Shown piece after piece: positions 1-64,000 of a DNA stretch of 64,000 bases. How positions within the stretch are numbered: the first letter of the stretch is position 1; every line of letters starts with the position of its first letter. Under the pieces are notes generated by a model, which did no database searches, had not been told where the DNA came from, and was given only the letters and a program-made list of their open reading frames with translations. The position numbers were made by a program, and so were the translations under genes. Origin of the DNA: an archaeon (GTDB taxonomy: Archaea > Nanobdellota > Nanobdellia > Pacearchaeales > GW2011-AR1); NCBI GenBank assembly GCA_021107855.1, contig JAIORZ010000011.1, forward strand, positions 7,686 to 71,685, in the 5' to 3' direction.

Positions 1-642
1 AGGAAGTTGGAGGAGATTTTGCGGAAGATTCGGAAGGATGTTTTGATTGTGATGTGTCCGGGGCAGAATGATGCTGTTTGGTTGGGGGAGCCGCAGGCTG
101 CGATTTCGGATAAGTGGGCGCCTGGTTTAGTTGGGATGGAGAATTTATTTTTGGTTTCAAATCCTTGTGAGGTTGAGATTGGTTCGGGTTTTAGGGTTTT
201 GATGTATCATGGGGCGAGTATAAATGGGTTTATTGCTGAGATGCCGAAACTTCGTGGTGTTAAGGTTAGTAAGATTATGGAGGAGATTTTGAGGCGAAGG
301 CATTTGGCGCCGATTTATGGAATTATGGATTATATTCCTAGGAAGGAAAAGGATGATTTGGTTATTGAGAGTGTTCCGGATATTTTTGTTGTGGGTGATA
401 GGCATCGGGCGGAGGTTGAGAGTTATAATAATGTTTTGATGGTTTCGACTTCTTGTTGGCAATCGATTACGCCGTTTGAGGAGAGAGTTGGGAATAAGCC
501 TGACCCTTGTAAGGTGCCGTTGTTTAATTTGAAGACGCGTGAAGTTAAGATTGTGGATTTTAGTGATAGTGAGATTAAGTGGGATGAGGGAGATGATTTA
601 ATTTGTAAATTGGAGGGTTGTGATAATGAAAATTGCGATTGA
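1..642 (+). CDS. DNA polymerase D (PolD) small subunit DP1, C-terminal part; 5' end lies outside the window
   Basis: Frame 1 is open from base 1 (track start at 7 is TTG). It carries phosphoesterase-type blocks CPGQND, LMYHGAS and VVGDRH. The DP2 gene follows in the same transcription direction. Confidence 0.8.
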   Translation, partial: RKLEEILRKIRKDVLIVMCPGQNDAVWLGEPQAAISDKWAPGLVGMENLFLVSNPCEVEIGSGFRVLMYHGASINGFIAEMPKLRGVKVSKIMEEILRRRHLAPIYGIMDYIPRKEKDDLVIESVPDIFVVGDRHRAEVESYNNVLMVSTSCWQSITPFEERVGNKPDPCKVPLFNLKTREVKIVDFSDSEIKWDEGDDLICKLEGCDNENCD

Positions 643-1234
643 TATTGATGAGGTTGTTGTGAAATTTGTTGAGAGGTATTTGGAAGTTGCTAAGAGTCGA
701 GGATATAAGAGTGTTTTATATGAGGATGTTTTTACTTATAATTTATGGAAGGTTTTGGAGATTGAGAAGAAAGTGATGTTTGATATAATGGAGGAATATA
801 ATTTGATGGGTTATTATAAGGATGTTATTTTTGTTGAGGGTGCGCAAAAAGGGGTGAGGTTTTTGAGAGATAATTATGATATTTATTTTATTACATCGAG
901 GCCGAAGAGTATTTCTAAGGTGACCCGTGATTTAATTTTTAATGAGTTTGGGGTTTTGGGAGATAGGGTGATTTTTTCTGGGGATGTTTTGGGTGGAGCT
1001 AAGAATAAGGATGAGATTTGTAGGGAATTGGGGATTAAGGTTATTATTGAGGATAGTGAGGACGAATCTCTTGGTTACGCTAAGAATGGGTTGAGGGTTT
1101 TGTTATTAGACAAGCCTTGGAATCAGAGTGTTAAGCATGAGAATGTTTGTCGGTGTAGGGATTGGGGAGAGATTTTGGAGAGAGTTGAGGTCCTCGACGG
1201 ACATGACTCTAGTGAGCCCGAGGTGAAAGAATGA
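626..1234 (+). CDS. HAD-superfamily phosphatase, 5'(3')-deoxyribonucleotidase-like
   Basis: N-terminal DIDEV (DxDx[TV]) motif, then ITSRP and IIEDSED blocks. GGAGGG lies 8-9 nt before ATG 626 (track start 620 is GTG). It overlaps the DP1 stop and shares an ATGA overlap with the DP2 start. Confidence 0.5.
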   Translation: MKIAIDIDEVVVKFVERYLEVAKSRGYKSVLYEDVFTYNLWKVLEIEKKVMFDIMEEYNLMGYYKDVIFVEGAQKGVRFLRDNYDIYFITSRPKSISKVTRDLIFNEFGVLGDRVIFSGDVLGGAKNKDEICRELGIKVIIEDSEDESLGYAKNGLRVLLLDKPWNQSVKHENVCRCRDWGEILERVEVLDGHDSSEPEVKE

Positions 1235-4200
1235 AGAAGTATTTTGAGGACTTGAAGAGAAATGTGGATGCGGCTTATGTTGCGGCGCGTGAGGCTCGGT
1301 CAAAGGAGTTGGATTCTGTTGGTGATGTTGAGTGTCCTTTGGCTATGACGATGGCGGAGCGAGCTGTTAATTTGGTTAAAACTATTTATTCTGGTTTGTC
1401 GGTTGAGAAGGTTTCTGTGCGGATTTTGGAATTGGAAGAGAGGTATGGGAAATTGGATTCTACGGTTGCGTTTGTTGTTGCTAGGGAAATTGCGGAGGGG
1501 AAATTTGGGAAGTTTGGGGGTGAGCTTGAGAGAATTGATATTGGGATTCGTGTTGGTTTTGCTTATATGACCTTGGGGGTTGTTGCGAGTCCGATTGAGG
1601 GTTATACTGGTTTGAGGTTGGGGAAGACGAAGAGTGGTGAGAATTATTTTATTGTGAGTTTTAGTGGGCCGATTCGGAGTGCTGGGACTACGAGTGTTTG
1701 TTTGGTTTTGATGTTGATTGATTATTTAAGGGAGAGTTTTGGGTATGCGAAGTATGATTCTAATGAGGAGGAGGTTGGAAGGTATGTGGCGGAAAACAGG
1801 GATTTCCATGAGAGGGTTAGTAATTTGCAGTATTTTCCGACTGAGAAAGAGATTAGGTTTTTGGCTGAGGGTTTGCCGATTCAGATTGATGGTGACCCGA
1901 CCGAGCGGATTGAGGTTTCGAATTTTAAGGATTTAGATAGGGTTGGAACGAATCGGATTAGGGGTGGTATGTGTTTGGCTTTTTCGGAGGGGTTGGCTCA
2001 GAAAGCGGGGAAGGCTTTGGGTCGTTTAAGGGGGGTGAAGAAAAATGGTGTGGTTTGTAGTGGTTGGGATTATTTAGAAGATTATTTGATTTTGCATAAA
2101 AAGAAAGAGGCGGGAGATGTGGAAGTTGAAGCGACTTATATTAAGGATTTGGTTGCAGGACGTCCTGTTTATGGGCATCCGGGTCGGTCGGGTAGTTTTC
2201 GGTTTCGTTATGGGAGAGGTAGGACGGCTGGGTTTAGTGCGGTTTCAGTTCATCCTGCGACGATGGGTGTTACTGGCGGGTTTTTGTCTCATGGGACACA
2301 ATTGAGATTGGAGCGACCGACGAAAGGCTGTATTATAACTTCTTGTGATTCCATTGATGGACCTATTGTGAAATTGAAGGACGGTTCGGTTAGGAGACTT
2401 AGTGATTATGATGAGGCTCGTAAGTTGTATAATGATGGAGAGATTGAGGAAATTATTTATTTGGGGGATATTTTGTTTCCTGTTGGGGATGTGATTGATA
2501 GGAATGCGGATTTGGTGAGGTCTGGGTATGTTGAGGAGTGGTGGGCGCTTGAGGTTGGAGAAGAGTTAGATGTTGAAAATTTGAGTTTTGAAGATGTCGT
2601 GAAAATTAGTAAAGAGAAAAGGGTTCCGCTTCATCCAGATTTTATTTTTTATTGGTCGCAGATTTCTAATGAGAAATTTGTTGGTTTGTTGAAGTGGTTG
2701 AATGGAGGGATTTGGCGTGCGGGTAAGTTGGTGTTGAATTGGGAAAGGGGTGTTAGGGAGCAGTTTGACTCGGGGAAGCGGGCGCTTGAGATTTTGGGTG
2801 TGGAGCATGAAGTTGTGTTGGATAATATTGTTGTTGAAAAGGATGCTCGGGCATTGTTGTTTAATCTTGGGAAGTCGGAAGTTTATAATGGAGAGGTTTT
2901 GGAGTTTAAGGCGGATGAGAGTGACGAAAGGGATGTTTTGGAGATTGTGAATGGGTTGTGTGAATTTGAAGTGAAAGATAAGGCTGGGGTTTTTATTGGG
3001 GCTCGAATGGGTCGGCCCGAAAAAGCGAAGTTGCGGAAGTTGGCGGGTAGTCCGAATGCTTTGTTTCCTGTTGGGAATCAGGGTGGGAGATTGAGTAGTA
3101 TTCAGGAGGCGATTGAGAAGGGTTTTGTTAGAGGGGATTTTCCGGTGTTTAAATGTGGATGTGGCGAGGTTGGTTTTTGTGAGAGGTGTTTGGCGTGTGG
3201 AGAGAAAGGAGTGAGGATGAATTATTGTCGGCAGTGTAATGAGATTAAGGATGGGGAGTGCAAGTTGCATGGCGAGGTTGGTTTTTTTTGGAATAGGAAG
3301 GTTGAAATTGGAGGGTATTTTAATAGGGCGATTGAGGATTTGGGTTTTAAGGATTTTGAGGTTCCGGCGATGGTTAAGGGGGTGAAGAGGTTGAATAGTA
3401 AGTTGAGGGTTCCGGAGAATTTGGCGAAGGGGATTTTGCGGGCGAAGTTTGGTTTGAGTGTTAATAAGGATGGGACGATTCGTTATGATGCTACGGAGAT
3501 TCCGTTGACACATTTTAAGCCGAAGGAGGTTGGGGTTGGTTTTGAGAAGATTAGAGAGCTTGGATATTTGAAGGATGTTGGTGGGAAGGATTTGGTGAGT
3601 GATGACCAAATTTTGGAGTTGAAGCCGCATGATATTGTTTTACCTAATTGTTCTGAGGCGAAGGATGAGAGGGCTGGCGAGGTGTTTTTTAATATTGCGA
3701 ATTTTGTTGACGAGGAGTTGAGTAGGTTTTATGGGTTGGAGCGGTTTTATAATTTGGAGGGTAGGGGTGATTTGATTGGGGTTGAGGTTGTTTGTATGGC
3801 GCCGCATAATTGTGCTGGTGTTATTGGGAGGATTATTGGGTTTTCAAATATGCAGGGTTTGTTGGCGAGTCCGTATATGCACGCAGCGATGAGGCGGGAT
3901 TGTGATGGGGACGAGTGTTCGGTTATGTTGTTGATGGATGTTTTGTTGAATTTTTCTAGAGAGTTTTTGCCGAGTCATCGTGGTGGTCGGCAGGATGCGC
4001 CGTTGGTTCTGAATGCGAGGATTAGAGCAGGGGAGGTTGATGACCAGATTTTGTTTTTTGAGAGTTGTGGGAAATATCCGTTGGAATTATATAAGGCTGC
4101 CGAGCAGGGGTTGCATTCAAGTGTGATTAAGAATAAGGTTGAGACGATTTCGGATAAATTGAAAGCTGGAGAGGATGGGTTTGTTGGAAATGGTTTTAGT

Positions 4201-4647
4201 CATGATACCGGTGATTTTAATTTTGGTAATAATAATGGAATGTATAAGGTTTTGCCGACGATGAAAGAGAAGGTCGCGGCGCAGATGGAGTTGGCGGGGA
4301 AGCTTCGTTCGGTTGATGAGGACGATGTTGCAAGGTTGGTTTTGGAGAGGCATTTTCTTCGGGATATTCGTGGGAATTTGCGGAAGTTTGGGAGGCAGGG
4401 TTTTAGGTGTTCGGTTTGTAATGAGAAATATCGCCGGGTGCCGTTGAAGGGGAGTTGTTTTAAGTGTGATGGGAAGGTGATTTTCACGGTGAGTGAGGGG
4501 AGTGTTCGGAAGTATTTGGAGCCGGCGATGGAGTTGGTTAGGGATTATAATATTTCGAGTTATACTAAGGAGAATGTGGAGCTGATAGGGGATTATATTG
4601 AGAGGATTTTTGGGAAGGGGGAGGAGCAGAGTAGTTTGGGATTATGA
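1231..4647 (+). CDS. DNA polymerase D (PolD) large catalytic subunit DP2
   Basis: 1138 aa with a typical DP2 N-terminus (KYFEDL...), several CxxC zinc clusters (CGCGEVGFCERCLACG, CSVCNEKYRRVPLKGSCFKCDG) and CDGDE. GAGGTGA precedes the ATG. Confidence 0.9.
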   Translation: MKKYFEDLKRNVDAAYVAAREARSKELDSVGDVECPLAMTMAERAVNLVKTIYSGLSVEKVSVRILELEERYGKLDSTVAFVVAREIAEGKFGKFGGELERIDIGIRVGFAYMTLGVVASPIEGYTGLRLGKTKSGENYFIVSFSGPIRSAGTTSVCLVLMLIDYLRESFGYAKYDSNEEEVGRYVAENRDFHERVSNLQYFPTEKEIRFLAEGLPIQIDGDPTERIEVSNFKDLDRVGTNRIRGGMCLAFSEGLAQKAGKALGRLRGVKKNGVVCSGWDYLEDYLILHKKKEAGDVEVEATYIKDLVAGRPVYGHPGRSGSFRFRYGRGRTAGFSAVSVHPATMGVTGGFLSHGTQLRLERPTKGCIITSCDSIDGPIVKLKDGSVRRLSDYDEARKLYNDGEIEEIIYLGDILFPVGDVIDRNADLVRSGYVEEWWALEVGEELDVENLSFEDVVKISKEKRVPLHPDFIFYWSQISNEKFVGLLKWLNGGIWRAGKLVLNWERGVREQFDSGKRALEILGVEHEVVLDNIVVEKDARALLFNLGKSEVYNGEVLEFKADESDERDVLEIVNGLCEFEVKDKAGVFIGARMGRPEKAKLRKLAGSPNALFPVGNQGGRLSSIQEAIEKGFVRGDFPVFKCGCGEVGFCERCLACGEKGVRMNYCRQCNEIKDGECKLHGEVGFFWNRKVEIGGYFNRAIEDLGFKDFEVPAMVKGVKRLNSKLRVPENLAKGILRAKFGLSVNKDGTIRYDATEIPLTHFKPKEVGVGFEKIRELGYLKDVGGKDLVSDDQILELKPHDIVLPNCSEAKDERAGEVFFNIANFVDEELSRFYGLERFYNLEGRGDLIGVEVVCMAPHNCAGVIGRIIGFSNMQGLLASPYMHAAMRRDCDGDECSVMLLMDVLLNFSREFLPSHRGGRQDAPLVLNARIRAGEVDDQILFFESCGKYPLELYKAAEQGLHSSVIKNKVETISDKLKAGEDGFVGNGFSHDTGDFNFGNNNGMYKVLPTMKEKVAAQMELAGKLRSVDEDDVARLVLERHFLRDIRGNLRKFGRQGFRCSVCNEKYRRVPLKGSCFKCDGKVIFTVSEGSVRKYLEPAMELVRDYNISSYTKENVELIGDYIERIFGKGEEQSSLGL

Positions 4648-4702
4648 AATATGTAGTCATTTTAAAGTGATTATTTATAGGAAAGTTTATATATTATAAT
4701 TG

Positions 4703-5095
4703 ATGGGATTAGATATGGAAGAATTGCGAAATGTTATTATTAAACCTCTTATGAAAGGAAGTAGTATAATAGAGAGAAACCCTTTAGTGTTATTAATTTT
4801 GGAGGGTTCAGATGGTGCTGAGCAATTAGTTCTAGGTGAATTTGAAGAAATGAGGGGTTCTCGTCAAGAACCAAAGATAAAATTAGAAAATTCAATAGTT
4901 TTTAAGCGTCCTGACCAGACTCATTATTCCGATTGTCAAGATCATTATTCTCTTCCACGTGTTACTGATTCTCCCGAAAATGGAGAATATTCTTCATTAT
5001 GGAGCTTTGCATATACTGGAAGTAAAAAAATTATTAAAGAGCTCAAAAAAAGAGAAGATTGGACAAGTCCATATGCAGGCTTGATAAAAAGATAA
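4703..5095 (+). CDS. hypothetical protein (orphan, atypical composition)
   Basis: 130-aa ORF with an ATG start and no motif I recognise. Its coding strand is A+T rich with A>T, unlike the G+T-rich neighbours. Confidence 0.4.
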   Translation: MGLDMEELRNVIIKPLMKGSSIIERNPLVLLILEGSDGAEQLVLGEFEEMRGSRQEPKIKLENSIVFKRPDQTHYSDCQDHYSLPRVTDSPENGEYSSLWSFAYTGSKKIIKELKKREDWTSPYAGLIKR

Positions 5096-5146
5096 TTTTG
5101 ATTGATTATTTGTTTTTATTGTTGTAACTTAACAAGAGCACGACAA

Positions 5147-5156
5147 TTTTTTTAAA
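5147..5156 (+). promoter_or_regulatory. TATA-like box upstream of dnaE
   Basis: tttttttaaa is centred about 27 nt upstream of ATG 5178. This is the same spacing as the TTAAAAA boxes upstream of the three tRNAs in this window, which implies a very short or absent leader. Confidence 0.35.
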
Positions 5157-5177
5157 GTGGTTTGACTTTTTTGGAAG

Positions 5178-8100
5178 ATGGGGTTCACGCATTTACATTT
5201 ACATACGGAGTATTCTCTTTTGGACGGGGCGACGAAGGTTGATGAATTGTTTGGCAGGGTGAAGGAGTTGGGGCAGGATGCGGTTGCGATTACGGAGCAT
5301 GGAAATATGGGGGCTGTGATTAAGAAATATCAGGCGGCGAAGAAAGCTGGGGTTAAGTTGATTATGGGTTGTGAGGTTTATGTTTGTGATGATATTGGGA
5401 TTAAGGATAAGGACGCGAAGAGGTATCATTTGATTTTGTTGGCGAAGGATTTGGAGGGTTATCAGAATTTAGTTAAGCTTGATTCGATTGCGAATAATGA
5501 GGGTTTTTATTATAAGGCTCGGGTTGATAAGAAATTGTTGCGGAAGTATTCTAAGGGATTGATTTGTATGACGGCGTGTTTGGCGAATGATGTTGACCAG
5601 GCGGTTGTTGGTGGGGACGAGGAGAGGGCGAAGAAGTTGATTGAAGAATATATTGATATTTTTGGGAAGGAGAATTTTTATTTAGAGGTGCAGGATCATG
5701 GGATTTCTGAGGAGAAGGTTGTTGCCGATTTTTATAAGAGAATTGCGAAAGAAATGGATTTGAAGATTGTTGCGACTTGTGATTCGCATTTTTTGAAGAA
5801 GGATGATGCTTATGCTCATGAGGTTATGCTTGCGATTCAGACTAATGGTGATATGAATGTTGAGAAACGATTTAAGTTTTCTGGGAGTGGATATTGGATT
5901 AAGAGCGAGGAGGAGATGAGGAAGATTTTTCCGCAGGAGTATTTAGACTTGAGTTGTGAGATTGCTGATAGGTGTAATGTTGAGTTGGAGATGGGTGAGC
6001 CGATTTTTCCTGATTTTGAGACGCCGGATGGTTCGACGCATAGGGAGTATTTGTATAAGTTGTGTAAGAACGGGGTTGATAGGATTTATGGGGATAGGGA
6101 TAATTATGAGGAGGCTTTGAAGAGGATGGAATTTGAGTTGGATGCGATTTCGAATATGGGGTTCGAGGCGTATTTTTTGATTGTTGCGGATTTTATCGAG
6201 GACGCGAAGAAACATTGTCAGGTTGGGCCGGGACGAGGGAGTGGTGCGGGTTCGATTGTTGCGTATGCTTTGGGGATTACTCAGCTTGACCCCTTGGAAT
6301 TAGGATTGTTGTTTGAGAGGTTTATTAATCCAGATAGGATTTCATTACCGGACTTTGATATTGATTTTGGGGATAAGGATGTTGTTTTGGATTATGTTCG
6401 GAAGAAATATGGTGAGGATAAGGTGTCGTTGATTGGGACGTTTGGGACGATGAGTGCGAAGGCGGTTTTGAAAGATGTGATGAGGGTTTTTAGGGTTCCG
6501 TTTGATGAGGCGAATGCGATTACGAAGTCGGTTGCTGAAGGGACGATTCAGAAAAGTTTGGATGCCGAGAGGGATGGGCATTTGACGGACGAGGCTAGGA
6601 AGCTTCGGGATTTTGAAAAGAAGTTTAAAAAGATTTTTAAGATTGCGAAAAGGCTGGAGGGCTGTGTTCGGCATAAGGGTGTTCATGCTTGTGGTGTTGT
6701 TTGGGGGAAGAAAGCGATTAATGAATATATTCCGACTTATGGGAAGAATGGAGATGTGATTACGCAGATTGAGGGACCAGATGTCGAGAGTTATGGTTTG
6801 GTGAAGTTTGATTTTTTGGGGCTGGAGACTTTAAATGTTGTGAAGAAGGTTTTGGATGCGATTGGGAAGGATTCGGAGTGGTTGGAAAATATTCCGATGG
6901 ATGATGATTCGGTTTATGAGATGTTGCGGGATGAAAAGAGTATTGGGGTTTTTCAGATTGAGAGCGAGGGAATGAGGAAGGTTTTGGCGCAGATTAAACC
7001 TACTTGTTTTGATGATATTATTGCGATTGTTGCGCTTTATCGTCCTGGTCCGATGCAATATATTCCTATGTATGCGAATAGGAAGGCAGGTAGGGAGGCG
7101 GTTAGTTATGTTCATCCTAATGCTGAGAAAATTTTGGCGCCGACTTATGGGATTATGGTTTATCAGGAGCAGGTGATGCAGTTGAGTCGGGCTTTGGCTG
7201 GGTTTAGTGCGGGGGACAGTGATGTTTTGAGGAAGGCGATTGGGAAGAAAATTTTAGCTTTGATGGAAAAAATGGAGGGGCAGTTTAAGTCGGGTTGTGT
7301 TAAGCATTCAGGGATGGAGAAGAGTGAGGTGAATCATTTATGGGATGATATTGTGAAGTTTGCGGCTTATAGTTTTAATAAATCTCATGCAGCTGCGTAT
7401 GCTTTGATTTCGTATCGGACCGCTTACTTGAAGAAGTATTATCCTGTTGAGTTTTATGCTGCGACGATTTCTTCGGCTGTTAAGAATCCTGAGAAGTTGG
7501 CGCTTTATTTGGAATCTGCTAGGGGTGAGGGTATTAAGATTTTGCATCCAGATATTAATAGTTCGAAAGAGGATTTTTCGGTTGATTTAGTCGAGGTTCG
7601 CGAGGAAGATTTTCCACAAAAAGTCAAGGAGTCTTCGACTCACGTGACTTCTCGTGGAGGGAAGGTTGGGAGTTTTATGGAGAAAGATGAAAAGAGGCAT
7701 GAGAAAGTGATTCGTGTGGGGTTGAGTGGGATTAAGAATGTTGGAGGAGAGGCTATGGCGAAGATTCTCGAGGGGCGACCGTATAAGTCATATCAGGATT
7801 TTATTAATAGGGTTGATTTATCGAAGGTGAATAAGAGAGTTTGTCATAGTTTGATTTCGGTTGGATGTTTTGATGATATGGGGATTAATAGGGCGAGTTT
7901 GCTTTCTGTTTATGATAGGGTTTGTGTGACCCAGAATTCTCGTGAGAAGCAGATGGCGCTTTTTGGTGGGGGGATTGCAAATGTTGTGGAGTATCCTGAT
8001 TTGGAGCCGTTGAGCTTGAAGGAGCAGTTGGATTTGGAGGAGGAGTTGTTGGGGGTTTGTGTTTCGGGGCATGCGGTTGATGCTTACGCTGAGTCTAAGA

Positions 8101-8408
8101 ATAATGAGTTTGTTCCTTTTAATAAATTGAAAGAGGATTTGGAGGTGGATGTTTTTGGTTTGGTTAAGAGGTTTACGAAGATTATGACGAAGAAAGGGGA
8201 TGATATGGCGTTTATGGATTTGAGTTCTAGGTCTGGGGATTTGAAAGTGACGATTTTCCCTCGGGATTTTGAGAAGATGAGGGAGGATGCGGAGAGGATT
8301 AAGATTGGGGATGGCGTGAAGATTGCGGGGAAACTTAAGGAAAGTGAGGAGTTTGGGGATGCGTTTATTGCTAAGAGTGTTTTGGTTTGTTCTCCTGTTG
8401 CAAAGTAG
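5178..8408 (+). CDS. dnaE: DNA polymerase III alpha subunit (bacterial C-family replicase, DnaE type)
   Basis: 1076 aa. PHP motifs HLHLHTEYS, ITEHGNM and CDSHF; palm motif LPDFDIDF; GVHACGVV; HhH GLSGIKNVGG; QMALF at aa 925-929; C-terminal OB-like region. Confidence 0.9.
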   Translation: MGFTHLHLHTEYSLLDGATKVDELFGRVKELGQDAVAITEHGNMGAVIKKYQAAKKAGVKLIMGCEVYVCDDIGIKDKDAKRYHLILLAKDLEGYQNLVKLDSIANNEGFYYKARVDKKLLRKYSKGLICMTACLANDVDQAVVGGDEERAKKLIEEYIDIFGKENFYLEVQDHGISEEKVVADFYKRIAKEMDLKIVATCDSHFLKKDDAYAHEVMLAIQTNGDMNVEKRFKFSGSGYWIKSEEEMRKIFPQEYLDLSCEIADRCNVELEMGEPIFPDFETPDGSTHREYLYKLCKNGVDRIYGDRDNYEEALKRMEFELDAISNMGFEAYFLIVADFIEDAKKHCQVGPGRGSGAGSIVAYALGITQLDPLELGLLFERFINPDRISLPDFDIDFGDKDVVLDYVRKKYGEDKVSLIGTFGTMSAKAVLKDVMRVFRVPFDEANAITKSVAEGTIQKSLDAERDGHLTDEARKLRDFEKKFKKIFKIAKRLEGCVRHKGVHACGVVWGKKAINEYIPTYGKNGDVITQIEGPDVESYGLVKFDFLGLETLNVVKKVLDAIGKDSEWLENIPMDDDSVYEMLRDEKSIGVFQIESEGMRKVLAQIKPTCFDDIIAIVALYRPGPMQYIPMYANRKAGREAVSYVHPNAEKILAPTYGIMVYQEQVMQLSRALAGFSAGDSDVLRKAIGKKILALMEKMEGQFKSGCVKHSGMEKSEVNHLWDDIVKFAAYSFNKSHAAAYALISYRTAYLKKYYPVEFYAATISSAVKNPEKLALYLESARGEGIKILHPDINSSKEDFSVDLVEVREEDFPQKVKESSTHVTSRGGKVGSFMEKDEKRHEKVIRVGLSGIKNVGGEAMAKILEGRPYKSYQDFINRVDLSKVNKRVCHSLISVGCFDDMGINRASLLSVYDRVCVTQNSREKQMALFGGGIANVVEYPDLEPLSLKEQLDLEEELLGVCVSGHAVDAYAESKNNEFVPFNKLKEDLEVDVFGLVKRFTKIMTKKGDDMAFMDLSSRSGDLKVTIFPRDFEKMREDAERIKIGDGVKIAGKLKESEEFGDAFIAKSVLVCSPVAK

Positions 8409-8450
8409 GCTAATGAGAATGTTTAAGTATGGAAGTTTGTTGTTGATGTT

Positions 8451-8654
8451 ATGGTAAAAGTGGAAACACAAGCTGCACCAGCGGTTGCGACTCCTGCGAC
8501 TTCGGCTCCGGCTGAAGCGGCTACGACTCCCGCGACTCCTGCGACTCCTGCTGCGGTTCCAGCAAAAGAAGGTGGTTCTAAAATGTGGCTTTGGATGGGG
8601 ATTGTCGCTGCGGTTATTGTCGTCGCTGGTCTTGCATACTGGTTGCTAATTTAG
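8451..8654 (+). CDS. small Ala/Thr/Pro-rich tail-anchored membrane protein (hypothetical)
   Basis: 67 aa with a low-complexity ATP-rich N-terminal part (short gcgactcct repeats) and a single C-terminal TM helix (MWLWMGIVAAVIVVAGLAYWLLI). Confidence 0.4.
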   Translation: MVKVETQAAPAVATPATSAPAEAATTPATPATPAAVPAKEGGSKMWLWMGIVAAVIVVAGLAYWLLI

Positions 8655-8788
8655 AGGAACTTAACTTCTTGATTTAGAATTATTTTAGTTTTACTGCGGT
8701 TCTAAAAGTAGTGCTCGAGATGCCTCGAATGTTGATATAACTTTTTGATGATATAAATACTTAAATAATTAGAGGTGGTTTTTGTTTT

Positions 8789-9190
8789 ATGGATGAAAGA
8801 TTAGTCTTTAAATTTTATGATATATATACGAAAAATTTACGTAGGTTGCGTTTTTCTTTTATGCCTGGAGCTAGGAGAAAAGTTAAAGGAAATATGAAAT
8901 CTGCTGTTAATGGGATTAAGCGAAACTTGTCCCAAAGTGAGGATATTTTTATTCCTCTTAGAGATGGGTTGATTGAAAAATTACGGGATTGTGGGCAAGA
9001 TTGTTTTTATGATGCCAAGGAAGTCCGAAGGTGGTATGAGGTTATGGAGAGATTAAACAATAGGAGCACGAGGAAAGAGGAATATAGGGAATTGCAACAT
9101 AATTTTAGATTTAGAGAATATCTGAGTAAAGCGGATATTGAGAATTATGCAAAATATTTAGAGAGAGAGTTGGAGCGTAGAAGGGGTTAG
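8789..9190 (+). CDS. hypothetical protein (orphan, atypical composition)
   Basis: 133-aa ORF with a charged helical sequence and no recognisable motif. Its coding strand is A-rich, unlike the flanking + strand genes. Confidence 0.4.
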   Translation: MDERLVFKFYDIYTKNLRRLRFSFMPGARRKVKGNMKSAVNGIKRNLSQSEDIFIPLRDGLIEKLRDCGQDCFYDAKEVRRWYEVMERLNNRSTRKEEYRELQHNFRFREYLSKADIENYAKYLERELERRRG

Positions 9191-9202
9191 GTTGTTAGAA
9201 TT

Positions 9203-9526
9203 TTATTTAAGTTTTATAGCTGTGCCATAAACCAGCATCTCAGCTGCACCTTGCATCACCATCGCTGTTGAGAATCTTACTCCGATTATTGCGTCGGCTT
9301 TCATGTCGATTGCTTGGTTTACCATTCTGTTGAATGCTTCTTCTCTTGCTTGGGTTGTCATTTGGGTGTAAGATTTTATCTCGCCGCCTACGACGTTTTT
9401 GAGTCCGGCCAGAACATCTCTACCTATATGTCTTGCTCTGATAGTGTTTCCTTTTGCTATACCTAAGACTTTTGTGATTTTTTTGCCGGGTATTTCTAGT
9501 GCCGTTGTTGTGGGTAGTTCTTTCAT
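9203..9526 (-). CDS. YbjQ/UPF0145 family protein
   Basis: 107 aa with the family-typical sequence KVLGIAKGNTIRARHIGRDVLAGLKNVVGGEI...AIIGVRF...VYGTAIKL. Confidence 0.75.
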   Translation of the reverse strand: MKELPTTTALEIPGKKITKVLGIAKGNTIRARHIGRDVLAGLKNVVGGEIKSYTQMTTQAREEAFNRMVNQAIDMKADAIIGVRFSTAMVMQGAAEMLVYGTAIKLK

Positions 9527-9693
9527 TTTTTATCCCTCCTTTTCTCTATTTTGTTTTCTTCTTTGTAGAAGATTATTAGTGCGATTCCGATTATGGCTGG
9601 GACTAGGGATGGGATGATTGCGTTGGTTTTTGAGTATATTCCTATTCCGAGAATTATTCCTGCGATTCCCAAGAGGGCGGACTCTTTTGTCAT
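9523..9693 (-). CDS. small two-TM membrane protein (hypothetical; below ORF-track cutoff)
   Basis: Manual translation gives MTKESALLGIAGIILGIGIYSKTNAIIPSLVPAIIGIALIIFYKEENKIEKRRDKK. Its stop overlaps the YbjQ start as ATGA. Confidence 0.45.
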   Translation of the reverse strand: MTKESALLGIAGIILGIGIYSKTNAIIPSLVPAIIGIALIIFYKEENKIEKRRDKK

Positions 9694-9733
9694 GGTTTAG
9701 TAAGGGTATTTTGGTTTATAAGTTTTTAGAAGA

Positions 9734-10921
9734 TTAGAAGGGGAGGTAGAAAATAATTGTTGGGATTAGGATTGCGCCCATTAGGATGCTTTTTCTGGTT
9801 TGGAATTCTATGCAGGTTAGACCTAGTGATGTTGAGACGGCTAAGACGATTAGGCCGAGAATTCCTGTGAAGTAAAATGTGATGGCAGTCAGAAAAATTA
9901 TGATAGCTAGGGAAATTTTACTGTATGGAAATTTGTGGATTATTTTTGCTATCTTTTTTGCGAAGAAGATTGTTATTGGAATTGAGATTATTGATGAGAT
10001 TAGGATTGTTGTGAAAATTGTTAGTAAGTTTGTCGTCGATATTTGGGTTATTTGTGAGATGGCGGCGGCGATTCCTGTTCTTTGTTTCTGGAATAGGTAG
10101 AGAGTTAGGAAGGAGGTAGCGGTCACTAGGGTGTTGATTGACCCGAGGAGGATTAGGAATTGTTCTCGGTTTAGTTTTTTGAATATTGAAGAGCTTATTA
10201 TTGCGGCTTGGCTGGAACCGAGTCCTGGGAGGAAGGAGCAGATTGGAGAGATGAGGATGGTTGCTAGTGTTGGTTTGATTAGTTCTTTTTTGTCGATGTG
10301 GAGTTTTTCCAGGGATTGTTTTGGAGGGATTGATTTTGATTTTATTGAATAAATTATTGTTGAAGTTCCGAATAGTCCTGTCAAAAGTGGGAGGAGGGGT
10401 TGTTGTAGGTTTAGGTTGAAAGTTGCTAAGCCGAGGAATCCTGCTAGGGCAAAAATTAGGATAGATTTCATTTTTTCTTTTTCTGTATAAAGTAGGAAGA
10501 TTGCTACCCAGATTAGGAAGAACGCCATCATTTGTTTGATGAATGGGTAGAGTTTTGGGAGGATGAAGAGGAAGATAGGGATGACGATAATCATTGAGGC
10601 GATTGCGATGGTCGAGCCTATGATGGTCAGTTTTGTTGCGTGGATTCCGAGTCCTTTTAGTAGAAATTTGTGTCCTGGGAGAACCCCTAGGAATGAGTCC
10701 TCGTCTGGTGCTCCGAAGAAGATTGATGGGATGAAGTTTAGGAAAGTGTGTGTTATCGCGGTGCTGGTGAGGAAGATGAGGAGGGTGGTGGTTGGTAGTT
10801 TTAGGAAGAAAGGGATGGAGATTATTATTGTGGCTATGAGGTTGGTGTGGATTCCGGGGGTTAGGCCGCTGATGGTTCCGGAGAGGATGCCGAGGAGCAG
10901 GGGGAGAATTAGGTTGAGCAT
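9734..10921 (-). CDS. polytopic membrane protein, TctA/DUF112-like
   Basis: 395 aa with about 10 TM helices. The N-terminal LLGILSGTISGLTPGIHTN resembles the GxxxGxxPGxG signature of TctA-family proteins. Confidence 0.45.
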   Translation of the reverse strand: MLNLILPLLLGILSGTISGLTPGIHTNLIATIIISIPFFLKLPTTTLLIFLTSTAITHTFLNFIPSIFFGAPDEDSFLGVLPGHKFLLKGLGIHATKLTIIGSTIAIASMIIVIPIFLFILPKLYPFIKQMMAFFLIWVAIFLLYTEKEKMKSILIFALAGFLGLATFNLNLQQPLLPLLTGLFGTSTIIYSIKSKSIPPKQSLEKLHIDKKELIKPTLATILISPICSFLPGLGSSQAAIISSSIFKKLNREQFLILLGSINTLVTATSFLTLYLFQKQRTGIAAAISQITQISTTNLLTIFTTILISSIISIPITIFFAKKIAKIIHKFPYSKISLAIIIFLTAITFYFTGILGLIVLAVSTSLGLTCIEFQTRKSILMGAILIPTIIFYLPF

Positions 10922-10922
10922 T

Positions 10923-11210
10923 TTATTTTAGGACGGAAATTCTTTCGATGATGATTTGTTTTTTATTTTTGTAAATGCTGGATTTTCCTTGGAATTTTAT
11001 TTGGTCGTTTTTATTGAGAGATAGATTTATTTTGTCGAATATAATTAATTCGGCTGAGTGGTTTTCTAGTTGGATTGTGGTTTTTGTAGGGGAATAGTGG
11101 ATTGAGCTTATTGTGGCGGTTTGGATTGATTTTGTTTGGGCGAGGAAGATTAGTAAGAGAATTCCTAGGAGAGTTAAGATAAGAGTTAACTTTTCCGCTC
11201 TTGTTGTCAT
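10923..11210 (-). CDS. membrane-anchored OB-fold-like small protein (hypothetical)
   Basis: 95 aa with an N-terminal TM helix followed by a beta-rich domain. ATGA overlap with the upstream GTPase gene. Confidence 0.4.
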   Translation of the reverse strand: MTTRAEKLTLILTLLGILLLIFLAQTKSIQTATISSIHYSPTKTTIQLENHSAELIIFDKINLSLNKNDQIKFQGKSSIYKNKKQIIIERISVLK

Positions 11211-12121
11211 TCTGTTTGAAACTCTATTATGTCTTTGTCTTTTAGGTGGTGTTCTAATCCGATTATTTGACCGCCGAATTTACTAGATGGTCCCCAGACT
11301 CGTGCTCGTTTGATTTTTTTTGACATTCCTTTTCGAATTTTTTCTGCGGCATCTCTGAAAGTTGAATTTTTCTTTAATATCATTGGTTCTTTACTTGGAA
11401 TTTTTTTGGGTTCTTTTGTGTAGATTCGGATGATTGGGAATGTTTTGAATATCTTTCGTTTTAGTTGTGTGAGTTTCGTTTTAGTCGGTGAATTTGATAG
11501 AAATATGTAGGAGAGTTTTTTGTGTTTTGATTTTAGGGTTGCTTCTATTTTTCTTTTTTCTATTTCTGAGAGGAGGTCTTCTTTATTAAATACTAAGATG
11601 GTTTTTGCGTGGGTTCTGTAAAGGAGGTCTGTGGCTTTTTTGATTTGGTCAAGGTTGTCGATTGTTAGGAGGAGTGTGTCGGTTGAGTTGACGAGGGATT
11701 TGTCGTGGTTTGGGAATGAGGGGATGTCGATGATTTGGATTTGGGCGTCTTTGTAGTGGAAGGTTCCGAGTTGGGGTTGGTATGTTGTGAAAGGGTGTGG
11801 GGAGGTTTTTGTTTCTTGGGACGTTAGGGTTTGGAAGATTGTGGATTTTCCGGTGTTTGGGAATCCTGTGAGGACGCATTGCATATCAGCTTTTTTGATT
11901 CCGACTTGGTTCCCTTTGCCTGATTTTTTTTGTTTGACTAGAGAGGTTTTTAGTTTTTTGTAGCGATTTGTTAAATTCTTTCGCATGTTTTCCGAAGATT
12001 TATGTTTTGGGACTTCCTTCATCATGATTTCTAGGCATACGAGTCTTTCTTCGTCCGAGGTGGCTTCTTGATATTCTTGTTCGGCTTTTTGGTAGAAGGG
12101 TGATTGGTTTGTGCTTGCCAT
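11207..12121 (-). CDS. DRG/Obg-like GTPase with C-terminal TGS domain
   Basis: G1 motif GFPNTGKST, FTTYQP (G2 region), and a C-terminal TGS-like ARVWGPSSKFGGQIIGLEHHLKDKDIIEF. Confidence 0.8.
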   Translation of the reverse strand: MASTNQSPFYQKAEQEYQEATSDEERLVCLEIMMKEVPKHKSSENMRKNLTNRYKKLKTSLVKQKKSGKGNQVGIKKADMQCVLTGFPNTGKSTIFQTLTSQETKTSPHPFTTYQPQLGTFHYKDAQIQIIDIPSFPNHDKSLVNSTDTLLLTIDNLDQIKKATDLLYRTHAKTILVFNKEDLLSEIEKRKIEATLKSKHKKLSYIFLSNSPTKTKLTQLKRKIFKTFPIIRIYTKEPKKIPSKEPMILKKNSTFRDAAEKIRKGMSKKIKRARVWGPSSKFGGQIIGLEHHLKDKDIIEFQTE

Positions 12122-12203
12122 GATTTCTTTCTTTTTAGAAAAAAGAAATTTCTCGCAAGTAAAAAAACTTATTTTCCAAAACTGCGTTTTGATTTAGTTC
12201 CAT
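12122..12203 (-). repeat. intergenic repeat family A, copy 1 (mini-ORF plus hairpin, abuts the DRG start codon)
   Basis: 82 nt, about 90% identical to 42109-42190 by manual alignment. The minus strand reads ATG..MELNQNAVLENKFFYLREISFF..TAA (12203-12135). Confidence 0.85.
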
Positions 12204-12236
12204 AAGGTTTTTAATGTTAGGAGGTTTATTAAATTT

Positions 12237-12467
12237 ATGAGGTTTAGTTTCGTGTGGCTGTTTGTTTTTGTTTTGGTTATGGGTGGGGTTTTTGGAGATG
12301 AAAATGGGACTGAAGAGATTGTTGTTGAAGATGGAGGTTCGGGAGACGGGAAGGTTTTTACTGCTGAGTTTTATGTTGCTTTGTTGATTGGCGTTGTGAT
12401 ATTGGCTCTTCTTGGTTGGGTTGTTTGGTTAGTGATTCGGGGACCGAAGAATAAGTGGGATAAGTAA
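12237..12467 (+). CDS. small type I membrane protein (hypothetical)
   Basis: Signal-peptide-like N-terminus MRFSFVWLFVFVLVMGGVFG, a C-terminal TM helix and a basic tail. GGAGG lies 12 nt upstream of the start. Confidence 0.4.
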   Translation: MRFSFVWLFVFVLVMGGVFGDENGTEEIVVEDGGSGDGKVFTAEFYVALLIGVVILALLGWVVWLVIRGPKNKWDK

Positions 12468-12519
12468 TTGTTTTTGGTTTGCGGTAAAAGTTTAAATAGA
12501 TTAGAAACGTGAATTTGTT

Positions 12520-12906
12520 ATGGTGAAAATAGAGTTGGGGAAGAGAGATTTTATTTGGATTGGGTTGATTGTTGTTTTGTTGGGTGTTGGGGTTGTTTAT
12601 GCTTTTGGGGGAAGTGAGCCTGCTGTTATGGGACATGATGCTGGGGAACTTGGGGGGACTTGTTTGAGCGATGGGACGAATTGTGATGTGACGAGGGCGT
12701 GGGTCAATAACAGAGTTGCTAGTGTAAGCACTTCATTGGGGCAAAGTACTTGTCAGTGGATATATGTTAGTACATGCGGGCATTCTTGTGGTGCAGGGGC
12801 ATATTATCAAGCGGTTTGTCCAGTTGGATATTATATGGCAGGTCACTCGATGTATACTTGGGCTTCGTATGCGACATATAATCATCGAATTTACTGTTGT
12901 AGATAA
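12520..12906 (+). CDS. small Cys-rich surface protein, family member 1 (paralog of 52121-52516)
   Basis: N-terminal KRDFIWIGLIVVLLG anchor, then PAVMGHDAGEL, a Cys-rich body, and a C-terminus ending YCCR. Confidence 0.6.
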   Translation: MVKIELGKRDFIWIGLIVVLLGVGVVYAFGGSEPAVMGHDAGELGGTCLSDGTNCDVTRAWVNNRVASVSTSLGQSTCQWIYVSTCGHSCGAGAYYQAVCPVGYYMAGHSMYTWASYATYNHRIYCCR

Positions 12907-12947
12907 GAAGTAGAAAGGTTGTTAAATTAAGAGATTTTTTTATTTTT

Positions 12948-13613
12948 ATGAAATTAGCTGTTTTGTTTAGTGGGGGAAAGGATTCTAGTTTGGCTTTGCA
13001 TAAGGTTTTGAAACGTGGAGATGATGTTAAATTTTTGTTGAATGTTTTTCCTAAGAATGAGGATAGTTTTATGTTTCATAAGCAGGATTTCGGTTTGTTG
13101 GAGGCGCAGGTTGAGAGGTTGGGGATTGAGATGATTTCGGTTGAGAGCGAGGGGAGGAAAGAGGAGGAATTGGATGATTTAAGGAAGTTGATTGGGAAGA
13201 TTAAGGATGATGTTGAGGGGATTGTGGTTGGAGGGATTGCGTCTTCTTACCAGGGGACGAGGATTGAGAAAATTTGTGGTGAATTTGGGTTGGAATTTGT
13301 TGCACCTATTTTAGATTATGAGTCGGAAAAACTTTGGGAGGAATTGTTGGCGGAAGGTTTTGAGGTTGTGATGATTAAGATTGCTTCTGATGGGATTGGA
13401 AAGGAGTGGCTTGGCCGGGTGATTGACAGGGAGGCTTTTGGTGAGCTGAAGAATTTGGCTGAGAAGTATAAGTTTAGGTTGGATTTTGAGGGTGGCGAGG
13501 CAGAGAGTTGTGTTTTGAATATGCCAGGGTATTCGAAGAGGATTGAGATTGATTTTGAGATTGAGAGTGAGGGGGAGTTTCGGCATTTTATGAGGGGGGT
13601 GAGGGTTAGATGA
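12948..13613 (+). CDS. diphthine-ammonia ligase (Dph6-type PP-loop ATPase, MJ0570 family)
   Basis: PP-loop SGGKDS at aa 8-13; the length and layout are typical of the archaeal family. Confidence 0.75.
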   Translation: MKLAVLFSGGKDSSLALHKVLKRGDDVKFLLNVFPKNEDSFMFHKQDFGLLEAQVERLGIEMISVESEGRKEEELDDLRKLIGKIKDDVEGIVVGGIASSYQGTRIEKICGEFGLEFVAPILDYESEKLWEELLAEGFEVVMIKIASDGIGKEWLGRVIDREAFGELKNLAEKYKFRLDFEGGEAESCVLNMPGYSKRIEIDFEIESEGEFRHFMRGVRVR

Positions 13614-13858
13614 GAGAAAGAGTTTTTACAGAGATTGGATTTGGAAATGGGAGTTTTCTTTCTACGGAAATAGAAGGTAGAAAAAAAGAATATCGAGTTG
13701 GAAAGTTTGTTAAACCGAAAAAAATAGATGGAGTTTATTTGAGGGTGTGGATTTTAAAAAGAGTATTTATTTTATCGAGTTGTGATGGTTTTAAGTTTGG
13801 GAAAAAGAGTAGGATAGATTTTAAATTTTTGTTTGGAGTTCAGGGGATTGGAGTATGA
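13610..13858 (+). CDS. hypothetical small protein
   Basis: 82 aa with ATGA overlaps to both neighbouring genes, which suggests translational coupling. No motif recognised. Confidence 0.4.
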   Translation: MRERVFTEIGFGNGSFLSTEIEGRKKEYRVGKFVKPKKIDGVYLRVWILKRVFILSSCDGFKFGKKSRIDFKFLFGVQGIGV

Positions 13859-14568
13859 ATTTGATTAAAGAAGTTAAAAAGAAGAGAGAGTTTTTTGGGT
13901 TGCCAGATTCTGTTGTGAAGAGAGCGTTGGTGGAATCAAAGGATGATATTAAAGAGGCTCGGAGTTTGCTTCGGAAATATTTTGGTGTGTTTTTGACGAA
14001 TCGGGTTTTGAAGGGGAAGGGGGATTTATTGGGAATTCATATGTCGTCGAAGAAACGTGATTATGGGGAATTTTATTCTAAGATCCTTAAAGGGGTTGAT
14101 GATGTTGGGAGTGTTGTTGATTTGGGATGTGGGGTGAATGGGTTTAGTTATGAATATCTACCTAAAGGTATTGAGTATGTTGGGATTGAGGCTGCGGGGC
14201 AGTTGGTTGAGTTGATGAATGTTTATTTTAAGGAAAAGGATTTTGATGCTCGGGCGGTTTGTTTGGATTTGTTTGACGTTGAAGGAGTTGTGAAAATTTT
14301 AAGGAAGGCAAAGAAATCTCGGGTTGTTCTTATGTTTCAGGTTATTGATGCTTTGGAGAATATGAAGAGGGATTTTTCTAAGGAGTTTATTTCTGTCGTG
14401 ATGGAAAATGTAGAGGTTTTGGTGATTAGTTTGCCGTTGGTTAGTCTGGGTGGGAGGAAGAAGTTTGCGGTTAGAAGGAAGTGGTTGGTTGATTTTTTAA
14501 TAAAGAATTTTGATGTGAAAAAAGATTTTGAGATGTTTGGGGAAAGAATTATTTGTGTTCGTAAATAA
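13855..14568 (+). CDS. SAM-dependent methyltransferase (possibly FmrO/Rmt-like rRNA methyltransferase)
   Basis: Motif I VVDLGCGVNG within a Rossmann-like layout. The subfamily guess rests only on the helical N-terminal domain. Confidence 0.55.
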   Translation: MNLIKEVKKKREFFGLPDSVVKRALVESKDDIKEARSLLRKYFGVFLTNRVLKGKGDLLGIHMSSKKRDYGEFYSKILKGVDDVGSVVDLGCGVNGFSYEYLPKGIEYVGIEAAGQLVELMNVYFKEKDFDARAVCLDLFDVEGVVKILRKAKKSRVVLMFQVIDALENMKRDFSKEFISVVMENVEVLVISLPLVSLGGRKKFAVRRKWLVDFLIKNFDVKKDFEMFGERIICVRK

Positions 14569-14655
14569 ATCATTCACACTTCTCTGGCTCAATGTGAGAG
14601 AATTATAATTGTTGAGAAGCGTTAGGTATTTAAGTTTAGGAATTTTATTTTTATT

Positions 14656-15561
14656 ATGGTGATATATGCTGTTGGGCATAAGAGTCCGGATAGTGATGCG
14701 GTTTGTGCGGCTATTGCTGTTGCGGAGCTGAAGAGGCAATTAGGTGTTGAGTGTGAGGCGAGAATTTCTGAGGAGCTTAATACGGAGACTAAGTTTGTTT
14801 TGGAAAAATTTGGGGTTGCGGTGCCTGAGATTTTGAAAAGTGCAAAAGATGAGAAAATTATTTTGGTTGACCATACGGAATTGTCGCAGGCTGTTGATGG
14901 TATGGACGAGGCGGATATTGTAGGGATTGTTGACCATCATAATCTTGGGGATGTTAGTACGGATAGTCCGGTTGATATTTTGGTTCGTCCGCTTGGGAGC
15001 ACGTGCACTATTCTTAAGGGTTTGTTTGATTTTTTTAAGAAAGAGATTCCTGAAGATATTGCCGGAATAATGCTTTGTGCTCTTTTGAGTGATACTGTTA
15101 TTTTTAGGTCGCCTACTACTACGGATGTGGATAGGTGGGTTGCTGACGAGTTGGCGGAAATTGCTGGTGTCGAGGATGTTGAGGCGTTGGGGGTTGAGAT
15201 GTTTAAGGTTAGGTCGGATATTAAGGGGATAAGTGCTAAGCGTTTAGTGACGAGGAATTATAAGAATTATGAGATGAATGGGAAAAAGATTGGGATTGGT
15301 CAGTTGGAGTTGGCTGGTTTGGATGAGGCTTTGAAGATGAAGGATAAGTTGTTGAAGGAGGCTGTGAAGTTGAAGAAGGGGCGGTATGCGGTTTTTTTGA
15401 TGTTGACTGATGTTTTGAAGCAAGGGACGGAGTTGATTTGTATTAGTGGGGATAAACATTTAGAGAGGAAGGTTTTTGGTTGTGGTGAGGATTGTTGGGT
15501 TGGTGGTATGATGAGTCGGAAGAAGCAGGTTGTTCCTAAACTAGAAGAATTCTTTGAGTAA
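14656..15561 (+). CDS. ppaC: manganese-dependent inorganic pyrophosphatase (family II, DHH-DHHA2)
   Basis: GHKSPDSDAVCAA, ILVDHTE, IVDHHNLGD, and C-terminal DHHA2-like SRKKQVVP. Confidence 0.85.
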   Translation: MVIYAVGHKSPDSDAVCAAIAVAELKRQLGVECEARISEELNTETKFVLEKFGVAVPEILKSAKDEKIILVDHTELSQAVDGMDEADIVGIVDHHNLGDVSTDSPVDILVRPLGSTCTILKGLFDFFKKEIPEDIAGIMLCALLSDTVIFRSPTTTDVDRWVADELAEIAGVEDVEALGVEMFKVRSDIKGISAKRLVTRNYKNYEMNGKKIGIGQLELAGLDEALKMKDKLLKEAVKLKKGRYAVFLMLTDVLKQGTELICISGDKHLERKVFGCGEDCWVGGMMSRKKQVVPKLEEFFE

Positions 15562-15660
15562 TTTTGATTTTCAATGCTTTATACTTCGTTGGACGAACCC
15601 TCACGTACCTCTGTACGCCACAGAACCGTTCGCCTCGTCTAAATCTATTGAAAATAAAAA
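15562..15660 (+). repeat. structured repeat family B, copy 1 (candidate 3' UTR RNA element)
   Basis: Terminal helix ttttgattttcaat/attgaaaataaaaa, a conserved core GCTTTATACTTCGTTG...CGTACctctGTACGCCAC...CTAAATCT, placed directly after the ppaC stop. Confidence 0.8.
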
Positions 15661-15709
15661 TTGTTTTTTGTTTGGAAATGTATTTAAGTGGAATTTTTCT
15701 TGTTGGTTT

Positions 15710-16903
15710 ATGAAATTTCAGAAGAAAGTTTTGGATAACGGGCTGACTGTTTTATTTGAGAAGCGGGATGTTGATGTGACGACGGTGATGTTGGGGGTGA
15801 AGTATGGTTCGGGTTATGATTCGGTTGAGGAGAAAGGGATGGCGCATTTTATTGAGCATTTGTGTTTTAAGGGGACGGAGAAGAGAAATGTTAAGGAGGT
15901 TGTTGATGAAGTTGAGAAGATTGGTGGTGAGTTGAATGCGTTTACCCATGAAGAGACAACGGCTTATTATGTAAAGTTGCCTTCGAAGCATTTTGGGGTT
16001 GCTATGGATGTAATTTTTGATATTTTTTTCAATCCGATTTTTCCTGAGGAAGATGTTGCTCGTGAGGCGAGTGTTATTTGTGAGGAGATCAAAATGATTA
16101 AAGATAATCCGATGAGACATACTCTGGAGGAGATCAAAGGAAATTTGTATGAGGAGCCGTTTGGTTATTTTGGTGGTGGGAGAGCTGAAGTTGTTAGAGC
16201 GATGACAAGAGAGCAGTTGAAGGGTAAACATGATAAGATTTATATTCCGAAAAATTCTGTTCTTTGTGTTGTAGGGAATAATAATTTTGAGGAAGTTGTT
16301 TCTTTGGCTGAGAAGTTGTCTGGAGAGAATGAATCACGTGTGAAAGTAGAGTTGCCCGAAATTGTTTTGAAGAATGTTAAAAACGAAGAAAAGAGGGCTG
16401 GCTTGGAGCAGGCGAATGTTACACTTGGTTTTCATTTTCCGAAAGCTGGGAATGAAGGTAATTATGCGGCTGAGATTTTTTCTGCTATTTTGGGGCATGG
16501 GATGAGTAGTAAACTTTTTAGTGAGGTTAGGGAAAAGAGGGGGCTTGTCTATGGAGTTAAGACGGATTTGGATAATGGGAAAAATTATGGTTATATGGTA
16601 ATTTGGGCTGGGACTGACCCAGCTAAAGTTGAGGAAGTGAAGAAGATTTGTTTGGAGGAGTTTGGGAAGATGGGGAATATTAGTCAGAAAGAGTTGGAGG
16701 AGGCGAAAGTCCAGGTTGTTGGGAACAGAAAAGTTGAATCGGAGGGTTCGAGTGAGACGGCTGTGAATTTGATTATGGAGGAGATTGCTGGGGACGCCGA
16801 GGAATATTATGATTATGAAAAAAAGATTAATGAGGTGACGTTGGAGGATATTAAGGGATTGGCTTCGAAGACAGAATTTGCTTCATTTAGTCTTGGTCCG
16901 TAG
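15710..16903 (+). CDS. M16 family zinc peptidase (pitrilysin-like)
   Basis: Inverted zinc motif HFIEH (HxxEH) followed by EE...E. The track ORF start at 15554 reads through repeat B, so ATG 15710 (MKFQKKVLDNG) was chosen. Confidence 0.8.
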   Translation: MKFQKKVLDNGLTVLFEKRDVDVTTVMLGVKYGSGYDSVEEKGMAHFIEHLCFKGTEKRNVKEVVDEVEKIGGELNAFTHEETTAYYVKLPSKHFGVAMDVIFDIFFNPIFPEEDVAREASVICEEIKMIKDNPMRHTLEEIKGNLYEEPFGYFGGGRAEVVRAMTREQLKGKHDKIYIPKNSVLCVVGNNNFEEVVSLAEKLSGENESRVKVELPEIVLKNVKNEEKRAGLEQANVTLGFHFPKAGNEGNYAAEIFSAILGHGMSSKLFSEVREKRGLVYGVKTDLDNGKNYGYMVIWAGTDPAKVEEVKKICLEEFGKMGNISQKELEEAKVQVVGNRKVESEGSSETAVNLIMEEIAGDAEEYYDYEKKINEVTLEDIKGLASKTEFASFSLGP

Positions 16904-16952
16904 AAATATAAGATAGAAAGTTTTTGAGGGTTTATATGATTGTTGGTTTTTG

Positions 16953-17354
16953 ATGTGTATTTTTTGGTATATGTTTTTTTATAAAGGGGAGATAGATGGA
17001 GGGTTAATGGAAGTCATAGAAGAAATTGTTGGGATTTCCTTAATGGAGTTGGAAAAGAGTCCGGGTGCTTTTGAGTTTGAGAAGAGAGTTAAGCGTGGTA
17101 TTTTTAAGGTGTTGGGGAAAGGTGGGTTTGTGGATGTTTCTTCTGGGATGGTTGAGAAATATTTTAGGGCGACTTATTGGGAGTTGTTTTGTAATGGTAG
17201 TGATTTGGCTAGGCATGTGCAGGCGAGGAAGTATGGGGATAGGAATCGGGTTGAATTAATGAAGGTTTATGGAGAGGAAGATATTAGAAGTCTTGGTGAG
17301 GTCGTTTTGAGAAAGTATGGCTCTGGTGTTTCTAATTATTTAGGTCGTGATTGA
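16953..17354 (+). CDS. hypothetical protein (start uncertain)
   Basis: 133-aa ORF with the usual G+T-rich composition of + strand genes. No motif recognised. Confidence 0.35.
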   Translation: MCIFWYMFFYKGEIDGGLMEVIEEIVGISLMELEKSPGAFEFEKRVKRGIFKVLGKGGFVDVSSGMVEKYFRATYWELFCNGSDLARHVQARKYGDRNRVELMKVYGEEDIRSLGEVVLRKYGSGVSNYLGRD

Positions 17355-17392
17355 TTAGATATGTTTAAAATATTATTTTGTTGGGTCTTTTT

Positions 17393-18166
17393 ATGGAAAT
17401 TGTAAGTGTGCCGCGAATTAATGGACTTGGAAAGAGCGGTCCGGAGAAGATGGTGGGGGCTGTTTTAGGTGAGCTTGGGATTAAGGATGCTTTGGAGATT
17501 AAAGTTGGGAATGAGGATATCTATGAAGACGAGGAGAGGATTTATTTGGAGAGTAGAAAAATTTTTGAGGGGAACGAACAAGCTTGTTTTATTGGGGGTG
17601 ACCATTCTATTAGTTATCCGATTTTTAGGGCGTTTAGTAAAGAAAACCGGGAACCTTTTTTGATTGTGTTTGATGCACATGCGGATTGTATGCCACCGAT
17701 GAAGGAGCCTACACATGAGGAGTTTTTGAGGGGTTTGATTGAAGGGGGATTCGTTGAGGGTGAGAATGTTATTTTGATTGGGGCGAGGAAGGTTGAAGAC
17801 GAGGAAAGGAGATTTTTGAGAGAGAAAGGGGTTAAGGTTTTTGGCGAGGTTTATGATGTGGAGGCTGTGGCGGATTATGTTAGTGAGCGGGCGCTTGGGA
17901 AAGATGTTTATGTTTCGGTTGATTTGGATGTTTTAGACCCGGCGTTTGCGCCTGGGGTTAATTGCCCGGAACCGAATGGCTTGTTGTCAAAGGAATTGTT
18001 TTATTTATTGAGGAGGATTTTTGTGGTTAGGGGGGTGAAGTGTCTGGATGTTGTTGAAGTTTGTGTTGATAAAGATAAGAGGTATGATTTTAGGACGGTG
18101 AAGGTTGCGGCGAAGATTGTTGAGGAATTTTGTGGGAAGGATAGATATATAAGAAAGAAAGTATAG
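17393..18166 (+). CDS. arginase/agmatinase family ureohydrolase
   Basis: GGDHSIS, FDAHADC and VSVDLDVLDPAFAPG metal-binding blocks. ATG 17393 is preferred over TTG 17378. Confidence 0.8.
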   Translation: MEIVSVPRINGLGKSGPEKMVGAVLGELGIKDALEIKVGNEDIYEDEERIYLESRKIFEGNEQACFIGGDHSISYPIFRAFSKENREPFLIVFDAHADCMPPMKEPTHEEFLRGLIEGGFVEGENVILIGARKVEDEERRFLREKGVKVFGEVYDVEAVADYVSERALGKDVYVSVDLDVLDPAFAPGVNCPEPNGLLSKELFYLLRRIFVVRGVKCLDVVEVCVDKDKRYDFRTVKVAAKIVEEFCGKDRYIRKKV

Positions 18167-18174
18167 ATATTTTG

Positions 18175-19095
18175 ATGAGAGGGAAGCTGGGGTGGATTCG
18201 GATTTTAGAGGCTACGGTTGCGGTGTTAATTGTGAGTGGGGCTATAATTGCGGTTTATTCTAATCATCCGTCGCGGGGAGAGAGTATTGAGGAGCAGGCT
18301 TATAGTTTACAGAGGCAGATTTTGGATGAGGTTGCTATGGATGAGGGGTTGAGGTTGGCGGTTTTGAATGTTGAGACGGATTTGCCTGGGGATACTAATT
18401 ATGATGAGTTGGATGAGTATGTTGCGGAGAGTATTCCGGATGGGTTTGGTTATTTGCTTCGGATTTGTCTTATGGGAGATGAGAGGGATTTTTGTAAGAT
18501 GGACAAGATGACATTTAGTGCGACTAAGGATTATGATATTTTTGTCGAGGATGTTTTGATTTCTGCGGAGATTGGGAATGGTTCGGGGGAGGAGGTTTAT
18601 TTGCCGAAGAAGGTGAGGTTGTTTTTTTGGGAGGGTGGTTGGCCGGAGGGATTTTGTAGGGATGAGTGTGCTATAGGAGGCCATATTTTAGGTTGTTCTG
18701 CCGATTTGACGCGGGTCGTGAATAGGAGTTGTGTTTACAATGTGACTAGTGGGTGTAATTATTATGATAATCCTGCTGATGTTGAGAGTTGTGAAACGTA
18801 TGAATTTTGTGTTAATGGTGCGTGTGAGGAAAGTGAGTATAAGATATGGAGATGTGAGATGAGAACTGTGATGGTGGATGACTGGACAGATAGTCGTTCT
18901 AATATTCCGTATTTGTGCGCGGCGTATGACGATTGGGCGTGGATAGGGTCCATAGAATGTCCTTGGTATAATTCGGATTGTGATGATCGCCATTATCAGT
19001 GTTATAATATTGATGAAGAAGAGACGGCTTGTGAAGTGGATCCAGCTTGTTCTAATGGATATACTTTAGCTGAGGCTATAGCGTGTATCTCTTAA
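18175..19095 (+). CDS. Cys-rich surface protein with pilin-like N-terminus (hypothetical)
   Basis: N-terminus MRGKLGWIRILEATVAVLIVSGAII, then a Cys-rich extracellular part (CETYEFCVNGACEE). Confidence 0.5.
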   Translation: MRGKLGWIRILEATVAVLIVSGAIIAVYSNHPSRGESIEEQAYSLQRQILDEVAMDEGLRLAVLNVETDLPGDTNYDELDEYVAESIPDGFGYLLRICLMGDERDFCKMDKMTFSATKDYDIFVEDVLISAEIGNGSGEEVYLPKKVRLFFWEGGWPEGFCRDECAIGGHILGCSADLTRVVNRSCVYNVTSGCNYYDNPADVESCETYEFCVNGACEESEYKIWRCEMRTVMVDDWTDSRSNIPYLCAAYDDWAWIGSIECPWYNSDCDDRHYQCYNIDEEETACEVDPACSNGYTLAEAIACIS

Positions 19096-19099
19096 ATAC

Positions 19100-19792
19100 T
19101 TAAGTTTTTGATTTTAGTAGAGATGTAAATTTTACCACTTTATTTTTATCAAATATTTTTTCTAATTGTTTTTCTGTGGCATTAAATATGTTATTTAGTG
19201 ATTTAAATTCTTTTAAAAGATTTTTTGCTAGAGTTGGACCTATCCCTGGGAAGCCTTCTAATATGAATTGTTTTTGTAGCTTTGATGTTTGTTGTGTCTT
19301 GATTTGGCGTATTGCATTTTGTGATTTTTGTTTTTCGTAGCGCTTGGCGGTTAGGATTAGGAATCTTGCAGTGTCTTTTTCATTTTTTGTGTAGATGATT
19401 GGAACTTGGTAATCTGTTGTTATTGAAAGGAGCATGCCTCGGATTGCGTTTTCGTGGACGTTAAATTGATTGTAGTTGTAGTGAAAGTTTTCTAGAATTA
19501 GGAAATGTTTCGAGTATTTTTTTATTTCTAGAAGTTGTTTATGAAGTCTTTTGTCTAACATGGAGCCTATGAAGTCTGGGAAGGTTTTTCGTTCGATGAT
19601 TGTGTCGTTGATTAGGTAGTCGCCGATTTGGAGAAGTTCGTGTTGGATGTTGGCTTTTTGTTCGATGAGATTTGCGGTGATTAGGGATTGTCTTTCTCGG
19701 GTGTCAATGATGATTGGAGTTTTTGGGTTTGGGCAGGGGATGGTTGAGGATAAGGTTTTGGTTTTGGAGAAGATGTTTTCGATTTGTTTCAT
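19100..19792 (-). CDS. XPF/Hef-type ERCC4 nuclease with C-terminal HhH2
   Basis: ERCC4 blocks IIIDTRE, GDYLI and ERKTFPDF; HhH2 LEGFPGIGPTLAKNLL. ATGA overlap with the helicase gene. Confidence 0.8.
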   Translation of the reverse strand: MKQIENIFSKTKTLSSTIPCPNPKTPIIIDTRERQSLITANLIEQKANIQHELLQIGDYLINDTIIERKTFPDFIGSMLDKRLHKQLLEIKKYSKHFLILENFHYNYNQFNVHENAIRGMLLSITTDYQVPIIYTKNEKDTARFLILTAKRYEKQKSQNAIRQIKTQQTSKLQKQFILEGFPGIGPTLAKNLLKEFKSLNNIFNATEKQLEKIFDKNKVVKFTSLLKSKT

Positions 19793-21333
19793 AATAATGT
19801 GTGCTGTGTCTCTTTGGTTGGGTTTTCAAAATCTTTTTTTATTTGTTGGATTGCGGAGTGCATTCTTTTTTCTTTGTGGTGTGCGACATAGTGGAATGTT
19901 TCGTCGAGGGTTTTTTTAGTGATTAGGATTTTTAGTTTTCCTTTTGATAGTCTGGCGGTTCTTCCGGTTCGTTGAATTTTTCGGATTGCGGAAGGGATTG
20001 GTTCGTAAAATATGACCTCGTTTACTTCTGGGATGTCTAGTCCTTCTTCGGCTATTGACGTTGCGACTAGAACATTTATTTCTCCACGTTTAAATTTTTC
20101 TATTATTTCTTTTTGTTCTTTTTGCTTGAGTCCTGTTGTTTTTCCTTTGGCATGATTTTTGATTGCTTGACCGACGAAGTTTTCTGCTTTGATTTGAGGG
20201 AGTTTGTTTAGTTCTTCGGAGATTGTTCTTACGGTTTCTCTAAATTGGGCGAAGATTATGATTTTGGAATTTGGATTTTCTTTAAATTGAGTTTTGATTA
20301 AGTTTTTTAGTTTGTCGAGTTTTGGGTGTTCATGGGTTAGGAGTTGGGCTAAGGAGAATGCCTTTGTAAATTCTGGGGACTTTGTTAATTTCTGGACAGC
20401 TTTTGATTTTTTTTCTGCGGCTTGTTTGAAGAGGTCTTTTAGATATGCGATGAAAGAGGAGATTGTTTGAGTTTCTAGGAGGGTTAGGGCGTGGGATATT
20501 TTTAGTGCGGTTGCTGTGGCTGAGACTGCGAGCATTTTGTTGAGGTCTTTTTTTCTTTTGATTTCTTGCATGAGTCGGCTTTGGGTTTTTAGGAGCATTG
20601 TTTTTGATGGGTGACCAAAGAGGACTCGTCGGTGTTTTAGTTCGGAAATTTTTCTGTTGTAAATTATTTCTAATAAGATTTTTATTTCTAGGAAACTTGG
20701 TGGAAAATCAACTTCTATTTTTTCGAATTCTAGGTCTTGGAGGTAGGGTTTGACGTCGGGGGATTCTCGGGTTCTGATTTCAACTGCGGAAACTCCGAGG
20801 TTATCGCAGACGGTTGAAATTGTTTTTTTGTCGCCACCAGGGGAAGCTGTTAGGGCTAGGACTCGAGGATTGGTTGCTTGCATTTTGTAACGCTGGGCTA
20901 TGTTGTTATAGGCATAATTTTTGAGGCAGCGGTGACATTCGTCTACTACGAGGAGTGAGACTTCGTCTAATTTGTAGAGCTCTTTTCTGATGTCGTTTGC
21001 TATGCATTGAGGAGTCGAGAAAACGAATTCTGCGGTTTCCCATATCTCTTTTCTTTTTGTCGCGGGTGTTTTTCCTGTGAATAATTGCATGTCGGCCCAG
21101 TCTTCGGGGAGATTTTTTTTGAATGAGTCAAAATGTTGTTCGATTAGTGGTTTTGTTGGGGCGAGGATTAGAATTTTTTGAAGAGGGTATTTTTTGAAGC
21201 GTTGGATTGTTAGCATTACAGCTATGAGGGTTTTCCCTGTTCCAGTTGGTAGGATTACGAGGCAGTCTTCTTCTTTGCAAGTTTTATATATTGCGGATTG
21301 ATATTTTCGTGGGGTTAATTTTAGTTCTTCCAT
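19789..21333 (-). CDS. Hef-type SF2 helicase (DEAH box)
   Basis: Walker A PTGTGKT, DECH, helicase C motifs VATSIAEEGLDIP and QRTGRTAR. The layout matches the N-terminal half of archaeal Hef. Confidence 0.8.
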   Translation of the reverse strand: MEELKLTPRKYQSAIYKTCKEEDCLVILPTGTGKTLIAVMLTIQRFKKYPLQKILILAPTKPLIEQHFDSFKKNLPEDWADMQLFTGKTPATKRKEIWETAEFVFSTPQCIANDIRKELYKLDEVSLLVVDECHRCLKNYAYNNIAQRYKMQATNPRVLALTASPGGDKKTISTVCDNLGVSAVEIRTRESPDVKPYLQDLEFEKIEVDFPPSFLEIKILLEIIYNRKISELKHRRVLFGHPSKTMLLKTQSRLMQEIKRKKDLNKMLAVSATATALKISHALTLLETQTISSFIAYLKDLFKQAAEKKSKAVQKLTKSPEFTKAFSLAQLLTHEHPKLDKLKNLIKTQFKENPNSKIIIFAQFRETVRTISEELNKLPQIKAENFVGQAIKNHAKGKTTGLKQKEQKEIIEKFKRGEINVLVATSIAEEGLDIPEVNEVIFYEPIPSAIRKIQRTGRTARLSKGKLKILITKKTLDETFHYVAHHKEKRMHSAIQQIKKDFENPTKETQHTLL

Positions 21334-21350
21334 GATTTTTTAGAAAGAAT

Positions 21351-22292
21351 TTATTTGAGTTTTTGAATATCTTTGAATATCTTCTTTGTTTCTGTTATTG
21401 GGAAGGTTATTAATCTTTTTAATGATGTTCTTTTCTTTTTCTTTTCTTCTTTTCTCTTTGGTATTTTCTTTGCTTTATCGAAATATTTTTTTATTTCGAA
21501 GTATCCGGCCTCAATGATTTTTTTGTAGTTGATAAGCTTGTGTGAATTGAATCCTTTCAAATCGGGTTCGATTAAGATGAGTTTTTTTACTGTGTTTAAT
21601 TTGGCTTCGGTTTGATTTTCGAGATAGTATCTGGATACGCTTTTTAGGATGGCGAATTTTGTTTTGAGGTTGCTGATGAGTCCTTTTTTTGGGTTGTGGT
21701 AGTGGTAGTTTTTGACTTTTCTATTAAGTACATTTATCGCTAGTTTTATATTATTTCCTTTTGCTACTTCGATTGGAAGGTTTGAGCTGACGCATCCGTC
21801 GATATAAATTTCTCCTTTAATTCGTTTTGCAGTAAGGACGCCTGGGATTGCGATTGAGGCTAATATTGCGTCGTAGATTAAAATGTTGTCGTTTTTTGTA
21901 AAGACTTTTTTCTCGCCATTTTTAATGTTTGTTGCGATTATTTTTAGCGGTATTTTTGTTTCGGATATTTTCTTATTTCGAAATATTTCTTTTAGTATAT
22001 CCTTTGCTTTTTTATATTCTATTCTGCCTTGGAAGTATTTTATTTCAAAAAGGTCTCGTGCCTTTAGTCCTTTTAATTTTTCGCTGATTGTTTCTGAGGT
22101 GTTTCCTATTGCGTAGAGTGCTCCGACGACGCTTCCCATAGATGTTCCGATTATTTCTGAAGGTTGAAGTTTTTGTTCTTCTAAAAATTTGATTATTCCG
22201 ATGTGAGCTAATCCTAGCGATGAGCCTCCAGATAAGATTAGGGAGAAGTCTTTTTTTTGTAGGTTGTTTATTTTGAAAAGTTTTTCTGGCAT
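21351..22292 (-). CDS. patatin-like phospholipase
   Basis: GGSSLGLAHIG oxyanion block, GTSMG (GxSxG) and YIDGC (DG) dyad. The start was reset to ATG 22292 (TAATG overlap) because the track N-terminal extension overlaps the upstream gene. Confidence 0.75.
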   Translation of the reverse strand: MPEKLFKINNLQKKDFSLILSGGSSLGLAHIGIIKFLEEQKLQPSEIIGTSMGSVVGALYAIGNTSETISEKLKGLKARDLFEIKYFQGRIEYKKAKDILKEIFRNKKISETKIPLKIIATNIKNGEKKVFTKNDNILIYDAILASIAIPGVLTAKRIKGEIYIDGCVSSNLPIEVAKGNNIKLAINVLNRKVKNYHYHNPKKGLISNLKTKFAILKSVSRYYLENQTEAKLNTVKKLILIEPDLKGFNSHKLINYKKIIEAGYFEIKKYFDKAKKIPKRKEEKKKKRTSLKRLITFPITETKKIFKDIQKLK

Positions 22293-22906
22293 TAGATGAT
22301 TAATCCCCAGCCTAATACTATTGCTGTTATTGTAAATATTGTTATCCAGAGTGCTCGGCTTGCGTAGAAGATTCTTGATCCGTCGAGTCGTCCGAATGGA
22401 ATTATTGACCAGGCGATGAAATAGATTGAGAGTTTTGTGAAGAGTTCGAATCCGATGAGGTATGCCATTAGGGCTGCTATTAGATTTATTACGATTCCCC
22501 ATGTTACTATTAGTGCCATGTGCCATTCGGTGACTTGTGTGAATCGGTATAGCCCGTGTCTTTTCGCAACTCGCTCGGTCTTTGCTTTAATGTCGAATTC
22601 TAAAATCGCGAGCCAGAGAAAGAGTCCTTTTGAAAAGAGTGCTATTAGAAGTGGGAGCCATGCCATCGGAATTGGGTGTTTAAAGTGCATATCTTTTCTG
22701 AATCCGTATTGGGAGAGTGTCCAGAATTTTGTTTTGACGGATGTTTCGAAGTGGTAGCCGACGATTTTTTTTGTTAGGACGTTTAGGATTAAAATTATGG
22801 TGAAACTTAGTAAGGCGGGAAAGAATATTTCGGTATTTTTGAATGCGGTCGCAAGTGCAAGGATTAGGGCTGCAAGGATTATAGTAAAAAGTTCTTTTCC
22901 GTTCAT
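22292..22906 (-). CDS. polytopic membrane protein, site-2-protease (M50)-like but without an evident HExxH
   Basis: About 6 TM helices. C-terminal IIPFGRLDGSRIF resembles the S2P LDG motif. I could not find an HExxH. Confidence 0.35.
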   Translation of the reverse strand: MNGKELFTIILAALILALATAFKNTEIFFPALLSFTIILILNVLTKKIVGYHFETSVKTKFWTLSQYGFRKDMHFKHPIPMAWLPLLIALFSKGLFLWLAILEFDIKAKTERVAKRHGLYRFTQVTEWHMALIVTWGIVINLIAALMAYLIGFELFTKLSIYFIAWSIIPFGRLDGSRIFYASRALWITIFTITAIVLGWGLII

Positions 22907-23008
22907 GCAAGTTAGGGGTTAAAGATTTTTATAAAGTTATCTGGGTTGGTGTGGTTGTATGTTTTAGAACATAGAAATCTATTTAAATGAAAAGTTTGTT
23001 GTTTCCCC

Positions 23009-23314
23009 ATGTTGAAGATAAAGCGCTTGAGTGAAGTCGTCGGAAAGAAGGTATATGCCGATTCTGGAGATTTGTTTGGAATAATTGAAGAGGTTAATTT
23101 GGTTGATAATAAGATTGATGGCTGGAGGATTGTTGTTTCTAGGGATTCTGGAATGATTGAGGTTTTGGGTGGAGCTCGGGGAATTATTGTTCCGCATCAG
23201 TTTATTAAGGCGATTGGAGATGTTGTGATTATTAATAGGAATGCTGTTCCGGTTAGGCAAGAAGAAGAGTTGAGTGGTAGTGATGATTTTGATTCTGAAG
23301 AAGAGTTAATGTAA
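23009..23314 (+). CDS. PRC-barrel domain protein
   Basis: LSEVVGKKVYADSGDLFGIIEEVNLVDNKIDGWRIVV is typical of small archaeal PRC-barrel proteins, followed by an acidic tail. Confidence 0.55.
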   Translation: MLKIKRLSEVVGKKVYADSGDLFGIIEEVNLVDNKIDGWRIVVSRDSGMIEVLGGARGIIVPHQFIKAIGDVVIINRNAVPVRQEEELSGSDDFDSEEELM

Positions 23315-23415
23315 TTTCTATTTTCGCTGTCAATTTTATTGTAAAATTTTTTTTACGTACTCTTGTGCGCCGCAAAAATTTTTACTTCAAAACTTAACTA
23401 CCGAAAATAGAAATT
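23313..23415 (+). repeat. structured repeat family B, copy 2 (A+T-rich, more diverged)
   Basis: Terminal helix aatttctattttcg/cgaaaatagaaatt. The core retains ACGTACtcttGTGCGCCGC and ...CTTAACTA. It starts at the stop codon of the PRC-barrel gene. Confidence 0.65.
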
Positions 23416-23469
23416 GTTTTGAGTGTCAGTATTAGTAATATTTAAATAAGTTTGATTATTTGATTTGAT

Positions 23470-23949
23470 ATGATATTTGAGAATGCGTTTTTTACGGAGA
23501 TGTTGTTACCGTTTTTATTGGTGTTTGTCGTCGTGTTTGCGATTTTGCAGAAGTCGAAGATTTTGGGCGACGGGAAGGCTCAGGTTGATGCGATTGTTAG
23601 TTTAGTTATTGGTCTGATTTTGATTGGAGTTCCGGGACCGCGAGATATCCTCGTCGGGATTATGCCTTGGATGGCGGTTGGTGTCGCAGTGATTTTGGTG
23701 TTTATGATTTTGTATGGTTTTGTCGCGGGGGATTTGAGTGGGAGTAATATGCCCAGTGGTTTGAAGTATACTTTTTTAGGCTTGGCTGCCGTGTTCACTG
23801 TGGGTGTTGTTTTATTTATTAGTGGGATGTGGGATAAGATTTGGGATTCGTTTGGAACGTCGAGTGATATTTGGATGAATATTGTTATGATTGTTTTGGT
23901 TTTAGGTGCGGTTGCTGTTGCGATTTTTAGTGGGAAGAAAGGCAAGTGA
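23470..23949 (+). CDS. 4-TM membrane protein, tandem paralog 1 of 3
   Basis: Shares the N-terminal helix motif VFAILQKSKILG with the next two genes and has a similar size and TM layout. Confidence 0.6.
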   Translation: MIFENAFFTEMLLPFLLVFVVVFAILQKSKILGDGKAQVDAIVSLVIGLILIGVPGPRDILVGIMPWMAVGVAVILVFMILYGFVAGDLSGSNMPSGLKYTFLGLAAVFTVGVVLFISGMWDKIWDSFGTSSDIWMNIVMIVLVLGAVAVAIFSGKKGK

Positions 23950-23990
23950 GAACTGGAAAGATATATAAATATGGATTATTAGATTAGATT

Positions 23991-24500
23991 ATGGTTACAA
24001 CGATTACCGAAGTCTTGAATATCTGGAATGACATGGGTGTTTTTTCATACGTGATTCCGTTTCTGTTGATTTTTGCGGTTGTGTTTGCGATTTTGAAGAA
24101 GACGAAAATTTTAGGGGAGGATAACGACGGTATTCTGGCGATTATTTCGGTTGCATTGGGGCTGTTGTCGTTGCAGTTTGACTTTGTGAGTGAGTTTTAT
24201 GCAGTGATTTTTCCACGGTTTGGGATTGGACTGAGTATTTTTTTAGTGTTGATAATTTTTATTGGATTCTTTTTCCCTGAGGATAAAGATATTGGGAGTA
24301 TGAAATGGATAGGGTATGTTGTTGGTATTGGGGCTGTTATTTGGGCGCTTAGTGATTGGGATGAGTGGAGTAATTATGGTGGATTTGGTGGATGGTTCGG
24401 TGAGAATTTTTGGGCGCTGGTGATTTTAGGTGGTATTATAGCGGTTATTTCTATTGCAGTTAAGGGGAAGGATTCTTCAAAAGGGAAGGGCTCTTCGTAA
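23991..24500 (+). CDS. 4-TM membrane protein, tandem paralog 2 of 3
   Basis: VFAILKKTKILG motif, Trp/Gly-rich loop, C-terminal Lys/Gly/Ser tail. Confidence 0.6.
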   Translation: MVTTITEVLNIWNDMGVFSYVIPFLLIFAVVFAILKKTKILGEDNDGILAIISVALGLLSLQFDFVSEFYAVIFPRFGIGLSIFLVLIIFIGFFFPEDKDIGSMKWIGYVVGIGAVIWALSDWDEWSNYGGFGGWFGENFWALVILGGIIAVISIAVKGKDSSKGKGSS

Positions 24501-24979
24501 TGGCAGTTGCTGATGTTTCGGCGATTGGATATTTTATGCCTATTTTTGCGTTCTTGTTAGTATTTATTGTGATTTATGCTTTACTTGTTAAGACTAAGGT
24601 TTTGGGTGAGAGTCCGGCGGTGATGCTTTTTATTTCGTTTATTCTTTCGAGTTTTTTTATTGTCGAAGCGAGTTTGGTTGATTTTGTGCAATTTAGTTCG
24701 GCTTGGTTTGGGGTGATTGTGATTTCGTTGTTTTTTTTGATTGTGGTTATAGCGTTTATTCCTGATATTGACTTGGCGGCTTTTTTTGGCAAGGGGAACT
24801 GGTTTGCTTGGGTTCTATTGGGGGGCATGCTTTTATTTTTTATTTTTAGCTCGGCTTATGTTTTTAATTGGGTTGTGAATTGGGGGATGCTTAAGGACTG
24901 GTTTGATAGTGATTGGTTTGGGATGGGTTTGTTATTAGTTATCGCAGGGGTCGTGTCTTTTGTATTGACAAAAAAATAA
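24500..24979 (+). CDS. 4-TM membrane protein, tandem paralog 3 of 3
   Basis: IYALLVKTKVLG motif. TAATG overlap with paralog 2. Confidence 0.6.
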   Translation: MAVADVSAIGYFMPIFAFLLVFIVIYALLVKTKVLGESPAVMLFISFILSSFFIVEASLVDFVQFSSAWFGVIVISLFFLIVVIAFIPDIDLAAFFGKGNWFAWVLLGGMLLFFIFSSAYVFNWVVNWGMLKDWFDSDWFGMGLLLVIAGVVSFVLTKK

Positions 24980-25675
24980 TTATTTAGAAAGTTTTTTCAT
25001 TTCCTTGACGTTATCGATTAAGGGGTCCATTAATTTTGAGACTGTTCCGTGAAGGTTGTCGAGGTCTTTGTGTATCATTGCGGAGGATTCCCCGAATTCT
25101 GCCATTTTTCCTATGACTGCCTGTTGGAGTTGTTGAATTGAGTTTTCGATTCGTTTTAGGCGGTCGTCCATATTATCAACTTTATCTTGAATCTGGTTTT
25201 TGAATGAAACCATGTCGCCGACTTTTGTTTTATAATTTTCTAATTTTTCGGTTGCTACTTGTTCTGCAATTTCGGAGATTGTTTCGGTGTCCATGGATCC
25301 TTGTGGTGCGTAGTAGTCTTGTTCAGAATATGCTTGTGGTGTTGGTTGATAGTAGTCTTCTTCTTGTTGTGGCGGTGCTGGCTGGGCATATTCTTCTTGT
25401 TGAGGTTGTGGCGGTGCGGGTACCGGTGGTTGTGCCGCGGGCTGCTGTTCTGGTTCTCCTGGCATCATGGAAGCTTGCATCCCTTGTGGAGGTGGTGCGC
25501 TTGGCATTCCTTGTGCTGGTTGTTCTGGAGGCGATACGGCTTGTTTTATTTTAGCTTGACTGAGTGCATCGTTGATTTCTGCGGGAGAAATTCCTTCGTT
25601 TTGGAGTTGTGTTGTTATTTCAGCTTCAGATTTATTTTGTTGTTGCATTTCTGTTATTCGATCGAGAGTTGCCAT
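24980..25675 (-). CDS. hypothetical protein: small helical N-domain, Pro/Gln-rich linker, C-terminal coiled coil
   Basis: Start reset to ATG 25675 (MATLDRITEM); the track extension to 25741 runs through repeat A. The composition-biased PQ linker spans roughly 25300-25520. Confidence 0.55.
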   Translation of the reverse strand: MATLDRITEMQQQNKSEAEITTQLQNEGISPAEINDALSQAKIKQAVSPPEQPAQGMPSAPPPQGMQASMMPGEPEQQPAAQPPVPAPPQPQQEEYAQPAPPQQEEDYYQPTPQAYSEQDYYAPQGSMDTETISEIAEQVATEKLENYKTKVGDMVSFKNQIQDKVDNMDDRLKRIENSIQQLQQAVIGKMAEFGESSAMIHKDLDNLHGTVSKLMDPLIDNVKEMKKLSK

Positions 25676-25787
25676 GATTTCTTTCTCTTTAGAAAAGAGA
25701 AATTTCTCTTCCACCCAAATGGCGTACCTCTGTTGAGGCAAAGTAGAGAAACTTAATTTCCAAAACTGCGTTTTGATTTAATTCCAT
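25676..25787 (-). repeat. intergenic repeat family A, copy 2 (with a net 30-nt internal insertion)
   Basis: Same ends as copies 1 and 3. The mini-ORF (25787-25689) is 32 codons long because the insertion at about 25709-25742 is in frame. Confidence 0.85.
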
Positions 25788-25788
25788 G

Positions 25789-26172
25789 TTAAGATATAGG
25801 CTTTACGCTTTTTATTTCTTTGTTAATTAGTTCTTCGACGTCTTTTTTCCGCATAAATTCTAAGGGTTGGAAATCTTTTAACATTCTTTCGATCAGCCCG
25901 ATTTCTTCTCGTTTGACGAATTTGTTGAATTCGGTTAAGAGGGAATTTGAGACTTTTTTTATTTTTTCGACGTCTTGTTTGATTGTTTGATTCTCCCGTT
26001 TTATTTCCCTTAAGTTTTCTTCTATGTCTTGGCGCGAGGATATTAAATTTTTGCCTAAAAGTAAGACACGTTCCCTGATAAGCTTGTTCCGTTCATCTAG
26101 GTCTCGGAGTCTTGTGTTGAAATCGGATAAGAGGAACTTAATTTGGTTGTCTTGGGGTTGAGGGTCGACCAT
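25789..26172 (-). CDS. coiled-coil protein (hypothetical)
   Basis: 127 aa with a heptad-rich charged sequence. Transcribed divergently from the secretion ATPase gene. Confidence 0.5.
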   Translation of the reverse strand: MVDPQPQDNQIKFLLSDFNTRLRDLDERNKLIRERVLLLGKNLISSRQDIEENLREIKRENQTIKQDVEKIKKVSNSLLTEFNKFVKREEIGLIERMLKDFQPLEFMRKKDVEELINKEIKSVKPIS

Positions 26173-26295
26173 GTTGGTGATTAGTCGGAGAAGTTTATAA
26201 TTGTTTAGGAAGGTTGGCGCGAGGATGAGAATATAAGGCTTCGGGATACATATCTTTTAATATTCTTTTTTGTTTGAATTTTTAGGTGAAGAAAA

Positions 26296-28575
26296 ATGAT
26301 GTTTAAGGATGACGCGCCGCTTTATTCTTATGAGGTTGTGCGTGAGAGTGGGGAGAATGTGATGTATATTAATTATCTTGGTGCGGCTGAGGTGCCGTCG
26401 CTTGTTGATTCGGGCGAGGTAATGGCTCGGGTGATTGATAATTTGAGGGAGGAGGCAAATGTTTCTAGAATTGTTTTTGTGCAGCAGAGGAATTATTCTC
26501 ATGATTTTGTGCAGGTTCGGATGTTGGTTGAAATTGCGAATTTGATTGATTTTTTGGTGAAACAGGAGAGAGTTGTTTCACCTGATAAGTTGTCGCATTT
26601 AGACGGGTTGTATCAGGAGGCTTATGCTTTTTTGAATCATGTGATTAATGAGGTTTTGTCGTCGGACCCTGTGAAAGCTTATCGTGAGTTGCGGGGGGAG
26701 CTGTTTCGGCAGCGGGCCAAGGTGGATGGTAAGGAAAAGAGGACGGAAGGTAGTGAGTATATTGGTATTTTGGAGAGGGTGATTGGTTTTTTTGGTGATT
26801 TGGAATTAATTAAGATAGCTAAGGGCAAGTTTGATTCTTATGTCTCTGGAAATCGGGAGATTTATAATGAGTTTTTTCGGGCGGACATTATGCCGAATTT
26901 TACGTTTACTCGTATGGTTGCAAAATTGCCGGCGGACGCGGAGATTGTGAAGCAGTATCAGATTGCGGAGGGGAGCGATGGTAGTATGGTGACGATTTTT
27001 AGAAGGCCGAATAAGGCGAAGTTTGTTTATCACTTGTCGCCGCCGGAGTATATGCTTTCTGAGGACCATCATATGTTGTTGAATTTGGCGCGGAATGTTT
27101 TGATTGAACATAGCCCGACGGCTGAGGAATTTAACGATCCCGAGAGGACGCGGCAAGTTTTTTTTAATGTAGCGAAGGATTTGCTTAGTGATTTGGCTGA
27201 GAGTAAGAATATCGCTTTGAGTTATGGGGATTTGAAGAAGTTGTCGAATATTTTGGTTAGGCATACGATTGGGTTTGGTGTTTTGGAGGTTTTGTTGAAG
27301 GACGAGGATTTGCAGGATATTATGGTTAATGCGCCTGTGAGTTTGTCGAATATTTTTGTTAGGCATAATGAGTTTGGCGAGTGTGTTTCGAATTTGGTGC
27401 CGTCGATGGAGGATGCGGATTCTTGGGCTGCGAAATTTAGGATGACCTCGGGTCGGGCGCTTGATGAGGCGAATCCTATTTTGGATACTAATTTGGAGCT
27501 TGAGGATGTTAGTGCGAGGGTTGCGATTATTCAGCAGCCGCTTTCTGCTGGTGGGCTTGCGTATACTTTGAGGAGGCATAGAAGTAAACCTTGGACTTTG
27601 CCGTTGTTTGTTAAGAATGGGATGATTGATTCTTTGGGCGCGGGGTTGCTTAGTTTTATGATTGATGGGGCTCGTACGATGTTGGTTGCGGGGACTCGGT
27701 CTAGTGGGAAGACGAGTTTGCTTGGGAGTTTGTTGTTGGAGATTATGCCGGATAAGAGGATTATTACGATTGAGGATACGTTGGAGTTGCCCGTCGCTGC
27801 GATGAGAAGGTTGGATTATGATATTTTGTCTATGAAGGTTCGGAGTGCTTTGGGTGGCGAGTCTGCGGAGGTTAGTGCGGAGGAGGGGATTCGGGCTTCT
27901 CTTCGTTTGGGTGATTCAAGTTTGATTGTTGGGGAAATTCGGTCGGGTGAGGCGAAGGCTTTGTATGAGGCGATGAGAGTTGGGGCTTTGGCGAATGTTG
28001 TTGCCGGGACGATTCATGGTGCGAGTCCTTATGGTGTTTTTGATAGAGTTGTTAATGATTTGGGGGTTCCGACTACGAGTTTTAAGGCTACGGATTTGAT
28101 TGTTGTTGCGAATCCGATTAAGTCGGCTGATGGACTGCATTCATGGAGACGGGTTTTGTCTATTAGTGAGATTAGGAAGCATTGGGAGAAAGACCCGTTG
28201 AGGGAGGGAGGTTTTGTTGATTTGATGAAATATGATGTGAAGGCGGATAAGGTTTTGCCGACGGATGACTTGATTAATGGGGATAGTGAGATTATGAAGG
28301 ATATTGCTTCTAATGTTAAGGGTTGGGTTGGGGATTGGGACGCTGTTTGGGATAATGTTGTTTTGAGGTCTAATATTAAAAAGGAGACTGTGAAAGTTGC
28401 AACTAAGGCGAATATGCCGGACCTTTTGGAGGGCGAGTTTACGGTGAAGTCGAATAATGCGTTTCATCAGATTTCGAATGAGGTTGTTAAGGATGTTGGA
28501 GTACCGGTTGGGGATGAGGTTTTTCCTAAGTGGAAGCGGTGGCTTGAGAAGGAAGTGAAGAAATTTGATTTGTAG
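26296..28575 (+). CDS. type II/IV secretion-system family ATPase (archaeal pilus/archaellum assembly ATPase-like) with a long N-terminal extension
   Basis: Walker A GTRSSGKTSLLGS, Walker B-like RIITIEDTLEL, and GEIRSGEAKALYEAMRVG (His/Asp-box region). Confidence 0.8.
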   Translation: MMFKDDAPLYSYEVVRESGENVMYINYLGAAEVPSLVDSGEVMARVIDNLREEANVSRIVFVQQRNYSHDFVQVRMLVEIANLIDFLVKQERVVSPDKLSHLDGLYQEAYAFLNHVINEVLSSDPVKAYRELRGELFRQRAKVDGKEKRTEGSEYIGILERVIGFFGDLELIKIAKGKFDSYVSGNREIYNEFFRADIMPNFTFTRMVAKLPADAEIVKQYQIAEGSDGSMVTIFRRPNKAKFVYHLSPPEYMLSEDHHMLLNLARNVLIEHSPTAEEFNDPERTRQVFFNVAKDLLSDLAESKNIALSYGDLKKLSNILVRHTIGFGVLEVLLKDEDLQDIMVNAPVSLSNIFVRHNEFGECVSNLVPSMEDADSWAAKFRMTSGRALDEANPILDTNLELEDVSARVAIIQQPLSAGGLAYTLRRHRSKPWTLPLFVKNGMIDSLGAGLLSFMIDGARTMLVAGTRSSGKTSLLGSLLLEIMPDKRIITIEDTLELPVAAMRRLDYDILSMKVRSALGGESAEVSAEEGIRASLRLGDSSLIVGEIRSGEAKALYEAMRVGALANVVAGTIHGASPYGVFDRVVNDLGVPTTSFKATDLIVVANPIKSADGLHSWRRVLSISEIRKHWEKDPLREGGFVDLMKYDVKADKVLPTDDLINGDSEIMKDIASNVKGWVGDWDAVWDNVVLRSNIKKETVKVATKANMPDLLEGEFTVKSNNAFHQISNEVVKDVGVPVGDEVFPKWKRWLEKEVKKFDL

Positions 28576-29568
28576 TTAGATATCTATGTCACGTAGTCCG
28601 TTGGTTTCAATCATGAATACTGTTTCGTTGTCTGGTAAATCTGGACTGTCAATTAGTTTGCAAACTCGGGAGTCTTTTTTCCCTCTTCTTAGATACATTC
28701 TGTAGGTGCAGGCGTGTCCGACGATGTTTCCTCCGATTGCTTTCGTTGGGTCTCCGAACATTTGTGCTGGGTCGCTCATGACTTGGTTAGTGACGTAAAC
28801 TGCTAGATTGTTTTGTTCGGCGACTTTCATTAGGTTGTGTAAATATCTGTTCAGCCTTTGTTGTCTATCGGCTAATTGGCCTCGCCCACTATATTCAGCT
28901 CTAAAATGTGCGGTCAAAGAATCGATAATCATTAGTCTAATGGGCTCGCCTTCTTTGATTAAATCTGCAATCCTATCAAGTAGCAGCATCTGGTGGTCTG
29001 AATTGAAAGCTCGTGCTACTAAAATATTTTTTAAAACTTTGTCTGGATTTGCATCAATTCCTTCTGCGAATTGCCTGATTCTCTCTGGTCTAAATGTTCC
29101 TTCTGTGTCGATGTAAACTGCTTTCCCGTTTGCGCCGCCTTGTTCAATTGGTAGTTGGACGCCGACAGCTAAAGACAAAGCCAACTGAGTCTTGCCGGAG
29201 CCGAAAGCCCCAAAAGCCTCAGTAATAGCCTTAGTCTGAATTCCTTTTCCTCCCAGAAGGTTATCTAAATTTTTTGAACCAGTAGTAATATGAAATAATT
29301 CTTTTCTTTTTTCCTCATGTTCTAGCCCGTCGACAAAGCCCATATCCATCATTTTACGCGATGCCTGAATAGCTTTCCTTGCGACCGACTCGCTCATGCC
29401 AGCCATTTCGCTTAGTTGAGCGGGCGTTAAAACAGCGAGTCCCATTAGTTCGTAAATTCCGGCGGCTTCTAATTTGGCAACGGCTCCGGGTCCGACACCA
29501 GGAAGGTCGATTAATTTTGGCTCTTTTTCTTCTTTCTCTTTAGGGGTTTTTTTATCCTTGTCAGCCAT
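28576..29568 (-). CDS. radA: DNA repair and recombination protein RadA
   Basis: N-terminal HhH LPGVGPGAVAKLEAAG, Walker A GAFGSGKTQ, Walker B LMIIDS. Start reset to ATG 29568 (MADKDKK); the track extension overlaps the next gene. Confidence 0.9.
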   Translation of the reverse strand: MADKDKKTPKEKEEKEPKLIDLPGVGPGAVAKLEAAGIYELMGLAVLTPAQLSEMAGMSESVARKAIQASRKMMDMGFVDGLEHEEKRKELFHITTGSKNLDNLLGGKGIQTKAITEAFGAFGSGKTQLALSLAVGVQLPIEQGGANGKAVYIDTEGTFRPERIRQFAEGIDANPDKVLKNILVARAFNSDHQMLLLDRIADLIKEGEPIRLMIIDSLTAHFRAEYSGRGQLADRQQRLNRYLHNLMKVAEQNNLAVYVTNQVMSDPAQMFGDPTKAIGGNIVGHACTYRMYLRRGKKDSRVCKLIDSPDLPDNETVFMIETNGLRDIDI

Positions 29569-29609
29569 ATTGTGAAATATCTCTCTTCCTTTATAAGAAT
29601 TTATATCAT

Positions 29610-30053
29610 CTAAAACAATTTTTGGAAAACCATCACAATAATTAGAAGGAGGAAGCCAACGAAAATAATATCTTCGGTCCATGACCCGCTCTTGACGAAG
29701 CCACGAATTCGAAAACCGAGTGGCCAGAATAATTTTACGCCAGCGCGGGTGAAGCAATCTAAAATTAAATGTGATAGGTATCCGATGAAGAAACCGAATC
29801 CTGCCCAGAGGTTTAGTAGTCCGAGGAGTAAGCTTAGAAGGACGCAGAATGTTAGACTGTGTAGACATCCGCGATGTTTTAAAATCCATGATAGTGGCCA
29901 GAATATTCTGCTGATTTTGCTATTTAGAGAATCAATGTCGACGAAGATTGCTCCTAATAAGATGAATCCTGGAATCCAAAATGGCATTTTAATGAAGAAA
30001 TCTAATGTGAGATAACTGACTAGGGCGAATGCGATATGAGAGCGAAATAACAT
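29610..30053 (-). CDS. YdjM/DUF457 family membrane-bound metal-dependent hydrolase
   Basis: MLFRSHIAFAL..., HRGCLHS and SHLILDCFT motifs. The track start at 30068 is TTG, so ATG 30053 is used. Confidence 0.6.
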   Translation of the reverse strand: MLFRSHIAFALVSYLTLDFFIKMPFWIPGFILLGAIFVDIDSLNSKISRIFWPLSWILKHRGCLHSLTFCVLLSLLLGLLNLWAGFGFFIGYLSHLILDCFTRAGVKLFWPLGFRIRGFVKSGSWTEDIIFVGFLLLIIVMVFQKLF

Positions 30054-30077
30054 GGATAGAAAAATCAAAACGAACTT

Positions 30078-31025
30078 TTAATCTTTCTTATCCAGTTTCT
30101 CAATCAACTTTTCAACATCTACCCTCTCAATCCCAGAAGCGACAATCTCTAAATTATTAAATAACTGATTGCGATTAACTCTTCCATTCAAATAAATCTC
30201 TGTTCCTAAAAAATCGTCTCTGAATGCCGTTGCTTTTGCTTCATCCTTTAAATCTTCTTCTGGCACAACCTGTCCAATTTGGTCGGAGAACATTACAACT
30301 CTCATAGTTTCTATTCCATCATCCAGAACAAAATTCAAAATTGCTCTGTCTTTTTTCTCGACAACTCCGTGTTCTGCGCACTTATATTTCTCATCTTCTC
30401 CGGCAACGACTTTTTTGTTGCAGGTTGGGCAGACGTGGTAAAATCTGGGTTGGAAAACTTGCACTACGGTGCCTCTAACTTTTATATTTTGTCCTTGCCT
30501 GACTTCATCTAGGTTAACTTCGCTGGCAACTGGTGCCTCTTTGACGTTATCCATCTTAACTGAACTTTTTTTAATTTCGCTAAATCCACTCAGGTGAATT
30601 TCACTGTCTCGCGTAGAGCCGTTCTTGATTTCAATCGTGTCACCGACTTTGATGGTTTCATCTTCGATTAGGGCAATATGATTGATGTCCCATAAAACGA
30701 CTCGCGTGGACCCGGTCTCGTCTGCCAAAATAAAATTAGCGACTTTCCCTTTTCTGTCGTTTTTTTCAAATTCTCTTACTGGAAAAATATTAACAACTTT
30801 GCCGACGATGTTTACTTTTCGCATTCCTGCCATTAATTCACTAACCTTTAATTCTTGGTCTTCAAAATTAATTCCTAATTCGGCTGCAATGATTTGTGCT
30901 GCACCTTCTTTTGAGATTAATCCTGATAGTTTCGCTTTTTTTGCTTCGACTTTTCGTTCGACTTCGACTTTCTCTAGTTTTGCTGATTTTGCGATTCTTT
31001 CGATTAAGAGTTCATAGTTGTTCAT
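30078..31025 (-). CDS. replication protein A (RPA; OB folds plus zinc ribbon)
   Basis: OB-fold blocks (VNIVGKVVNIFPVREF...ILADETGSTRVVLWD) and Zn ribbon CPTCNKKV...YKCAEHG. ATG 31025 is preferred over GTG 31046. Confidence 0.75.
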   Translation of the reverse strand: MNNYELLIERIAKSAKLEKVEVERKVEAKKAKLSGLISKEGAAQIIAAELGINFEDQELKVSELMAGMRKVNIVGKVVNIFPVREFEKNDRKGKVANFILADETGSTRVVLWDINHIALIEDETIKVGDTIEIKNGSTRDSEIHLSGFSEIKKSSVKMDNVKEAPVASEVNLDEVRQGQNIKVRGTVVQVFQPRFYHVCPTCNKKVVAGEDEKYKCAEHGVVEKKDRAILNFVLDDGIETMRVVMFSDQIGQVVPEEDLKDEAKATAFRDDFLGTEIYLNGRVNRNQLFNNLEIVASGIERVDVEKLIEKLDKKD

Positions 31026-31139
31026 ATCTGGGAAACTCACATTCACTATTTAAGTATTATTGAGATGGACTACATTGGTGATTGTAAATTGGTGGAATTA
31101 GGTAGGAATATTTATAAACCAAATTCGGGACAAGTAAAT

Positions 31140-31286
31140 ATGAAATGTATAAGTTGTAGCAAGGAGACGTCGAAGATTGTGAGGTTTCCGTGTCCGGGAT
31201 GTGGCGAGGAGATTTTGCGATGTGATAAGTGTAGGGGTCTTTCGATTGAATATAAATGTCCGAAATGTGGGTATAAAGGACCTTAG
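31140..31286 (+). CDS. small zinc-ribbon protein (the type usually encoded upstream of aEF-1beta)
   Basis: MKCISCSK...FPCPGCGEEILRCDKCRGLSIEYKCPKCGYKGP has four CxxC pairs. It sits directly upstream of aEF-1beta, a conserved archaeal gene pair. Confidence 0.65.
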   Translation: MKCISCSKETSKIVRFPCPGCGEEILRCDKCRGLSIEYKCPKCGYKGP

Positions 31287-31562
31287 ATGGGAACGGCGGG
31301 AATACAATTTAAGATAATGCCTGAGGGTGTGGATACGGATTTTGAGGAGCTTAAGGTGAAGGCGAAGGAAGCGGTTGAGTCTTTTGAGTCTGGGGTTTTT
31401 AATGGCGCGAAGGAAGAACCGATTGCGTTTGGGTTGAAGGCATTGATTATAACAATTGCACTTTCTGAGGATGAGGAATCTGATGCTGTTGAGTCTGCTT
31501 TGTCTAAGATTGCGGGAATTTCTTCTGTTGAGCTTATCGATTATAGAAGAGTTGTTGGATAA
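31287..31562 (+). CDS. translation elongation factor aEF-1 beta
   Basis: 91 aa; FKIMPEGVDTDFEELK...EPIAFGLKALIITI...VELIDYRR is typical of aEF-1beta. Confidence 0.8.
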   Translation: MGTAGIQFKIMPEGVDTDFEELKVKAKEAVESFESGVFNGAKEEPIAFGLKALIITIALSEDEESDAVESALSKIAGISSVELIDYRRVVG

Positions 31563-31600
31563 CTCGCTAAGTTTATAATATCTGTTTTCTTAAATTCTAA

Positions 31601-32194
31601 ATGTCAATAACAAGTGAAGAGGCTTCTAAAATAAAGGAACATCTTCTTGGGCAGCTTGAGAATTTCCCAGAAGATAAGCGTTCTCAGATAACTGAGCAGA
31701 TTAATTCTATGACGGATGAGCAGATTGAGGCTTTTATTGAACAGAATAAGTTGGGTCATTTGGGAGGAGGTTGTGTGTTTTGTTCGATAGTTAAGGAGGA
31801 AATTCCTTCATATAAAATTGCTGAGGATTCTTCGGGTATTGCGGTTCTTGAACTTAATCCGTTGAGTAAGGGTCATGCTTTGATTATTCCGAAAGAGCAT
31901 TTGGAGGAGGTTCCTGTGTCTTTGAAGTCTTTGACCCAGGAGGTTGCGAAAAAATTGGAGAGGAGGTTTTTGCCGGAGAAAGTGGAAATTAATGAGATAA
32001 AAATTATGAATCATGCTCTTGTGGAGGTTGTCCCGATTTATGGAGATGAAACCGAAAGGTCTAAGGCGTCGGAAAAAGAGTTGAAAAGTCTTCAAGAGGA
32101 AATTCTAAAGCCGGTAAAAATAAAAATCGAAGAGCCGCAAAGTCATGTTGATATGAAAGAAGAGATTCCGATACTTCCGCCGAGGATACCGTAG
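31601..32194 (+). CDS. HIT-like protein with a degenerate histidine triad and an N-terminal extension
   Basis: CVFCSIV...PLSKGHALIIPKEH matches the HIT fold, but the triad position reads NHALVEVVP instead of HxHxHxx. Confidence 0.55.
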   Translation: MSITSEEASKIKEHLLGQLENFPEDKRSQITEQINSMTDEQIEAFIEQNKLGHLGGGCVFCSIVKEEIPSYKIAEDSSGIAVLELNPLSKGHALIIPKEHLEEVPVSLKSLTQEVAKKLERRFLPEKVEINEIKIMNHALVEVVPIYGDETERSKASEKELKSLQEEILKPVKIKIEEPQSHVDMKEEIPILPPRIP

Positions 32195-32195
32195 T

Positions 32196-33014
32196 TTATC
32201 CTAATAAGATTCCGATGAACCAGTCTTTTAAAAATATATAACCTAAAAAAGCAATTAAAAATGCTGGCACGAAGGCTATCCCTTCTTTGATTAGGATGAT
32301 CTTTTTCTTTTTTAATAGTTTGATGTCATTTAGACTTAGTCCATCCCAGTTTGCTTTGATAATTTTTTTGCCTATTTTGATGTCTTTGACTAGCCAGTCT
32401 CCTTCTCGAAGATTTTCTCCTGAGATTTTTCGAATCATTGATACGTTTTCTAGTCCCTTGGCAAAAATGTAGAGTCCCATAAATATGATAGAGAAAATTC
32501 CGGCTAAGAGGAATAGGAAATTAACAAAACCTAATAAAATCAATCCTAAGCTGAGTGATAGATGCCAGATGGTGAATTTTTTTGCGACGCGACCCATTTC
32601 TTTGTTTACAGTTTTTCTGTTTTTAGAATATAAAAATCCGGAATAGAGTAAGCCATAAATGGAGCCGCTTAGCATTAAAAAGAATAAGAAGACTCCGATG
32701 TTGGTTGTTGATTCGTAAAAAGAAGCTCCGATGAAAAGGGCTGTCATCGCGATTAATAATTTTGCATCTCCTCCTGCGAAGACTCGTCCGTAGTAGAATA
32801 GGTTCATGATTCCGAACATTATGATTAAGATGAATCCAAGATGGAAAATGGTGTTGTAACTTTTATCTAGAATTGCTCCGTAGGAAATGAAGACGATTCC
32901 CCCTATCATCAAAAATAAATTCAGCCAGTTGTCAACTTCTCGTCTTTTTAAATCTTGTAAGGTTGCAATAATAATACCAATCAAAAAAAACCAAATTAAA
33001 AATTCAAAACTCAT
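32196..33014 (-). CDS. A24-family prepilin/preflagellin peptidase
   Basis: First catalytic Asp block ATLQDLKRREVDNWLN, second block FAGGDAKLLIAMTALF, multiple TM helices, and an extra C-terminal soluble segment. Confidence 0.8.
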   Translation of the reverse strand: MSFEFLIWFFLIGIIIATLQDLKRREVDNWLNLFLMIGGIVFISYGAILDKSYNTIFHLGFILIIMFGIMNLFYYGRVFAGGDAKLLIAMTALFIGASFYESTTNIGVFLFFLMLSGSIYGLLYSGFLYSKNRKTVNKEMGRVAKKFTIWHLSLSLGLILLGFVNFLFLLAGIFSIIFMGLYIFAKGLENVSMIRKISGENLREGDWLVKDIKIGKKIIKANWDGLSLNDIKLLKKKKIILIKEGIAFVPAFLIAFLGYIFLKDWFIGILLG

Positions 33015-33068
33015 CTCAAATTTTCCTTATAATAATTAGTCATATTATTCAACTAATCTAAAATTTAT

Positions 33069-33242
33069 TTAAACCTTCCTTTTTTTGTTCTTAACCAACT
33101 TCCCCATTTTGTCTTTCATCTCGCTACTTTCTTCGGTTACGTTATTAGACCTGAATTTTCCACCTCTTTTGTATCCTCGCGCCAGTCGTTTTCTTTTTAA
33201 GTCTTTTTTTGTTCTACGCCTTTCGCATCCTCCAAAATCCAT
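33069..33242 (-). CDS. small highly basic protein (hypothetical; below ORF-track cutoff)
   Basis: Manual translation gives MDFGGCERRRTKKDLKRKRLARGYKRGGKFRSNNVTEESSEMKDKMGKLVKNKKRKV. Confidence 0.3.
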   Translation of the reverse strand: MDFGGCERRRTKKDLKRKRLARGYKRGGKFRSNNVTEESSEMKDKMGKLVKNKKRKV

Positions 33243-33287
33243 GTAAGATTAAAGTTAAACAACTTAATAAATCTTTTTTATGTTCGA

Positions 33288-33848
33288 TTATTCATCATTT
33301 ACCAAGAAGGTTCCACTTTTTTTGGTTATTGAATATTCTTTGTCAAACTCGAAATAAAAGTCAACAGGGAAATTAACTTTCTCAATTTTTAGTGCTTTTA
33401 ATTCGAAAGTTTTTCCAATTTTTCCACGTCTGAATTTCATTTCGTTAGAACTGATTTCGCTTAGGCTTTCTTTATAGGCGATGTTTTCTAGAAAAGTATC
33501 TTCGTTGAAAGTTCCTTCTTCTAAGGCTTTTCCTTCCCAAAATAAATTTGAAAAAATGAAGTTTTTCATTTCATCGTTGATTCCGGAAATAAATTTGGTT
33601 CTAAATTCTTTCATGAATTCGGCAGTTCCAAAATTTGCTTCGACTTCGTCTAAGGTTTTTTTGATTAATTCTGTTTCCCTCATTTCGAAGATGGTTTTAT
33701 TGTCGCGGATTTCTAGGACGGTTAGTGGTGAGACCAAAGAACTTTGCACGTTCCCTTGTTGTTTTAGGTAAATTGTGATGGAAAGGCTGCACATCATTAT
33801 GGTTATGAGAAGTAAAATAAATGAAAAGAGTTGTGCTTTTTTATTCAT
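33288..33848 (-). CDS. pilin-like protein (class III signal peptide)
   Basis: N-terminus MNKKAQLFSFILLLITIMM. An alternative upstream ATG exists at 33866. Confidence 0.6.
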   Translation of the reverse strand: MNKKAQLFSFILLLITIMMCSLSITIYLKQQGNVQSSLVSPLTVLEIRDNKTIFEMRETELIKKTLDEVEANFGTAEFMKEFRTKFISGINDEMKNFIFSNLFWEGKALEEGTFNEDTFLENIAYKESLSEISSNEMKFRRGKIGKTFELKALKIEKVNFPVDFYFEFDKEYSITKKSGTFLVNDE

Positions 33849-34152
33849 CTTTTTGTTTCTCGGCATTTAATATTTCTTCCATTCTTTGTAGCGCTTCTTC
33901 TACGCTTTCTCCTTCTGCGACTAAAAATTTGGCATCATTTAGTAAGATGAATCTATCTGAGTAGTCAAAAATGTTATCTAGCTCGACTTTTTCTTCATCG
34001 TAAATTCCGACTTCTGCAGCGTGGTTTTTGTTGTCTAGTTTTTTGATGATTCCGCCGGCTACGATGTAGACGATTAAAATTAGAACGATTAAAATTGTCG
34101 CTCCGAAAAATATGATGAAGTTAGATAGAAGTCCTCGTTTATTCGTCTCCAT
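33841..34152 (-). CDS. pilin-like protein (class III signal peptide)
   Basis: N-terminus METNKRGLLSNFIIFFGATILIVLILIV. Overlaps both neighbouring genes. Confidence 0.6.
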   Translation of the reverse strand: METNKRGLLSNFIIFFGATILIVLILIVYIVAGGIIKKLDNKNHAAEVGIYDEEKVELDNIFDYSDRFILLNDAKFLVAEGESVEEALQRMEEILNAEKQKDE

Positions 34153-34672
34153 AGTTGACTAGAACCTCCATTTCCATTCTTCCGGCGTATTTTTTTCGGT
34201 CTTCTAATATTAGAACGGAATAATTTGCGATGTAATATCCTGGGTCGTATTTAACGAGATCGTTGGTGTTTTTTCCTAGTAGATTGTTTCCGACTGTGGT
34301 GGTTTTACCGAATAGGTCTTTAATCCAGAGTGCTCCCGAATCTCCTATGTTTCCTTTGGTGACTTTTTCGCCATCTTCATCGAAGACATTTACTTCGACA
34401 TAAAATCTTTCGCTGTCTGCGATTTTGCAATCTTTTAGTGTGTCGCTGATTTTTTCTTCTAGGTTTAAAATGCCTTTCGGTGCTAAACATTCGACGGTTT
34501 CTCGTGCCAAAATTCTGGCTTCTACATCTCGGACGTCAATATAATAAGCGTAGACAAACGAGCCGGCTCCGAATACTACGAATGCAACCAGCGTGACCAT
34601 GAATAACCGATACATCATATGAATTCCTTCTGCCATCTGTCCTCTTTTATTTACGCTTTTGGAAATTTTCAT
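34139..34672 (-). CDS. pilin-like protein (class III signal peptide)
   Basis: N-terminus ...VNKRGQMAEGIHMMYRLFMVTLVAFVVFG. TAATG overlap with the upstream gene. Confidence 0.55.
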   Translation of the reverse strand: MKISKSVNKRGQMAEGIHMMYRLFMVTLVAFVVFGAGSFVYAYYIDVRDVEARILARETVECLAPKGILNLEEKISDTLKDCKIADSERFYVEVNVFDEDGEKVTKGNIGDSGALWIKDLFGKTTTVGNNLLGKNTNDLVKYDPGYYIANYSVLILEDRKKYAGRMEMEVLVNYGDE

Positions 34673-35022
34673 TATTTGACTTTTACAATAAATTTACTTT
34701 CATTCTCATCGACTTCCACGGAATATCTGGAGAAGTAGGGATAGCCTTTGGTTGACCCGAATCCTTCTACTCCGACGAAAACTTTTCCGTCTCGGACTTC
34801 TACTTTATCGACTAGTCCGTTCATGTTTATTTTATTGATTTCAAAGCTCATGCCTGCTTCTGCGGAATCTATGAGTAGCGCGATTTGTTTTTCTATGACT
34901 TGTTGTTTAACGTCTCGTCCTCCGACTCGTCCTGCTGTGGCGAATAGGAAAACGGCGAGGACTAGAGCGATTAGGATTATGTGGATTATGACTTCGTTTA
35001 GGAGTGAGGCTTTTTTGTTCAT
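34672..35022 (-). CDS. pilin-like protein (class III signal peptide)
   Basis: N-terminus MNKKASLLNEVIIHIILIALVLAVFLF, with an ATGA overlap to the upstream gene at 35019-35022. Confidence 0.6.
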   Translation of the reverse strand: MNKKASLLNEVIIHIILIALVLAVFLFATAGRVGGRDVKQQVIEKQIALLIDSAEAGMSFEINKINMNGLVDKVEVRDGKVFVGVEGFGSTKGYPYFSRYSVEVDENESKFIVKVK

Positions 35023-36026
35023 GCTGGGATTCCTTCCCATGTTTCGCAGAATCCTATGTTAGCATTATCTACTGATTCTTTATAAGTCTCAAAATGCTTC
35101 CACTGTTCTCCCAATATAGAATTCTTAATGTATCCCCAATATTGAGTTAAAGATCCATAAGAAAGATCTAGAATAAAACTTTTTCTTACTTCTGTGAAGG
35201 GGTCGTCTTTTTGATTAGTTTGAAAATAGAAAAGATAAGGTACATATTTCCCAAAGGGGTCTTTGCCCATAGAGGCGATTCCGTAATTAATTAGTAGGTC
35301 TCCGTCTTTTGCACTGAAAGTTTCGGGTAGTGAAATATTAATGGTTTTCATATATGCTTCGAATTCTCCTCCGGTGAGCTTGTTTTTCAAGTCAACAAAT
35401 TCAATGCCATAGAATTTTTCTGTTTTTTTAATTTCAAATTTCTCCCCGTATAAATTGAAAGGTATCCCATTTCCGAAATCAAATGCTGCGAATTTTTTCC
35501 CTGAATCTCGTAAATAAACATAGTAACTATATTTTGGGGTCATTGGTAGGTCTAGTGCGTTTCGGATGTTGATGGTTTTATCTCCCAGTTTTTCTTTGGC
35601 TTCGGGTGTTAGGTGAATTCTGGCGCAGGGGACGCAGGTGCTTGATTTGAAGAATTTTGAAGGGAAGGCGCTGGCGTCTCCTTTGTCATAGAGTGCCCAA
35701 CATTCTGCCATTGTCTCAGCGATTTTTGTTTCTATCTCCATTCTCCCGTCTTTGTCTGGGGTGACATCATTTTTATCAATTTCAATAACACGTGTTTTGC
35801 ATTTTAGTGGGAATTCGTCTTTGAAAGAGGGTCCGTCAAATTTTGCAATCGTTAGTTCGGGCAAGGTTGACCTTACCTGGATACTCTGTCGGCAAATTTC
35901 CCATTCCATATCTTCGCTGGTGAAATATTCGTTAAAGATAAAATATAGACTTAAGCTTAAAATTAAGAGTCCTAAAATTAGTGATAGCATGATGTCCCAT
36001 TTGTAGTCACCTTTTTTATTCACCAT
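35019..36026 (-). CDS. 335-aa protein with pilin-like N-terminus (hypothetical)
   Basis: N-terminus MVNKKGDYKWDIMLSLILGLLILSLSLYF. No motif recognised in the extracellular part. Confidence 0.55.
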   Translation of the reverse strand: MVNKKGDYKWDIMLSLILGLLILSLSLYFIFNEYFTSEDMEWEICRQSIQVRSTLPELTIAKFDGPSFKDEFPLKCKTRVIEIDKNDVTPDKDGRMEIETKIAETMAECWALYDKGDASAFPSKFFKSSTCVPCARIHLTPEAKEKLGDKTINIRNALDLPMTPKYSYYVYLRDSGKKFAAFDFGNGIPFNLYGEKFEIKKTEKFYGIEFVDLKNKLTGGEFEAYMKTINISLPETFSAKDGDLLINYGIASMGKDPFGKYVPYLFYFQTNQKDDPFTEVRKSFILDLSYGSLTQYWGYIKNSILGEQWKHFETYKESVDNANIGFCETWEGIPA

Positions 36027-36056
36027 AGGACAAAATATAAAACAAAGTTAATAAAT

Positions 36057-36185
36057 CTACCCAATAATTTTGGCGACAATTTTCCAGACTGCGAAACTCG
36101 ATGCGATTAGGAGCCCTAGATATCCGATTAATTTGATTGTGTTGTCTGTAAGGGCTTCTCCGCTTTTATCGGATGCTAAATTCAT
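36057..36185 (-). CDS. 42-aa single-TM protein (hypothetical; below ORF-track cutoff)
   Basis: Manual translation gives MNLASDKSGEALTDNTIKLIGYLGLLIASSFAVWKIVAKIIG. Overlaps the end of the upstream gene by 20 nt. Confidence 0.3.
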   Translation of the reverse strand: MNLASDKSGEALTDNTIKLIGYLGLLIASSFAVWKIVAKIIG

Positions 36186-36666
36186 AGACTCCTCCTTCCT
36201 TTTCTAATTTGAGTCTTACTCCTTCCCTAATAGTCCAATTTTCTGAATGTGTTTTTCCGGCGTTGGTGTCAAAAAAAGTCGCGGGTAAATCTAAATTGGT
36301 GCAGTGGTTGCAGACTGCATTATTTCCATCGTATGCGCAGAGGCAGATTATGCTGTTGCCCGATTTCTTTTTGGAGACAAAGGAGATTTTTTTCCAGTTA
36401 AAACTTATTGCTTTTCCAAAATAAACCATATAAGAATCGAGGTCTTCGATTCCATCATCTATCATAAAAAAGCCGGCTTCCCTTCCTTCATCAGCTTCTC
36501 CTATGGCTTCCTCGAGTTGCTTAAGGTAGGATTCTCCTTTTTCGTCTCCTTTGTCAAAGGCAGGGGCGAATATAGCGACCATTAGCCAAATCATTAGTGC
36601 GAGGACTGTGACGGCTAGGATGACTTTTACGCTTTCTTCGCTGAATAAATTTCCTTTTTTGTTCAT
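36166..36666 (-). CDS. pilin-like protein (class III signal peptide)
   Basis: N-terminus MNKKGNLFSEESVKVILAVTVLALMIWL, with an ATGA overlap to the upstream gene at 36663-36666. Confidence 0.6.
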   Translation of the reverse strand: MNKKGNLFSEESVKVILAVTVLALMIWLMVAIFAPAFDKGDEKGESYLKQLEEAIGEADEGREAGFFMIDDGIEDLDSYMVYFGKAISFNWKKISFVSKKKSGNSIICLCAYDGNNAVCNHCTNLDLPATFFDTNAGKTHSENWTIREGVRLKLEKEGGVYEFSIR

Positions 36667-38501
36667 CTGCATTTCTCCTGTAGAAGCTCTTTAACAATAC
36701 TCGCCACAAAAACTTCTCTAAAGTGATTTTCGTATAATTGGTAAGCATTTTTGTCCCCAACTCCAACCCATTCCTCATCAATCCATTTCGCGAGGGAAAC
36801 TGGGAAATATCTTATTTTGACTTTTCTAAAAGAGCCATCAATCCAGAATTCTAAATTGCTAAATGCTCTTCCTGTTCCGCTGTACTTTAATCCGTATTTT
36901 TCACCGTTGGATTCTAAAACTAAAACGGGTTTGTCGTTGGGTTTTTCTACATTAACGTTAAATGTTTTGCCGTCAATTTCAACTTCTTGAGGGACGCTGT
37001 TTAGTCTGTCAAAAATTTCTTCTGGCAGGGTGGCTTCTTCTAGTAGTTTTGTTTGTATCTCGATGATTGCTTTTTTTAGTCTGAGAATATTTTTATCGTT
37101 ATCGAGACCCTTTTTGGTTCCGTCTTCTTTCATTTTTTCATCTCTTAAAAAGTTAAGTACTAAGTTGAATCTCTTTTCGTATCTTTCATCTTCCTCGTGC
37201 ATCCCACCAGCGCCAAATCTCCATTCCCTCCAAACTTCATCTACGTTTCCTTTTCGCCTTAGGTTGATTTCTTCAATCATTTTAATCGCCATTTGTTTAT
37301 ACATGGCTTTATCGGCGTCGCTTGTTAGCTCTCCTGCTCCTCCGTAATCGTAGAGTGGGTCGTATTCTGTTCCAGTACTGATTTTGAGGTTCGCATAGGT
37401 TAGGGGATTTTTTGTGACAACACTAGGGTCAACGGTTCCAGCATCTTTCCTGTCTCCATGTGCTAGGAATCTCCATCCTTGTTCGATGTATCTTCCTAAA
37501 AATTTTTCTTCCTCTGGTGTCCAGTCGACTACTTCGTTCTTTAGGTGGGATTGGACTAATCCTTTTGTGATTTGGACGGGACCGTAGGCGGTAGATGTTG
37601 AGCCATGTACTTTGGTTCTAATCCATGGAGTGTAGCTCCAGGTGAATCTATCGGTTCTGTAATTATAGTTTGTTCCGTGTTCGGAGGCCATTAGTGCTTT
37701 GTAAATTTTGTCCGAAGAAAAGTAGAAATCTGCTCCTATCCTTTTATCTGAGAGAAGCATGTTGCCAATTTCGCTTCCTAAGAAGGAGCCCTTAAGGTAG
37801 GTTTCGTCTGGGCTTTCTGGCTCTTCTATTTTCCAAAAGACTTCGTCGTCCCACATATCATTTACTCCTTCTAGGAACTTGGCGATTGCTTCATCATTAT
37901 CGGTAAAAATTTCTCCTTCCTCTCCATCAACGCTAACAACCCACTGTCCGTTTGCCCAGGTTGCAGTGGTGGGCTTGTCCCATGGTCCTGAGCCGTCTCC
38001 GCTTAAGACGAATCGCCTAGTCTGCCCTTCGTCATATAGTTTTCTGGTTTCAGCATCTTCTAATAAAGTAACACCTTTGTGATAAATTTCCCAGTGTAAT
38101 TCGCTTGAATCAATGTCTCCGTCAATTAGGGCGCGGCATTCTTTCCAGCCGGTTATATCTATTTTTTCAAGGATTCCTCTGTTTAGTCTGTAACCTACTC
38201 CGGTCCAGGACAAATTGCAAAATCCGGGACAGATACCTAATGTGGCATCTGGGATTCTTAGTTTATTTAGAAATTCCTCTCCTCCTCCGATATCTGAAAT
38301 TTTAAATTCGTTGCAATTTTCTAAATCGAAGTCTTCGCCAAAAGAGCTTATGAAATAGATTGTGTCTTCCCATTGCTCTTTTAATTTTTCAATCAATGGG
38401 TTTAATCCTCCCGTAATTGCTCCGAAGAGAATAATTAAAACGACGATTGCTAAAACGAAAACAATCACTTTTCTAAGAGATAATTCTCCGTTTTTTATCA
38501 T
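36663..38501 (-). CDS. 612-aa protein with pilin-like N-terminus and a large extracellular domain (possible lysozyme/SLT-like region)
   Basis: N-terminus MIKNGELSLRKVIVFVLAIVVLIILFG. Internal ALMASEHG...STSTAYGPVQITKG...WREWRFGAGG resembles ES...GLMQ...AYNxG of lytic transglycosylases, but only weakly. Confidence 0.6.
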   Translation of the reverse strand: MIKNGELSLRKVIVFVLAIVVLIILFGAITGGLNPLIEKLKEQWEDTIYFISSFGEDFDLENCNEFKISDIGGGEEFLNKLRIPDATLGICPGFCNLSWTGVGYRLNRGILEKIDITGWKECRALIDGDIDSSELHWEIYHKGVTLLEDAETRKLYDEGQTRRFVLSGDGSGPWDKPTTATWANGQWVVSVDGEEGEIFTDNDEAIAKFLEGVNDMWDDEVFWKIEEPESPDETYLKGSFLGSEIGNMLLSDKRIGADFYFSSDKIYKALMASEHGTNYNYRTDRFTWSYTPWIRTKVHGSTSTAYGPVQITKGLVQSHLKNEVVDWTPEEEKFLGRYIEQGWRFLAHGDRKDAGTVDPSVVTKNPLTYANLKISTGTEYDPLYDYGGAGELTSDADKAMYKQMAIKMIEEINLRRKGNVDEVWREWRFGAGGMHEEDERYEKRFNLVLNFLRDEKMKEDGTKKGLDNDKNILRLKKAIIEIQTKLLEEATLPEEIFDRLNSVPQEVEIDGKTFNVNVEKPNDKPVLVLESNGEKYGLKYSGTGRAFSNLEFWIDGSFRKVKIRYFPVSLAKWIDEEWVGVGDKNAYQLYENHFREVFVASIVKELLQEKCR

Positions 38502-38635
38502 CTTCCAAATCTCATTAAATTTTTAATCGACCCGAGTAAATCACCACCACCACCGAAGAAATAAATTGTTGCTCCAATCATGACAACTAAAACAGCTACA
38601 AAAATTATAATTTTAATGAGTTCCTCTATTTCCAT
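38498..38635 (-). CDS. 45-aa single-TM protein (hypothetical; below ORF-track cutoff)
   Basis: Manual translation gives MEIEELIKIIIFVAVLVVMIGATIYFFGGGGDLLGSIKNLMRFGR. Its stop overlaps the next start as ATGA. Confidence 0.4.
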   Translation of the reverse strand: MEIEELIKIIIFVAVLVVMIGATIYFFGGGGDLLGSIKNLMRFGR

Positions 38636-38675
38636 GTTAATAAAGTGTTGGACTAATTAATAAAGATTGCTAAAA

Positions 38676-39056
38676 TTAGCAAAGACTCGGGCAGCTATCG
38701 ACATTTACGCCAGGGTATTTGGTCGAATCAGTCATGTCTTTGCAGGTTCCGGGGGAAGATTCGACATCCTCTGAAATGGCTGTTCCATCCCATGCCTTAA
38801 CTCCTTTCCCATATTTTACAGTTCTTTCCTCTTGACAAAATCCGTATGTATCTCCCGTTGAACATCTTAATGCACAAGCTTGTACAATCGTGTTGACGTT
38901 ATTGTCTGTGCCCCCAAAAGACGTTACTTTGCTCCATAAATTATTCCATCCCGTGGAAAACCCGAAAATTAAGAATACTAAAACTGCGATACCTAAGACG
39001 ATTGTGATAATTGTTCCTAGCGCCATTTCTTGGCCGCGCTTGTCCATCCTCTTCAT
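38676..39056 (-). CDS. archaeal type IV pilin-like protein (probable major subunit candidate)
   Basis: N-terminus MKRMDKRGQEMALGTIITIVLGIAVLVFLIFGF (basic residues, G-Q, hydrophobic helix). Small Cys-containing globular part. First pilin gene after the platform gene. Confidence 0.7.
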   Translation of the reverse strand: MKRMDKRGQEMALGTIITIVLGIAVLVFLIFGFSTGWNNLWSKVTSFGGTDNNVNTIVQACALRCSTGDTYGFCQEERTVKYGKGVKAWDGTAISEDVESSPGTCKDMTDSTKYPGVNVDSCPSLC

Positions 39057-39106
39057 ATAGGTCTAACAATTCTCTTATTTATAAAACTTCTCATCTTGAA
39101 TTTTGT

Positions 39107-41281
39107 TTAGGTTAGTCCGGCTAGGGCGACGGAGCCGATTACTGTTAATCCGATGATGGAACCTGCGGCGATAATCGTGTATAAAATCATTGTTACTTTT
39201 AGGTTTTTCCCGGTTTCTGCTGTGGTTTGCAATAAATCCCTTCCGCTTTTAATTGTTACGAGAGTGGATGTTAGGATGAAAACGACTTGGATTAAGTAGA
39301 CTCCTATGACAATTTGTAGCCAATAGGTTGGAATCATTTTTGTAATGTCGAAGATGGATAAGATTCCTGAGATTCCTCCGGCTCCTAATTCTGCGCCCAT
39401 TCCTCCTCCCTCGAACATTGCGCTCAGGCTTCCTAGAATTGTCGTAATCATTCCGGATAGCCCGACGATAATTCCGGATAGTAAGGGTGCCAGAAAGGTC
39501 ATGTTTGATTTCATGTCTGAGATAATGTTGGCTAGTAAATCGTTTAGTCTCGCGTCAATTTTTTTGATATTTTTAACGTAATCGCTGATTGCCATCAGGC
39601 TTCGGGCTGCGACCTTTAGTCCCTTTTTGGCTGATTCTATTAAAATTTTCATGGAGGTTGCGACTAATTGGCTTGGGTAAAAGGTGACGGCACCTCTTTT
39701 GGGGTCGAAGAGTGCTCTTTCTAAATTCATGCCGAGTCTTCCGATGTTTTCGTTGACGATTCTGAAGAAGCCCTCGGTTGCGGTTCCTTTCACGGAGCCA
39801 GCGACTTTTGAGAAGGCGATTTCTGCTGGGGAGCCGTCGCCGATACGGTTTCCTAACTGGAATAATGAGGATGTGAATTCTTTTTCAATGTCTTTGTATT
39901 TGTTTCTCATTTCTATGATTTCGTGGGTTTTTTCTTTAGCGGCTACGATGAAAATGATGGCGATTCCAGCTGGGATTGCGAGGCTCAAGAGTAGTGCGCC
40001 TGACCCGAACGGTCCGGATAGAGCTCCGGCAGAATCTTCTAGAATTCCGAATATTCCTCCGTTGCCTAAGAAGCCTAATCCTATTTGTGACCAGGCATAA
40101 TCTCGGGATGTGTCTAGCCAAATTGGGACGGGGGTGTATCGCCAGAGGAAGGGAATTAGTCCGATGAGGAAGAGTGGTGAGGCTAGGAAAAATCCTTTCC
40201 AGTATCCGGCGTTGCTGGCGTATTTTGGGTAGAGTGGATTTTTTTCTAGCAGGTCACTTTCCCCGTAGCCACCGGGGCGTCTCATCATGACATTTCCTGT
40301 CATATAGACAACCATCATCGGGATAATGATATTAAAAATCAAAAGTACGTGGTACCATCTAATTGCTCCGCCAAGCATTGTGGAGGCGAGGGGTAGGATT
40401 GCTAGGGCTAGTGTTGGTAGGACGATGCCGAGCATGTAAACATTGGTTAGCGGTGCTTTTGCCTCGTGTGTGTATTTCAACATCTTGTCGTAAACTCCGT
40501 CTAAAATAACTTGTAAACTTTTTTCTAAAACTTGTATCCTCCGTGATTCGCTTGGCTCGAATAAACTCGACTCGATTAAATGGAACGCTTCGATAAATTC
40601 CATACTGTAATCTCGCCATCTTTCTAGATAGTGGTCGACGCTTTCTTTAATGGTTGAAAATCGTCCGACCTCAACATCCCAGAAAATTTTTCTAAAGTCT
40701 AGGCTTAATGGTTCGGATAAATGTTCTGCCGCAAAACTCATGGCTTTTTCGAAGTTGCTTGTGTGTTTCATGTAAATTACGATATACAAAATTGCCGGAA
40801 CCATTTGACTTGAGGCTTTTAACCGCCATTTAATCGCCAATCGTTCCGGGGTTTTGGATGCGTAAAAGAATGTGAAGATTCCTAAAATGAAAATTAGGAA
40901 TAGGAACATTAGGGAGAATGCTCCGGTTAATAGCCAGATGGCCGTGAAAAGTAGGCTTCCTCCGAATAAAATTCCGAACATTAATGCTGTTGCGAGGACT
41001 ACAACTTCGCCTGGTGTTACGTTTAAGTGTGCGATGTCGATTGCCCGTTGGATTCGGGCATTGTCTTTTTCTCCCACCTTCATTTTTATGAAATTTCCAA
41101 AGGTTTTACACCATTTTTCATATCGGGAGAATTCTGGTATCATTGACCCTTTAAATTTTGCATAACTTTTTGAGAATTTTTGTGTTTCGCTGGAAGTGCT
41201 ATGACTACCCATCTGTTTTTTAATCCGTGCTCCATATTTTTTTAAAATATCGTCTGTGCTAGGCGCCTCTTTTTTTGCCAT
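39107..41281 (-). CDS. polytopic membrane protein, probable pilus/secretion platform protein (FlaJ/TadC/PilC-like)
   Basis: About 725 aa with a cytoplasmic helical N-domain followed by multiple TM blocks in two halves. The call rests on position at the head of the pilin cluster. ATG 41281 (MAKKEAP) chosen. Confidence 0.45.
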   Translation of the reverse strand: MAKKEAPSTDDILKKYGARIKKQMGSHSTSSETQKFSKSYAKFKGSMIPEFSRYEKWCKTFGNFIKMKVGEKDNARIQRAIDIAHLNVTPGEVVVLATALMFGILFGGSLLFTAIWLLTGAFSLMFLFLIFILGIFTFFYASKTPERLAIKWRLKASSQMVPAILYIVIYMKHTSNFEKAMSFAAEHLSEPLSLDFRKIFWDVEVGRFSTIKESVDHYLERWRDYSMEFIEAFHLIESSLFEPSESRRIQVLEKSLQVILDGVYDKMLKYTHEAKAPLTNVYMLGIVLPTLALAILPLASTMLGGAIRWYHVLLIFNIIIPMMVVYMTGNVMMRRPGGYGESDLLEKNPLYPKYASNAGYWKGFFLASPLFLIGLIPFLWRYTPVPIWLDTSRDYAWSQIGLGFLGNGGIFGILEDSAGALSGPFGSGALLLSLAIPAGIAIIFIVAAKEKTHEIIEMRNKYKDIEKEFTSSLFQLGNRIGDGSPAEIAFSKVAGSVKGTATEGFFRIVNENIGRLGMNLERALFDPKRGAVTFYPSQLVATSMKILIESAKKGLKVAARSLMAISDYVKNIKKIDARLNDLLANIISDMKSNMTFLAPLLSGIIVGLSGMITTILGSLSAMFEGGGMGAELGAGGISGILSIFDITKMIPTYWLQIVIGVYLIQVVFILTSTLVTIKSGRDLLQTTAETGKNLKVTMILYTIIAAGSIIGLTVIGSVALAGLT

Positions 41282-41350
41282 AGGTACTATTATAGTTATT
41301 GTTGAATAGCTATTTAAATTCATCCAAATTTTAAGAAAGTTTTATTAAGT

Positions 41351-41370
41351 TTTCATTTCATTTCATTTCA
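41351..41370. repeat. pentanucleotide microsatellite (TTTCA)x4
   Basis: tttcatttcatttcatttca lies immediately upstream of ATG 41372, in the divergent intergenic region between the platform gene and the UDG gene. Confidence 0.9.
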
Positions 41371-41371
41371 A

Positions 41372-41974
41372 ATGGAATCGAATAAGAAATCGAGTGAATT
41401 TAATTTTTTGGAGGCGGCGATGGTGAAGCGGACGGAGTTGTTTAGGGAGTGTACTAATATTGTTGTTGGAAAGGGGAATTTGAATGCGGATATTTTGTTT
41501 GTCGGTGAGGCGCCTGGTCGGAACGAGGATTTGCAGGGTGTGGCTTTTGTTGGGGCGGCTGGGAAGAATTTGGATAAATTGTTATTGAGTGTTGGGCTAA
41601 GTTTGGATGATGTTTATATTGCGAATATTTTGAAGTGTCGACCGCCTGAAAATCGTGACCCGTTACCGGAGGAGATTGTTGCGCATACGCCTTGGTTGTT
41701 GAAACAGATTCGGGAGATGAAGCCGAAAGTTGTTTGTTCGCTTGGGAATTATGCGACGAAGTTTTTTTTGGCTGGGGGGGATGTTGAGGGGATGAAAAGT
41801 CAGCTGGGGATTACGCAGGTTCATGGAGTTGTTAGAGAGATTGAGATGGAAGGAGTGGGATTTAAATTGATTCCTTTATTTCATCCGGCTGCGATTATTT
41901 ATAATAGGACGAAGTTGACGCCGTTATGGGAGGCTGATATGGAAGTTGTGAAGAGAGAAGTTAGCGCCGTTTAA
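41372..41974 (+). CDS. uracil-DNA glycosylase, family 4
   Basis: GEAPGRNED motif A, AGKNL, and C-terminal LFHPAAIIYN motif B. Confidence 0.8.
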   Translation: MESNKKSSEFNFLEAAMVKRTELFRECTNIVVGKGNLNADILFVGEAPGRNEDLQGVAFVGAAGKNLDKLLLSVGLSLDDVYIANILKCRPPENRDPLPEEIVAHTPWLLKQIREMKPKVVCSLGNYATKFFLAGGDVEGMKSQLGITQVHGVVREIEMEGVGFKLIPLFHPAAIIYNRTKLTPLWEADMEVVKREVSAV

Positions 41975-42107
41975 ACGGGGCTGACCTTGGTGGTGCGTTT
42001 CTGATTTTTGAGAAGGTGTAGTGAGCGGAGTTTGTTTCTTTTGAGCATTTATCACAGGTGTCTTTGAGGGTGTAGGTTTTGCAGGTTGGGCATTTTTTGA
42101 GGTGCAT
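41961..42107 (-). CDS. nop10: H/ACA RNP protein Nop10 (below ORF-track cutoff)
   Basis: Manual translation gives MHLKKCPTCKTYTLKDTCDKCSKETNSAHYTFSKIRNAPPRSAPFKRR (Zn-ribbon CxxC...CxxC plus a YTL motif). It lies downstream of aIF2-alpha, as in the conserved archaeal cluster. Confidence 0.7.
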   Translation of the reverse strand: MHLKKCPTCKTYTLKDTCDKCSKETNSAHYTFSKIRNAPPRSAPFKRR

Positions 42108-42190
42108 TGATTTCTTTCTCTTTAGAAAAGAGAAATTTCTCGCAAGTAGAGAAACTTAGATTCCAAAACTGCGTTTTGATTTAATTTCAT
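42108..42190 (-). repeat. intergenic repeat family A, copy 3 (between aIF2-alpha and Nop10)
   Basis: Mini-ORF MKLNQNAVLESKFLYLREISLF (42190-42122). Its ATG is 1 nt after the aIF2-alpha stop, and its stop is 14 nt before the Nop10 ATG. Confidence 0.85.
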
Positions 42191-42191
42191 A

Positions 42192-42896
42192 TTACTTATC
42201 TTCGGTTGCGTGGAATTCGCAGTTGTTTTCTTTTGCTCGTTTTTCTAATTCTTCTAGAATATCTACCATTTCTTTTTTGCCTTGCTTAAAGTCTTTTACG
42301 GTTAGTTTTAAGGAAAAGTTTCCTGCGGAGATGTAGGTTACTTTTACGTCGTCGTTTTTTAGGTCGAAGATTTTTTTGATTCGGGTTAGTCCATCGTCTT
42401 CTAGACATTTGATTTTTATGTTTTGGCGAAGTTGCTCGTTTTTTCTTTTTTTGTTGATGATTTTTTCTATTGCTGTTTGTTTCTCTTTTGGGATGTATTT
42501 TTGAAGGAGTTCTGGGGCTGTTCGAACTTCTGTCGTGAATTCGTAGAGGGTGTCAAAATCGTTTAGTATTTTCTTTTTGATTTTTTCTTCATCTTCTTTT
42601 AGAATTTGTTTAAAGGATACGTTGATTGATTGGGATTGTTTGAATTTTTGTAGCACTTCTTTTTTTTCTTTTGAGTTTACTCTTCTGAGGGAGAGGTGTG
42701 CGTGGTTGCCTTCGATTCTTAGGACTTTGCAGACGACTTGTTTATTTGGGACGACGTATTGCCTCATTAGTTTTATTCGTCCTGCGGCGATTTCGGATGA
42801 GATGATTGTGCCTTCTTGTCCGTTTGGCATTTCTACGAATGTGATTGTGTTTGTTACTTCTTTGACTTTGCAGAGTATTAGGTCTCCTTCATTCAT
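42192..42896 (-). CDS. translation initiation factor aIF2 alpha subunit
   Basis: N-terminal S1 domain (GDLILCKVKEVTNTITFVEMPNGQEGTIISSEIA...), a helical middle and an alpha-beta C-terminus. Neighboured by eS27 and Nop10. Confidence 0.65.
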   Translation of the reverse strand: MNEGDLILCKVKEVTNTITFVEMPNGQEGTIISSEIAAGRIKLMRQYVVPNKQVVCKVLRIEGNHAHLSLRRVNSKEKKEVLQKFKQSQSINVSFKQILKEDEEKIKKKILNDFDTLYEFTTEVRTAPELLQKYIPKEKQTAIEKIINKKRKNEQLRQNIKIKCLEDDGLTRIKKIFDLKNDDVKVTYISAGNFSLKLTVKDFKQGKKEMVDILEELEKRAKENNCEFHATEDK

Positions 42897-42965
42897 TTTA
42901 TTTTTAAGAAATTTGGTTATTTAAGGTTTGGTGTATAGTTGATGTAGAGGGTGTTTCATGCGGGA

Positions 42966-43298
42966 CTATTGTTTATTATTTAGGTAGACTCCTTTCCTGG
43001 TCATGACAAATCCGTGTCCTTGCGCTAAATTTTCTAATCCTTTTTGTTGTCTTTCTATCTCTTCTGAGTTAGGATTCCCTTCAATTATTTCGTATAAATT
43101 GGGAAGGTAATTTTCTGAATCTGACAAAGCTGCCATTTTTCCAGAAAACTCTTTTTCTTGGGCGGCTTGATTAATCATTTTGAAGACAATCCTATTCAGT
43201 TCCCAGTATCTAATTCCGATTCTAGTTCCTTCTTCTTTTCCCTCACGATAGGACTCTTTTCTTATTTGGGCATCTTTTGCTCTTTCATCTTCTGCCAT
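42966..43298 (-). CDS. hypothetical protein
   Basis: 110-aa ORF between eS27 and aIF2-alpha. No motif recognised. Confidence 0.4.
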   Translation of the reverse strand: MAEDERAKDAQIRKESYREGKEEGTRIGIRYWELNRIVFKMINQAAQEKEFSGKMAALSDSENYLPNLYEIIEGNPNSEEIERQQKGLENLAQGHGFVMTRKGVYLNNKQ

Positions 43299-43365
43299 AC
43301 TTCAATAATTTAAATTTAATTTATAAAAATATGTATGAGGGAAGATATATATCCGATTGGATGTC

Positions 43366-43536
43366 CTATAAGACTTCTTCAACTTTGGCTCGGATTTTCG
43401 CTTTGCCTGCGGATGGTAGAGCTAGAACTGTTTTGCATCCTAGGCATCTGACTTTAGTGGAGGCTTTTCCGAAAATGGTTTGCGTTTCTTTGCATTTTGA
43501 GCATTTTACCCTTATGAATTTTCCTTTTTGTTCCAT
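43366..43536 (-). CDS. ribosomal protein eS27 (S27e) (below ORF-track cutoff)
   Basis: Manual translation gives MEQKGKFIRVKCSKCKETQTIFGKASTKVRCLGCKTVLALPSAGKAKIRAKVEEVL, with a C4 zinc ribbon typical of S27e. Confidence 0.75.
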   Translation of the reverse strand: MEQKGKFIRVKCSKCKETQTIFGKASTKVRCLGCKTVLALPSAGKAKIRAKVEEVL

Positions 43537-43679
43537 GTAAATTTGTGAGGGTTTTGGTTTTTAAGAGTTTCGGATGCTCTTAAAAACCAAGGTTTTTACC
43601 CAGTAGGTGATCTGGTGATCTAAGTGTTTTTGGGGTGAAATATATTCTGGAGTATAATATTATTTAAAAGGAATTTTTG

Positions 43680-45284
43680 ATGATGGGGTGTATGCAGAGG
43701 AAATATATTGTGGTGACTGGGGGTGTTCTTTCGGGGCTTGGTAAGGGAATTGCTATGGCGAGTATGGGGAATATTTTGTCGTCGTCGTATAAGGTTGTTC
43801 CGATTAAATGCGATGGTTATTTGAATGTGGACCCCGGGACGATGAATCCGATTGAGCATGGGGAAGTTTTTGTTTTGGACGATGGGGGTGAGGTTGATAT
43901 GGACTTTGGGCATTATGAGAGGTTTTTGGGAGTGAGTTGTAAGTTCGATTGGAATTTGACGATGGGGCGTGTTTTTGATGAGATTAGGAAGAAGGAGAGG
44001 CGGGGGGATTATTTGGGGAAAACGGTTCAGATGATTCCACATGTTTCGAATTTTATTAAGGAGCATATTTTGAAGGTTGGGAGGGAGAGCGAGGCTGATG
44101 TTGTTTTGGTTGAGATTGGTGGGACGATTGGGGATATTGAGAATGAGTTGTATTTGGATGCGGTTCGGAGTTTGGCGAGAAAGGTGGGTCGGGATGATAT
44201 TTTGTTTGTTCATTTAACTTATGTGCCGATTCCTCATGGTGTTGACGAGCAGAAGTCGAAGCCGACGCAACAGAGTGTGAATTTGCTTCGGCATCGGGGG
44301 CTTGAGCCGGATATTGTTATTGCGAGGTGCAGTGAGATGTTGACTGATAAGATTCGTCGGAAGATTGCGAAGTTTGGGAATTTGGATGCGGAGAATATTA
44401 TTACGGGGATTGATGTTGATGATGTTTATAAGATTCCACTTAGTTTTGAGGAGCAGGGTTTGTCGCAGTTGGTTGCTCGGAGGTTGAATATGTCGATTAG
44501 TGTTGATTTGTCTGAGTGGAGGGCTTTGATTAAGAAGAAAGAGGAAGCTACTGAGGAGATTGTTGTGGGGATTGCTGGGAAGTATACTTCTTTGGAGGAT
44601 TCTTATGCGAGTATTGTCGAGGCTTTGAAACATTGTGAGGCGAATCTTGGGGTGAGGGTTGGGATTAAGTGGATTGACACGGAGAAGGGTGGGCTTGATG
44701 TTTTGGATGAGGTTGATGGGGTTATTGTTCCTGGTGGTTTTGGTTCGCGTGGGACTGAAGGGAAGATTGATATCATAAGTTATTGTCGTAAGAATGATAT
44801 TCCGTTTTTGGGGCTTTGTTACGGGTTGCAGATGGCTGTGATTGAGTTTGCTCGGAATGTTTGTGGCCTGAAGGGTGCTAATACGACGGAGGTTGATAAG
44901 GGGTGTGTTCACCCGGTTATTGATATTTTGGAGGAGCAGAAAGGCGTTAAGGATAAGGGTGGGACCATGAGACTTGGGGCGCACAGGGCTTTTATTAAGG
45001 AGGGGTCGAAGGTGTTTGATTTGTATGGGAGTGATGAGGTTTCTGAGAGGCATCGGCATAGGTTTGAGGTGAATCCGGCTTATCATGAGGCGCTGGAGGG
45101 GAAGGGTTTGGTTTTGTCTGGGATTTCGCCTGATGGGAAGTTGGTTGAGTTTATTGAACTTAATGACCATCCTTATTTTGTTGCGACGCAGGCTCATCCG
45201 GAGTTGAAGAGTTCGTTGTTGGCACCGGCTCCACTTTTTGAGGGATTTGTTAAAGCGATGGTTGGACAGAAGGATAGAGAGTAG
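43680..45284 (+). CDS. pyrG: CTP synthase
   Basis: KYIVVTGGVLSGLGKG, GATase GLCYGLQ and HRHRFEVN. Candidate starts at ATG 43680, 43683 and 43692. Confidence 0.9.
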   Translation: MMGCMQRKYIVVTGGVLSGLGKGIAMASMGNILSSSYKVVPIKCDGYLNVDPGTMNPIEHGEVFVLDDGGEVDMDFGHYERFLGVSCKFDWNLTMGRVFDEIRKKERRGDYLGKTVQMIPHVSNFIKEHILKVGRESEADVVLVEIGGTIGDIENELYLDAVRSLARKVGRDDILFVHLTYVPIPHGVDEQKSKPTQQSVNLLRHRGLEPDIVIARCSEMLTDKIRRKIAKFGNLDAENIITGIDVDDVYKIPLSFEEQGLSQLVARRLNMSISVDLSEWRALIKKKEEATEEIVVGIAGKYTSLEDSYASIVEALKHCEANLGVRVGIKWIDTEKGGLDVLDEVDGVIVPGGFGSRGTEGKIDIISYCRKNDIPFLGLCYGLQMAVIEFARNVCGLKGANTTEVDKGCVHPVIDILEEQKGVKDKGGTMRLGAHRAFIKEGSKVFDLYGSDEVSERHRHRFEVNPAYHEALEGKGLVLSGISPDGKLVEFIELNDHPYFVATQAHPELKSSLLAPAPLFEGFVKAMVGQKDRE

Positions 45285-45285
45285 A

Positions 45286-46668
45286 TTAAACTTTTACAAT
45301 TTCAACTTCCAGTTCTCTTTTCAGAGTTTCAATAAATGAAGATTCTTTTTCTTTTTCAACTAGGCAACCGGCTGCGAAGTGATGACCTCCGACTTCGGCA
45401 ATTGTTTGTGGATTTTCTCCTTTGAATGTTGTGACGGTTTTTTCTAAGACTTCTTTTAGGTTTCGTCCTTCGTGTCCGACGATTCTTGCCGAGACTTTGA
45501 TTTTGTCTTTGTTATATGCCATTCCGATTAGGATTGTTCCTTGTTCGTATGTTGGGGAGCTCGAGAGCATTGAGCAGATTGTTCCGACGATTGCATCTTT
45601 GATTTGGTCCTTGGCGTTTAGGATGACGAAACCTTTGCCTTTGATTTTGTCCATTTTTTCTGCGACTTTTAGTCCGGAGACGAGTTCTTGTTTGTATTTT
45701 GTGTAGATGTCTAGAGCTTGGGTTTTTGCTTTTTCATTTTCGAGGCAGTATGATATTGCGATGTCTGAGTGTCCGAGTCGGGAGCATGCGTTGACTAGGG
45801 TCGAGATTTCTCGGACGTCTTCTTTTGTGTTGAAGAATTTTAGAATGTAGAGGTTGCCGAGGATGTCTTCGGCTTTTCCGTGTTGGGCGCGTCGGACCAT
45901 GACTGCGGTTATTAATTTTGACATTTCTTCGTCTGATAATTCTAAGAGTGTTTTGTTGTAGGGGATTCCTGTTTCGCGTAGGATTTCCATTGCTCCTGGT
46001 CCTGAGCCGGTGACTCCTGGGATGTATGGTGATGTTGACCATTCGAGTGCTCTTCTTAGCGGTCTTGTTGCCGGGTAGATTGCGATTCCTTTTTTTATTT
46101 TGAGATCTTGGGCGTCTGTGACTATTTGTTGGTTTATTTTGGAGAGGTTTGTTTCGTGTCGGTCGCCGATTAGTCCGATTATTGCTAGGGACGAGAGGTC
46201 TTGGTTTTCTGGGGAGATTGATTTTGCGAAAAGGTAGCAGAGTCCGGCTCCCGTTGCGGTGTTGTCTTCTGGGTTGGAAGTTAGGTGATGGTTGATGATT
46301 TTTATTTTGTCGTTTACTTTCGTTGAGTCGATTTCGTGGTGGTCTAGGATGAAGACTGGGTAATCGAGGTTTTTGAAATGGTCTAAACTTGAGGAACCTA
46401 GGTCTGAGATGAGGATGACTTCGTTTGGTTGGCGTTTTAGTTCTTCCCGGATTATGCTTTCTTCTAGTCCTTTGACAATTCGGATTGAGAATTTTTTGTC
46501 GAGGCGTTTGAAGGTTTTTGCGAGGATTGCAGCTGAGGTTATACCGTCGGTGTCGTAGTGTGAGATGATTCTTATTGGTTTGTCTTTTGAAAATTCTAAA
46601 AATTCCTTTGCGAAAGTATCAATCTCTTTTAGCATAGATGTAGATAATTTAGATTTGCTTAAAAACAT
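45286..46668 (-). CDS. DHH-family RecJ-like nuclease (archaeal GAN/Cdc45-like)
   Basis: DHH motifs HYDTDG, ISDLG and LDHHE; DHHA1 motif GGHHFAAG. Confidence 0.7.
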   Translation of the reverse strand: MFLSKSKLSTSMLKEIDTFAKEFLEFSKDKPIRIISHYDTDGITSAAILAKTFKRLDKKFSIRIVKGLEESIIREELKRQPNEVILISDLGSSSLDHFKNLDYPVFILDHHEIDSTKVNDKIKIINHHLTSNPEDNTATGAGLCYLFAKSISPENQDLSSLAIIGLIGDRHETNLSKINQQIVTDAQDLKIKKGIAIYPATRPLRRALEWSTSPYIPGVTGSGPGAMEILRETGIPYNKTLLELSDEEMSKLITAVMVRRAQHGKAEDILGNLYILKFFNTKEDVREISTLVNACSRLGHSDIAISYCLENEKAKTQALDIYTKYKQELVSGLKVAEKMDKIKGKGFVILNAKDQIKDAIVGTICSMLSSSPTYEQGTILIGMAYNKDKIKVSARIVGHEGRNLKEVLEKTVTTFKGENPQTIAEVGGHHFAAGCLVEKEKESSFIETLKRELEVEIVKV

Positions 46669-46695
46669 TTGTGTAGTATTGGGAGTAGTGACAGG

Positions 46696-47058
46696 TTATT
46701 TTTTCTTTTTTCGGTCTCGGATTGGAATGCCGAAGTATTTTTTGATGATGTTTAGTCGAGATTGTGCGTGTTGTAGTTTGTGTTTTGCGCTTCGGTCTGT
46801 GATGTTGTTTTTTAGGTGTTCTTTCATTCGGTCTACCTTTTTTTCTGCGTTTTCTAGGTCTTCATTTCTTTCGATTCCTAGTTCTTTTAGGTAGGCTTTT
46901 AGTTTTTTGCCGAATACTTTTGTTGTTGGAATGCCGTATTGGTCTCTTAGAACTAGTCCGATTTGCGAGGGTGCGTATGTTTCTGAGAGTTCTAGAATTA
47001 CTTTTTTTAGTTCGGGTTCTTTCATTTTTACCCATGTCGGTTTTTTCATTTCTGTCAT
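46696..47058 (-). CDS. ribosomal protein uS15 (S15P/S13e)
   Basis: PSQIGLVLRDQYGIP...LKAYL...HLKNNITDRSAKHKLQHAQSRL is typical of archaeal S15. Confidence 0.8.
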   Translation of the reverse strand: MTEMKKPTWVKMKEPELKKVILELSETYAPSQIGLVLRDQYGIPTTKVFGKKLKAYLKELGIERNEDLENAEKKVDRMKEHLKNNITDRSAKHKLQHAQSRLNIIKKYFGIPIRDRKKKK

Positions 47059-47115
47059 TGTAGTTCTTGTAAAATTGGCTTTTTAAGATTAACTGTGGAG
47101 GAATTAGTAGAAAGG

Positions 47116-47832
47116 TTAAAAGAATCTTTTGAACCAGTCGATTATTTTTCTGATGAATCCTGTGCTTATACATTCGCCTGATACGCAGACGTTGCTTTCG
47201 CATTCGAAGTTGTTTTCGCATTCGATTTCTTCTTCGAATTGTTTTGTTAGGTTGAAGTTGTTCGCGCAGAATGTTCCGTTTATTCGATGACCTAGAGGGT
47301 AGCATATTTCATTTGATAGGCATCCGTTGCAGGGAGTTGGTTCTGGGGTGGTTGAGTGGTTTTCTTCCTCTTCTTCCTCTTCTTCTACATCCTCCTCTTC
47401 CTCTGAAGGCACCTCTTCTTCTTCTAAAATCTCATCCTCTTCCTCTATAACCTCTTCCTCCTCTTCCCCTAGCCATGTTTTTACTTGGTTGCTGTATGTT
47501 CCGCATTGCCCTCCTAGGTATTCACATACTCTCACGTAGTATTCTCCCGCTCCATTGAAATCTGTTAGGGTGTCTTCGCTTTTATTGGGGTCTGAGTGAT
47601 AGTGGTATTTGTCTCCTTCTCGGGTTGGATATGTTGGGTTTTCGTTTTTAGACCAGGTGACCTTGAATCCTGAGGCTGAGGTTCCGTTTGTTTCCCATGA
47701 GATTTCACTTTCGTTTGCTTCCAGGGTTATTGATTCTACGTTTGATTCTGGCGGTTCTCCGCTTCCTGGTGCTATAATTGTTGGTAGGGATAGTAGGCAG
47801 AAGGTTAGGATTAGGAGTAGTGCTCTTTTCAT
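47116..47832 (-). CDS. secreted protein with a poly-Glu acidic tract and a Cys-rich C-terminal domain (hypothetical)
   Basis: Signal peptide MKRALLLILTFCLLSL, an acidic run EEEEEVIEEEDEILEEEE...EEEEEEEE, and ECENNFECESNVCVSGEC. Confidence 0.55.
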   Translation of the reverse strand: MKRALLLILTFCLLSLPTIIAPGSGEPPESNVESITLEANESEISWETNGTSASGFKVTWSKNENPTYPTREGDKYHYHSDPNKSEDTLTDFNGAGEYYVRVCEYLGGQCGTYSNQVKTWLGEEEEEVIEEEDEILEEEEVPSEEEEDVEEEEEEEENHSTTPEPTPCNGCLSNEICYPLGHRINGTFCANNFNLTKQFEEEIECENNFECESNVCVSGECISTGFIRKIIDWFKRFF

Positions 47833-48051
47833 TTTTGTTTAATGTTGTTGCTGTTTAAAAGGTTTTTGTAGATTCTTCGGGATTTGGTTTCAAGTCTTAT
47901 AATAACTCCGCGAGGATTCGCCTTCGTGCCGCAAGGACACTCGGACACGAAAATCTAGCCCCGCTCTCATAATTCACTCTAAAATTTTTCTAATCGCTCC
48001 GCAGAGAAAAATTCGAGCAAATCATTCGGAATTCGACTTCGAATCGCAGAA

Positions 48052-48124
48052 TAGCCCCGCGAGGATTCGAACCTCGGTTGCTGGGATCAAAACCCAGAGT
48101 CCTTGACCACTAGACTACGGGACT
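48052..48124 (-). tRNA. tRNA-Gln (anticodon TTG)
   Basis: Manual cloverleaf: acceptor AGTCCCG/CGGGGCT, D stem GTCT/GGAC, anticodon stem CTGGG/CCCAG with loop TTTTGAT, T arm CGAGG-TTCGAAT-CCTCG. 73 nt, no encoded CCA. Confidence 0.85.
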
Positions 48125-48147
48125 ATTGATTTTATGAGATTGAGTTG

Positions 48148-48155
48148 ATTTTTAA
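48148..48155 (-). promoter_or_regulatory. TATA-like box of tRNA-Gln
   Basis: The minus strand reads TTAAAAAT at -31..-24 relative to tRNA position 1. The same motif and spacing occur at the other two tRNAs. Confidence 0.5.
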
Positions 48156-48246
48156 GGTCTTCCATAGGAAGACCATGAAGTCAATCAAAGATTGGCTAAA
48201 GGTCTTCAATGGGAGAATCATAAATTTAAAAAGATTAGTTGAAGTA

Positions 48247-48507
48247 TTAGTATTTCTTAGAATTTTCGTATCTGTCGTAAAAGTAGGTGGCGAGTTTTCT
48301 TTGTGCTTCTAGTGTTATGGTGAATGGTCCGGTGAATTCTTTGTTTTTTCGCATGAGTCTTATTGTTTCTGTGATGGAGGCAGCTCCTTTTAGGTCATAG
48401 TGTCGCCCTATCTTTTCTCCGTTCCTTGTTAGTTCGAATATTCCTTCAATTTTGTCATCAGTACTTAGCTCCAGGGATTTTGCGTTTGTGATTTTTTTAC
48501 TTGGCAT
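48247..48507 (-). CDS. hypothetical protein
   Basis: 86-aa ORF. No motif recognised. Confidence 0.4.
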   Translation of the reverse strand: MPSKKITNAKSLELSTDDKIEGIFELTRNGEKIGRHYDLKGAASITETIRLMRKNKEFTGPFTITLEAQRKLATYFYDRYENSKKY

Positions 48508-48623
48508 TTTTAGAGGGAGGGAGTTTGGTTTAAAAGAATTTATGTGGTTTGGTTTGGATATTTGTGATTGGGTAAAAGGTGAGTAAATTTATAAGTAATA
48601 ATGCGTTGAGATAATGGTATAAG

Positions 48624-49427
48624 ATGGTGGATAAAATAGGGTTTGTTTTGGTGATTTTGGTTTTAATGGTTGGCGTTGGGTTTGCGTATGTTCAGCAGGT
48701 TCCGAGTCCTGGGCATGGGGGAGATATTGTTTTGATTTCAATAAATAATTCTGAAATGACCTTGCAGGGGGCGATAGATAGCGATTTGTTTTTGAATTTG
48801 CCTAGTCCAAGTTCGCCTTATATTCAGTCGGTTTCGAATCCGGGTCATTCCGCAAGTGAAGTTTGGATTTCTGTAAATGGGGTTGAGAATACGTTGCAGG
48901 ATGCGATATCGATAATGGAACTTTGTGGGAATTCTTCACATGTTTATAATAATATGAACTATGGTCATTCCGCAAGTGAAGTTTGGATTTCTGTAGATGG
49001 TTCTGAAATGACTTTGCAGGATGCGATTGATTCTGGGGAATTTTGTTGTGTTTCTCATGCTTCGTCTGCCTGTTATGATGATGATGTTTATTGGTATGAT
49101 TCTTGTGGCAACAGAGAAGAGAAGGGGGAAGAATGTGGGGCTCCGGGGTGTTCTGATGGGCAGTGTGGAATAAGAGAATGTAATTGGGCTCAGTGGATTG
49201 GTTGTCAATCAGTATCTGCAGCATATGTTAATTGGTTTGTGGGGGATTTTGATGATTGTGCAGATTGGTGTCGTGCGTATTCTTTGGGAACGGTGTGTTG
49301 TAGTTTTAGCACAGGGGCTCCAACTGGTTTTCAACAGTGTAGCGTTCATTATAGCTTGGCAACAAGAGCGTGGTACGGCACGAATAATGGATGGTGGCAG
49401 AATTATTGTATAATACCCGCGGGATAA
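48624..49427 (+). CDS. surface protein with three ~40-aa GH(S/G)xxE...TLQxAI repeats and a Cys-rich C-terminal domain
   Basis: N-terminal anchor. Repeats are PGHGGDIVLISINNSEMTLQGAID, PGHSASEVWISVNGVENTLQDAIS and YGHSASEVWISVDGSEMTLQDAID. A 33-bp perfect DNA repeat occurs at 48843 and 48963. Confidence 0.65.
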   Translation: MVDKIGFVLVILVLMVGVGFAYVQQVPSPGHGGDIVLISINNSEMTLQGAIDSDLFLNLPSPSSPYIQSVSNPGHSASEVWISVNGVENTLQDAISIMELCGNSSHVYNNMNYGHSASEVWISVDGSEMTLQDAIDSGEFCCVSHASSACYDDDVYWYDSCGNREEKGEECGAPGCSDGQCGIRECNWAQWIGCQSVSAAYVNWFVGDFDDCADWCRAYSLGTVCCSFSTGAPTGFQQCSVHYSLATRAWYGTNNGWWQNYCIIPAG

Positions 49428-49441
49428 ATATATTGTGTAAT

Positions 49442-50041
49442 TTAGTGTTTGTATCGGCCGCGTTTTTCTACTATCTTTAATCTGTCTACTATTTTTTTTG
49501 AGTCTTGCCATGTATACCCTTTTTTGAAGGCTTGGAAGAGTTTGTCGGCGTTTTGGAAGTGTTTTGCTTGGAGGGCTTGTTTGATTAAGTGAAGGTCGAC
49601 GGCTTTGTCTTCGATTTTTGTTGAGATGTAGGAGAGGCCAAAGTCGATTAGGAAGATTTTGGAGTTGGAGAGTATTGTGTTGGAGGTTGTGAGGTCGGAG
49701 TGGATGATGTTGTTGGCGTGGAGTTTTGCGACTTGGCGGCCGAGTTTTTGCATTGAGGAGAGTTGTTTTTTTTCTGGGTAGGAGTTTAGGGTTTGGGAGA
49801 GGCGGTCGCCTTTGATGTGTTGCATTTGGATGTCGTGTTTGGATGTTTGGATTATTTTTGGGACGTTTATTTTGTATTGGAGGGCTTTGGTTAGGATTTT
49901 GGATTCGGAGCGGGTTCGGCGGGTTCGGATTTGGGTGTCGAGTTGGGGGTGGCGGTAGGATTTTGGGGTTCTGTTTTTTAGGATGATGTTTTTTGTTAGG
50001 TAGATTTTTGCTTCGGCGCCTTGGTGGATTGGGGTTGTCAT
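49442..50041 (-). CDS. Bud32/PRPK-type KEOPS kinase
   Basis: GAEAKIY, the catalytic loop IIHSDLTTSN, and DFGLS. Size is typical of stand-alone Bud32. Confidence 0.8.
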   Translation of the reverse strand: MTTPIHQGAEAKIYLTKNIILKNRTPKSYRHPQLDTQIRTRRTRSESKILTKALQYKINVPKIIQTSKHDIQMQHIKGDRLSQTLNSYPEKKQLSSMQKLGRQVAKLHANNIIHSDLTTSNTILSNSKIFLIDFGLSYISTKIEDKAVDLHLIKQALQAKHFQNADKLFQAFKKGYTWQDSKKIVDRLKIVEKRGRYKH

Positions 50042-50637
50042 CTGAGGTCTTTTGCTATTTCTTTTATTAAATTTCGTCCTTTGGGTAAATTATTGTCTAT
50101 CAAGTTTTTTAGCTCACTTTTTAGCTTTTTGTTTTTTATATTATTCGCGTAATGAAGGGCGAGTCCAATTATTTTCATATGGTTTGATAGGAATTCAATG
50201 GTTTTTCTTTTTACTTCTTTGCTTTTGACTGCATATTGTAATCTTCCTTTGGAAGAAAATTTTTCCGAATTTTTGTTGTCTTCTAGTTCATCCAACGCCT
50301 TCATTATTTCATCACTTTTGAATTTTGGCGTAATTTTTTCTCCAAATTTTTCCGATATTTGTTTTACCATTGTGTCATCTATAACAGCTTGTATTGATGA
50401 ATAGGAATTCATTATTTCTTCTATCCCCATAGAAATTCTGTCTAAGAATTCGATTTTTTTCTTAAATATTAATTGTTTTTTCATATAATCAATTTTGTTT
50501 TTATGTTCTTTGTTTAGTCTTCCTAGGTTTCTTTTGTGATTCATCCAATCGGCCAAGAGTGCTCCAGTAGTTTGTACTAAAATTGCTCCAACAAAAAATA
50601 TTCCTGCAACAAGAAATCCTATTAAAAGTTCTGCCAT
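50038..50637 (-). CDS. hypothetical membrane-anchored protein
   Basis: N-terminal TM helix MAELLIGFLVAGIFFVGAILV followed by a helical charged domain. The track start at 50643 is TTG, so ATG 50637 is used. Confidence 0.45.
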   Translation of the reverse strand: MAELLIGFLVAGIFFVGAILVQTTGALLADWMNHKRNLGRLNKEHKNKIDYMKKQLIFKKKIEFLDRISMGIEEIMNSYSSIQAVIDDTMVKQISEKFGEKITPKFKSDEIMKALDELEDNKNSEKFSSKGRLQYAVKSKEVKRKTIEFLSNHMKIIGLALHYANNIKNKKLKSELKNLIDNNLPKGRNLIKEIAKDLR

Positions 50638-50639
50638 TT

Positions 50640-52034
50640 TCAAAACTTCATCTTCCCTTTAAACTTCTTAGCCATTTTCTGCATCATCTTTTGGTCTATC
50701 TCCCCGTCAGCCATTCCGGATTGCATGCCCATCATTTCTTTGAGTAGTTTGTATTGCTTAAGGAGCTCGCGGATTTCTGTTGTTGTTGTTCCGGAGCCTT
50801 TTGCGATTCGTTGAATTCGGGTTGTTTGTTTTTCTAAAATTTCTGGGTTTTCGATTTCGTCTTCTGTCATTGAAGAGATTGCGGATTTCCAGTTTTTCAT
50901 TTTGGCTTCTTGTTTGTCTAGGGCGTCTTTTGGGACTTTTGCGGCGGACATTCCGGGAATCATTCCTACAAGTTTGTCCATTGAGCCCATTTTGTTCATT
51001 TGTTCGAGTTGGGAGTAGAGGTCTAGGAGGGTGAATTTCCCTTCTTTGAGTCGGTCTTCGATTCGTTGGGTTTGGGTTTCATCTGTTGCGGATTTGACGT
51101 GTTCTAGGAGAGCTTGGAGGTCGCCCATTCCGAGGAGTCTTTGGATGAAGGATTCTGGGTTGAAGGTTTCGATTTCGTGGATTTGTTCGCCGACACCGAT
51201 GAAAAATACTGGGGCTTTTGTTTCTGCGCATGCGGTTAGGGCTCCGCCGGCTTTTGAGGTTCCGTCCATTCTTGTGATTATTACGCCGTCGATTGAGAGG
51301 GCTTTTTGGAATTCGTCGGCTTGAGTTTTTGCGGCTTGACCTACGTCTGCTGGCATTACGAGGAGTCGGTGGGTTGGTTTTGTTGCTTTGTCTAGGGTTT
51401 TGATTTCTTTGATTAGCTCTTTATTTAGTCCGTCTCGTCCGGCGGTGTCGATTAGGATTAGGTCGTATTTTGTTAGGTCCTTTTTGTGTTGTTTGATGAC
51501 TTCGAGGGAGCGTTTTGTGTGGGTTAGTTTTTTGTTTTTCTTTGCGTCTTCTTTGGATTCGATGAATGCTGGGAGTTTTGCTTTGTCGGCCATTTGTTGG
51601 AGTTGTTCCATTGCGGCTGGACGTTGGGTGTCGAGTCCTAGGAGTGCGACTTTGCGACCTCGTTTTGCGTAGTATTTTCCTAGTTTTGCGATTGTTGTGG
51701 TTTTACCGGCTCCGTATAATCCGAGGAACATGATGCTTGCTTTTTTTGGGAGTTTGAGTTCTTTTTGGTCGCCGCCGAGGATTTGAAGGATTTCGTCATG
51801 GATTAGTTTTACAAGTTGTTCTTTTTTGTCGATGTTTTGGATTGATTCGTCGTAGGCTATTTTTTTGATTTTCTGGGTTAGGGCGAAGACTAGTTCGATG
51901 TTGACGTCTGCTTCGATTAGGGATTTTTGGATGTCTTTTATGATTGCATCTATGAGTTTCTTGTCTACGAATATCGCGTTTGATATTTTTTTGATTCCGG
52001 ATTTTAGGGTTGAACCTAGCTTTTCTAGTACCAT
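50640..52034 (-). CDS. signal recognition particle protein SRP54
   Basis: N domain, G domain GLYGAGKTTT, DTAGR, and a Met-rich M domain (MGSMDKLVGMIPGM). Confidence 0.9.
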   Translation of the reverse strand: MVLEKLGSTLKSGIKKISNAIFVDKKLIDAIIKDIQKSLIEADVNIELVFALTQKIKKIAYDESIQNIDKKEQLVKLIHDEILQILGGDQKELKLPKKASIMFLGLYGAGKTTTIAKLGKYYAKRGRKVALLGLDTQRPAAMEQLQQMADKAKLPAFIESKEDAKKNKKLTHTKRSLEVIKQHKKDLTKYDLILIDTAGRDGLNKELIKEIKTLDKATKPTHRLLVMPADVGQAAKTQADEFQKALSIDGVIITRMDGTSKAGGALTACAETKAPVFFIGVGEQIHEIETFNPESFIQRLLGMGDLQALLEHVKSATDETQTQRIEDRLKEGKFTLLDLYSQLEQMNKMGSMDKLVGMIPGMSAAKVPKDALDKQEAKMKNWKSAISSMTEDEIENPEILEKQTTRIQRIAKGSGTTTTEIRELLKQYKLLKEMMGMQSGMADGEIDQKMMQKMAKKFKGKMKF

Positions 52035-52120
52035 GGAGATAGGGGGTTTTGGAGGTTTTTAGAGTTTATTATTGAGGTAATAGGAGTTTATTTAAAGCAT
52101 AAACCGTTAGTAATATTAAA

Positions 52121-52516
52121 ATGGTGAGTGTGAAAGTTGATTTAAAGAAGGGGGATTTTATTTGGGTCGGGTTGTTTGTAATTTTATTTGGAGTTAGTGT
52201 CGCTATTGCCTATGGGGGAGATACTCCTCCTGTAATGGGGCATAATTTGGGAGAACTGGATTTGCCTGCTTGTGCGAATGGTCAAATAATGGTGAAGAAT
52301 GATAGTGGGTGGGATTGTGAGAATGCAAGCGTGGGGGCTTCTGATATTTGTGTCTGGAGAAATTCTCCTACTGCCTGTGTGTCGGGTGCTACCAGAGAGG
52401 AAACTCAATGTTTGCCTGATGAATATGTAAGATCTGTTAGGACCCACCAGCAGTGCCATATTTCAGATAGTACTTATAAAACTAAGACAGATTTATATTG
52501 TTGTAAGTTTGATTAA
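52121..52516 (+). CDS. small Cys-rich surface protein, family member 2 (paralog of 12520-12906)
   Basis: KKGDFIWVGLFVILFG anchor, PPVMGHNLGEL, a Cys-rich body, and a C-terminus ending LYCCKFD. Confidence 0.6.
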   Translation: MVSVKVDLKKGDFIWVGLFVILFGVSVAIAYGGDTPPVMGHNLGELDLPACANGQIMVKNDSGWDCENASVGASDICVWRNSPTACVSGATREETQCLPDEYVRSVRTHQQCHISDSTYKTKTDLYCCKFD

Positions 52517-52573
52517 AAATTGTTAAAATTTTGGGTTTAGGAATATTTAAATGGATTAGTTTGTTTTTTATTG

Positions 52574-53485
52574 ATGATGAAGCGATATTTTTTTTGGGCT
52601 TTCCTTTCGGTTTTTTTATTGGTGTTTATAGCTACTTTATTTTATTTTACTGGATTCTTGCAAAAGAATGGGATTGATTCGAGAGATGTTGAGTATTGGA
52701 ATTATTCTGATGGGGAGATTTCGGGGACTGGGGAGATTTATCTAGAAGGGAATAACGGGACTTGTTGGCTTTTAATTCATAGTTATGTTGCTACGCCTCT
52801 TGAGATGAGGGAGCTTGCTTTTGAGGTTCATGGAGAGTTTGGTGATAGCGTTAAGGTGATGAGGTTGGTTGGGCATGGCGGTGTTCCGAGTGATTTGGAG
52901 GATGTTTCTTTTGGTGATTTGTATGCTGATGTTGAGAAGGAGTTTGTTTTTTTGGAGGAGAGTTGTGAGGAGGTGAATGTTGTTGGTTCGAGTATGGGTG
53001 GGACGTTGGCTGTTTATTTGGCGGAGAATGAGGATTTGAAGAATTTGTATTTGGTGAATGCTTATTTGTCGATTGTGTATGAGTGGTATTATGTTTTTTA
53101 TCCTGGGTTTTATATTGAGTATTTGGGTCCTGGTTTGCATTATTCGAAGAAGGGGCAGATTGCTAGGATTAGTGACCCGTTGGGTAGGGCTGAGCATGTC
53201 GCTTATTTGAATATGCCTTATTATACTTTGAAGACGACTGAGGATATTTTGGCTGGGGTGAGGGATGATGCTGGGCTTGTGACGGAAAATGTTTTGGCTC
53301 AGCATTCGGTTAATGACCCTGTTGCTAATGTGGGGAGTGTGGAGGATTTTGTTGGAGCGGTTTCTTCTGAGAATAAGGAGATGGTTTTATTTGAGGATTC
53401 TCACCATGTTCTTTTGATGGATTATGATGCGGATTTTGTTATTGAGAATATTTTGGAATTTGAAGGGAAGTTTAGATTGGGGTAG
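52574..53485 (+). CDS. alpha/beta hydrolase (esterase/lipase-like), membrane anchored
   Basis: N-terminal TM helix, nucleophile elbow GSSMGG, later HSVNDPV and DSHHVLL (Asp/His candidates). Confidence 0.6.
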   Translation: MMKRYFFWAFLSVFLLVFIATLFYFTGFLQKNGIDSRDVEYWNYSDGEISGTGEIYLEGNNGTCWLLIHSYVATPLEMRELAFEVHGEFGDSVKVMRLVGHGGVPSDLEDVSFGDLYADVEKEFVFLEESCEEVNVVGSSMGGTLAVYLAENEDLKNLYLVNAYLSIVYEWYYVFYPGFYIEYLGPGLHYSKKGQIARISDPLGRAEHVAYLNMPYYTLKTTEDILAGVRDDAGLVTENVLAQHSVNDPVANVGSVEDFVGAVSSENKEMVLFEDSHHVLLMDYDADFVIENILEFEGKFRLG

Positions 53486-53533
53486 GGGCTTGGGTGTAAT
53501 AAAACATTTAAAGAAGGGTTTCTTTGGATTGAT

Positions 53534-54190
53534 ATGGATAGGATGGTTGCGACTGCTATTGTTGGAGAGAGAGGATTAAGGAGACATCTTGATGAAAAAG
53601 TTATTTTGAGGAAGAGGGGAGTTGAATATAGTGGTCCTTTGGGGGTTCATGGGGATAGGAAATTTTTTGTGGGAGTTGAGTCTATTTGGGAAGGTCCTGG
53701 CGAGGAGGATAGAAAGTGTGGGAATGATAACGCTAGGGTTTATATCAATGAGCCAGGGAAAGACATAATTCATCTTTTGGGGAAAAATTATCGTGTTGGT
53801 TCTGGTAAGAGAGTGGACCAGTTTAGGGATTTTATGTTTGTTAGTGAAAATCCGACTGAGTATAAGGCGAATAGAAGGCGACTTTCTAATTGGGCGCCTG
53901 TGATAACTGAGAGGGGGCTGGAGAAAAATTTGTTTAATTTTTGTGCGGTTAGAAAGCCCTCAAAATGTGGCGGATATTCTGAAGTTCAATCTGGGCTTAT
54001 TGTGGGAGATAAAGAGAGGGGATTTGGTATTATATGGATGGGGAATGGGAAGTCTGTAGGGATTGAGGAGTGGGATAGAATAATCTTGACTCAGAAAGCT
54101 CGTGGCGGCGGTCGATATTATAAGAACTATACTTATAGGGAAAGGTTGAATCCTGGGGAAGAGAAAAAAAAATCAGCTTTTGTTTATTAA
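53534..54190 (+). CDS. hypothetical protein (orphan)
   Basis: 218-aa ORF. No motif recognised. Its coding strand is purine rich (A about equal to G) rather than G+T rich. Confidence 0.4.
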   Translation: MDRMVATAIVGERGLRRHLDEKVILRKRGVEYSGPLGVHGDRKFFVGVESIWEGPGEEDRKCGNDNARVYINEPGKDIIHLLGKNYRVGSGKRVDQFRDFMFVSENPTEYKANRRRLSNWAPVITERGLEKNLFNFCAVRKPSKCGGYSEVQSGLIVGDKERGFGIIWMGNGKSVGIEEWDRIILTQKARGGGRYYKNYTYRERLNPGEEKKKSAFVY

Positions 54191-54263
54191 AAAAAAGCCG
54201 AAAATTGTTTATAGAAAAGATTGTAGTCCCAATATTTATAAAAACATGTTACTTTAATGTCTT

Positions 54264-54548
54264 ATGAGAAAGAATTTGATTATTGGGATTATGGCCATTG
54301 TGAGTTTAGTTGTAATATTTGCAGTTTATTTTTCTTTTTCGGGAGAGGAATTGATATCTGAAAAAAGTTGTGATCGGGATGCGGATTGTGAATGTGGTGT
54401 TCATGTAGAAACGAGGGAGTGTTTTTATGGGAATAAAGATTATGTGGATAGTAATCCCGCTAAAGCTTGCCCTGATTTTTGTGCGGGGATAGATGGGAGT
54501 TTTGAGATTAGGTGTGTTGAAAATTTATGTAGGCAAGTTTCAGAATAA
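54264..54548 (+). CDS. small membrane-anchored Cys-rich protein (hypothetical)
   Basis: N-terminal TM helix, then CDRDADCECGVH...CPDFCAG...CVENLC. Confidence 0.45.
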   Translation: MRKNLIIGIMAIVSLVVIFAVYFSFSGEELISEKSCDRDADCECGVHVETRECFYGNKDYVDSNPAKACPDFCAGIDGSFEIRCVENLCRQVSE

Positions 54549-54577
54549 GGCTTTATAGTATAGTTCCAATTTCTTAA

Positions 54578-55213
54578 TTAGTTTTTTCTTACTAAAAGAA
54601 AGCCGAAAATTGCTGAGAAGATTATTAATGCTAATCCAATGGCATCAGAGATGTTCATTGAGAGGTTTGCTATTGTGTTCCCGGTAATATTTGGGGATAG
54701 AAAGATTAAGCTTGTTCCTGCTGCGGCGAATAGGAAGATTTTTTTTAGTAGGTTTGAAAATTTGCTTCTTTTGACTTTTTTTCTGGGGATTTCTCTTATT
54801 CTTTTTTCTCCTAGCTCAGGCATTTTAACTTGCACATAGAGTTTTTTTGCTAATTCCCCTAATTCTTTTCCATCCTCTCCTCCTATTTTTTTTGCTGTTC
54901 GAATAATTGCTGCAGCATACAATAGATTTTTATCGGCATCTCCTCCGTAGCAGTCCCATTTAACTTTGTATTTCTGATTCCGATTATCTCCCCTCTCCAT
55001 TTTTATTGCCTTATCTGTTAGCTTTATAGCACTCTTTAAGCTCGATGTTACTCTATCCATTTTTCCCCTATCAATCCAGCGGATATATTTTTTAGAATCT
55101 TTTTTTACTAATTTAAGAAAGTCATTATGTGATTTTATTGGGTGTGTACTTCCTTCAAAGAATTTCCTTTTCTTCCCTTTATTATATTCTGCACTAAAAT
55201 CAGTATATGACAT
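54578..55213 (-). CDS. hypothetical protein with C-terminal TM helices
   Basis: Start reset to ATG 55213 (MSYTDFSAEY) to avoid overlapping the FtsY 3' end. Lys-rich soluble part with a hydrophobic C-terminus. Confidence 0.4.
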   Translation of the reverse strand: MSYTDFSAEYNKGKKRKFFEGSTHPIKSHNDFLKLVKKDSKKYIRWIDRGKMDRVTSSLKSAIKLTDKAIKMERGDNRNQKYKVKWDCYGGDADKNLLYAAAIIRTAKKIGGEDGKELGELAKKLYVQVKMPELGEKRIREIPRKKVKRSKFSNLLKKIFLFAAAGTSLIFLSPNITGNTIANLSMNISDAIGLALIIFSAIFGFLLVRKN

Positions 55214-55256
55214 ATAGCGAAGAAGCTTTTCATATTTAAAAATCTTTAGGAAAAAA

Positions 55257-56384
55257 TCACAATCCCAATTTCTCAATCAGTTTTTCTTTATCAAAAATTT
55301 CCAAATCCTTATATTTTTGACCGGTTCCCAAAAACAAAATTGGTTTGCCTGTGACGTGTGCCACTGAGAGTGCGGTTCCGCCTTTTTCGTCTACGTCAGC
55401 TTTTGAGAGGATTATTCCGGTTAGTCCGATTGAGTCGTTGAAGGCTTTTGCTTGGAGGGTTGCGTCGTTCCCTGTGATTGATTCGCCTAGGAAGATTTTC
55501 ATGTCAGGTTTTGTGATGCGGGATATTTTTTCGATTTCTTTCATTAGGGAGTCGCGGTTTTGCATTCGTCCTGCGGTGTCGATTAGGACTACGTCGATTT
55601 TGTTTTTGGCTGCGTGTTTTATTGCTTCGAATCCGACTGAGGCTGGGTCTGCTCCGTAGTCTTTCTTGATGATTGGGACTTTGAGTTTGTTCGCGTGTTC
55701 TTCTAGTTGTTGGATTGCGGCTGCTCGGAATGTGTCGGCGGCGGCTAGGCAGACAGAGAGCTTGTTTTGTTTGAGGTAGTGTGCCATTTTTGCGATTGTT
55801 GTTGTTTTGCCTGAGCCGTTGATTCCGGAGAATAGGATTACGAAAGGTTTTGATTCGGAGTTTTTTATTTCTTGGAGGAAGTTTGGTGGATTGATTAGGA
55901 GGGATTGGATTGAGGTTTTTAGTTCGTTGGATAGGTCGAGGTTTTTTGTTGGTTTTCCGATTAGGGATTCTTTTAGGGATTGTTCTATTGCTTCGACTGT
56001 TTCGTAAGCGACGTTGTTTTGGAGGAGGATTAGTTGGAGTTCTTGGAAGAGGTCGTCGAATTTTTCTTGGTCTAGGGTTTTTTGGAACTTGGAGAGGAAG
56101 GATTTTTTTTGTTTTGGGACTTCTACGGGGGTTTCTTCTTTTATCTCAGGTTCTTCTTTTCTTTCTTCTTTTTTGAATTTTGAGAAGAATGATTTCTTTT
56201 CTTTTGGCTCTTCTGGTTCTTTAGTTATTTCTTTTATTTTTTTCGATTTCTTTTTCGATTCTTTTTTAGCTGGCTTCTTTGTTTTTTTCTTTGTTGGTTT
56301 TTTTATGGGTTTCTCTATGACTTCTTCTGGTTCTTCATTTTTTGTAACCCATTTTTTGAGCTTTTCTTTTAGTGAGCCGAACAT
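55257..56384 (-). CDS. ftsY: signal recognition particle receptor FtsY
   Basis: Lys/Glu-rich N-terminal region, G domain GINGSGKTTT, DTAGR and GIILSKAD. ATG 56384 (MFGSLKEKLKKW) chosen. Confidence 0.9.
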   Translation of the reverse strand: MFGSLKEKLKKWVTKNEEPEEVIEKPIKKPTKKKTKKPAKKESKKKSKKIKEITKEPEEPKEKKSFFSKFKKEERKEEPEIKEETPVEVPKQKKSFLSKFQKTLDQEKFDDLFQELQLILLQNNVAYETVEAIEQSLKESLIGKPTKNLDLSNELKTSIQSLLINPPNFLQEIKNSESKPFVILFSGINGSGKTTTIAKMAHYLKQNKLSVCLAAADTFRAAAIQQLEEHANKLKVPIIKKDYGADPASVGFEAIKHAAKNKIDVVLIDTAGRMQNRDSLMKEIEKISRITKPDMKIFLGESITGNDATLQAKAFNDSIGLTGIILSKADVDEKGGTALSVAHVTGKPILFLGTGQKYKDLEIFDKEKLIEKLGL

Positions 56385-56469
56385 GGAAGGTCGAGGGTGT
56401 GGGGTTTTAAATTTGTTTGGGAAAGTGGGGTATAACAATTGTTTTAAAGAGGAAAGGGGTTTTTGTTTT

Positions 56470-57027
56470 ATGTTGACGTTTAGTGATATTTATGAGGCTA
56501 TGAGGAAGGAAAAGTATAGTGAGAATTTGCAGATTTTGTTGCGGAATTTTTTGGTCGAGGTGAGTGGTTATTTTGCTGAGAAGAAGGAGTTTTTGAATCG
56601 TGAGGATGATTTGTTTTCGGATGTTGCAATTAAGGGGAAGAAGAAGTTGGATAATGCGGTTTCGAGTTTTAGGGATTTGTTGAGAATTCGGAAGAAGAAG
56701 ATTTTGAATTTGGCGTTTGTCGCGTCGCAGGTTGGGATTTCTAAGAAAGATTTTGAGAATTTGTTGGGGTTTGAGAAGGATTTGTTTGAGGAGTTGGTGA
56801 GGGCGTTGGAGAGGGCGGAGAAGAATCAGGTTGGGGAGATGAATGGTGGTGGGAAGGAGAAGGAATGTCGGCATCGATTGGTTCGATTTTTGGATGATTT
56901 GCCAGAGTTTTTGAATGCTGAGGGTAATCCGATTGGGCCGTTTGCGAAGGGTGAGGTTGCGAATTTGGAGTGTGAGATTGTTCCTGTTTTGGAGGGCGAT
57001 AAAAAAATTGAAATTATTGATTATTAA
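56470..57027 (+). CDS. GINS subunit-like protein (Gins51-type, tentative)
   Basis: MLTFSDIYEAMRKEKYSENLQILLRNFLVEVSGYF matches the usual GINS A-domain opening. The track N-terminal 152 aa is antisense to ftsY and was rejected. Confidence 0.45.
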   Translation: MLTFSDIYEAMRKEKYSENLQILLRNFLVEVSGYFAEKKEFLNREDDLFSDVAIKGKKKLDNAVSSFRDLLRIRKKKILNLAFVASQVGISKKDFENLLGFEKDLFEELVRALERAEKNQVGEMNGGGKEKECRHRLVRFLDDLPEFLNAEGNPIGPFAKGEVANLECEIVPVLEGDKKIEIIDY

Positions 57028-57118
57028 TTCTTACTGCTTTATACTTCGTTGAAAGAACACTCGCGTACGCTTGTACGCCACGCAACCTTTCGCCTTGCCT
57101 AAACCTAGTAAGAATTAA
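57024..57118 (+). repeat. structured repeat family B, copy 3
   Basis: Terminal helix ttaattcttact/agtaagaattaa (includes the TAA stop of the preceding gene). Core GCTTTATACTTCGTTG...GCGTACgcttGTACGCCAC...CTAAACCT. Confidence 0.8.
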
Positions 57119-57156
57119 TAATTTTTTGGAGGGTTGTTTTTTGAGCGTCGGAAAAC

Positions 57157-57164
57157 TTAAAAAT
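57157..57164 (+). promoter_or_regulatory. TATA-like box of tRNA-Thr
   Basis: TTAAAAAT at -30..-23, preceded by a purine-rich cggaaaac (BRE-like). Confidence 0.5.
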
Positions 57165-57186
57165 GGTTTTGTTGGTTAACTGTTAT

Positions 57187-57258
57187 GCCTGCGTAGCTCA
57201 GTGATAGAGCATCTGTCTTGTAAACAGAGGGTCGAGGGTTTGACTCCCTTCGCAGGCT
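57187..57258 (+). tRNA. tRNA-Thr (anticodon TGT)
   Basis: Manual cloverleaf: acceptor GCCTGCG/CGCAGGC, D arm GCTC-AGTGATA-GAGC, anticodon stem TCTGT/ACAGA with loop CTTGTAA, T arm GAGGG-TTTGACT-CCCTT. 72 nt. Confidence 0.85.
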
Positions 57259-57306
57259 TTGGTCGTCGAACCAAACATTTAAAACAAGATAAAAGGATAA
57301 AATAAT

Positions 57307-57501
57307 ATGCCAGGAAAAAATAAGCCGAAGCGACTTGATAGGAACCGAGCTTGGAGAGTTGCGCGACGGAAGAAGAGAGTTGCGAAGTTGGTTAATGGGA
57401 ATTCTAGGAATAGGAAGCCGAGGGCGAAGAATAAAGGGAAGATTGTTGTTGAAAAAGTTGAAAAGAAAACAGTGAAGAAAGTTATTAAGAAAAAAGAATA
57501 A
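57307..57501 (+). CDS. small highly basic Lys/Arg-rich protein (hypothetical)
   Basis: 64 aa, MPGKNKPKRLDRNRAWRVARRKKR.... A TATA-like atttaaaa lies about 27 nt upstream of the start. Confidence 0.4.
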   Translation: MPGKNKPKRLDRNRAWRVARRKKRVAKLVNGNSRNRKPRAKNKGKIVVEKVEKKTVKKVIKKKE

Positions 57502-57516
57502 TTTTAAGTTGATTTT

Positions 57517-58011
57517 TTAAAATACGTGATGTTCGTCGGCTCTTTTGTAATCGCATAATTCGTCTATGGAGAACCAGAGGGCTATTTCGTGTTTTGCGTC
57601 GAATTCATCTGCTGATGCGTGGATTATATTTCTTACTGGAATTTCTTTTGCATCTGCGTGAGAGAAGCTGACATGAGAGAAGTCTCCTCGTATTGTTCCT
57701 GGTAGTGCGGATTTGGATTCTGTTGCCCCGGTGATTTTTCTGATGTTTTCTATTGCGTCGACTCCTTCGATAATCATTGCTACGACTGGTCCTTCCGTTA
57801 TAAAATCAAGGAGCATGCTTCTGACTTTTTCTCCGCGTCTTTCTGTGATGTCTTCGGTGTAGTGTTGTTTTGCGTGGTCCATGTTTACTCGAACTAATTT
57901 TAATGCAACTAGTTTTAGTCCTCGTTGTTCGAATCGTTTGATTATTTCTCCGGTCAATCCTCTTGCTACTCCGTCAGGTTTTATTAGAACTAGTGTTTGT
58001 TGTAGTACCAT
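57517..58011 (-). CDS. ndk: nucleoside diphosphate kinase
   Basis: TLVLIKPDGV, GPVVAMIIEG, and the active-site NIIHASAD. Confidence 0.9.
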   Translation of the reverse strand: MVLQQTLVLIKPDGVARGLTGEIIKRFEQRGLKLVALKLVRVNMDHAKQHYTEDITERRGEKVRSMLLDFITEGPVVAMIIEGVDAIENIRKITGATESKSALPGTIRGDFSHVSFSHADAKEIPVRNIIHASADEFDAKHEIALWFSIDELCDYKRADEHHVF

Positions 58012-58649
58012 TATTCTTTTTTTACCTCTTCTTCTTTTTCTGATTCAATTTCTTCTTCCGGTTCAATTTCTTGGATGTCTTCAATTTCTGGTTCTGGTAG
58101 TGCGATTGCTTTTTCCATATCTATTTTTTGTAGTTCTTTCGTTTCGAATACTCTAATGTCGCAGAAGGATAATGGGTAGACTTTTTTGAGTTTTGGGAGG
58201 AGTGTTTTTTGGAAGGTTCCGCTTAGGATTTCTTCTGCTAGTTCTACGAATGTTTTTTCTTTTGCGTATTCTGTTATGAATTCTTTGCAGGTGTTCCGGA
58301 GGTTTTTTCTGACTACGCGGGATACTTTTTTTCGCGTTATTAGGTGTGGTTTGAATGTCGCTCGGATGTCGGCGCATCGGGCCATGAATGAGTCTTCTAC
58401 GTAGTTTGTTCTTTTTCGCATCATTCTTCTGATGTAGGAGGTTGCTAGTGTTAGGCTGTTTGGGATTCCGTAGAGGGTTTCTTTTTGGTTGAATATTCTT
58501 AGTTTGAGAGTTAGTCCTTTGCCGTGGAGTTTCCGCGTTAGGTCGAGGCTGATTGTTTTGTTGTGGAGTTCTTGAGGTGTTCCGAGGATTCGTAGATTTT
58601 CGTTTAAGAATGGGACTTGCACTTCGATGTATTTCTTTCTTTCTGCCAT
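58011..58649 (-). CDS. ribosomal protein eS1 (S3Ae)
   Basis: ISLDLTRKLHGKGLTLKLRI...SYIRRMMRKRTNYVED...FKPHLITRKK is typical of S3Ae. TAATG overlaps on both sides. Confidence 0.75.
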   Translation of the reverse strand: MAERKKYIEVQVPFLNENLRILGTPQELHNKTISLDLTRKLHGKGLTLKLRIFNQKETLYGIPNSLTLATSYIRRMMRKRTNYVEDSFMARCADIRATFKPHLITRKKVSRVVRKNLRNTCKEFITEYAKEKTFVELAEEILSGTFQKTLLPKLKKVYPLSFCDIRVFETKELQKIDMEKAIALPEPEIEDIQEIEPEEEIESEKEEEVKKE

Positions 58650-58951
58650 TATTCTAATACTAATTTACTTGTTCGCTTACCTTTCTTTTGGTCTTTGCCT
58701 TTGCCGCAGACCGTGCAGGTGTAGACGATAGCTGTTTTTTTAGTTGTTTTACGTTGACCTTTTGCTTGGTTTTTCATACGGGAGAAACGTCCTAGGTTTC
58801 CGATTCCTCGGTTTAGTCCTCGAAGTTTCGCTCTTTGTTTCGCTCCTCGTTTCAATGTGGAAGGTCTTCCAGTACTTTGTTGTTTTACTTTTTGCTCTGT
58901 TTTCTTTTTGCAAGAAGGGCAGTATCTTTGGATTTTCTTTGGTTTTTTCAT
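58649..58951 (-). CDS. ribosomal protein eL42 (L44e)
   Basis: YCPSCKKKTEQKV...YTCTVCGKG zinc ribbon, basic composition, about 100 aa. Confidence 0.75.
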   Translation of the reverse strand: MKKPKKIQRYCPSCKKKTEQKVKQQSTGRPSTLKRGAKQRAKLRGLNRGIGNLGRFSRMKNQAKGQRKTTKKTAIVYTCTVCGKGKDQKKGKRTSKLVLE

Positions 58952-59038
58952 GGTATTAGTTTTGAAATTTTGTTTTTAAAGTTTTGGGTGGGATGGTCCC
59001 GTAGTTGTTTTTATAAAGGTTGGAGTGTTGTTTTTATT

Positions 59039-59320
59039 ATGAGGATTCGGTTTAAGAAGGGTGGACAGAGAGTGTTTTTGGATTTGGTGATTGAGAAGTT
59101 AAGGGCGCCGTCGCTTAGAGGGTTGTTGCAGTTTGGGTTTGATGTGAGGTATTCGACGTTGAAGAATTATTATGTTGGGGTTCGGTTGATGCCGAAGGGA
59201 TTGGTTTTGGATTTTTGTGAGGTGGCTGGGATTAAGTTTGAGGGATTGGGGGTTGAGGAGGTTGAGGAGAATTGGGGGAGGGTGAAGGGGGGAAAGGTTT
59301 CTAAAATTGCATTGTCATAA
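59039..59320 (+). CDS. hypothetical protein
   Basis: 93 aa starting at ATG 59039 (MRIRFKKGGQR). The track N-terminal extension is antisense to the eL42 gene. Confidence 0.4.
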   Translation: MRIRFKKGGQRVFLDLVIEKLRAPSLRGLLQFGFDVRYSTLKNYYVGVRLMPKGLVLDFCEVAGIKFEGLGVEEVEENWGRVKGGKVSKIALS

Positions 59321-59351
59321 TATATTTAAAATAAGTTTTTCTAGCTTTTTT

Positions 59352-59888
59352 ATGACAAAGAAGACTGTTAGGGAGTATGAAGAAGGAAAATTTAATGAAA
59401 TTTCTAGGTTAGACTTGGGGGGTATCCATAAGCCTACAATTTATGTTGCAAGTATTTATGGTAGAGAGGATAGGCATTTGTTCGAGTGGGGTGTTCCAGG
59501 GAGTGTTGGCGGAATAGATAAGATAAAGATAAAGGTTTCTGAGTATCTTCAAAAAAACTATGATTTAGAAAATAATGCCTTCGCAATTTTGGCGTTTCCC
59601 CATGTTACAACTTTTTTCCGTCGTAAGAGTATGTATCCCCAATCGAATTTACACACTAGTTTATGGAATACTTGTGATATGTCCCCAAATTGTGGAATAG
59701 TTAAAGGAAGGAATGAAGTTTCTGAATGCAGTATTGAATCAAGGGTTAAAGTTGTTGAGAGTGGACTCTGGTTTCCCTCTAAAAACTTAGATGATTATTA
59801 TTCTAAAGATAGAGTTGAGATTATGAAAAAAGTAGTTGATGCACTCGGGGGAGAGTTGAGATTGCATCCTGTCAATAAGTTCTCTTGA
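59352..59888 (+). CDS. hypothetical protein (orphan, atypical composition)
   Basis: 178 aa starting at ATG 59352 (MTKKTVREYEEG). A and T are roughly balanced, unlike other + strand genes. Lies adjacent to tRNA-Val. Confidence 0.4.
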   Translation: MTKKTVREYEEGKFNEISRLDLGGIHKPTIYVASIYGREDRHLFEWGVPGSVGGIDKIKIKVSEYLQKNYDLENNAFAILAFPHVTTFFRRKSMYPQSNLHTSLWNTCDMSPNCGIVKGRNEVSECSIESRVKVVESGLWFPSKNLDDYYSKDRVEIMKKVVDALGGELRLHPVNKFS

Positions 59889-60028
59889 AAATTTTCTGAT
59901 TCCGTCTTGTAAATCGTCGAAGCAATTTTGTGAAGTATTTTAATTTGTTCACAAAACAGCATCTCCTCCAATCGAACTAAGTTGTCCCATGTCTTGGAGA
60001 ATGAAATACCATCTTTGATGGTATAATA

Positions 60029-60099
60029 TGATCCCGCCAAGAATCGAACTTGGGCGTCATCGAAGTCAACGATGCGTTCTACCATTAGACTACGGGATC
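60029..60099 (-). tRNA. tRNA-Val (anticodon GAC)
   Basis: Manual cloverleaf: acceptor GATCCCG/CGGGATC, anticodon stem CATCG/CGATG with loop TTGACTT, T arm CCAAG-TTCGATT-CTTGG. 71 nt. Two oddities: position 37 is T, and the D stem has one mismatch. Confidence 0.7.
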
Positions 60100-60122
60100 T
60101 TAGTGTTATATTGTGGGTTTTG

Positions 60123-60130
60123 TTTTTAAA
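60123..60130 (-). promoter_or_regulatory. TATA-like box of tRNA-Val
   Basis: The minus strand reads TTTAAAAA at -31..-24 relative to tRNA position 1. Confidence 0.5.
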
Positions 60131-60200
60131 TTTTGGGACTTATGCGTTTGAATGAAATCATCAATTATATAAAGTCTGTAAGCTATTTTTTTGGTAGATT

Positions 60201-61523
60201 ATGGTAGAAGGTGAAAATGTTGGTTTTGTTCGGCCGAATGGTGGTGGTGTTCAGGTGCAGCCGGCTCAGGACGCGGGTTCTCCTATTGTGTTTGAAGAAA
60301 GTCAAACGTCTTCCCGTCGGGGTTGGATAATTGGTGGTGTTTGTTTTGTTGTTGTAATAGTAGCAGTGTTTTTGGCAGTGATTCATTTGGGCTCTATGGA
60401 GAATCTTTCTATTGAAGATATTGAAATGGGTAAAGCTATCAGCCTTGAAGCTGGTAATAAAGTTATATTTAAATTTGCCGAAGAGGATCATAGCATTAGT
60501 GTGGGTTCTGTAGGGGATTCTTCGGTTGAGATAATTATTCAAAGTGAAATTATTCGGGCTACGTTGAATGTCGGGGAGAGTAAAAGTTTTGATTTGGATG
60601 GAGATGGGGTTGATGATTTGAGTGTTAAATTGGAAAGAATAGTTGATGGTGAGCCTGTTTTGTTTGTTAAGAAGTTTGTTGCTGAGATTACTGGGGAGAA
60701 CTTGGGGGTAGAAAGTTCTGAAAATGAGACTGTGATTATATCCAATAATGAATCAAATGTAAGTGAGGTTCGGACTTGTGTGGGGGATGGGGGATATATT
60801 TGTAATAGTACTGAGGTGTGTGGAGGGAATTTGTTAAATGTTTCTGATAGTAATTTTTGTTGTGATGAGATATGTGTAGTTAAAGATGTAATTAGTGATT
60901 CTTCTGGGATACAATTAGGAATTACTCTTCCGAAAACTTCTTATGAGATTGGCGAGGTTGTATCTGGTGATTATTTCTTGAGTTATGAAGGCGAATCCTT
61001 TAAGGGAATTGTGCTTTATACTTATTCAAGGAATGAATGCAATGAAAATCAGTATGCAAAAGCCTTAGGGCTTATTAGCACGGGTAGTTTTGAGGATGGA
61101 ACATTGTCAATGTTTAAAACGGCATTTCAGGCATTTAGATATGATAAGGTTGATGGTTCTGCTGGCTATTGTAGTTATATGGGAGGAACTGATTCTTTTT
61201 ATGAAGAAGGAACCTATATTTATACACTTTCAGTTTATGATTGTTCTGTTGTTGAAAATGAGTTAGAAAAAGATTGTTCTGATGCGGATTCGGATGAACT
61301 GATGATCATTGTGCCTATAAAGTCTGTGTCTGAAGAAGTGATTGTGGCGGGAGGGGAGTCTTCGACTGAATGTGAGAATAATAATGATTGTACGGTATTA
61401 TGTGAAGGGTGTACAGGGGGAAAGCAAATATGTAGACTTCCTTCAGGGATTTGCTCTGATTGTATTTTTTCTTGCAATGATGGTTATGCCTGTGAAGAGT
61501 ATAGTTGTGTACTCTCTGAATAA
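60201..61523 (+). CDS. membrane-anchored surface protein with Cys-rich modules (hypothetical)
   Basis: TM helix WIIGGVCFVVVIVAVFLAVI, then a large extracellular part ending CENNNDCTVLCEGCTGGKQIC...CNDGYACEEYSC. Confidence 0.55.
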   Translation: MVEGENVGFVRPNGGGVQVQPAQDAGSPIVFEESQTSSRRGWIIGGVCFVVVIVAVFLAVIHLGSMENLSIEDIEMGKAISLEAGNKVIFKFAEEDHSISVGSVGDSSVEIIIQSEIIRATLNVGESKSFDLDGDGVDDLSVKLERIVDGEPVLFVKKFVAEITGENLGVESSENETVIISNNESNVSEVRTCVGDGGYICNSTEVCGGNLLNVSDSNFCCDEICVVKDVISDSSGIQLGITLPKTSYEIGEVVSGDYFLSYEGESFKGIVLYTYSRNECNENQYAKALGLISTGSFEDGTLSMFKTAFQAFRYDKVDGSAGYCSYMGGTDSFYEEGTYIYTLSVYDCSVVENELEKDCSDADSDELMIIVPIKSVSEEVIVAGGESSTECENNNDCTVLCEGCTGGKQICRLPSGICSDCIFSCNDGYACEEYSCVLSE

Positions 61524-61632
61524 TCTAAATTAGTTTTTGATATCGTTTTTCTTAGTAAGTAAGTTACTAATTAATTAACTAAGTAAGTTAGTTAGGAAGT
61601 TTTATAAGTTGGATTTTCTTGGGGCTTTGAGA

Positions 61633-61755
61633 ATGAAAAAGTATTTGTTGTTAGTCGAAGATGAAGAGTTGTGGGCGAAGTTTAAGGAAAGTATAGAAAA
61701 AGATATTAATAGTGAGATTATGAAGTTAATTAAGGAGAAAGTTGATGGTAAGTAA
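61633..61755 (+). CDS. 40-aa protein (hypothetical; possible ribbon-helix-helix-like; below ORF-track cutoff)
   Basis: Manual translation gives MKKYLLLVEDEELWAKFKESIEKDINSEIMKLIKEKVDGK. Overlaps the next gene start by 11 nt. Confidence 0.3.
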   Translation: MKKYLLLVEDEELWAKFKESIEKDINSEIMKLIKEKVDGK

Positions 61756-63580
61756 GAGGGCGCAGGTGACGATTTTTATTATTGTGGCGATAGTTTTGGT
61801 TGGGGGTGTTATTGCTTATTTTGCTTTCCGGGATTCTTTTGGGGTTAGTGTGCCTGAGGAGTTGAGACCGGTTTATGATTATTATATTTCGTGTTTGGAG
61901 GCTACAGTTGGGGAAGGGGTTGCTCTTCTGGGTGAGCAGGGAGGTAGGATTGACACGGGGGAGTTTATTCCGGGTTCTGCTTATATGCCGTTTAGTTCTC
62001 ATCTGGATTTTCTCGGGCAGGGGATTCCGTATTGGATGTATGTTTCTGGGAATAATTTGTTGAAGGAGAATGTTCCTACGAGGGAGGATATGGAGAGGGA
62101 GTTGGAGGTTTATATTGAGGACAGGCTTGGAGATTGCGATTTTTCGGATTTTGAATCGGCTGGATTTGATGTTTATGTTGGGGAGGGAAATGTTGCTGTT
62201 GATGTGAATGATTTGAATGTTGGTGTTGAGATTAAGAATCCTGTGACGATTTTTAAGGGGGAGTCTTCTGTTATTGTTAGTAATCATGAGTTTAGGGTTT
62301 CTAGTAAGTTGGGGAAGTTTTATGATTTGGCGAAGGAGGTTTATGATTATGAGAAGGCGAATATGTTTTTGGAGAAGTATGCGCTTGATGTTTTGAGGAT
62401 TTATGCTCCGGTTGATGGGGTTGAGGATGGTTGTTCTCCGATGATTTTTGTTGACTCGGAAATTCGTGAGGATATTATTATGGGTTTGGTTGCGAATATT
62501 GCGACGGTGAAGTTGGATGGGAGTTATTATGATTTGGGGTCGAAAAGTCGTGAGTATTTTGTTGAGGATGCTGGTTTGAATTTGGATGAGAGTGTGAATT
62601 TTATGTATTTGCCGGATTGGCCGACTCGGGTTGAGATTTATGGAGACAGGGTTGCGCGTCCGGTCGGGATGCAGGAGGGGATGGGTATTTTGGGCTTTTG
62701 TTATGTGCCGTATCATTTAGTTTATGATATTGATTTCCCTGTGTTAGTGCAGTTTTATGATGACGAGGAGTTGTTCCAGTTTCCTTTGGCGGTTATTATT
62801 TCTAAGAATCAGGCTCGTGAGGCGTTGCCAACTTATGCGGGGGAGAATATTGAATCGAAGGTTTGCGAGTTTATGAATCAGGAGGTTGATGTTTTTACTT
62901 ATGATGTTGATTTGGAGCCTGTCGAGGCGCGGATTAGTTTCAAGTGTTTGAATAGCGTTTGTAATATTGGGGAGACAAAACTTAGGGGTGGGGATGCCGT
63001 TTTGAGTGGTGATTTTCCTCAGTGTGTTAATGGGTTTATTATTGCGAGCGCCGAGGGGTATAGTGATTCTAAGTATCAGATTTCTACAAATGAAGAGACT
63101 CTGGCTAATATTCTTTTGAATAAGGAGTATGAGGTGAAGTTGGGATTGGAGGGTGTGAAGAGTGCGCTTGTGAATTTTGTTTCTGATGATTATTCGGCGA
63201 CGGTTCTTTATCCGGATATGAAGAGTGTGACGTTGGTCGAGGGTTATTATAATGTGTCGGTTTATGTTTATGATAATTCGAGTTTGAAGTTCCCAGCGAC
63301 TAATAGGCGGGAATGTGTTGATGTTCCGGAAACTGGTTTGGCGGGTTTCCTTGGTATGGAGACAGAGAAGTGTTATGATATTAATACGCCAGCGATGGAT
63401 GTTGATTTCGCGGTTGTTGGAGGTGGGAAGCAGTTTGAGTATATTACTTCTGAGGATTTGGAGAATGTTGTTAAATTAAATTTAGATGTGCCCTTGTTTG
63501 GTTTGCCGACGAGTATTGAGGAGATGTCGGCGAATTATAATAGGGTTGATGATGAGGTGGTTTTTTTAGAATTTGAATGA
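61745..63580 (+). CDS. 611-aa surface protein with pilin-like (class III) N-terminus (hypothetical)
   Basis: N-terminus MVSKRAQVTIFIIVAIVLVGGVIAYF. No motif recognised in the remainder. Confidence 0.6.
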   Translation: MVSKRAQVTIFIIVAIVLVGGVIAYFAFRDSFGVSVPEELRPVYDYYISCLEATVGEGVALLGEQGGRIDTGEFIPGSAYMPFSSHLDFLGQGIPYWMYVSGNNLLKENVPTREDMERELEVYIEDRLGDCDFSDFESAGFDVYVGEGNVAVDVNDLNVGVEIKNPVTIFKGESSVIVSNHEFRVSSKLGKFYDLAKEVYDYEKANMFLEKYALDVLRIYAPVDGVEDGCSPMIFVDSEIREDIIMGLVANIATVKLDGSYYDLGSKSREYFVEDAGLNLDESVNFMYLPDWPTRVEIYGDRVARPVGMQEGMGILGFCYVPYHLVYDIDFPVLVQFYDDEELFQFPLAVIISKNQAREALPTYAGENIESKVCEFMNQEVDVFTYDVDLEPVEARISFKCLNSVCNIGETKLRGGDAVLSGDFPQCVNGFIIASAEGYSDSKYQISTNEETLANILLNKEYEVKLGLEGVKSALVNFVSDDYSATVLYPDMKSVTLVEGYYNVSVYVYDNSSLKFPATNRRECVDVPETGLAGFLGMETEKCYDINTPAMDVDFAVVGGGKQFEYITSEDLENVVKLNLDVPLFGLPTSIEEMSANYNRVDDEVVFLEFE

Positions 63581-64000
63581 TGAGAAGGATATTTATTTTG
63601 GCGAGTGTGTTGGTTTTGTTTTTTAGTTCGGGTGTTTTGGCGACCTTTGATAATCCGTCGAGTAATTGGCAGGCACAGCAACCGAATTTTAATACTCTTT
63701 ATTCTGGTGAAGATATAAGTAATTATTGGCCGATTTTGAAGGACATGCAGGATGGGGAATGTGCCGAGGGTACGGATTTTGTGATTGGGATTCCGCCTGG
63801 GGGATGTAGTCCGACGGTTGTTCGGAGCGATTTGTTGGCTGAGCAGAATGTGCCAGTGTTTTGTCAGTTGTATGCGATTAAAGTGAATCCGTTGATTAAG
63901 GTTTCTGCGATTAAGTCGATTTCGTTTAAGGGGGACTATCCCGAGGGTGTTCGGAGCGTTGTGTTTCATCCGGCTAGGGCGGCGGTTAAGTCTTATTCGA
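63577..64000 (+). CDS. secreted protein, N-terminal part (3' end outside window; absent from ORF track)
   Basis: The ATG at 63577 overlaps the previous stop (ATGA). Signal peptide MMRRIFILASVLVLFFSSGVLA. Frame 1 stays open to base 64000. Confidence 0.55.
   Translation, partial: MMRRIFILASVLVLFFSSGVLATFDNPSSNWQAQQPNFNTLYSGEDISNYWPILKDMQDGECAEGTDFVIGIPPGGCSPTVVRSDLLAEQNVPVFCQLYAIKVNPLIKVSAIKSISFKGDYPEGVRSVVFHPARAAVKSYS

What the first reader, a model, noticed from the sequence alone, without database searches (positions are those of the whole stretch)
5178..8408. Intact bacterial-type DNA polymerase III alpha (DnaE) directly downstream of the archaeal PolD operon
Seen in the sequence:
- A 1076-aa C-family polymerase with all hallmark blocks present. 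PHP metal ligands (HLHLHTEYS, ITEHGNM, CDSHF), palm aspartates (LPDFDIDF), GVHACGVV, HhH (GLSGIKNVGG) and an OB-like C-terminus.
- An extra ~35-aa insertion (EVREEDFPQKVKESSTHVTSRGGKVGSFMEKDEKRHEK, about 7590-7700) lies before the HhH.
- Every other information-processing gene in the window is archaeal (PolD, RadA, RPA, GINS-like, aIF2-alpha, aEF-1beta, eS1, eL42, eS27, Nop10, Bud32).
- The gene shares the extreme G+T-rich, C-poor composition of its neighbours.
- A TATA-like box lies about 27 nt upstream of the ATG, the same spacing as at the three tRNA genes.

Established: C-family polymerases are the bacterial replicases, while archaea normally replicate with PolB and/or PolD.

Inference: the gene is long-resident and natively expressed, not an assembly chimera. 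The intact PHP site hints at self-contained proofreading. Its role (second replicase, repair or strand-specific synthesis) is unknown, and it could relate to the strand asymmetry noted above.
Basis: partly seen in the sequence, partly recalled or inferred. Interest (0 to 1): 0.75.

Follow-up and report, generated by a model that had tools for sequence, protein, structure and literature searches.

The report
Bacterial-type DnaE polymerase wired to archaeal PolD
A tiny archaeon (Pacearchaeota) carries an intact bacterial-type replicative DNA polymerase gene inside its own archaeal polymerase operon, and in one related archaeon the two polymerases are fused into a single protein, which suggests that two unrelated replicases work together.

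Summary
ORF 5178-8408 (+) is a full-length, catalytically intact DnaE (C-family polymerase). It lies downstream of PolD genes in an unmistakably archaeal context.

It is neither contamination nor a chimera:
- An independent assembly reproduces the junction.
- Nine related loci place DnaE beside PolD, eight of them in the order (Cdc6-)DP1-(NT5C)-DP2-DnaE.
- The gene shares its neighbours' extreme base composition and has an archaeal TATA box at -27.

More than 120 protein clusters (58-100% identity, labelled Pacearchaeota or Nanoarchaeota) form one clade with 100% bootstrap support. The best bacterial relative is about 42-46% identical, so no recent donor is visible. DnaE co-diverges with DP2 (r = 0.91) and is the more conserved of the two.

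All nine PHP metal ligands, the three palm aspartates and the clamp-binding pentapeptide (QMALF) are conserved. The tau-binding C-terminal domain is absent. The "35-aa insertion" is a hypervariable loop.

In one related lineage, DP2 and DnaE are a single 2207-2212-aa fusion protein.

Best reading: DnaE is a vertically inherited replisome polymerase that works with PolD.

Its presence next to PolD was already reported for two Pacearchaeota (Castelle et al. 2021). I found no report of the fusion, the co-evolution or the architecture. Any link to the strand asymmetry is unresolved.

The parts
7..642 (+). PolD small subunit DP1, C-terminal part. The gene runs off the window start.
   Evidence: Pfam DNA_pol_E_B, E = 8e-17. 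It is 56-62% identical to DP1 in L002, L005 and L006.
620..1234 (+). NT5C-like 5'-deoxynucleotidase gene lying inside the PolD operon.
   Evidence: Pfam NT5C. It holds the same position in L002, L005 and L006. It is fused to DP2 in P0385, P0389, P0402 and P0404.
1231..4647 (+). PolD large catalytic subunit DP2, 1138 aa.
   Evidence: Pfam PolC_DP2_N, central and catalytic domains at full length. The catalytic motif RRDCDGDE is present. The C-terminus ends ...EEQSSLGL*, a truncated PIP-like motif.
4715..5095 (+). Lineage-specific small ORF (126 aa) in the DP2-DnaE spacer.
   Evidence: It was called as a gene in the independent contig L001. It has no Pfam hit and no homologue in 11 related loci. 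Its GC content and skew are lower than its neighbours'.
5151..5156 (+). TATA-like box (TTTAAA) starting 27 nt upstream of the DnaE ATG.
   Evidence: Sequence. A window-wide peak of TATA-like hexamers starts at -29 to -27 in 23 of 75 genes.
5178..8408 (+). dnaE: C-family DNA polymerase III alpha, 1076 aa, with architecture PHP-Pol3-(HhH)2-OB and no C-terminal tau-binding domain.
5190..5699 (+). Core of the PHP domain. Ligands H7 to C134 fall inside it; D202 and H204 lie at nt 5781-5789.
   Evidence: Pfam PHP 5-174. The nine ligands are invariant in 18 clade members.
6045..7307 (+). Polymerase core (palm, thumb and fingers) with catalytic D392, D394 and D545.
   Evidence: Pfam DNA_pol3_alpha 290-548 and finger 551-710. 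The aspartates are invariant and align with Taq.
7584..7709 (+). Hypervariable low-complexity loop (about aa 803-844) just before the HhH module.
   Evidence: It is absent in Taq. Among clade members it is absent or carries unrelated sequence.
7950..7964 (+). Internal clamp-binding pentapeptide QMALF (aa 925-929).
   Evidence: Q925 and L928 are invariant and F929 is at least 90% conserved. The motif aligns with Mtb DnaE1 QFDLF and with QLDLF in the E. coli alpha chain of PDB 5fku. From my own knowledge, that is an engineered form of the native QADMF beta-binding motif.
8148..8345 (+). C-terminal OB fold. The protein ends 20 aa later.
   Evidence: Pfam tRNA_anti-codon 991-1056. The NCBIfam profile match stops at 1049 of 1146.

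Best explanation
What it is
- The gene is a functional DnaE1-like C-family DNA polymerase.
- It was acquired once, long ago, at the base of a large Pacearchaeota (DPANN) lineage and has been inherited vertically since.
- It is encoded in a replication operon, orc1/cdc6 - polD small - (NT5C) - polD large - dnaE. This operon may lie next to the replication origin, which I have not tested.

How it most likely works
- It acts at the replication fork as a second polymerase, physically coupled to PolD.
- The coupling is probably through the flexible C-terminal tail of DP2, the tail that in other archaea recruits PCNA and primase.
- It has lost the bacterial tau-binding domain.
- It keeps the short clamp-binding peptide, which I infer now docks on archaeal PCNA.
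- It keeps a complete PHP metal site, which I infer supplies its own 3'-5' proofreading.

Shown: intactness, vertical descent, operon linkage, fusion with DP2 in one lineage, and loss of the C-terminal domain (CTD).

Inferred: physical coupling in this genome, PCNA use, PHP exonuclease activity, and how labour is divided with PolD (primer extension or hand-off versus bulk synthesis).
For: Intact enzyme
- Full domain set and an above-threshold DnaE equivalog hit.
- PHP ligands, palm aspartates and the clamp motif are invariant or nearly so across 18 members at 60-90% identity.
- QMALF sits at the homologous position of the Mtb and E. coli beta-binding motifs.

Native and old
- An independent assembly gives the same junction.
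- More than 120 clusters at 58-100% identity carry archaeal labels.
- The clade is monophyletic at 100% NJ bootstrap, on a long stem separating it from the 76 nearest bacterial representatives.
- The best bacterial match is 42-46% identical and sits in a bacterial context.
- GC3 skew and TATA geometry match the neighbouring genes.

Functional link to PolD
- DnaE follows DP2 in the window, L002/L003, L005, L006, L204, L205 (1-nt gap), L041 and the P0389 locus.
- It stays within about 4.3 kb of PolD in convergent orientation in the P0114 locus.
- A DP2-DnaE fusion ORF of 2207-2212 aa has no internal stop, with DP2 joined to DnaE by a linker of roughly 65-75 aa. It appears in NCBI, ENA and Logan records.
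- Pairwise DP2 and DnaE identities correlate (r = 0.91). DnaE is the more conserved in 20 of 21 pairs, 66% against 59% on average.

PolD itself is intact
- The RRDCDGDE motif is present.
- Relatives keep canonical C-terminal PIP boxes (KQxxLxxWF), which implies a PCNA-based clamp system in the clade.
- The PolD internal PIP motif QLxLI, which resembles the bacterial QLxLF, binds the PCNA pocket (Madru et al. 2020).
Against: - There is no biochemical or expression data.
- The fusion comes from one species-level lineage only. Its records are nearly identical, so they may not be fully independent samples. No further fusion appears among the 120 best DP2 homologues.
- One clade member (L206) has DnaE away from PolD on the side that could be seen.
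- The clamp partner is untested. I could not check whole genomes for dnaN, a clamp loader, PCNA or PolB. None is encoded in the 64-kb window.
- Operon linkage is also compatible with co-regulated but separate functions.
- In other archaea PolD alone is sufficient for replication (general knowledge; Madru et al. discussion), so a second replicase is not obviously needed.
Confidence: 0.6

Rival explanations
1. DnaE is a repair or translesion polymerase, as DnaE2 is in bacteria. It would be co-located with PolD but would not act in bulk replication.
For: Like DnaE2 it lacks the tau-binding CTD (Timinskas 2014). PolD is sufficient for replication in other archaea. The window also encodes the repair genes XPF, Hef, RadA and UDG.
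Against: - The NCBIfam DnaE2 model scores 549 bits against a cut-off of 939, whereas the DnaE model scores 1129 against 1002.
- The PHP site is intact and invariant.
- No imuA/imuB-like partners appear in any of the loci.
- The gene sits in the cdc6-polD operon, is fused to the replicase catalytic subunit in one lineage, and is more conserved than DP2.
Confidence: 0.2
2. DnaE has become the main replicase. PolD would be reduced to primer extension or initiation, with a role like Pol alpha or B. subtilis DnaE. That would be a replicase replacement in progress.
For: DnaE is more conserved than DP2 in 20 of 21 pairs. In the window's subclade the DP2 C-terminal PIP box is truncated to Q(V/G)TL* or QSSLGL*, whereas deeper members keep QxxLxxWF. 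DnaE keeps a strong clamp motif.
Against: DP2's catalytic motif and all three of its domains are intact, and DP1 is retained. Nothing here tests which enzyme does bulk synthesis. This rival is a sub-case of the best explanation, not an alternative to it.
Confidence: 0.15
3. DnaE is a passenger of a virus or mobile element and contributes nothing to host replication.
For: The nearest sister sequences (P0122 and P0123, 47-49% identical, intein-bearing) lie on contigs of unidirectional small ORFans with almost no Pfam or PHROG hits, which looks virus-like. They group with the archaeal clade at 100% bootstrap. Castelle et al. noted phage genes near some DPANN Pol III genes.
Against: The chromosomal position is conserved among housekeeping genes in nine loci. 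No integrase or other element hallmarks flank the gene in the window. Composition is fully ameliorated, and purifying selection is strong. IMG/VR holds nothing above 39% identity. A viral route for the original acquisition remains possible.
Confidence: 0.04
4. The gene is an assembly chimera or bacterial contamination.
For: None found. A few database labels for clade proteins are clearly mis-binned (Methanococcoides sp. SA1, Nitrosarchaeum, Peregrinibacteria).
Against: An independent contig shows the same junction. Synteny holds across many assemblies, including contigs of 62-229 kb fetched here. Composition and promoter are native. No close bacterial homologue exists.
Confidence: 0.01

Closest known systems
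Pacearchaeota 'DNA polymerase III' reported by Castelle et al. 2021 (Front Microbiol, PMC8204110)
   Same: It is the same gene family in the same position, next to the PolD small and large subunit genes in two Pacearchaeota. L004, from Pacearchaeota RIFOXYB2_FULL_43_25, carries a DnaE 81% identical to the window's.
   Different: That paper verified 3 of 35 sequences as DPANN, called the Pacearchaeota ones 'highly divergent', and suggested HGT. It does not describe the clade's size, the Cdc6-PolD-DnaE operon, co-evolution with DP2, the loss of the CTD, the conserved clamp motif and PHP site, or the DP2-DnaE fusion (none came up in my literature searches).
Bacterial DnaE1 with an active PHP exonuclease (Thermus aquaticus, Mycobacterium tuberculosis DnaE1)
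   Same: The PHP-Pol3-(HhH)2-OB order, all nine PHP ligands, the palm aspartates and the position of the internal clamp motif all match. The best solved relatives are Taq (735 bits) and Mtb (645 bits).
   Different: It has no tau-binding CTD, is only about 40-46% identical, and sits in an archaeal host with PolD and, as far as could be seen here, no bacterial holoenzyme partners.
Bacterial DnaE2 (error-prone, ImuA/ImuB-associated)
   Same: Both lack the CTD (Timinskas 2014).
   Different: The sequence scores far below the DnaE2 model's cut-off. No imuAB genes are present, and the genomic context is replication, not SOS.
Two-polymerase replisome of Bacillota (PolC plus DnaE3)
   Same: This is a functional analogy: two different replicative polymerases act at one fork, with hand-off between them (PMC5627055 abstract).
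   Different: In Bacillota both enzymes are C-family. DnaE3 has a degraded PHP site and a weak clamp motif. Here the partners belong to unrelated families (D and C), and DnaE keeps both features.
Euryarchaeal PolD plus PolB pair
   Same: Both pair archaeal PolD with a second, proofreading polymerase that uses the clamp.
   Different: The second enzyme here is C-family, is encoded in the PolD operon, and in one lineage is covalently fused to DP2. I know of no such linkage for PolB.

Membership tests
DnaE (C-family DNA polymerase III alpha) | Domain order PHP - Pol3 (palm, thumb, fingers) - (HhH)2 - OB | tested here: met
   Pfam shows five domains in the canonical order. TIGR00594 scores 1060 bits against a cut-off of 434, and NF004226 scores 1129 against 1002.
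DnaE (C-family DNA polymerase III alpha) | Three catalytic palm aspartates (E. coli D401, D403 and D555; numbering from my own knowledge) | tested here: met
   D392, D394 and D545 lie in LPDFDIDF and KFDFLGL. They are invariant in 18 clade members and align with Taq.
DnaE1 subgroup | C-terminal tau-binding domain (CTD), present in 91% of DnaE1 | tested here: not met
   The protein ends 20 aa after the OB domain. Profile NF004226 is matched only to position 1049 of 1146, and the E. coli alignment stops near residue 1046-1066 of 1160. The definition comes from Timinskas 2014.
DnaE1 subgroup | Conserved internal beta-clamp-binding pentapeptide (Qxx[LM]F) | tested here: met
   QMALF at aa 925-929. 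Q925 and L928 are invariant and F929 is at least 90% conserved. It aligns with the Mtb QFDLF and E. coli motif positions.
DnaE1 subgroup | Intact nine-residue PHP metal site (non-proteobacterial DnaE1 with intrinsic proofreading) | tested here: met
   H7, H9, D16, H41, E66, H84, C134, D202 and H204 are invariant. Exonuclease activity itself was not tested.
DnaE1 subgroup | Works with the beta clamp (DnaN), the DnaX clamp loader, and optionally epsilon | not testable with these tools
   Whole genomes could not be searched. None of these genes is in the 64-kb window or in about 200 kb of related loci. Clade DP2s carry PIP boxes, which points to PCNA.
DnaE2 (error-prone) | Sequence membership (NF004225), imuA/imuB neighbourhood | tested here: not met
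   NF004225 scores 549 bits against a cut-off of 939. No imuAB-like genes occur in any locus.
DnaE3 (PolC companion) | Co-occurrence with PolC, degraded PHP site and weak clamp motif | tested here: not met
   The PHP site and clamp motif are intact. PolC models score only 187-204 bits against cut-offs of 873-1043. Absence of PolC from the genome was not tested.
Pacearchaeota PolD-linked DnaE clade (defined here; first noted by Castelle 2021) | Monophyly with archaeal-context homologues, position next to polD, no CTD | tested here: met
   NJ bootstrap is 100%. Synteny is shown. Clade members are typically 1036-1090 aa, apart from intein-bearing, loop-expanded or partial records.

The most novel reading that the evidence does not exclude
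In this Pacearchaeota lineage a D-family and a C-family polymerase form one physically coupled hybrid replicase. The two unrelated 'domain-specific' replicases would divide the work at the fork. The natural DP2-DnaE fusion would be its covalent form, making the lineage a living intermediate of replicase displacement. The different error and repair spectra of the two enzymes on the two strands, or replication that is effectively unidirectional, would generate the extraordinary strand asymmetry seen in most of the clade (GC3-skew strand component 0.36-0.71).
Probability: 0.25. Interest if true: 0.9.

Novelty: new variant of a known kind. Interest (0 to 1): 0.62.

Why it matters
Bacterial (C-family) and archaeal/eukaryotic (B- and D-family) replicases are not homologous. 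How one system could ever replace another is a long-standing question about the origin of DNA replication.

This lineage stably maintains both PolD and a bacterial-type DnaE in one operon, and in one case in one polypeptide. That gives a natural system in which coexistence, division of labour and clamp switching (beta-type motif on PCNA) between unrelated replicases can be tested biochemically.

The proteins are ordinary in size and should be expressible. The fusion protein predicts a direct PolD-DnaE complex.

The presence of the gene is already in the literature, so the value lies in the functional coupling, not in the sighting.

Tried and rejected
- **Genome-contig scan with the single protein.** The patterns were too specific or matched by chance. 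It returned only three archaeal loci, and the window's own genome is not in that collection.
- **Metagenome-contig scan with alignment A1.** The chosen patterns (YQEQVMQ, SLPDFD[IV]D) are universal DnaE motifs.
- **Viral-contig scans.** The best hit was 39% identical, so IMG/VR holds no close viral source.
- **PHROGs on the virus-like sister contigs L042 and L207.** Only three weak or generic hits came back, so their viral nature remains unproven.
- **AlphaFold2 from the 18-sequence alignment.** The model had mean pLDDT 58.9 and pTM 0.32. That is too poor for fold comparison, so I did not use it.
- **Test for a GC-skew sign change across the Cdc6-upstream intergenic region.** Too few sites made it inconclusive.
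- **DnaE-less relatives as a control for the skew.** I looked among the top 120 DP2 homologues. All are at least 59% identical and are probably all from the DnaE-bearing clade, so no control was obtained.
- **Searching for dnaN, PCNA or PolB in the same genomes.** This was not possible with the flank limits.
- **Small ORFs 4715-5095, 8451-8654 and 8789-9190 as candidate accessory subunits.** No homologues exist in the related loci, so I rejected the idea.


Full report
**1. Observation**

ORF 5178-8408 on the + strand encodes 1076 aa from an ATG.

- Pfam finds PHP (5-174), DNA_pol3_alpha (290-548), the finger domain (551-710), HHH_6 (785-908) and an OB fold (991-1056).
- The NCBIfam DnaE equivalog NF004226 scores 1129 bits, above its cut-off of 1002. 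The match stops at profile position 1049 of 1146. The DnaE2 and PolC models fall far below their cut-offs.
- The best solved relatives are Thermus aquaticus and M. tuberculosis DnaE1, then E. coli alpha.
- In an alignment of 18 clade members at 60-90% identity (A1), the nine PHP metal ligands are invariant: H7, H9, D16, H41, E66, H84, C134, D202 and H204. The palm aspartates D392, D394 and D545 are also invariant.
- The pentapeptide QMALF (925-929) aligns with the beta-clamp-binding motif of Mtb DnaE1 (QFDLF) and with QLDLF in the E. coli alpha chain of 5fku. From my own knowledge, QLDLF there is an engineered form of the native QADMF. Q925 and L928 are invariant and F929 is nearly so.
- The protein ends 20 residues after the OB fold, so the tau-binding C-terminal domain of DnaE1 is absent (domain definitions from Timinskas et al. 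2014).
It occupies a hypervariable site. Close relatives have no insert (P0002, P0014, P0044), or have inserts of 12 to about 85 residues with unrelated, low-complexity sequence.

**2. Context**

- Upstream lie the C-terminal part of PolD DP1 (7-642), an NT5C-like gene (620-1234) and PolD DP2 (1231-4647).
- DP2 keeps the catalytic RRDCDGDE motif.
- A 530-nt spacer separates DP2 from DnaE. It holds a lineage-specific ORF (4715-5095) with no homologue in related loci.
- Elsewhere the window encodes RadA, an RPA-like protein, Hef and XPF, aIF2-alpha, eS1, a RIO/Bud32-type kinase, SRP54 and FtsY, a UDG and other genes. No PCNA and no beta clamp is encoded in the window.
- TATA-like hexamers peak sharply at -29 to -27 from predicted start codons (23 of 75 genes). 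This indicates archaeal promoters and largely leaderless mRNAs. DnaE has TTTAAA starting at -27.

**3. Not an artefact**

- An ENA contig of 9171 nt from another assembly matches window 501-9671 with 7 mismatches and spans DP2, the spacer and DnaE.
- DnaE's third-position GC skew (+0.87) equals DP2's (+0.89).
- No bacterial homologue is close. In a HMMER search of 1.84 billion cluster representatives, the scores drop from the archaeal clade (P0100 at 68%, P0121 at 60%, P0122 and P0123 at 48-49%) to a flat continuum of bacterial DnaE at 39-46%.
- The best of these bacterial matches (the P0124/P0282 cluster) lies among NusB, L32p, MurL and RNase III.

**4. The clade**

- A word-indexed search returned more than 120 clusters (90% identity level) at 58-100% identity. 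Where they carry labels, these read Pacearchaeota, Nanoarchaeota or 'archaeon', with a few evident mis-binnings.
- I built a neighbour-joining tree on 1033 trimmed columns from 94 sequences. The archaeal clade has 100% bootstrap support. It groups, again at 100%, with two intein-bearing sequences (P0122, P0123). All 76 nearest bacterial representatives lie across a stem of 0.20 substitutions per site.
- P0122 and P0123 sit on contigs made of unidirectional small ORFans, which looks virus-like but is unproven.
- IMG/VR holds nothing above 39% identity.
- A single old acquisition, possibly through a virus, followed by vertical descent is the simplest reading.

**5. Linkage to PolD**

- The order (PRC-barrel gene) - AT-rich intergenic region - Orc1/Cdc6 - DP1 - (NT5C) - DP2 - DnaE recurs in these loci:
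  - L002/L003;
  - L204;
  - L205, where only 1 nt separates DP2 from DnaE;
  - L041;
  - the P0389 locus.
- L005 and L006 show DP1-NT5C-DP2-DnaE; I did not examine their upstream region.
- In the P0114 locus DnaE and PolD are convergent and about 4.3 kb apart.
- In L206 DnaE lies beside TBP and MCM, with no PolD gene in the 10 kb upstream. The only downstream gene is cut off by the contig end and was not annotated.
- Across seven genomes the pairwise identities of DP2 and DnaE correlate (r = 0.91). DnaE is the more conserved in 20 of 21 pairs, with means of 66% and 59%.

**6. The fusion**

- Representative P0121 (2207 aa) and its cluster mates P0271 (2212 aa, NCBI GCA_964518625.1) and P0272 (2207 aa, ENA) contain the three DP2 domains followed by the complete DnaE domain set.
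- I read the DNA of L041. A single ORF (10001-16639) runs from the DP2 C-terminus (...DYIENLFGVEKQLSLNEG), through a K/E/N/I-rich linker of roughly 65-75 residues, into DnaE (RDGFVHLHLHTEYS...). It has no stop codon, while both other frames are full of stops.
- P0272 differs by one residue in the linker.
- The fused DnaE keeps the PHP ligands and the clamp motif.
- This is Rosetta-stone evidence that the two polymerases act together.
- Its limits: it comes from one lineage, its records are nearly identical, and no further fusion appears among the 120 best DP2 homologues.
- The attachment point is the DP2 C-terminal tail. In Pyrococcus this tail carries the cPIP that binds PCNA and primase (Madru et al. 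2020).

**7. Clamp**

- I could not search whole genomes for dnaN or PCNA.
- Indirect evidence favours PCNA. Deeper clade members keep canonical PIP boxes at the DP2 C-terminus (KQxxLxxWF*).
- The bacterial tau-binding domain is gone.
- The PolD internal PIP motif (QLxLI), which resembles the bacterial QLxLF, is known to occupy the PCNA pocket.
- In the window's own subclade the DP2 cPIP is truncated to EEQ(V/G)TL* or QSSLGL*. I could not explain this.

**8. Mechanism proposed**

DnaE is a constitutive replisome polymerase coupled to PolD. It uses PCNA through its retained pentapeptide and proofreads through its PHP site. Which enzyme extends primers and which does bulk synthesis is open. The rival readings are scored in the rivals section: a repair polymerase, DnaE as the main replicase, a mobile-element passenger, and an artefact.

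**9. Prior knowledge**

- Castelle et al. 2021 (PMC8204110) reported DNA polymerase III in DPANN. In two Pacearchaeota they found it next to the PolD small and large subunit genes, and they called those sequences highly divergent.
- L004, from Pacearchaeota RIFOXYB2_FULL_43_25, carries a DnaE 81% identical to the window's.
- The sighting is therefore not new.
- My searches found no description of the operon's conservation, the co-evolution, the CTD-less architecture or the DP2-DnaE fusion. The searchable library is incomplete.

**10. Strand asymmetry**

- The + strand has 27.0% G and 13.1% C. At third codon positions, + strand genes have a skew of +0.81 and - strand genes -0.53, so the bias follows the DNA strand and not the direction of transcription.
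- The strand component is 0.66-0.71 in the closest relatives and 0.36-0.45 in more distant PolD-DnaE loci. It is -0.08 in L206 and between -0.26 and +0.18 in four bacterial control loci.
- DnaE always lies on the G-rich strand where a bias exists.
- No clear sign change is seen across the Cdc6-upstream region, but there are too few sites to decide.
- A precedent exists in CPR Microgenomates, where the cumulative skew has one sign across the chromosome and unidirectional replication was proposed (Kadnikov et al. 2020).
- Whether DnaE contributes to the asymmetry is undecided.

Noticed in passing
window 1-64000; also L002, L004, L005, L006, L125, L204, L205, L041: The window shows extreme strand compositional asymmetry that does not depend on gene orientation. 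The + strand has G 27.0% and C 13.1%, and the GC3-skew strand component is +0.67 in the window. Across the clade it is 0.36-0.71, but -0.08 in L206, and bacterial controls fall between -0.26 and +0.18. No sign change occurs within 64 kb. A similar one-signed skew is published for CPR Microgenomates (PMC7143001).
   Followed up: partly
window 620-1234; P0385, P0389, P0402, P0404: An NT5C-like 5'-deoxynucleotidase gene sits between DP1 and DP2. In at least four related clusters it is fused to the N-terminus of DP2 (1339-1374 aa). It may be a PolD-associated subunit.
   Followed up: partly
window 4620-4647 (DP2 C-terminus); P0339-P0345: The DP2 C-terminal PIP box is canonical (KQxxLxxWF*) in deeper clade members. 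In the window's subclade it is truncated to QSSLGL* or EEQ(V/G)TL*, losing the aromatic pair.
   Followed up: partly
window, upstream of 75 predicted genes: TATA-like hexamers peak sharply, starting at -29 to -27 from start codons in 23 of 75 genes. This implies that most mRNAs are leaderless.
   Followed up: yes
L042 5176-9261; L207 1983-6164: The closest outgroup DnaEs (47-49% identical) carry inteins, one with an HNH domain. They lie on contigs of unidirectional small ORFans with almost no family hits. These may be viruses or other elements of DPANN-like hosts.
   Followed up: partly
P0058, P0075 (DnaE); P0299, P0319, P0327, P0367 (DP2); L206 2564-5869 (MCM): Inteins are frequent in the replication proteins of this clade: DnaE, DP2 and MCM.
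   Followed up: no
L002 2722-3128; L204 3168-3660; L205 3082-3562; L041 6650-7111: AT-rich intergenic regions of 400-500 nt (GC about 18% in L002) lie between a PRC-barrel gene and orc1/cdc6. They contain (TATA)n tracts and repeated TTTATAAA-type elements and are plausibly oriC. By synteny the window would start about 2-3 kb downstream of such a region.
   Followed up: partly
window 26296-41323: This block encodes a T2SSE/PilB-type ATPase (26296-28575), a prepilin peptidase (32196-33014) and several large - strand ORFs (335, 612 and 738 aa) with no Pfam hit. Bulk GC skew falls to about 0 here only because the genes lie on the - strand.
   Followed up: no
window 41372-41974: A uracil-DNA glycosylase superfamily gene (Pfam UDG, E = 3.6e-35). 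It may be relevant to a genome whose asymmetry looks like cytosine-deamination bias.
   Followed up: no
P0020 and P0304 (Methanococcoides sp. SA1), P0089 (Nitrosarchaeum sp.), P0308 (Peregrinibacteria): The public labels of some clade DnaE and DP2 proteins point to unrelated organisms. These are most likely binning errors.
   Followed up: no

Follow-up and report, generated by a model that had tools for sequence, protein, structure and literature searches.

Palindromic repeats of the REP/BIME type, like those derived from IS200/IS605, are hairpin units whose orientation is tied to one DNA strand. REP sequences are mentioned in PMC3184786, and the prokaryotic MITEs, including the Correia elements of Neisseria, are reviewed in PMC10969869. 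That review also summarizes the Rickettsia palindromic elements (RPE), which are palindromic repeats in compact genomes with reading frames that are kept open. In mycobacteria, leaderless short ORFs head operons; they are specific to their loci and sense amino acids through their codon content (PMC4633059; bioRxiv 10.1101/834739). Termination-reinitiation in Haloferax volcanii and E. coli (Huber 2019, 2023) is cited in PMC12548453, according to which coupling in Haloferax occurs at spacings up to ~30 nt and has fallen off by then. Finally, transposed bulge-helix-bulge tRNA introns of the Thermoproteales (Fujishima et al. 2010) are summarized in PMC4090602.

The element described here shares features with each of these systems and abuts the start codons of many unrelated genes, housekeeping genes among them, in a single genus of tiny archaea of the Pacearchaeota type. 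Start codons are unmentioned in the 2024 review of MITEs (PMC10969869), and no description of such a start-codon element was found in the literature searched.

Results

Three copies of the element precede minus-strand genes in the window

The window analyzed is a stretch of 64,000 nt (positions 7686-71685 of contig C1) from a 936-kb assembly. A sequence-only reading of this DNA had proposed three copies of a repeat upstream of minus-strand genes, and the proposal held: a 22-nt 5′ core and a 31-nt 3′ core each have three matches in the window, with 0 expected from 100 shuffles, and the copies at 12122-12203, 25676-25787, and 42109-42190 (all minus strand) each end 0-1 nt upstream of the ATG of a minus-strand gene. 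Copy 1 (T-type, 82 nt; R1 covariance-model score 104.6 bits) is the predicted translated leader of a gene for a DRG-type GTPase (11207-12121, minus strand), an assignment confirmed by Pfam matches to MMR_HSR1 and TGS. Copy 2 is a C-type long form of 112 nt (96.2 bits) that forms the leader of an ORF for a PQ-rich coiled-coil protein of 231 aa (24980-25675, minus strand), for which no Pfam family scored above the cut-off. Copy 3 (C-type, 82 nt; 107.5 bits) lies between the genes for aIF2-alpha (42192-42896, minus strand) and Nop10 (41961-42107, minus strand; Pfam Nop10p), and is followed by a 1-nt spacer (42108) and the Nop10 ATG (42105-42107). Between copies 1 and 3, 8 of the 82 positions are different, as had been estimated.

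The mini-ORF reported for the repeat is present in all three copies. In copy 1 (12135-12203, minus strand) it consists of 22 codons and a TAA, the stop falling within the loop of the third hairpin (H3, below) and 13 nt upstream of the DRG ATG. The predicted peptides are MELNQNAVLENKFFYLREISFF for copy 1 and MKLNQNAVLESKFLYLREISLF for copy 3. The proposed 22-codon consensus is only approximate for copy 2, because an in-frame insert with a net gain of 30 nt extends the peptide to 32 aa; the insert itself is 32 nt long (25709-25740, minus strand), replaces the GC of the H2 loop, contributes two small hairpins of its own, and is also seen in relatives at different loci, where G:U pairs have become G:C. 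The mini-ORF stop precedes the main ATG by 13, 13, and 14 nt in the three copies, as had been read, and since these gaps are not multiples of 3, the mini-ORF and the host gene are in different frames. Fusion of the mini-ORF to the host protein was rejected on these grounds. Also as described, the mini-ORF ATG of copies 2 and 3 lies 1 nt past the stop of the upstream gene (25789-26172 and aIF2-alpha, respectively). The TATA-like box seen upstream of copy 1 was located as TTAATAAA (12225-12232, minus strand), at -29 to -22 from the mini-ORF ATG. It belongs to the host promoter, outside the element, scores 5.3 (the 95th percentile at random positions is 1.7), and occupies the same register as the genome-wide TATA signal.

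Compensatory changes support three hairpins in the gene-sense strand

Read in the sense of the host gene, the element consists of 12 unpaired bases beginning with the ATG, hairpin H1 (CAAAAC-nnn-GTTTTG), a variable triplet, hairpin H2 (GTTTCTC...GAGAAAT), hairpin H3 (TTTCTCTTT-tct-AAAGAGAAA), and a terminal GAAATC. The copy 1 versions, all on the minus strand and all identified by folding, are CAAAAC-GCA-GTTTTG for H1 (12177-12191), GTTTTTT-tacttgc-GAGAAAT for H2 (12148-12168), and TTTCTTTTT-tct-AAAAAGAAA for H3 (12128-12148). Covariation was counted on an alignment of 103 distinct copies, whose fitting to the model favors structure; on this basis 96.7% of cells are paired (98.8% in H3) and 15 of 21 pairs change on both sides, including 6/6 in H1 and 6/9 in H3. 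Compensatory cells numbered 119, compared with 21 ± 3.6 after shuffling (0/500 shuffles reached the observed value) and 13-24 in slid-partner controls. All three hairpins are supported by compensatory changes. The C:G to T:A replacement noted earlier in the 3′ hairpin proved real (U:A 71, C:G 23, U:G 4, and unpaired 0 among the distinct copies), and the B variant, the L087 type, and T/A length changes in H3 that match on both sides can be seen in the raw sequence. H2 has many U:G pairs, which would be A:C mismatches on the opposite strand and work in the gene-sense strand only; the folded strand is therefore the sense strand. Minimum-free-energy folds were not much better than shuffles (z of -0.9 to -2.4), as the sequence is low-complexity A/U, so the case for structure rests on covariation.

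Variation is concentrated in the H1 loop, the variable triplet, and the loops of H2 and H3. The latter two also carry nested inserts from other small hairpin families, the H2 loop being the landing site in the window. T-type copies contain runs of T5-T8, and C-type copies contain no run longer than T4. Alignment by eye found no terminal inverted repeats, the 5′ end ATGGAAYTAAATC and the 3′ end AGAAAGAAATC not being complementary. A C/D-box or other known small RNA was considered and rejected: C/D boxes were not seen by eye, and only tRNAs reached the Rfam gathering score in the window, the best permissive matches having E >1.

The element is dispersed through one genus

A search of the genome and its relatives for further copies, which had been proposed on the basis of the window, brought the total in this genome to nine, including the three in the window. 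Three others are near-identical to those in the window and lie on contig C2, ahead of the genes for FtsZ, ribosomal protein L11, and RpoP. Two represent a B variant, one ahead of the 2-oxoacid:ferredoxin oxidoreductase (POR) gene and the other forming an 82-nt intron of tRNA-Thr(CGT), antisense to the tRNA. The ninth has a different 5′ hairpin and lies downstream of a methyltransferase gene. Searched with a covariance model derived from 30 copies, the 49 genomes of the genus, which are incomplete MAGs, gave 105 copies in total; these fall in 22 genomes, and the number per genome ranges from 0 to 25. Metagenome contigs yielded 54 more unique copies. Public records assign the carriers to Candidatus Pacearchaeota, Nanoarchaeota, or Woesearchaeota MAGs. 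The 22-nt pattern gave no match in 24 genomes from other genera of the order, and its six bacterial matches in a contig collection look like chance matches. The viral contigs searched held no match to the element, and a virus as its carrier was rejected.

Of the 105 copies, 77 abut, within a few nt and in sense orientation, an ATG that opens at least 40 codons, and about a quarter are found elsewhere than at start codons. The condition that had been named as counting against a leader function, copies in random orientation relative to genes, does turn up exceptions: two copies are antisense in tRNA genes. These and the copies away from start codons agree more with a mobile element than with a leader function alone.

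The element ATG occupies the positions probably used for initiation

The 862 ORF starts of this genome are preceded by a sharp TATA signal at -29 to -22 and an A-rich TFB recognition element (BRE) at -36 to -32; neither G enrichment nor a purine-rich ribosome-binding signal was found upstream of them. The distance from TATA box to start site is established in archaea, and because the TATA position fits it, most mRNAs of this genome are probably leaderless. The distances between same-strand genes fall into two classes, one at -4, -1, or +1 nt and the other at 30 nt or more; accordingly, each gene is coupled to the one before it or is served by a promoter of its own. The ATG of the element takes one of the same two positions, the leaderless +1 or the coupled site 1 nt past the upstream stop: a TATA box stands in register in 25 of the 59 copies that are start-adjacent and have an ATG, the stop of an upstream ORF falls within -4 to +7 nt in 23, and neither is found in the other 11. 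Internal initiation driven by a Shine-Dalgarno sequence was rejected, given that the A-type tail has no GGAGG to set against the 16S 3′ end (GGATCACCTCCT) and that the genome has no such signal; B-type copies do carry GAGG and might still use it.

Orthologous sites without the element exist and prove that it is an insertion. At FtsZ, the empty site (TATA-21 nt-ATGGAAGA) is seen in 26 of 29 readable congeners and is occupied in three (G000, G030, and G033); G000 and G030 retain this promoter with its spacer, and next come the element ATG, the element, and the FtsZ ATG. The start of aIF2-alpha is empty in G000 and holds an element in G030, G063, and G003. The stop of aIF2-alpha and the start of Nop10 are coupled in congeners, with spacings of -4, -1, or +1 nt, and the window element places its own ATG at +1, so the insertion does split a conserved gene pair, as had been argued. 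Presence and absence at orthologous start codons, the range in copy number, the tandem arrays (two and three units), and the nested inserts all bear out the earlier idea of a mobile or duplicated leader cassette. Long and short forms of the element also swap at one locus between species.

Further signs of movement come from tRNA genes. The tRNA-Thr(CGT) gene is uninterrupted in at least 14 congeners and is split here by the element as an intron at 37/38, with a CUCG/CGAG central helix (assigned by eye); a second intron copy, likewise antisense, is found in tRNA-Thr(GGT) of G068. In this genome, the tRNA-Thr(CGT) intron RNA and the POR leader are complementary at 67 of 68 nt. We rejected the idea that the tRNA splicing endonuclease excises leader copies and so makes the mRNA leaderless again: the 5′ exon would be ≤3 nt, too short for the exon helix of a bulge-helix-bulge.

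Some copies away from start codons are flanked by 16-23-nt direct repeats of host sequence, and start-codon copies share only ATG(G) at both sides. In no copy was a gene seen between the two ends. Strand is uniform within each of the contigs that carry two or more copies (14/14 contigs, 44 copies in all). In this genome, which has an extreme skew, every copy is on the C+A-rich strand, and genes are divided ~50:50 between the strands. The Y1 transposase (PF01797) is absent from the copy-rich genomes G000, G030, G011, G003, and G026, and its presence in 12 of the 49 genomes (MAGs that are 69-100% complete) is unrelated to element copy number. Mobilization of the IS200/IS605 type was rejected for this reason, and the failure to find a transposase, terminal inverted repeats, or a fixed target duplication counts against a mobile cassette. 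We speculate that the element moves by strand-specific insertion, or by template switching at short homologies (ATGRAA).

Start and stop of the mini-ORF are kept, its peptide is not

Of the 77 copies that abut an ATG, 69 have a start-like codon, and 56 of these have a mini-ORF that is placed for coupling to the host gene: 36 end 10-20 nt before the host ATG and 20 overlap it (ATGA or TAATG). The same geometry occurs in 0/69 and 6/69 copies when the +1 and +2 frames are used as controls, and in 32/44 copies of the independent metagenome set. These counts overstate the number of independent events, because the copies are related by descent and are not independent trials; distinct frame classes do represent separate events. 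One such case is L013, in which a frameshifted peptide (MENKLKRSFG...) still ends at the TAA of the loop. Copies without the loop stop end in an ATGA overlap, helped by an extra spacer base. Among metagenome copies enlarged by nested inserts (leaders of 105-215 nt), 11 of 16 keep the coupling. About 17% of start-adjacent copies lack the geometry and have an early stop, no start, or ATA, GTG, or TTG in place of ATG. The 56 coupled copies carry 51 distinct C-terminal variants, and the mini-ORF peptide has no Pfam match. Geometry that persists in spite of frameshifts and nested inserts, at frequencies well above those in the shifted frames, needs selection on translation. With stop and start overlapping or within ~30 nt of each other, and no need for a Shine-Dalgarno sequence, the spacing is consistent with termination-reinitiation. 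The commonest gap from stop to host start, 13 nt, is unusual among the gene pairs of the genome itself. The sequence-only reading had offered three functions for the cassette, namely an upstream ORF with reinitiation, a small-peptide gene, or a promoter/terminator module. Only the first is supported, by start and stop placement that is conserved across different reading frames.

The element is more similar between species than the DNA around it

Four-fold sites of the FtsZ, DRG, L11, and PQ-rich genes are 42-68% identical between G000 and G030/G026, and the FtsZ promoter spacer is identical at 5/21 positions between the species compared. The element itself is ~94% identical between species, as measured on copies without length differences (78/83 at FtsZ and 77/82 at L11). 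Such conservation suggests either that the element is under strong constraint or that it was recently spread or homogenized. Old, constrained copies appear the better reading, because locus-specific 5′ variants are common to different species. An identity of ~94% is not obviously predicted for an insertion that is merely tolerated, and hints at a specific function.

Discussion

The explanation that we favor, at slightly better than even confidence, is that the element is a small non-autonomous mobile (or recently mobile) leader cassette acting via a leaderless upstream ORF and termination-reinitiation. The cassette sits precisely where the host gene starts and would be transcribed as its leader. 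These archaea appear to have two modes of initiation, at the 5′-terminal AUG of a leaderless mRNA or by coupling to a preceding stop, and the cassette AUG would take that privileged position, either because the transcript from the host promoter starts at this AUG or because the AUG lies 1 nt past the preceding stop. Ribosomes would translate a short ORF of irrelevant sequence, passing H1 and H2, terminate in the H3 loop 13-16 nt ahead of the host AUG or at an ATGA/TAATG overlap, and reinitiate on the host gene. Selection would accordingly act on the AUG, on an open frame, on where the stop falls, and on the hairpins, leaving the peptide free to change. The coupling may be weak, since stop-start gaps of 13-16 nt are rare between ordinary genes here. 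We infer the transcription start, mini-ORF translation, reinitiation, and mode of movement from sequence features, the start of transcription solely from the position of the TATA box. This cassette model would explain the sense orientation, the nucleotide-exact placement, and the conserved start and stop with a free peptide; together with strand-specific insertion it would also account for carriers on only one gene strand, and antisense copies could be tolerated in tRNA introns because these are spliced out.

Retention of the hairpins is not explained by the cassette model, and this is the main argument for a domesticated regulatory leader, a possibility that we take seriously and still consider unlikely. 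The element would then be a shared cis-regulatory RNA that, through its hairpins or alternative folds, is recognized by a protein or an RNA or gauges the supply of ribosomes, with the mini-ORF as part of the switch, and would place genes of cell division, transcription, and translation under a common post-transcriptional control. Such a role would suit the ~94% identity of the element despite saturated synonymous sites, the single-stranded linkers that are conserved like stems, and predicted folds that include mutually exclusive alternatives. The hosts are enriched for FtsZ, Spt5, L11, aIF2-alpha, DRG, RpoP, Nop10, and other ribosomal proteins. Certain 5′ variants are specific to a locus across species: G019 and G030 share ATGAAAAAATTAAATC ahead of the MAERK gene, and G067 and G033 share TTGA(A/G)AAAAGAT ahead of Spt5. 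Such common variants indicate old, maintained copies. However, the element is missing from these genes in most congeners, and unrelated leaders occupy the same starts (aIF2-alpha in G033, G029, and G001; FtsZ in G001), which points to a hotspot or tolerated site rather than to a specific regulator. Nor would a domesticated leader predict the strand lock, the tRNA-intron copies, or the ~3/105 copies that lie in frame inside genes (L221, L230, and L231). The strand lock, with every copy here on the C+A-rich strand regardless of the even distribution of genes, is instead what would be expected of a strand-locked palindromic repeat of the REP/PATE type that acts at the DNA level and spreads via single-stranded DNA at the replication fork, the ATG, ORF, and stop being survivorship effects. 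The hairpin-rich architecture and the antisense orientation of both tRNA-intron copies agree with this proposal, which we nevertheless regard as improbable: a Y1/RAYT transposase is missing from the five copy-rich genomes named above, U:G pairs favor a transcribed sense strand, the sense-oriented placement of most copies against an ATG is a poor fit, and survivorship does not readily yield a frame geometry that outlasts frameshifts and nested inserts at frequencies far above the controls.

The remaining two readings are the other functions once suggested for the cassette, and we assign very little probability to either. A multi-copy gene for a functional 22-residue peptide (MELNQNAVLExKF[FL]YLREIS[FL]F) would explain why most copies have an ATG and an open frame and why ~17 of them end in YLREIS[LF]F. 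It is contradicted by frameshifts that replace the C-terminal half in many intact-looking copies (...LLARNFFFSKKERNQ, ...FSDSREPLFLKEGA, and the L013 peptide), by the diversity of C termini among coupled copies and the lack of a Pfam match, and by the pattern of substitution, nearly all of which is non-synonymous; codons 7 and 11 vary non-synonymously only, and codon 7 never changes at its third position. The other reading, a portable promoter or terminator that serves the downstream or upstream gene, draws on the AT-rich sequence with its TATA-like words (ATTAAAT and TTTCTAAA) and on the T5-T8 runs of T-type copies, which could be archaeal terminators. It too has hardly any likelihood, in that the TATA box is part of the host sequence upstream of the element, keeps its register with the element ATG, and is found at empty sites as well, and nothing TATA-like stands at -29 to -22 from the host ATG. 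As for termination, C-type copies have no comparable T runs, and operon-internal copies that begin 1 nt past a stop leave no room for it.

A broader scenario, which we advance as doubtful, would unite the leader cassette with later domestication. The element would have arisen as a selfish strategy of "translational transparency," targeting the +1/start position, donating an AUG, and handing ribosomes on, and would since have been domesticated as a shared leader control of FtsZ, Spt5, L11, aIF2-alpha, DRG, RpoP, and Nop10 that depends on the upstream ORF and hairpins; it would also seed tRNA introns whose excised RNA is antisense to the leaders.

If the cassette model is correct, it explains how an insertion can last where ~90% of the genome is coding and 5′ untranslated regions are absent: the start-codon position stays occupied, and a disposable ORF is coupled to the host gene. 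The family would then amount to a natural experiment, replicated many times, on leaderless initiation and termination-reinitiation in archaea. To our knowledge, archaeal termination-reinitiation is known from only a few Haloferax gene pairs. DPANN is a superphylum of very small archaea that includes the Pacearchaeota, and we know of essentially nothing about gene regulation in it; the element offers a concrete sequence for reporter tests and for searches of DPANN metatranscriptomes. It also brings together three subjects that are usually treated apart, namely short dispersed repeats, upstream ORFs, and how tRNA introns arise.

Compared with known systems, the element resembles the Correia elements and other MITEs in being short, non-autonomous, multi-copy, and mostly located just upstream of genes, in varying in copy number among related genomes, and in nesting. 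Correia elements and MITEs are co-transcribed with the adjacent gene and can alter its expression, and the same is probably true here. In contrast to MITEs, terminal inverted repeats and a known transposase (checked for Y1) are lacking, and no target duplication of fixed length was seen. Correia elements and MITEs can supply promoters, IHF sites, or sites for RNase III, and this element gives none of these; unlike Correia elements, it sits exactly at the start codon, in sense orientation, and provides a start codon with a coupled ORF. With REP/BIME it shares the hairpin units and the orientation to a single strand, features that fit single-strand insertion. It differs in being longer, with three hairpins and a reading frame, in lacking a cognate Y1 transposase in copy-rich genomes, and in lying at start codons, whereas REP/BIME are found in 3′ intergenic spaces. 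Like RPE, it persists in very compact genomes by means of open frames, and a few copies are in frame inside genes. Insertion of the RPE type accounts for only those few, however, most copies here being separate upstream ORFs, out of the host frame, that end beside the host start, and the host being an archaeon that probably uses leaderless mRNAs.

The tRNA-intron copies recall the Thermoproteales, in which a repeated sequence is likewise a tRNA intron at 37/38 that relatives do not have, except that this element is mainly an mRNA leader and its two tRNA cases are antisense. As in mycobacteria, a 5′-terminal AUG would open a short first cistron that can govern the genes behind it; here, however, one repeated, mobile, and structured sequence supplies the ORF to dozens of genes that are unrelated to one another, without conservation of its codon content. 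The resemblance to coupling in Haloferax and E. coli lies in the overlap (ATGA or TAATG) or gap of less than ~30 nt and in the dispensability of a Shine-Dalgarno sequence. The known pairs in those organisms consist of two real protein genes, whereas the upstream partner in the present case would be a throw-away ORF carried on an insertion element.

Element copies within tRNA genes

In G000, the source genome, the gene for tRNA-Thr(CGT) (L002:7070-7224, equivalent to contig C1:205069-205223) is interrupted at position 37/38 by an 82-nt intron consisting of the element's B variant in reverse complement, the subtype also found in the leader of the pyruvate/2-oxoacid:ferredoxin oxidoreductase (POR) gene. 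Because the best tRNA-Thr match is uninterrupted in at least 14 congeneric genomes, the intron is a recent gain in G000. If excised, the intron would show complementarity at 67 of 68 nt to the leader of the POR gene, and also to the leader of FtsZ over its first 31 nt. A second case was found in a congener, G068, where tRNA-Thr(GGT) (L240:209-367, contig C17) contains an 86-nt intron at position 37/38. This intron includes a diverged copy of the element, which is antisense to the tRNA as in tRNA-Thr(CGT).

Flanking duplication, nested repeats, and start codons

In G015 (L242:251-364) and in G000 (L001:7511-7594, equivalent to C1:383772-383855), the stop codon of a UPF0020-type methyltransferase gene is followed by an element copy whose 5′ hairpin is of an alternative, GC-rich type. 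Approximately 23 nt from the 3′ end of the methyltransferase gene, including its TAG, are duplicated on both sides of these copies; the flanking sequences in G015 are GGGACATCCTAGTCCTCATCTAG and GGGACATCCTTGTCCTGAAATAG.

The loops of hairpins H2 and H3 of the element are themselves hosts to a second, GC-rich mini-repeat (CGCCCCA...ATTTGGGGTGTGC...), found downstream of aIF2-alpha in G030 (L097, contig C12) and at three further loci (L031, L069, and L285). In G030, the mini-repeat creates an in-frame N-terminal extension of Nop10, the start of which forms an ATGA overlap with aIF2-alpha. The DRG gene located behind the element in the same genome (L197 and L008; C12:31476-31584) opens with ATA in place of the ATG of its orthologues; a sequencing error or reinitiation at a non-AUG codon may account for this.

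Start sites that carry the element elsewhere bear unrelated leaders in other species (L102 and L055 in G001, L107 in G033, and L110 in G029). In G001, aIF2-alpha is preceded by a 10-codon leaderless ORF ending 1 nt before the ATG, and FtsZ by a 33-nt leader containing a canonical GGAGGT. Hairpin-rich inserts of other kinds are found at aIF2-alpha in G033 and G029.

General features of the source genome

Throughout G000, including the window, the promoter signal is unusually sharp, with the TATA box placed at −29 to −22 relative to the ATG, and starts lack an upstream ribosome-binding signal. Spacing between same-strand genes is bimodal (−4, −1, or +1 nt versus at least 30 nt), and G+T content is approximately 64% on one strand across hundreds of kilobases. 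The 9,168-nt contig C5 carries tandem tRNA-Ile and tRNA-Ala genes adjoining a 16S 3′ end (...GGATCACCTCCTTTC); this is an rRNA spacer of the bacterial type. Since contig C2 contains a different 16S 3′ end, C5 may be contamination. The archaeal model for signal-recognition-particle (SRP) RNA had no match in G000, and the sole SRP RNA match (L003:10518-10616, at approximately 223.5 kb on C1) was to the bacterial small SRP model, at 52 bits.

Follow-up and report, generated by a model that had tools for sequence, protein, structure and literature searches.

The window, i.e. the whole 64-kb stretch of DNA analysed here, has archaeal gene content (e.g. PolD DP1/DP2, RadA, RPA, eIF2-alpha, GINS and SRP54), and the closest named relatives of its ppaC gene come from Pacearchaeota/Nanoarchaeota MAGs. 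Three homologous elements of ~105 bases lie on its + strand, where they abut or overlap the ends of three genes:

14656–15561, + strand: ppaC, Mn-dependent inorganic pyrophosphatase (DHH/DHHA2), host gene of copy 1
15559–15663, + strand: copy 1, subfamily 1, 105 nt, 112 bits with the covariance model
15559–15561, + strand: TAA stop codon of ppaC, in copy 1
15562–15663, + strand: inserted unit of copy 1, TTTTGATTTT...AAAATAAAAATTG
15604–15617, + strand: apical hairpin of copy 1 (CGUAC-CUCU-GUACG)
15664–15673, + strand: native T-run TTTTTTGTTT 3' of copy 1, found at the empty site too
23009–23314, + strand: gene of a 101-aa protein with a weak PRC-barrel match, host gene of copy 2
23312–23416, + strand: copy 2, A+T-rich subfamily 2, 105 nt, 93.7 bits
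23312–23314, + strand: TAA stop codon of the PRC-barrel-like gene, in copy 2
23356–23369, + strand: apical hairpin of copy 2
23417–23420, + strand: T-run 3' of copy 2
56440–57027, + strand: gene of a GINS family protein (start approximate), host gene of copy 3
57020–57122, + strand: copy 3, subfamily 1, 108 bits
57025–57027, + strand: TAA stop codon of the GINS gene, in copy 3
57064–57077, + strand: apical hairpin of copy 3
57122–57127, + strand: T-run at the 3' end of copy 3

A preliminary description of this DNA had placed three copies here, each with its start at or over a + strand gene's stop codon; both points are confirmed, as are the pyrophosphatase, weak PRC-barrel and GINS assignments of the host genes. 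The PRC-barrel match of the copy 2 host (E = 7.7e-4) is below the gathering score, and orthologues of this gene occur in the relatives L006, L008 and L015. For GINS, the mechanically called ORF at 56014–57027 is over-extended: homologues are 185–212 aa long, and several of them are named GINS by JGI or NCBI. Copies 1 and 3 are similar in their cores, at 77–78% identity, rather than the 82% that had been estimated by hand. The core motif, apical CGTAC-N4-GTRCGCC, occurs three times on the + strand; over both strands of the window, with two or fewer mismatches, it has five matches against 0.8 expected, far more than chance would give. A covariance-model scan with filters off revealed no further full copy in the window.

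Relatives' contigs reached via ppaC and GINS homologues, together with one metagenome pattern scan, yielded 11 further copies. The family thus comprises 14 copies in eight genomes (an outlier copy from Lactococcus raffinolactis, L014, is counted in both figures). Besides the window and L014, there are three copies in L006, one copy plus one degenerate copy (at the PRC site) in L008, two each in L015 and L016, and one each in L017 and L019. The metagenome pattern scan returned four loci, among which the contig of L006 is absent. Archaeal copies score 78–116 bits with the covariance model and chance matches less than 26 bits. When the genome collection was searched with a pattern built from the three-copy consensus, only two chance matches appeared (a Clostridia and a Chlorobiota MAG); the covariance model gave no score for one of them (L001) and a marginal score for the other (L002, 15.4 bits, E = 1.8). 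Viral contigs contained no match for two structured patterns. A pattern of the terminal inverted repeats (TIRs) only retrieved six chance palindromes there, in A+T-rich contigs of which several are labelled as giant-virus MAGs; they score no more than 26 bits. BLAST against plasmids and phages gave nothing relevant, nor did the literature on the terminal sequences or on DPANN MITEs.

The host genes belong to at least seven unrelated types, i.e. ppaC, the PRC-barrel gene, a pilin-like paralogue (site 's3'), GINS, a DUF424 gene, a T2SSF-like gene and a gene in L016; this seventh type is cut off at a contig edge. At least two subfamilies can be distinguished, with core identities of 60–96% inside subfamilies across genomes, and copies inside one genome are 78–81% alike. 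Copies at the same site mostly share their subfamily. The PRC and s3 sites, by contrast, carry subfamily 1 in L015 and subfamily 2 in the window, L006 and L008. The s3 copies of L006 and L008 have cores that are 96% identical, compared with 76% for their host genes and 33% for the downstream DNA. This likeness reflects either strong constraint on the copy or recent exchange.

Nearly all copies start with TAATTTTGATTTT and end with AAAATCAAAATTG, and the unit is 103–107 nt long across the 14 copies. In most of them the outer 12–13 nt form a conserved TIR (AATTTTGATTTT / AAAATCAAAATT), and variation of the terminal helix is confined to its inner part. The left ends of the window GINS copy and the L008 s3 copy have diverged. 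Where TIRs have diverged, they are still compensated (the window GINS and PRC copies, L008 s3 and L019). The two odd arm pairs in the window, AATTTCTATTTT/AAAATAGAAATT in copy 2 and ATTATTAATTCT/AGAATTAATAAT, are variants of the consensus in which both arms have changed together, and copy 3 has a perfect 16-bp terminal helix (ATTATTAATTCTTACT/AGTAAGAATTAATAAT) with the GINS stop codon inside it. The terminal helix of the preliminary description stands, at 12–16 bp, and its assertion that the arms are not conserved does not: the arms had seemed different every time because only three copies were compared.

Every one of the 14 copies runs in the same direction as an ORF upstream of it, and the stop codon of that ORF is offset from the first base of the element by −4 to +6 nt (13 copies were tabulated; the L019 copy was read directly and starts at its ppaC TAA). 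In 10 of the 13 tabulated cases, the TAA with which the element opens doubles as the stop codon. In the L008 s3 and window GINS copies the stop codon lies six bases inside, where the TIR usually has TGA, while in L015 the element follows a TAA 0–1 nt past the true stop. The unit thus sits right after a TAA, which is usually the stop codon itself, and ahead of the native T-run. The stop codons are native, because the C-termini of the ppaC and PRC proteins are the same at filled and empty sites. Whether filled or empty, the sites are closely followed by a native BRE/TATA-like promoter and a T-run; the empty spacer between ppaC and the M16 gene, for example, is 45 nt long and holds the T-run and a BRE/TATA-like box near the next ATG. 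We take the T-runs that follow the elements to be archaeal oligo-T terminators, on general knowledge of archaeal termination. Their position between stop codon and T-run implies that the elements are transcribed together with the gene before them. Every copy is on the G-rich strand, and gene orientation and replication strand are confounded in this data set. In the window, TTTTGATTTT is also present 8–11 nt after two other stop codons, and the T4–T5 runs at both ends of the element resemble native gene-end motifs.

We then compared filled and empty sites. In the close relative L005/L018 (ppaC 92% identical, gene order kept), both comparable sites, ppaC and PRC, are empty and read GAGTAA-TTTTTGTTTGG and ATGTAA-TTTTGGGTT, i.e. 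a stop codon followed by the native T-run (TAATTTTTGTTTGG at the ppaC site of L005) and promoter. The ppaC site is filled in the more distant L006 (ppaC 78% identical) and L019 (76%). The PRC site is filled in L006 and L015, degenerate in L008 and empty in L005, whereas s3 is filled in L006, L008 and L015 and empty in the window and L005. L022 and L026 have an empty GINS site, and L023 contains no copy according to the covariance model. Overall, no copies were found in L005/L018, L007, L011–13, L021, L022/23 and L026, for several of which 9–21 kb were scanned.

In every comparison, the unit gained or lost consists of arms plus core, TTTTGA...AAATTG, directly after TAA. The preliminary description had offered as an alternative that a conserved core of ~70 nt inserts into pre-existing palindromes. 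Since arms and core are absent together and the empty sites contain no palindrome, just TAA and the native T-run, this idea is rejected. The clean losses in L005 could result from enzymatic excision; they could equally result from palindrome-stimulated slippage between TTTTG(A) at the element start and the similar T-run that follows.

No target-site duplication was found: the flanks share no k-mer (k = 2–8) under 64 boundary definitions. The only flank repeat detected is a palindromic AATT inside the conserved termini, and the empty sites do not fit a duplication of AATT. Duplication of AATT or of TTTTG(A) is rejected, given that the G which invariably follows AATT is part of the element and that most right flanks lack TTTTG. 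The elements are therefore not classical DDE-type MITEs, and with within-genome copies only 78–81% alike there is no sign of recent transposition. Conserved TIRs together with target-site duplications had been named as the mark of a MITE; the former are present and the latter absent. Pfam searches of the 64-kb window and the annotated flanks in the ~20-kb pieces from relatives revealed no transposase, integrase or HUH gene, nor did this sequence set show a longer element bounded by these TIRs. Because orientation is fixed, the 3-nt left flank is fixed and there is no duplication, the evidence points towards single-strand or site-specific spread rather than DDE cut-and-paste. The element ends, however, are unlike those of IS200/IS605 or REP elements.

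Each element can be drawn as one long imperfect hairpin of ~40 pairs, and the folding z-scores of the three window copies range from −2.9 to −6.0. With the 11 added copies, the covariation proposed from three copies is borne out: 94–95% of cells are paired (93.6% for the six copies of subfamily 1 and 94.8% for the seven of subfamily 2), compared with 27–41% and 37–53%, respectively, in slid registers used as a control. Pairs changed on both sides number 16–19 per subfamily (19/39 in subfamily 1, 16/42 in subfamily 2), and the covariation score is reached by 0/500 shuffles in either subfamily; support for the helices exceeds what composition and phylogeny would produce. The L. raffinolactis copy was left out of the subfamily counts and of the divergence comparison below, and forms one row of the 13-copy alignment. 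The inner helix, for which covariation between GGACG/CGUUC and GAAAG/CUUUC had been described, also occurs as GCAAG/CUUGC and GUAAG/CUUAC. The apical 5-bp stem is kept while its 4-nt loop varies, as described previously; across the family it follows the pattern YGURY-N4-RYRCR. In this stem, pairs 1, 4 and 5 covary (U-A to C-G or G-C to A-U, in either direction), pair 2 is always G-C and pair 3, with a single U.G exception, always U-A.

Same-site copies of the window and L006 are 67–69% identical, compared with 66–77% for flanking intergenic DNA and 76–86% for neighbouring genes, and they differ by 8–9 fully compensated pairs, two one-sided changes and 3–5 breaks. Divergence is about 29% in paired and 31% in unpaired columns. 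The element conserves complementarity rather than sequence. Whatever their subfamily, the three copies of the window all have CGUAC as apical stem, and those of L006, also three, all have UGUGY. Such genome-specific stems could arise by co-evolution with a trans factor or by short-patch conversion; concerted evolution of the apical stem is a hint only, because it depends on two exceptional copies (window PRC and L006 ppaC) and all the changes are transitions that can pass through wobble intermediates.

Does this covariation reflect RNA or DNA? Over the consensus helices of the 13-copy alignment, with the invariant outermost T..G pair excluded, G.U and A.C cells are equally frequent (8 vs 8). 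Counted by subfamily, they are about 20 vs 12, favouring the plus strand; this excess comes mostly from two invariant positions and has the direction that the G+T richness of the strand would give. Base composition also explains why, for 12 of the 14 copies, the more stable fold is that of the minus strand. Wobble pairs and folding energies, being confounded by base composition, are uninformative about the strand of function. A single U.G pair in copy 2, which the preliminary description took as possible only in a + sense RNA, is thus not diagnostic and carries no weight. Compensatory changes across the hairpin are also common in REPINs (PMC3116915); because of this precedent and the missing strand signal, covariation is no proof of an RNA. 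This is a warning of wider use: when a palindromic element exists in many copies, even strong covariation should not be read as evidence of an RNA gene.

Searching Rfam 15 at gathering thresholds identified only three tRNAs in the window, and for the three elements nothing credible at E ≤ 1, in agreement with the earlier impression that they belong to no known RNA family. SECIS elements, H/ACA and C/D sRNAs, K-turns, DGR target hairpins and attC sites can be discarded, their defining motifs being absent on reading the sequence. Taken as a whole, the original view of a structured RNA rather than a MITE holds for the structured, covarying family and fails in its argument against mobility, since the arms are conserved TIRs.

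REPINs and REP-BIMEs of bacteria are mobilised by RAYT, a Y1 HUH transposase; no RAYT was found near the elements in the 64-kb window and annotated flanks. The termini described here are simple inverted repeats that are not self-complementary and have no GTAG-type tetranucleotide, whereas a REPIN consists of two REP palindromes with a GTAG-type motif. The elements further differ by their archaeal host, their A+T-rich rather than G+C-rich termini, their exact placement at the stop codon and their strictly sense orientation. Shared with REPINs and REP-BIMEs are occurrence in tens of copies just after genes or between convergent genes, persistence at orthologous sites and excision or loss of the whole unit, as well as the general build: an extragenic hairpin of ~100 nt whose ends are conserved and whose spacer is less so but shows compensating changes (PMC3116915 and general knowledge).

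Classical prokaryotic MITEs (e.g. Correia/NEMIS, RUP and ERIC, and the Sulfolobus SM elements) are likewise short, non-coding, A+T-rich and bounded by TIRs, can fold into a long hairpin, are dispersed between genes, are often co-transcribed, form subfamilies and occur patchily between strains. In contrast to these, our elements lack a target-site duplication and any parent IS with the same TIRs in the sequences inspected, have a non-random orientation (14/14) and are old within genomes (78–81% identical).

With non-autonomous IS200/IS605 derivatives (PATEs and similar) the elements share duplication-free insertion just 3' of a fixed short target, loss that leaves no trace, a single orientation on one strand and a need for DNA secondary structure. 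However, those elements have separate subterminal hairpins and ends that are not mutual inverted repeats, while here the ends pair with each other, and their targets are 4–5 nt long, compared with the 3-nt TAA. No TnpA or TnpB was found in the window and annotated flanks, and no omega-RNA/HEARO-type match in Rfam. Integron attC sites are also imperfect palindromes (57–141 nt) that follow or overlap an ORF stop codon in fixed orientation, with structure more conserved than sequence; in many copies a TT comes after the ...G that closes the conserved outer repeats. By contrast, the termini TAATTTTGATTTT ... AAAATCAAAATTG contain no RYYYAAC/GTTRRRY (R''/R') core sites, there is no cassette array or intI, and the hairpin alone is gained or lost beside syntenic housekeeping genes.

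We hold with moderate confidence that these elements are a dispersed, non-coding palindromic repeat of mobile origin, MITE/REPIN-like but without target-site duplication, in a Pacearchaeota-like (DPANN) lineage. This reading is preferred because the hosts are unrelated, TIRs and length are conserved, there are subfamilies, occupancy is patchy, whole units are gained and lost, and the same sites carry different subfamilies in different genomes. The element looks like a small mobile or once-mobile unit, not a dedicated RNA gene, and is best described as one specialised for the gap between stop codon and terminator in this DPANN lineage.

In bacteria, co-transcribed REP hairpins can protect mRNA 3' ends. 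By analogy, the archaeal unit would be co-transcribed as the tail of the upstream mRNA and form a ~40-bp hairpin just before the oligo-T terminator, where it may be tolerated or even useful, protecting the 3' end or strengthening termination; its T-rich termini may themselves help termination. In compact genomes the gap between the stop codon and the next promoter would be the sole harmless site for a 105-nt insertion, and the few bases after the stop are probably almost the only such place, which would account for the exact position. Complementarity would be maintained over the long term by selection on the hairpin or by arm-to-arm (quasi-palindrome) correction, and losses would take out the whole hairpin cleanly. 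Two further observations sit less well with a mobile origin: that same-site copies mostly belong to one subfamily also fits vertical inheritance of a functional element, and a TIR element inserting as double-stranded DNA would not be expected to show one orientation in 14/14 copies. As to a hairpin in the 3' UTR, the T4–T5 runs in the 5' TIR might halt RNA polymerase before the hairpin is reached.

Vertical inheritance would be expected if the element were a dedicated cis-acting structured RNA, for example a protein-bound 3' UTR element for stability, localisation or translational control, which does not transpose, is found at a set of target genes and has copies that stay similar through selection or gene conversion. 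We consider this unlikely. It would account well for the co-transcription that position makes obligatory (sense in 14/14), for pairing kept at fixed loci over about 30% divergence and for the lack of recent near-identical copies. Subfamily 1 also has C-rich, partly unpaired segments (CUUCGUUG ... CGCCUYGNCUAA) that are conserved in four genomes although C is disfavoured on this strand throughout the genome; the apical purine/pyrimidine pattern YGURY is strictly conserved, and the CGUAC (three window copies) and UGUGY (three L006 copies) stems could reflect co-evolution with a trans-acting factor. However, the host genes are functionally unrelated, the close relative lacks both copies with no replacement, and several related genomes have none at all. 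Mobile repeats typically show conserved TIRs and a constant length, as found here, and different subfamilies occupy one site in different genomes. Nor do G.U and A.C counts give a plus-strand signal, with the minus strand folding better in 12/14 copies, and paired and unpaired columns diverge equally (about 29% vs 31%).

That wobble pairs carry no strand signal would suit a purely DNA-level selfish hairpin, which moves as single-stranded DNA by means of an IS200/IS605- or RAYT-like HUH enzyme or an attC-style recombinase, inserts 3' of TAA on one strand and owes its complementarity to the transposition intermediate or to quasi-palindrome correction, with no role as RNA. Insertion right after a short fixed TAA without duplication, clean loss of the whole unit, the abundance of double and scarcity of one-sided changes and the REPIN precedent (PMC3116915) are in keeping with it, and the location of all copies on the G-rich strand is consistent with replication-coupled, strand-specific insertion, except that replication strand is confounded with gene orientation. 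We nevertheless consider it unlikely. The ends pair mutually and have no subterminal hairpins of their own as IS200/IS605 ends and REPs do, a GTAG-like motif is absent and no Y1/HUH or integrase gene was seen in the 64-kb window and annotated flanks. In addition, a 3-nt target alone cannot explain the exclusive association with stop codons, and palindrome correction should erase the asymmetric internal loops that are conserved.

The last alternative, unrelated native terminator hairpins that resemble one another merely as A+T-rich palindromes after stop codons, could appeal to the occurrence of TTTTGATTTT 8–11 nt after two other stops in the window, to chance matches of TIR-only patterns in unrelated A+T-rich viral contigs and to the look-alike in L. 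raffinolactis, but it is extremely improbable and effectively refuted by the scores of 78–116 bits against less than 26 for chance matches and by core identities of 60–96% within subfamilies across genomes, together with the fixed length and the lack of any pattern match when the window was shuffled 100 times.

Hairpin repeats of MITE/REPIN type are already known; what is new is an archaeal variant that abuts stop codons, is strictly sense and leaves no duplication. To our knowledge, REP, REPIN and MITE elements have been well studied in bacteria and have received hardly any attention in DPANN archaea, a group with extremely compact genomes. The family is a natural case in which to study how hairpin repeats are tolerated or used at archaeal mRNA 3' ends and which enzyme moves them, and the covariance model with the termini provides a marker for strain-level comparison of these uncultured lineages. 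Proof of a cognate enzyme, of a function in the host or of a genuinely cross-domain distribution would add to its significance. More speculatively, and in our view with rather low probability, the family could be an archaeal counterpart of REPINs, i.e. a ~105-nt hairpin copied as single-stranded DNA by a postulated enzyme, homing immediately 3' of TAA stops on the sense strand and persisting over long times as a 3' UTR hairpin of use to the host. If so, the genome-specific apical stems would represent co-evolution with that enzyme or with an RNA-binding protein.

The outlier copy bears on the question of distribution. L014 is L. raffinolactis (EF-G 100% identical), and its rpsG-fusA spacer contains a 105-nt hairpin with the termini and length of the family, an apical GCGUAC-CUCA-GUACGC and the rpsG TAA at its start. 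By rough estimate a pure chance match is unlikely, and the family would cross domains if this hairpin is homologous. Among nine strains of L. raffinolactis it is a single fixed copy, and the few differences between strains are uncompensated.

The sequence TTTTGATTTT, identical to the 5' terminus of the stop-codon-abutting hairpin repeat (family B), also occurs 3' of stop codons in genes that lack the element, either directly adjoining the stop codon or at a distance of ≤11 nt. Such element-free sites are located at:

L007 (contig of an archaeal relative) 10907-10925, TTTTGATTTT site
window 5093-5105, TTTTGATTTT site
window 19106-19115, TTTTGATTTT site
window 30061-30070, minus strand, TTTTGATTTT site

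The genes concerned include the L007 ppaC (Mn-dependent inorganic pyrophosphatase). The motif at these stop codons could be (i) native and terminator-like, (ii) a preferred target or (iii) a footprint left by lost copies.

Other repeats and hairpins, one of them outside the archaea, are:

window 12112-12207, 25666-25791 and 42099-42194, minus-strand sense, second repeat family (family A), copies 84-93% alike
window 43552-43598, between two minus-strand genes, short perfect hairpin TTGGTTTTTAAGAG-N8-CTCTTAAAAACCAA
L014 6409-6513 and L033-L041 about 9703-9810, rpsG-fusA spacer of Lactococcus raffinolactis, 105-nt hairpin

On the minus strand, family A extends from a TAA, which is a stop codon in the copies at 25.7 kb and 42.1 kb, to the ATG of the following gene, and includes two palindromes (i.e. 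CCAAAACTGCGTTTTG and GAAATTTCTCTTT..AAAGAGAAAGAAATC). It looks like an intergenic promoter/leader module common to several genes. In the 25.7-kb copy, a 30-nt insertion includes ACAGAGGTACG, which matches the minus strand of the apical hairpin of family B over 11 nt. The short hairpin is a weak match (23 bits) to the covariance model built from family B, and could be either an independent, terminator-like structure or a strongly reduced relative of the family B terminal helix.

The Lactococcus raffinolactis hairpin, which is fixed in nine strains of this species, shares its length, its apical stem and the termini TAATTTTGATTTT...AAAATCAAAATTG with archaeal family B. This likeness may reflect homology; alternatively, it may be due to convergence.

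Beyond the repeats, the gene content of the window includes the following features:

5178-8408, plus strand, DnaE, bacterial-type DNA polymerase III alpha with PHP, DNA_pol3_alpha, finger and HHH_6 domains
23470-24979, tandem array of three paralogues (159, 169 and 159 aa) with a common, conserved hydrophobic N-terminal segment (repeat D3)
34139-41323, minus strand, seven-ORF block near the tandem paralogues, no Pfam hit in any ORF

The DnaE gene lies in an otherwise archaeal replication setting (PolD DP1/DP2 at 7-4647, RadA, RPA and GINS), and is kept in relatives L006 and L007. The tandem paralogues, for which there is no Pfam match, may be pilin-like; nearby genes encode a type IV prepilin peptidase and a T2SSE-like ATPase.

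GC skew is extreme and sustained, with (G-C)/(G+C) of +0.3 to +0.6 on the plus strand over most of the window (1-64000), and at 28-40 kb, where genes are on the minus strand, it drops no further than about 0. T exceeds A throughout. Gene strand and replication strand thus both seem to contribute to the pattern.

The mechanical GINS ORF (56014-57027, 337 aa) extends too far 5', into an overlap with the opposite-strand FtsY gene; homologues have 185-212 aa. Downstream of GINS in the relative L022, a partial duplicate of the tRNA-Thr 3' part (..GTATCTGTCTTGTAAACAGAGGGTCGAGGCTTTGACTCCC) is followed just downstream by an intact tRNA-Thr (10640-10700 and 10728-10800), and may be a scar from integration at the tRNA gene.
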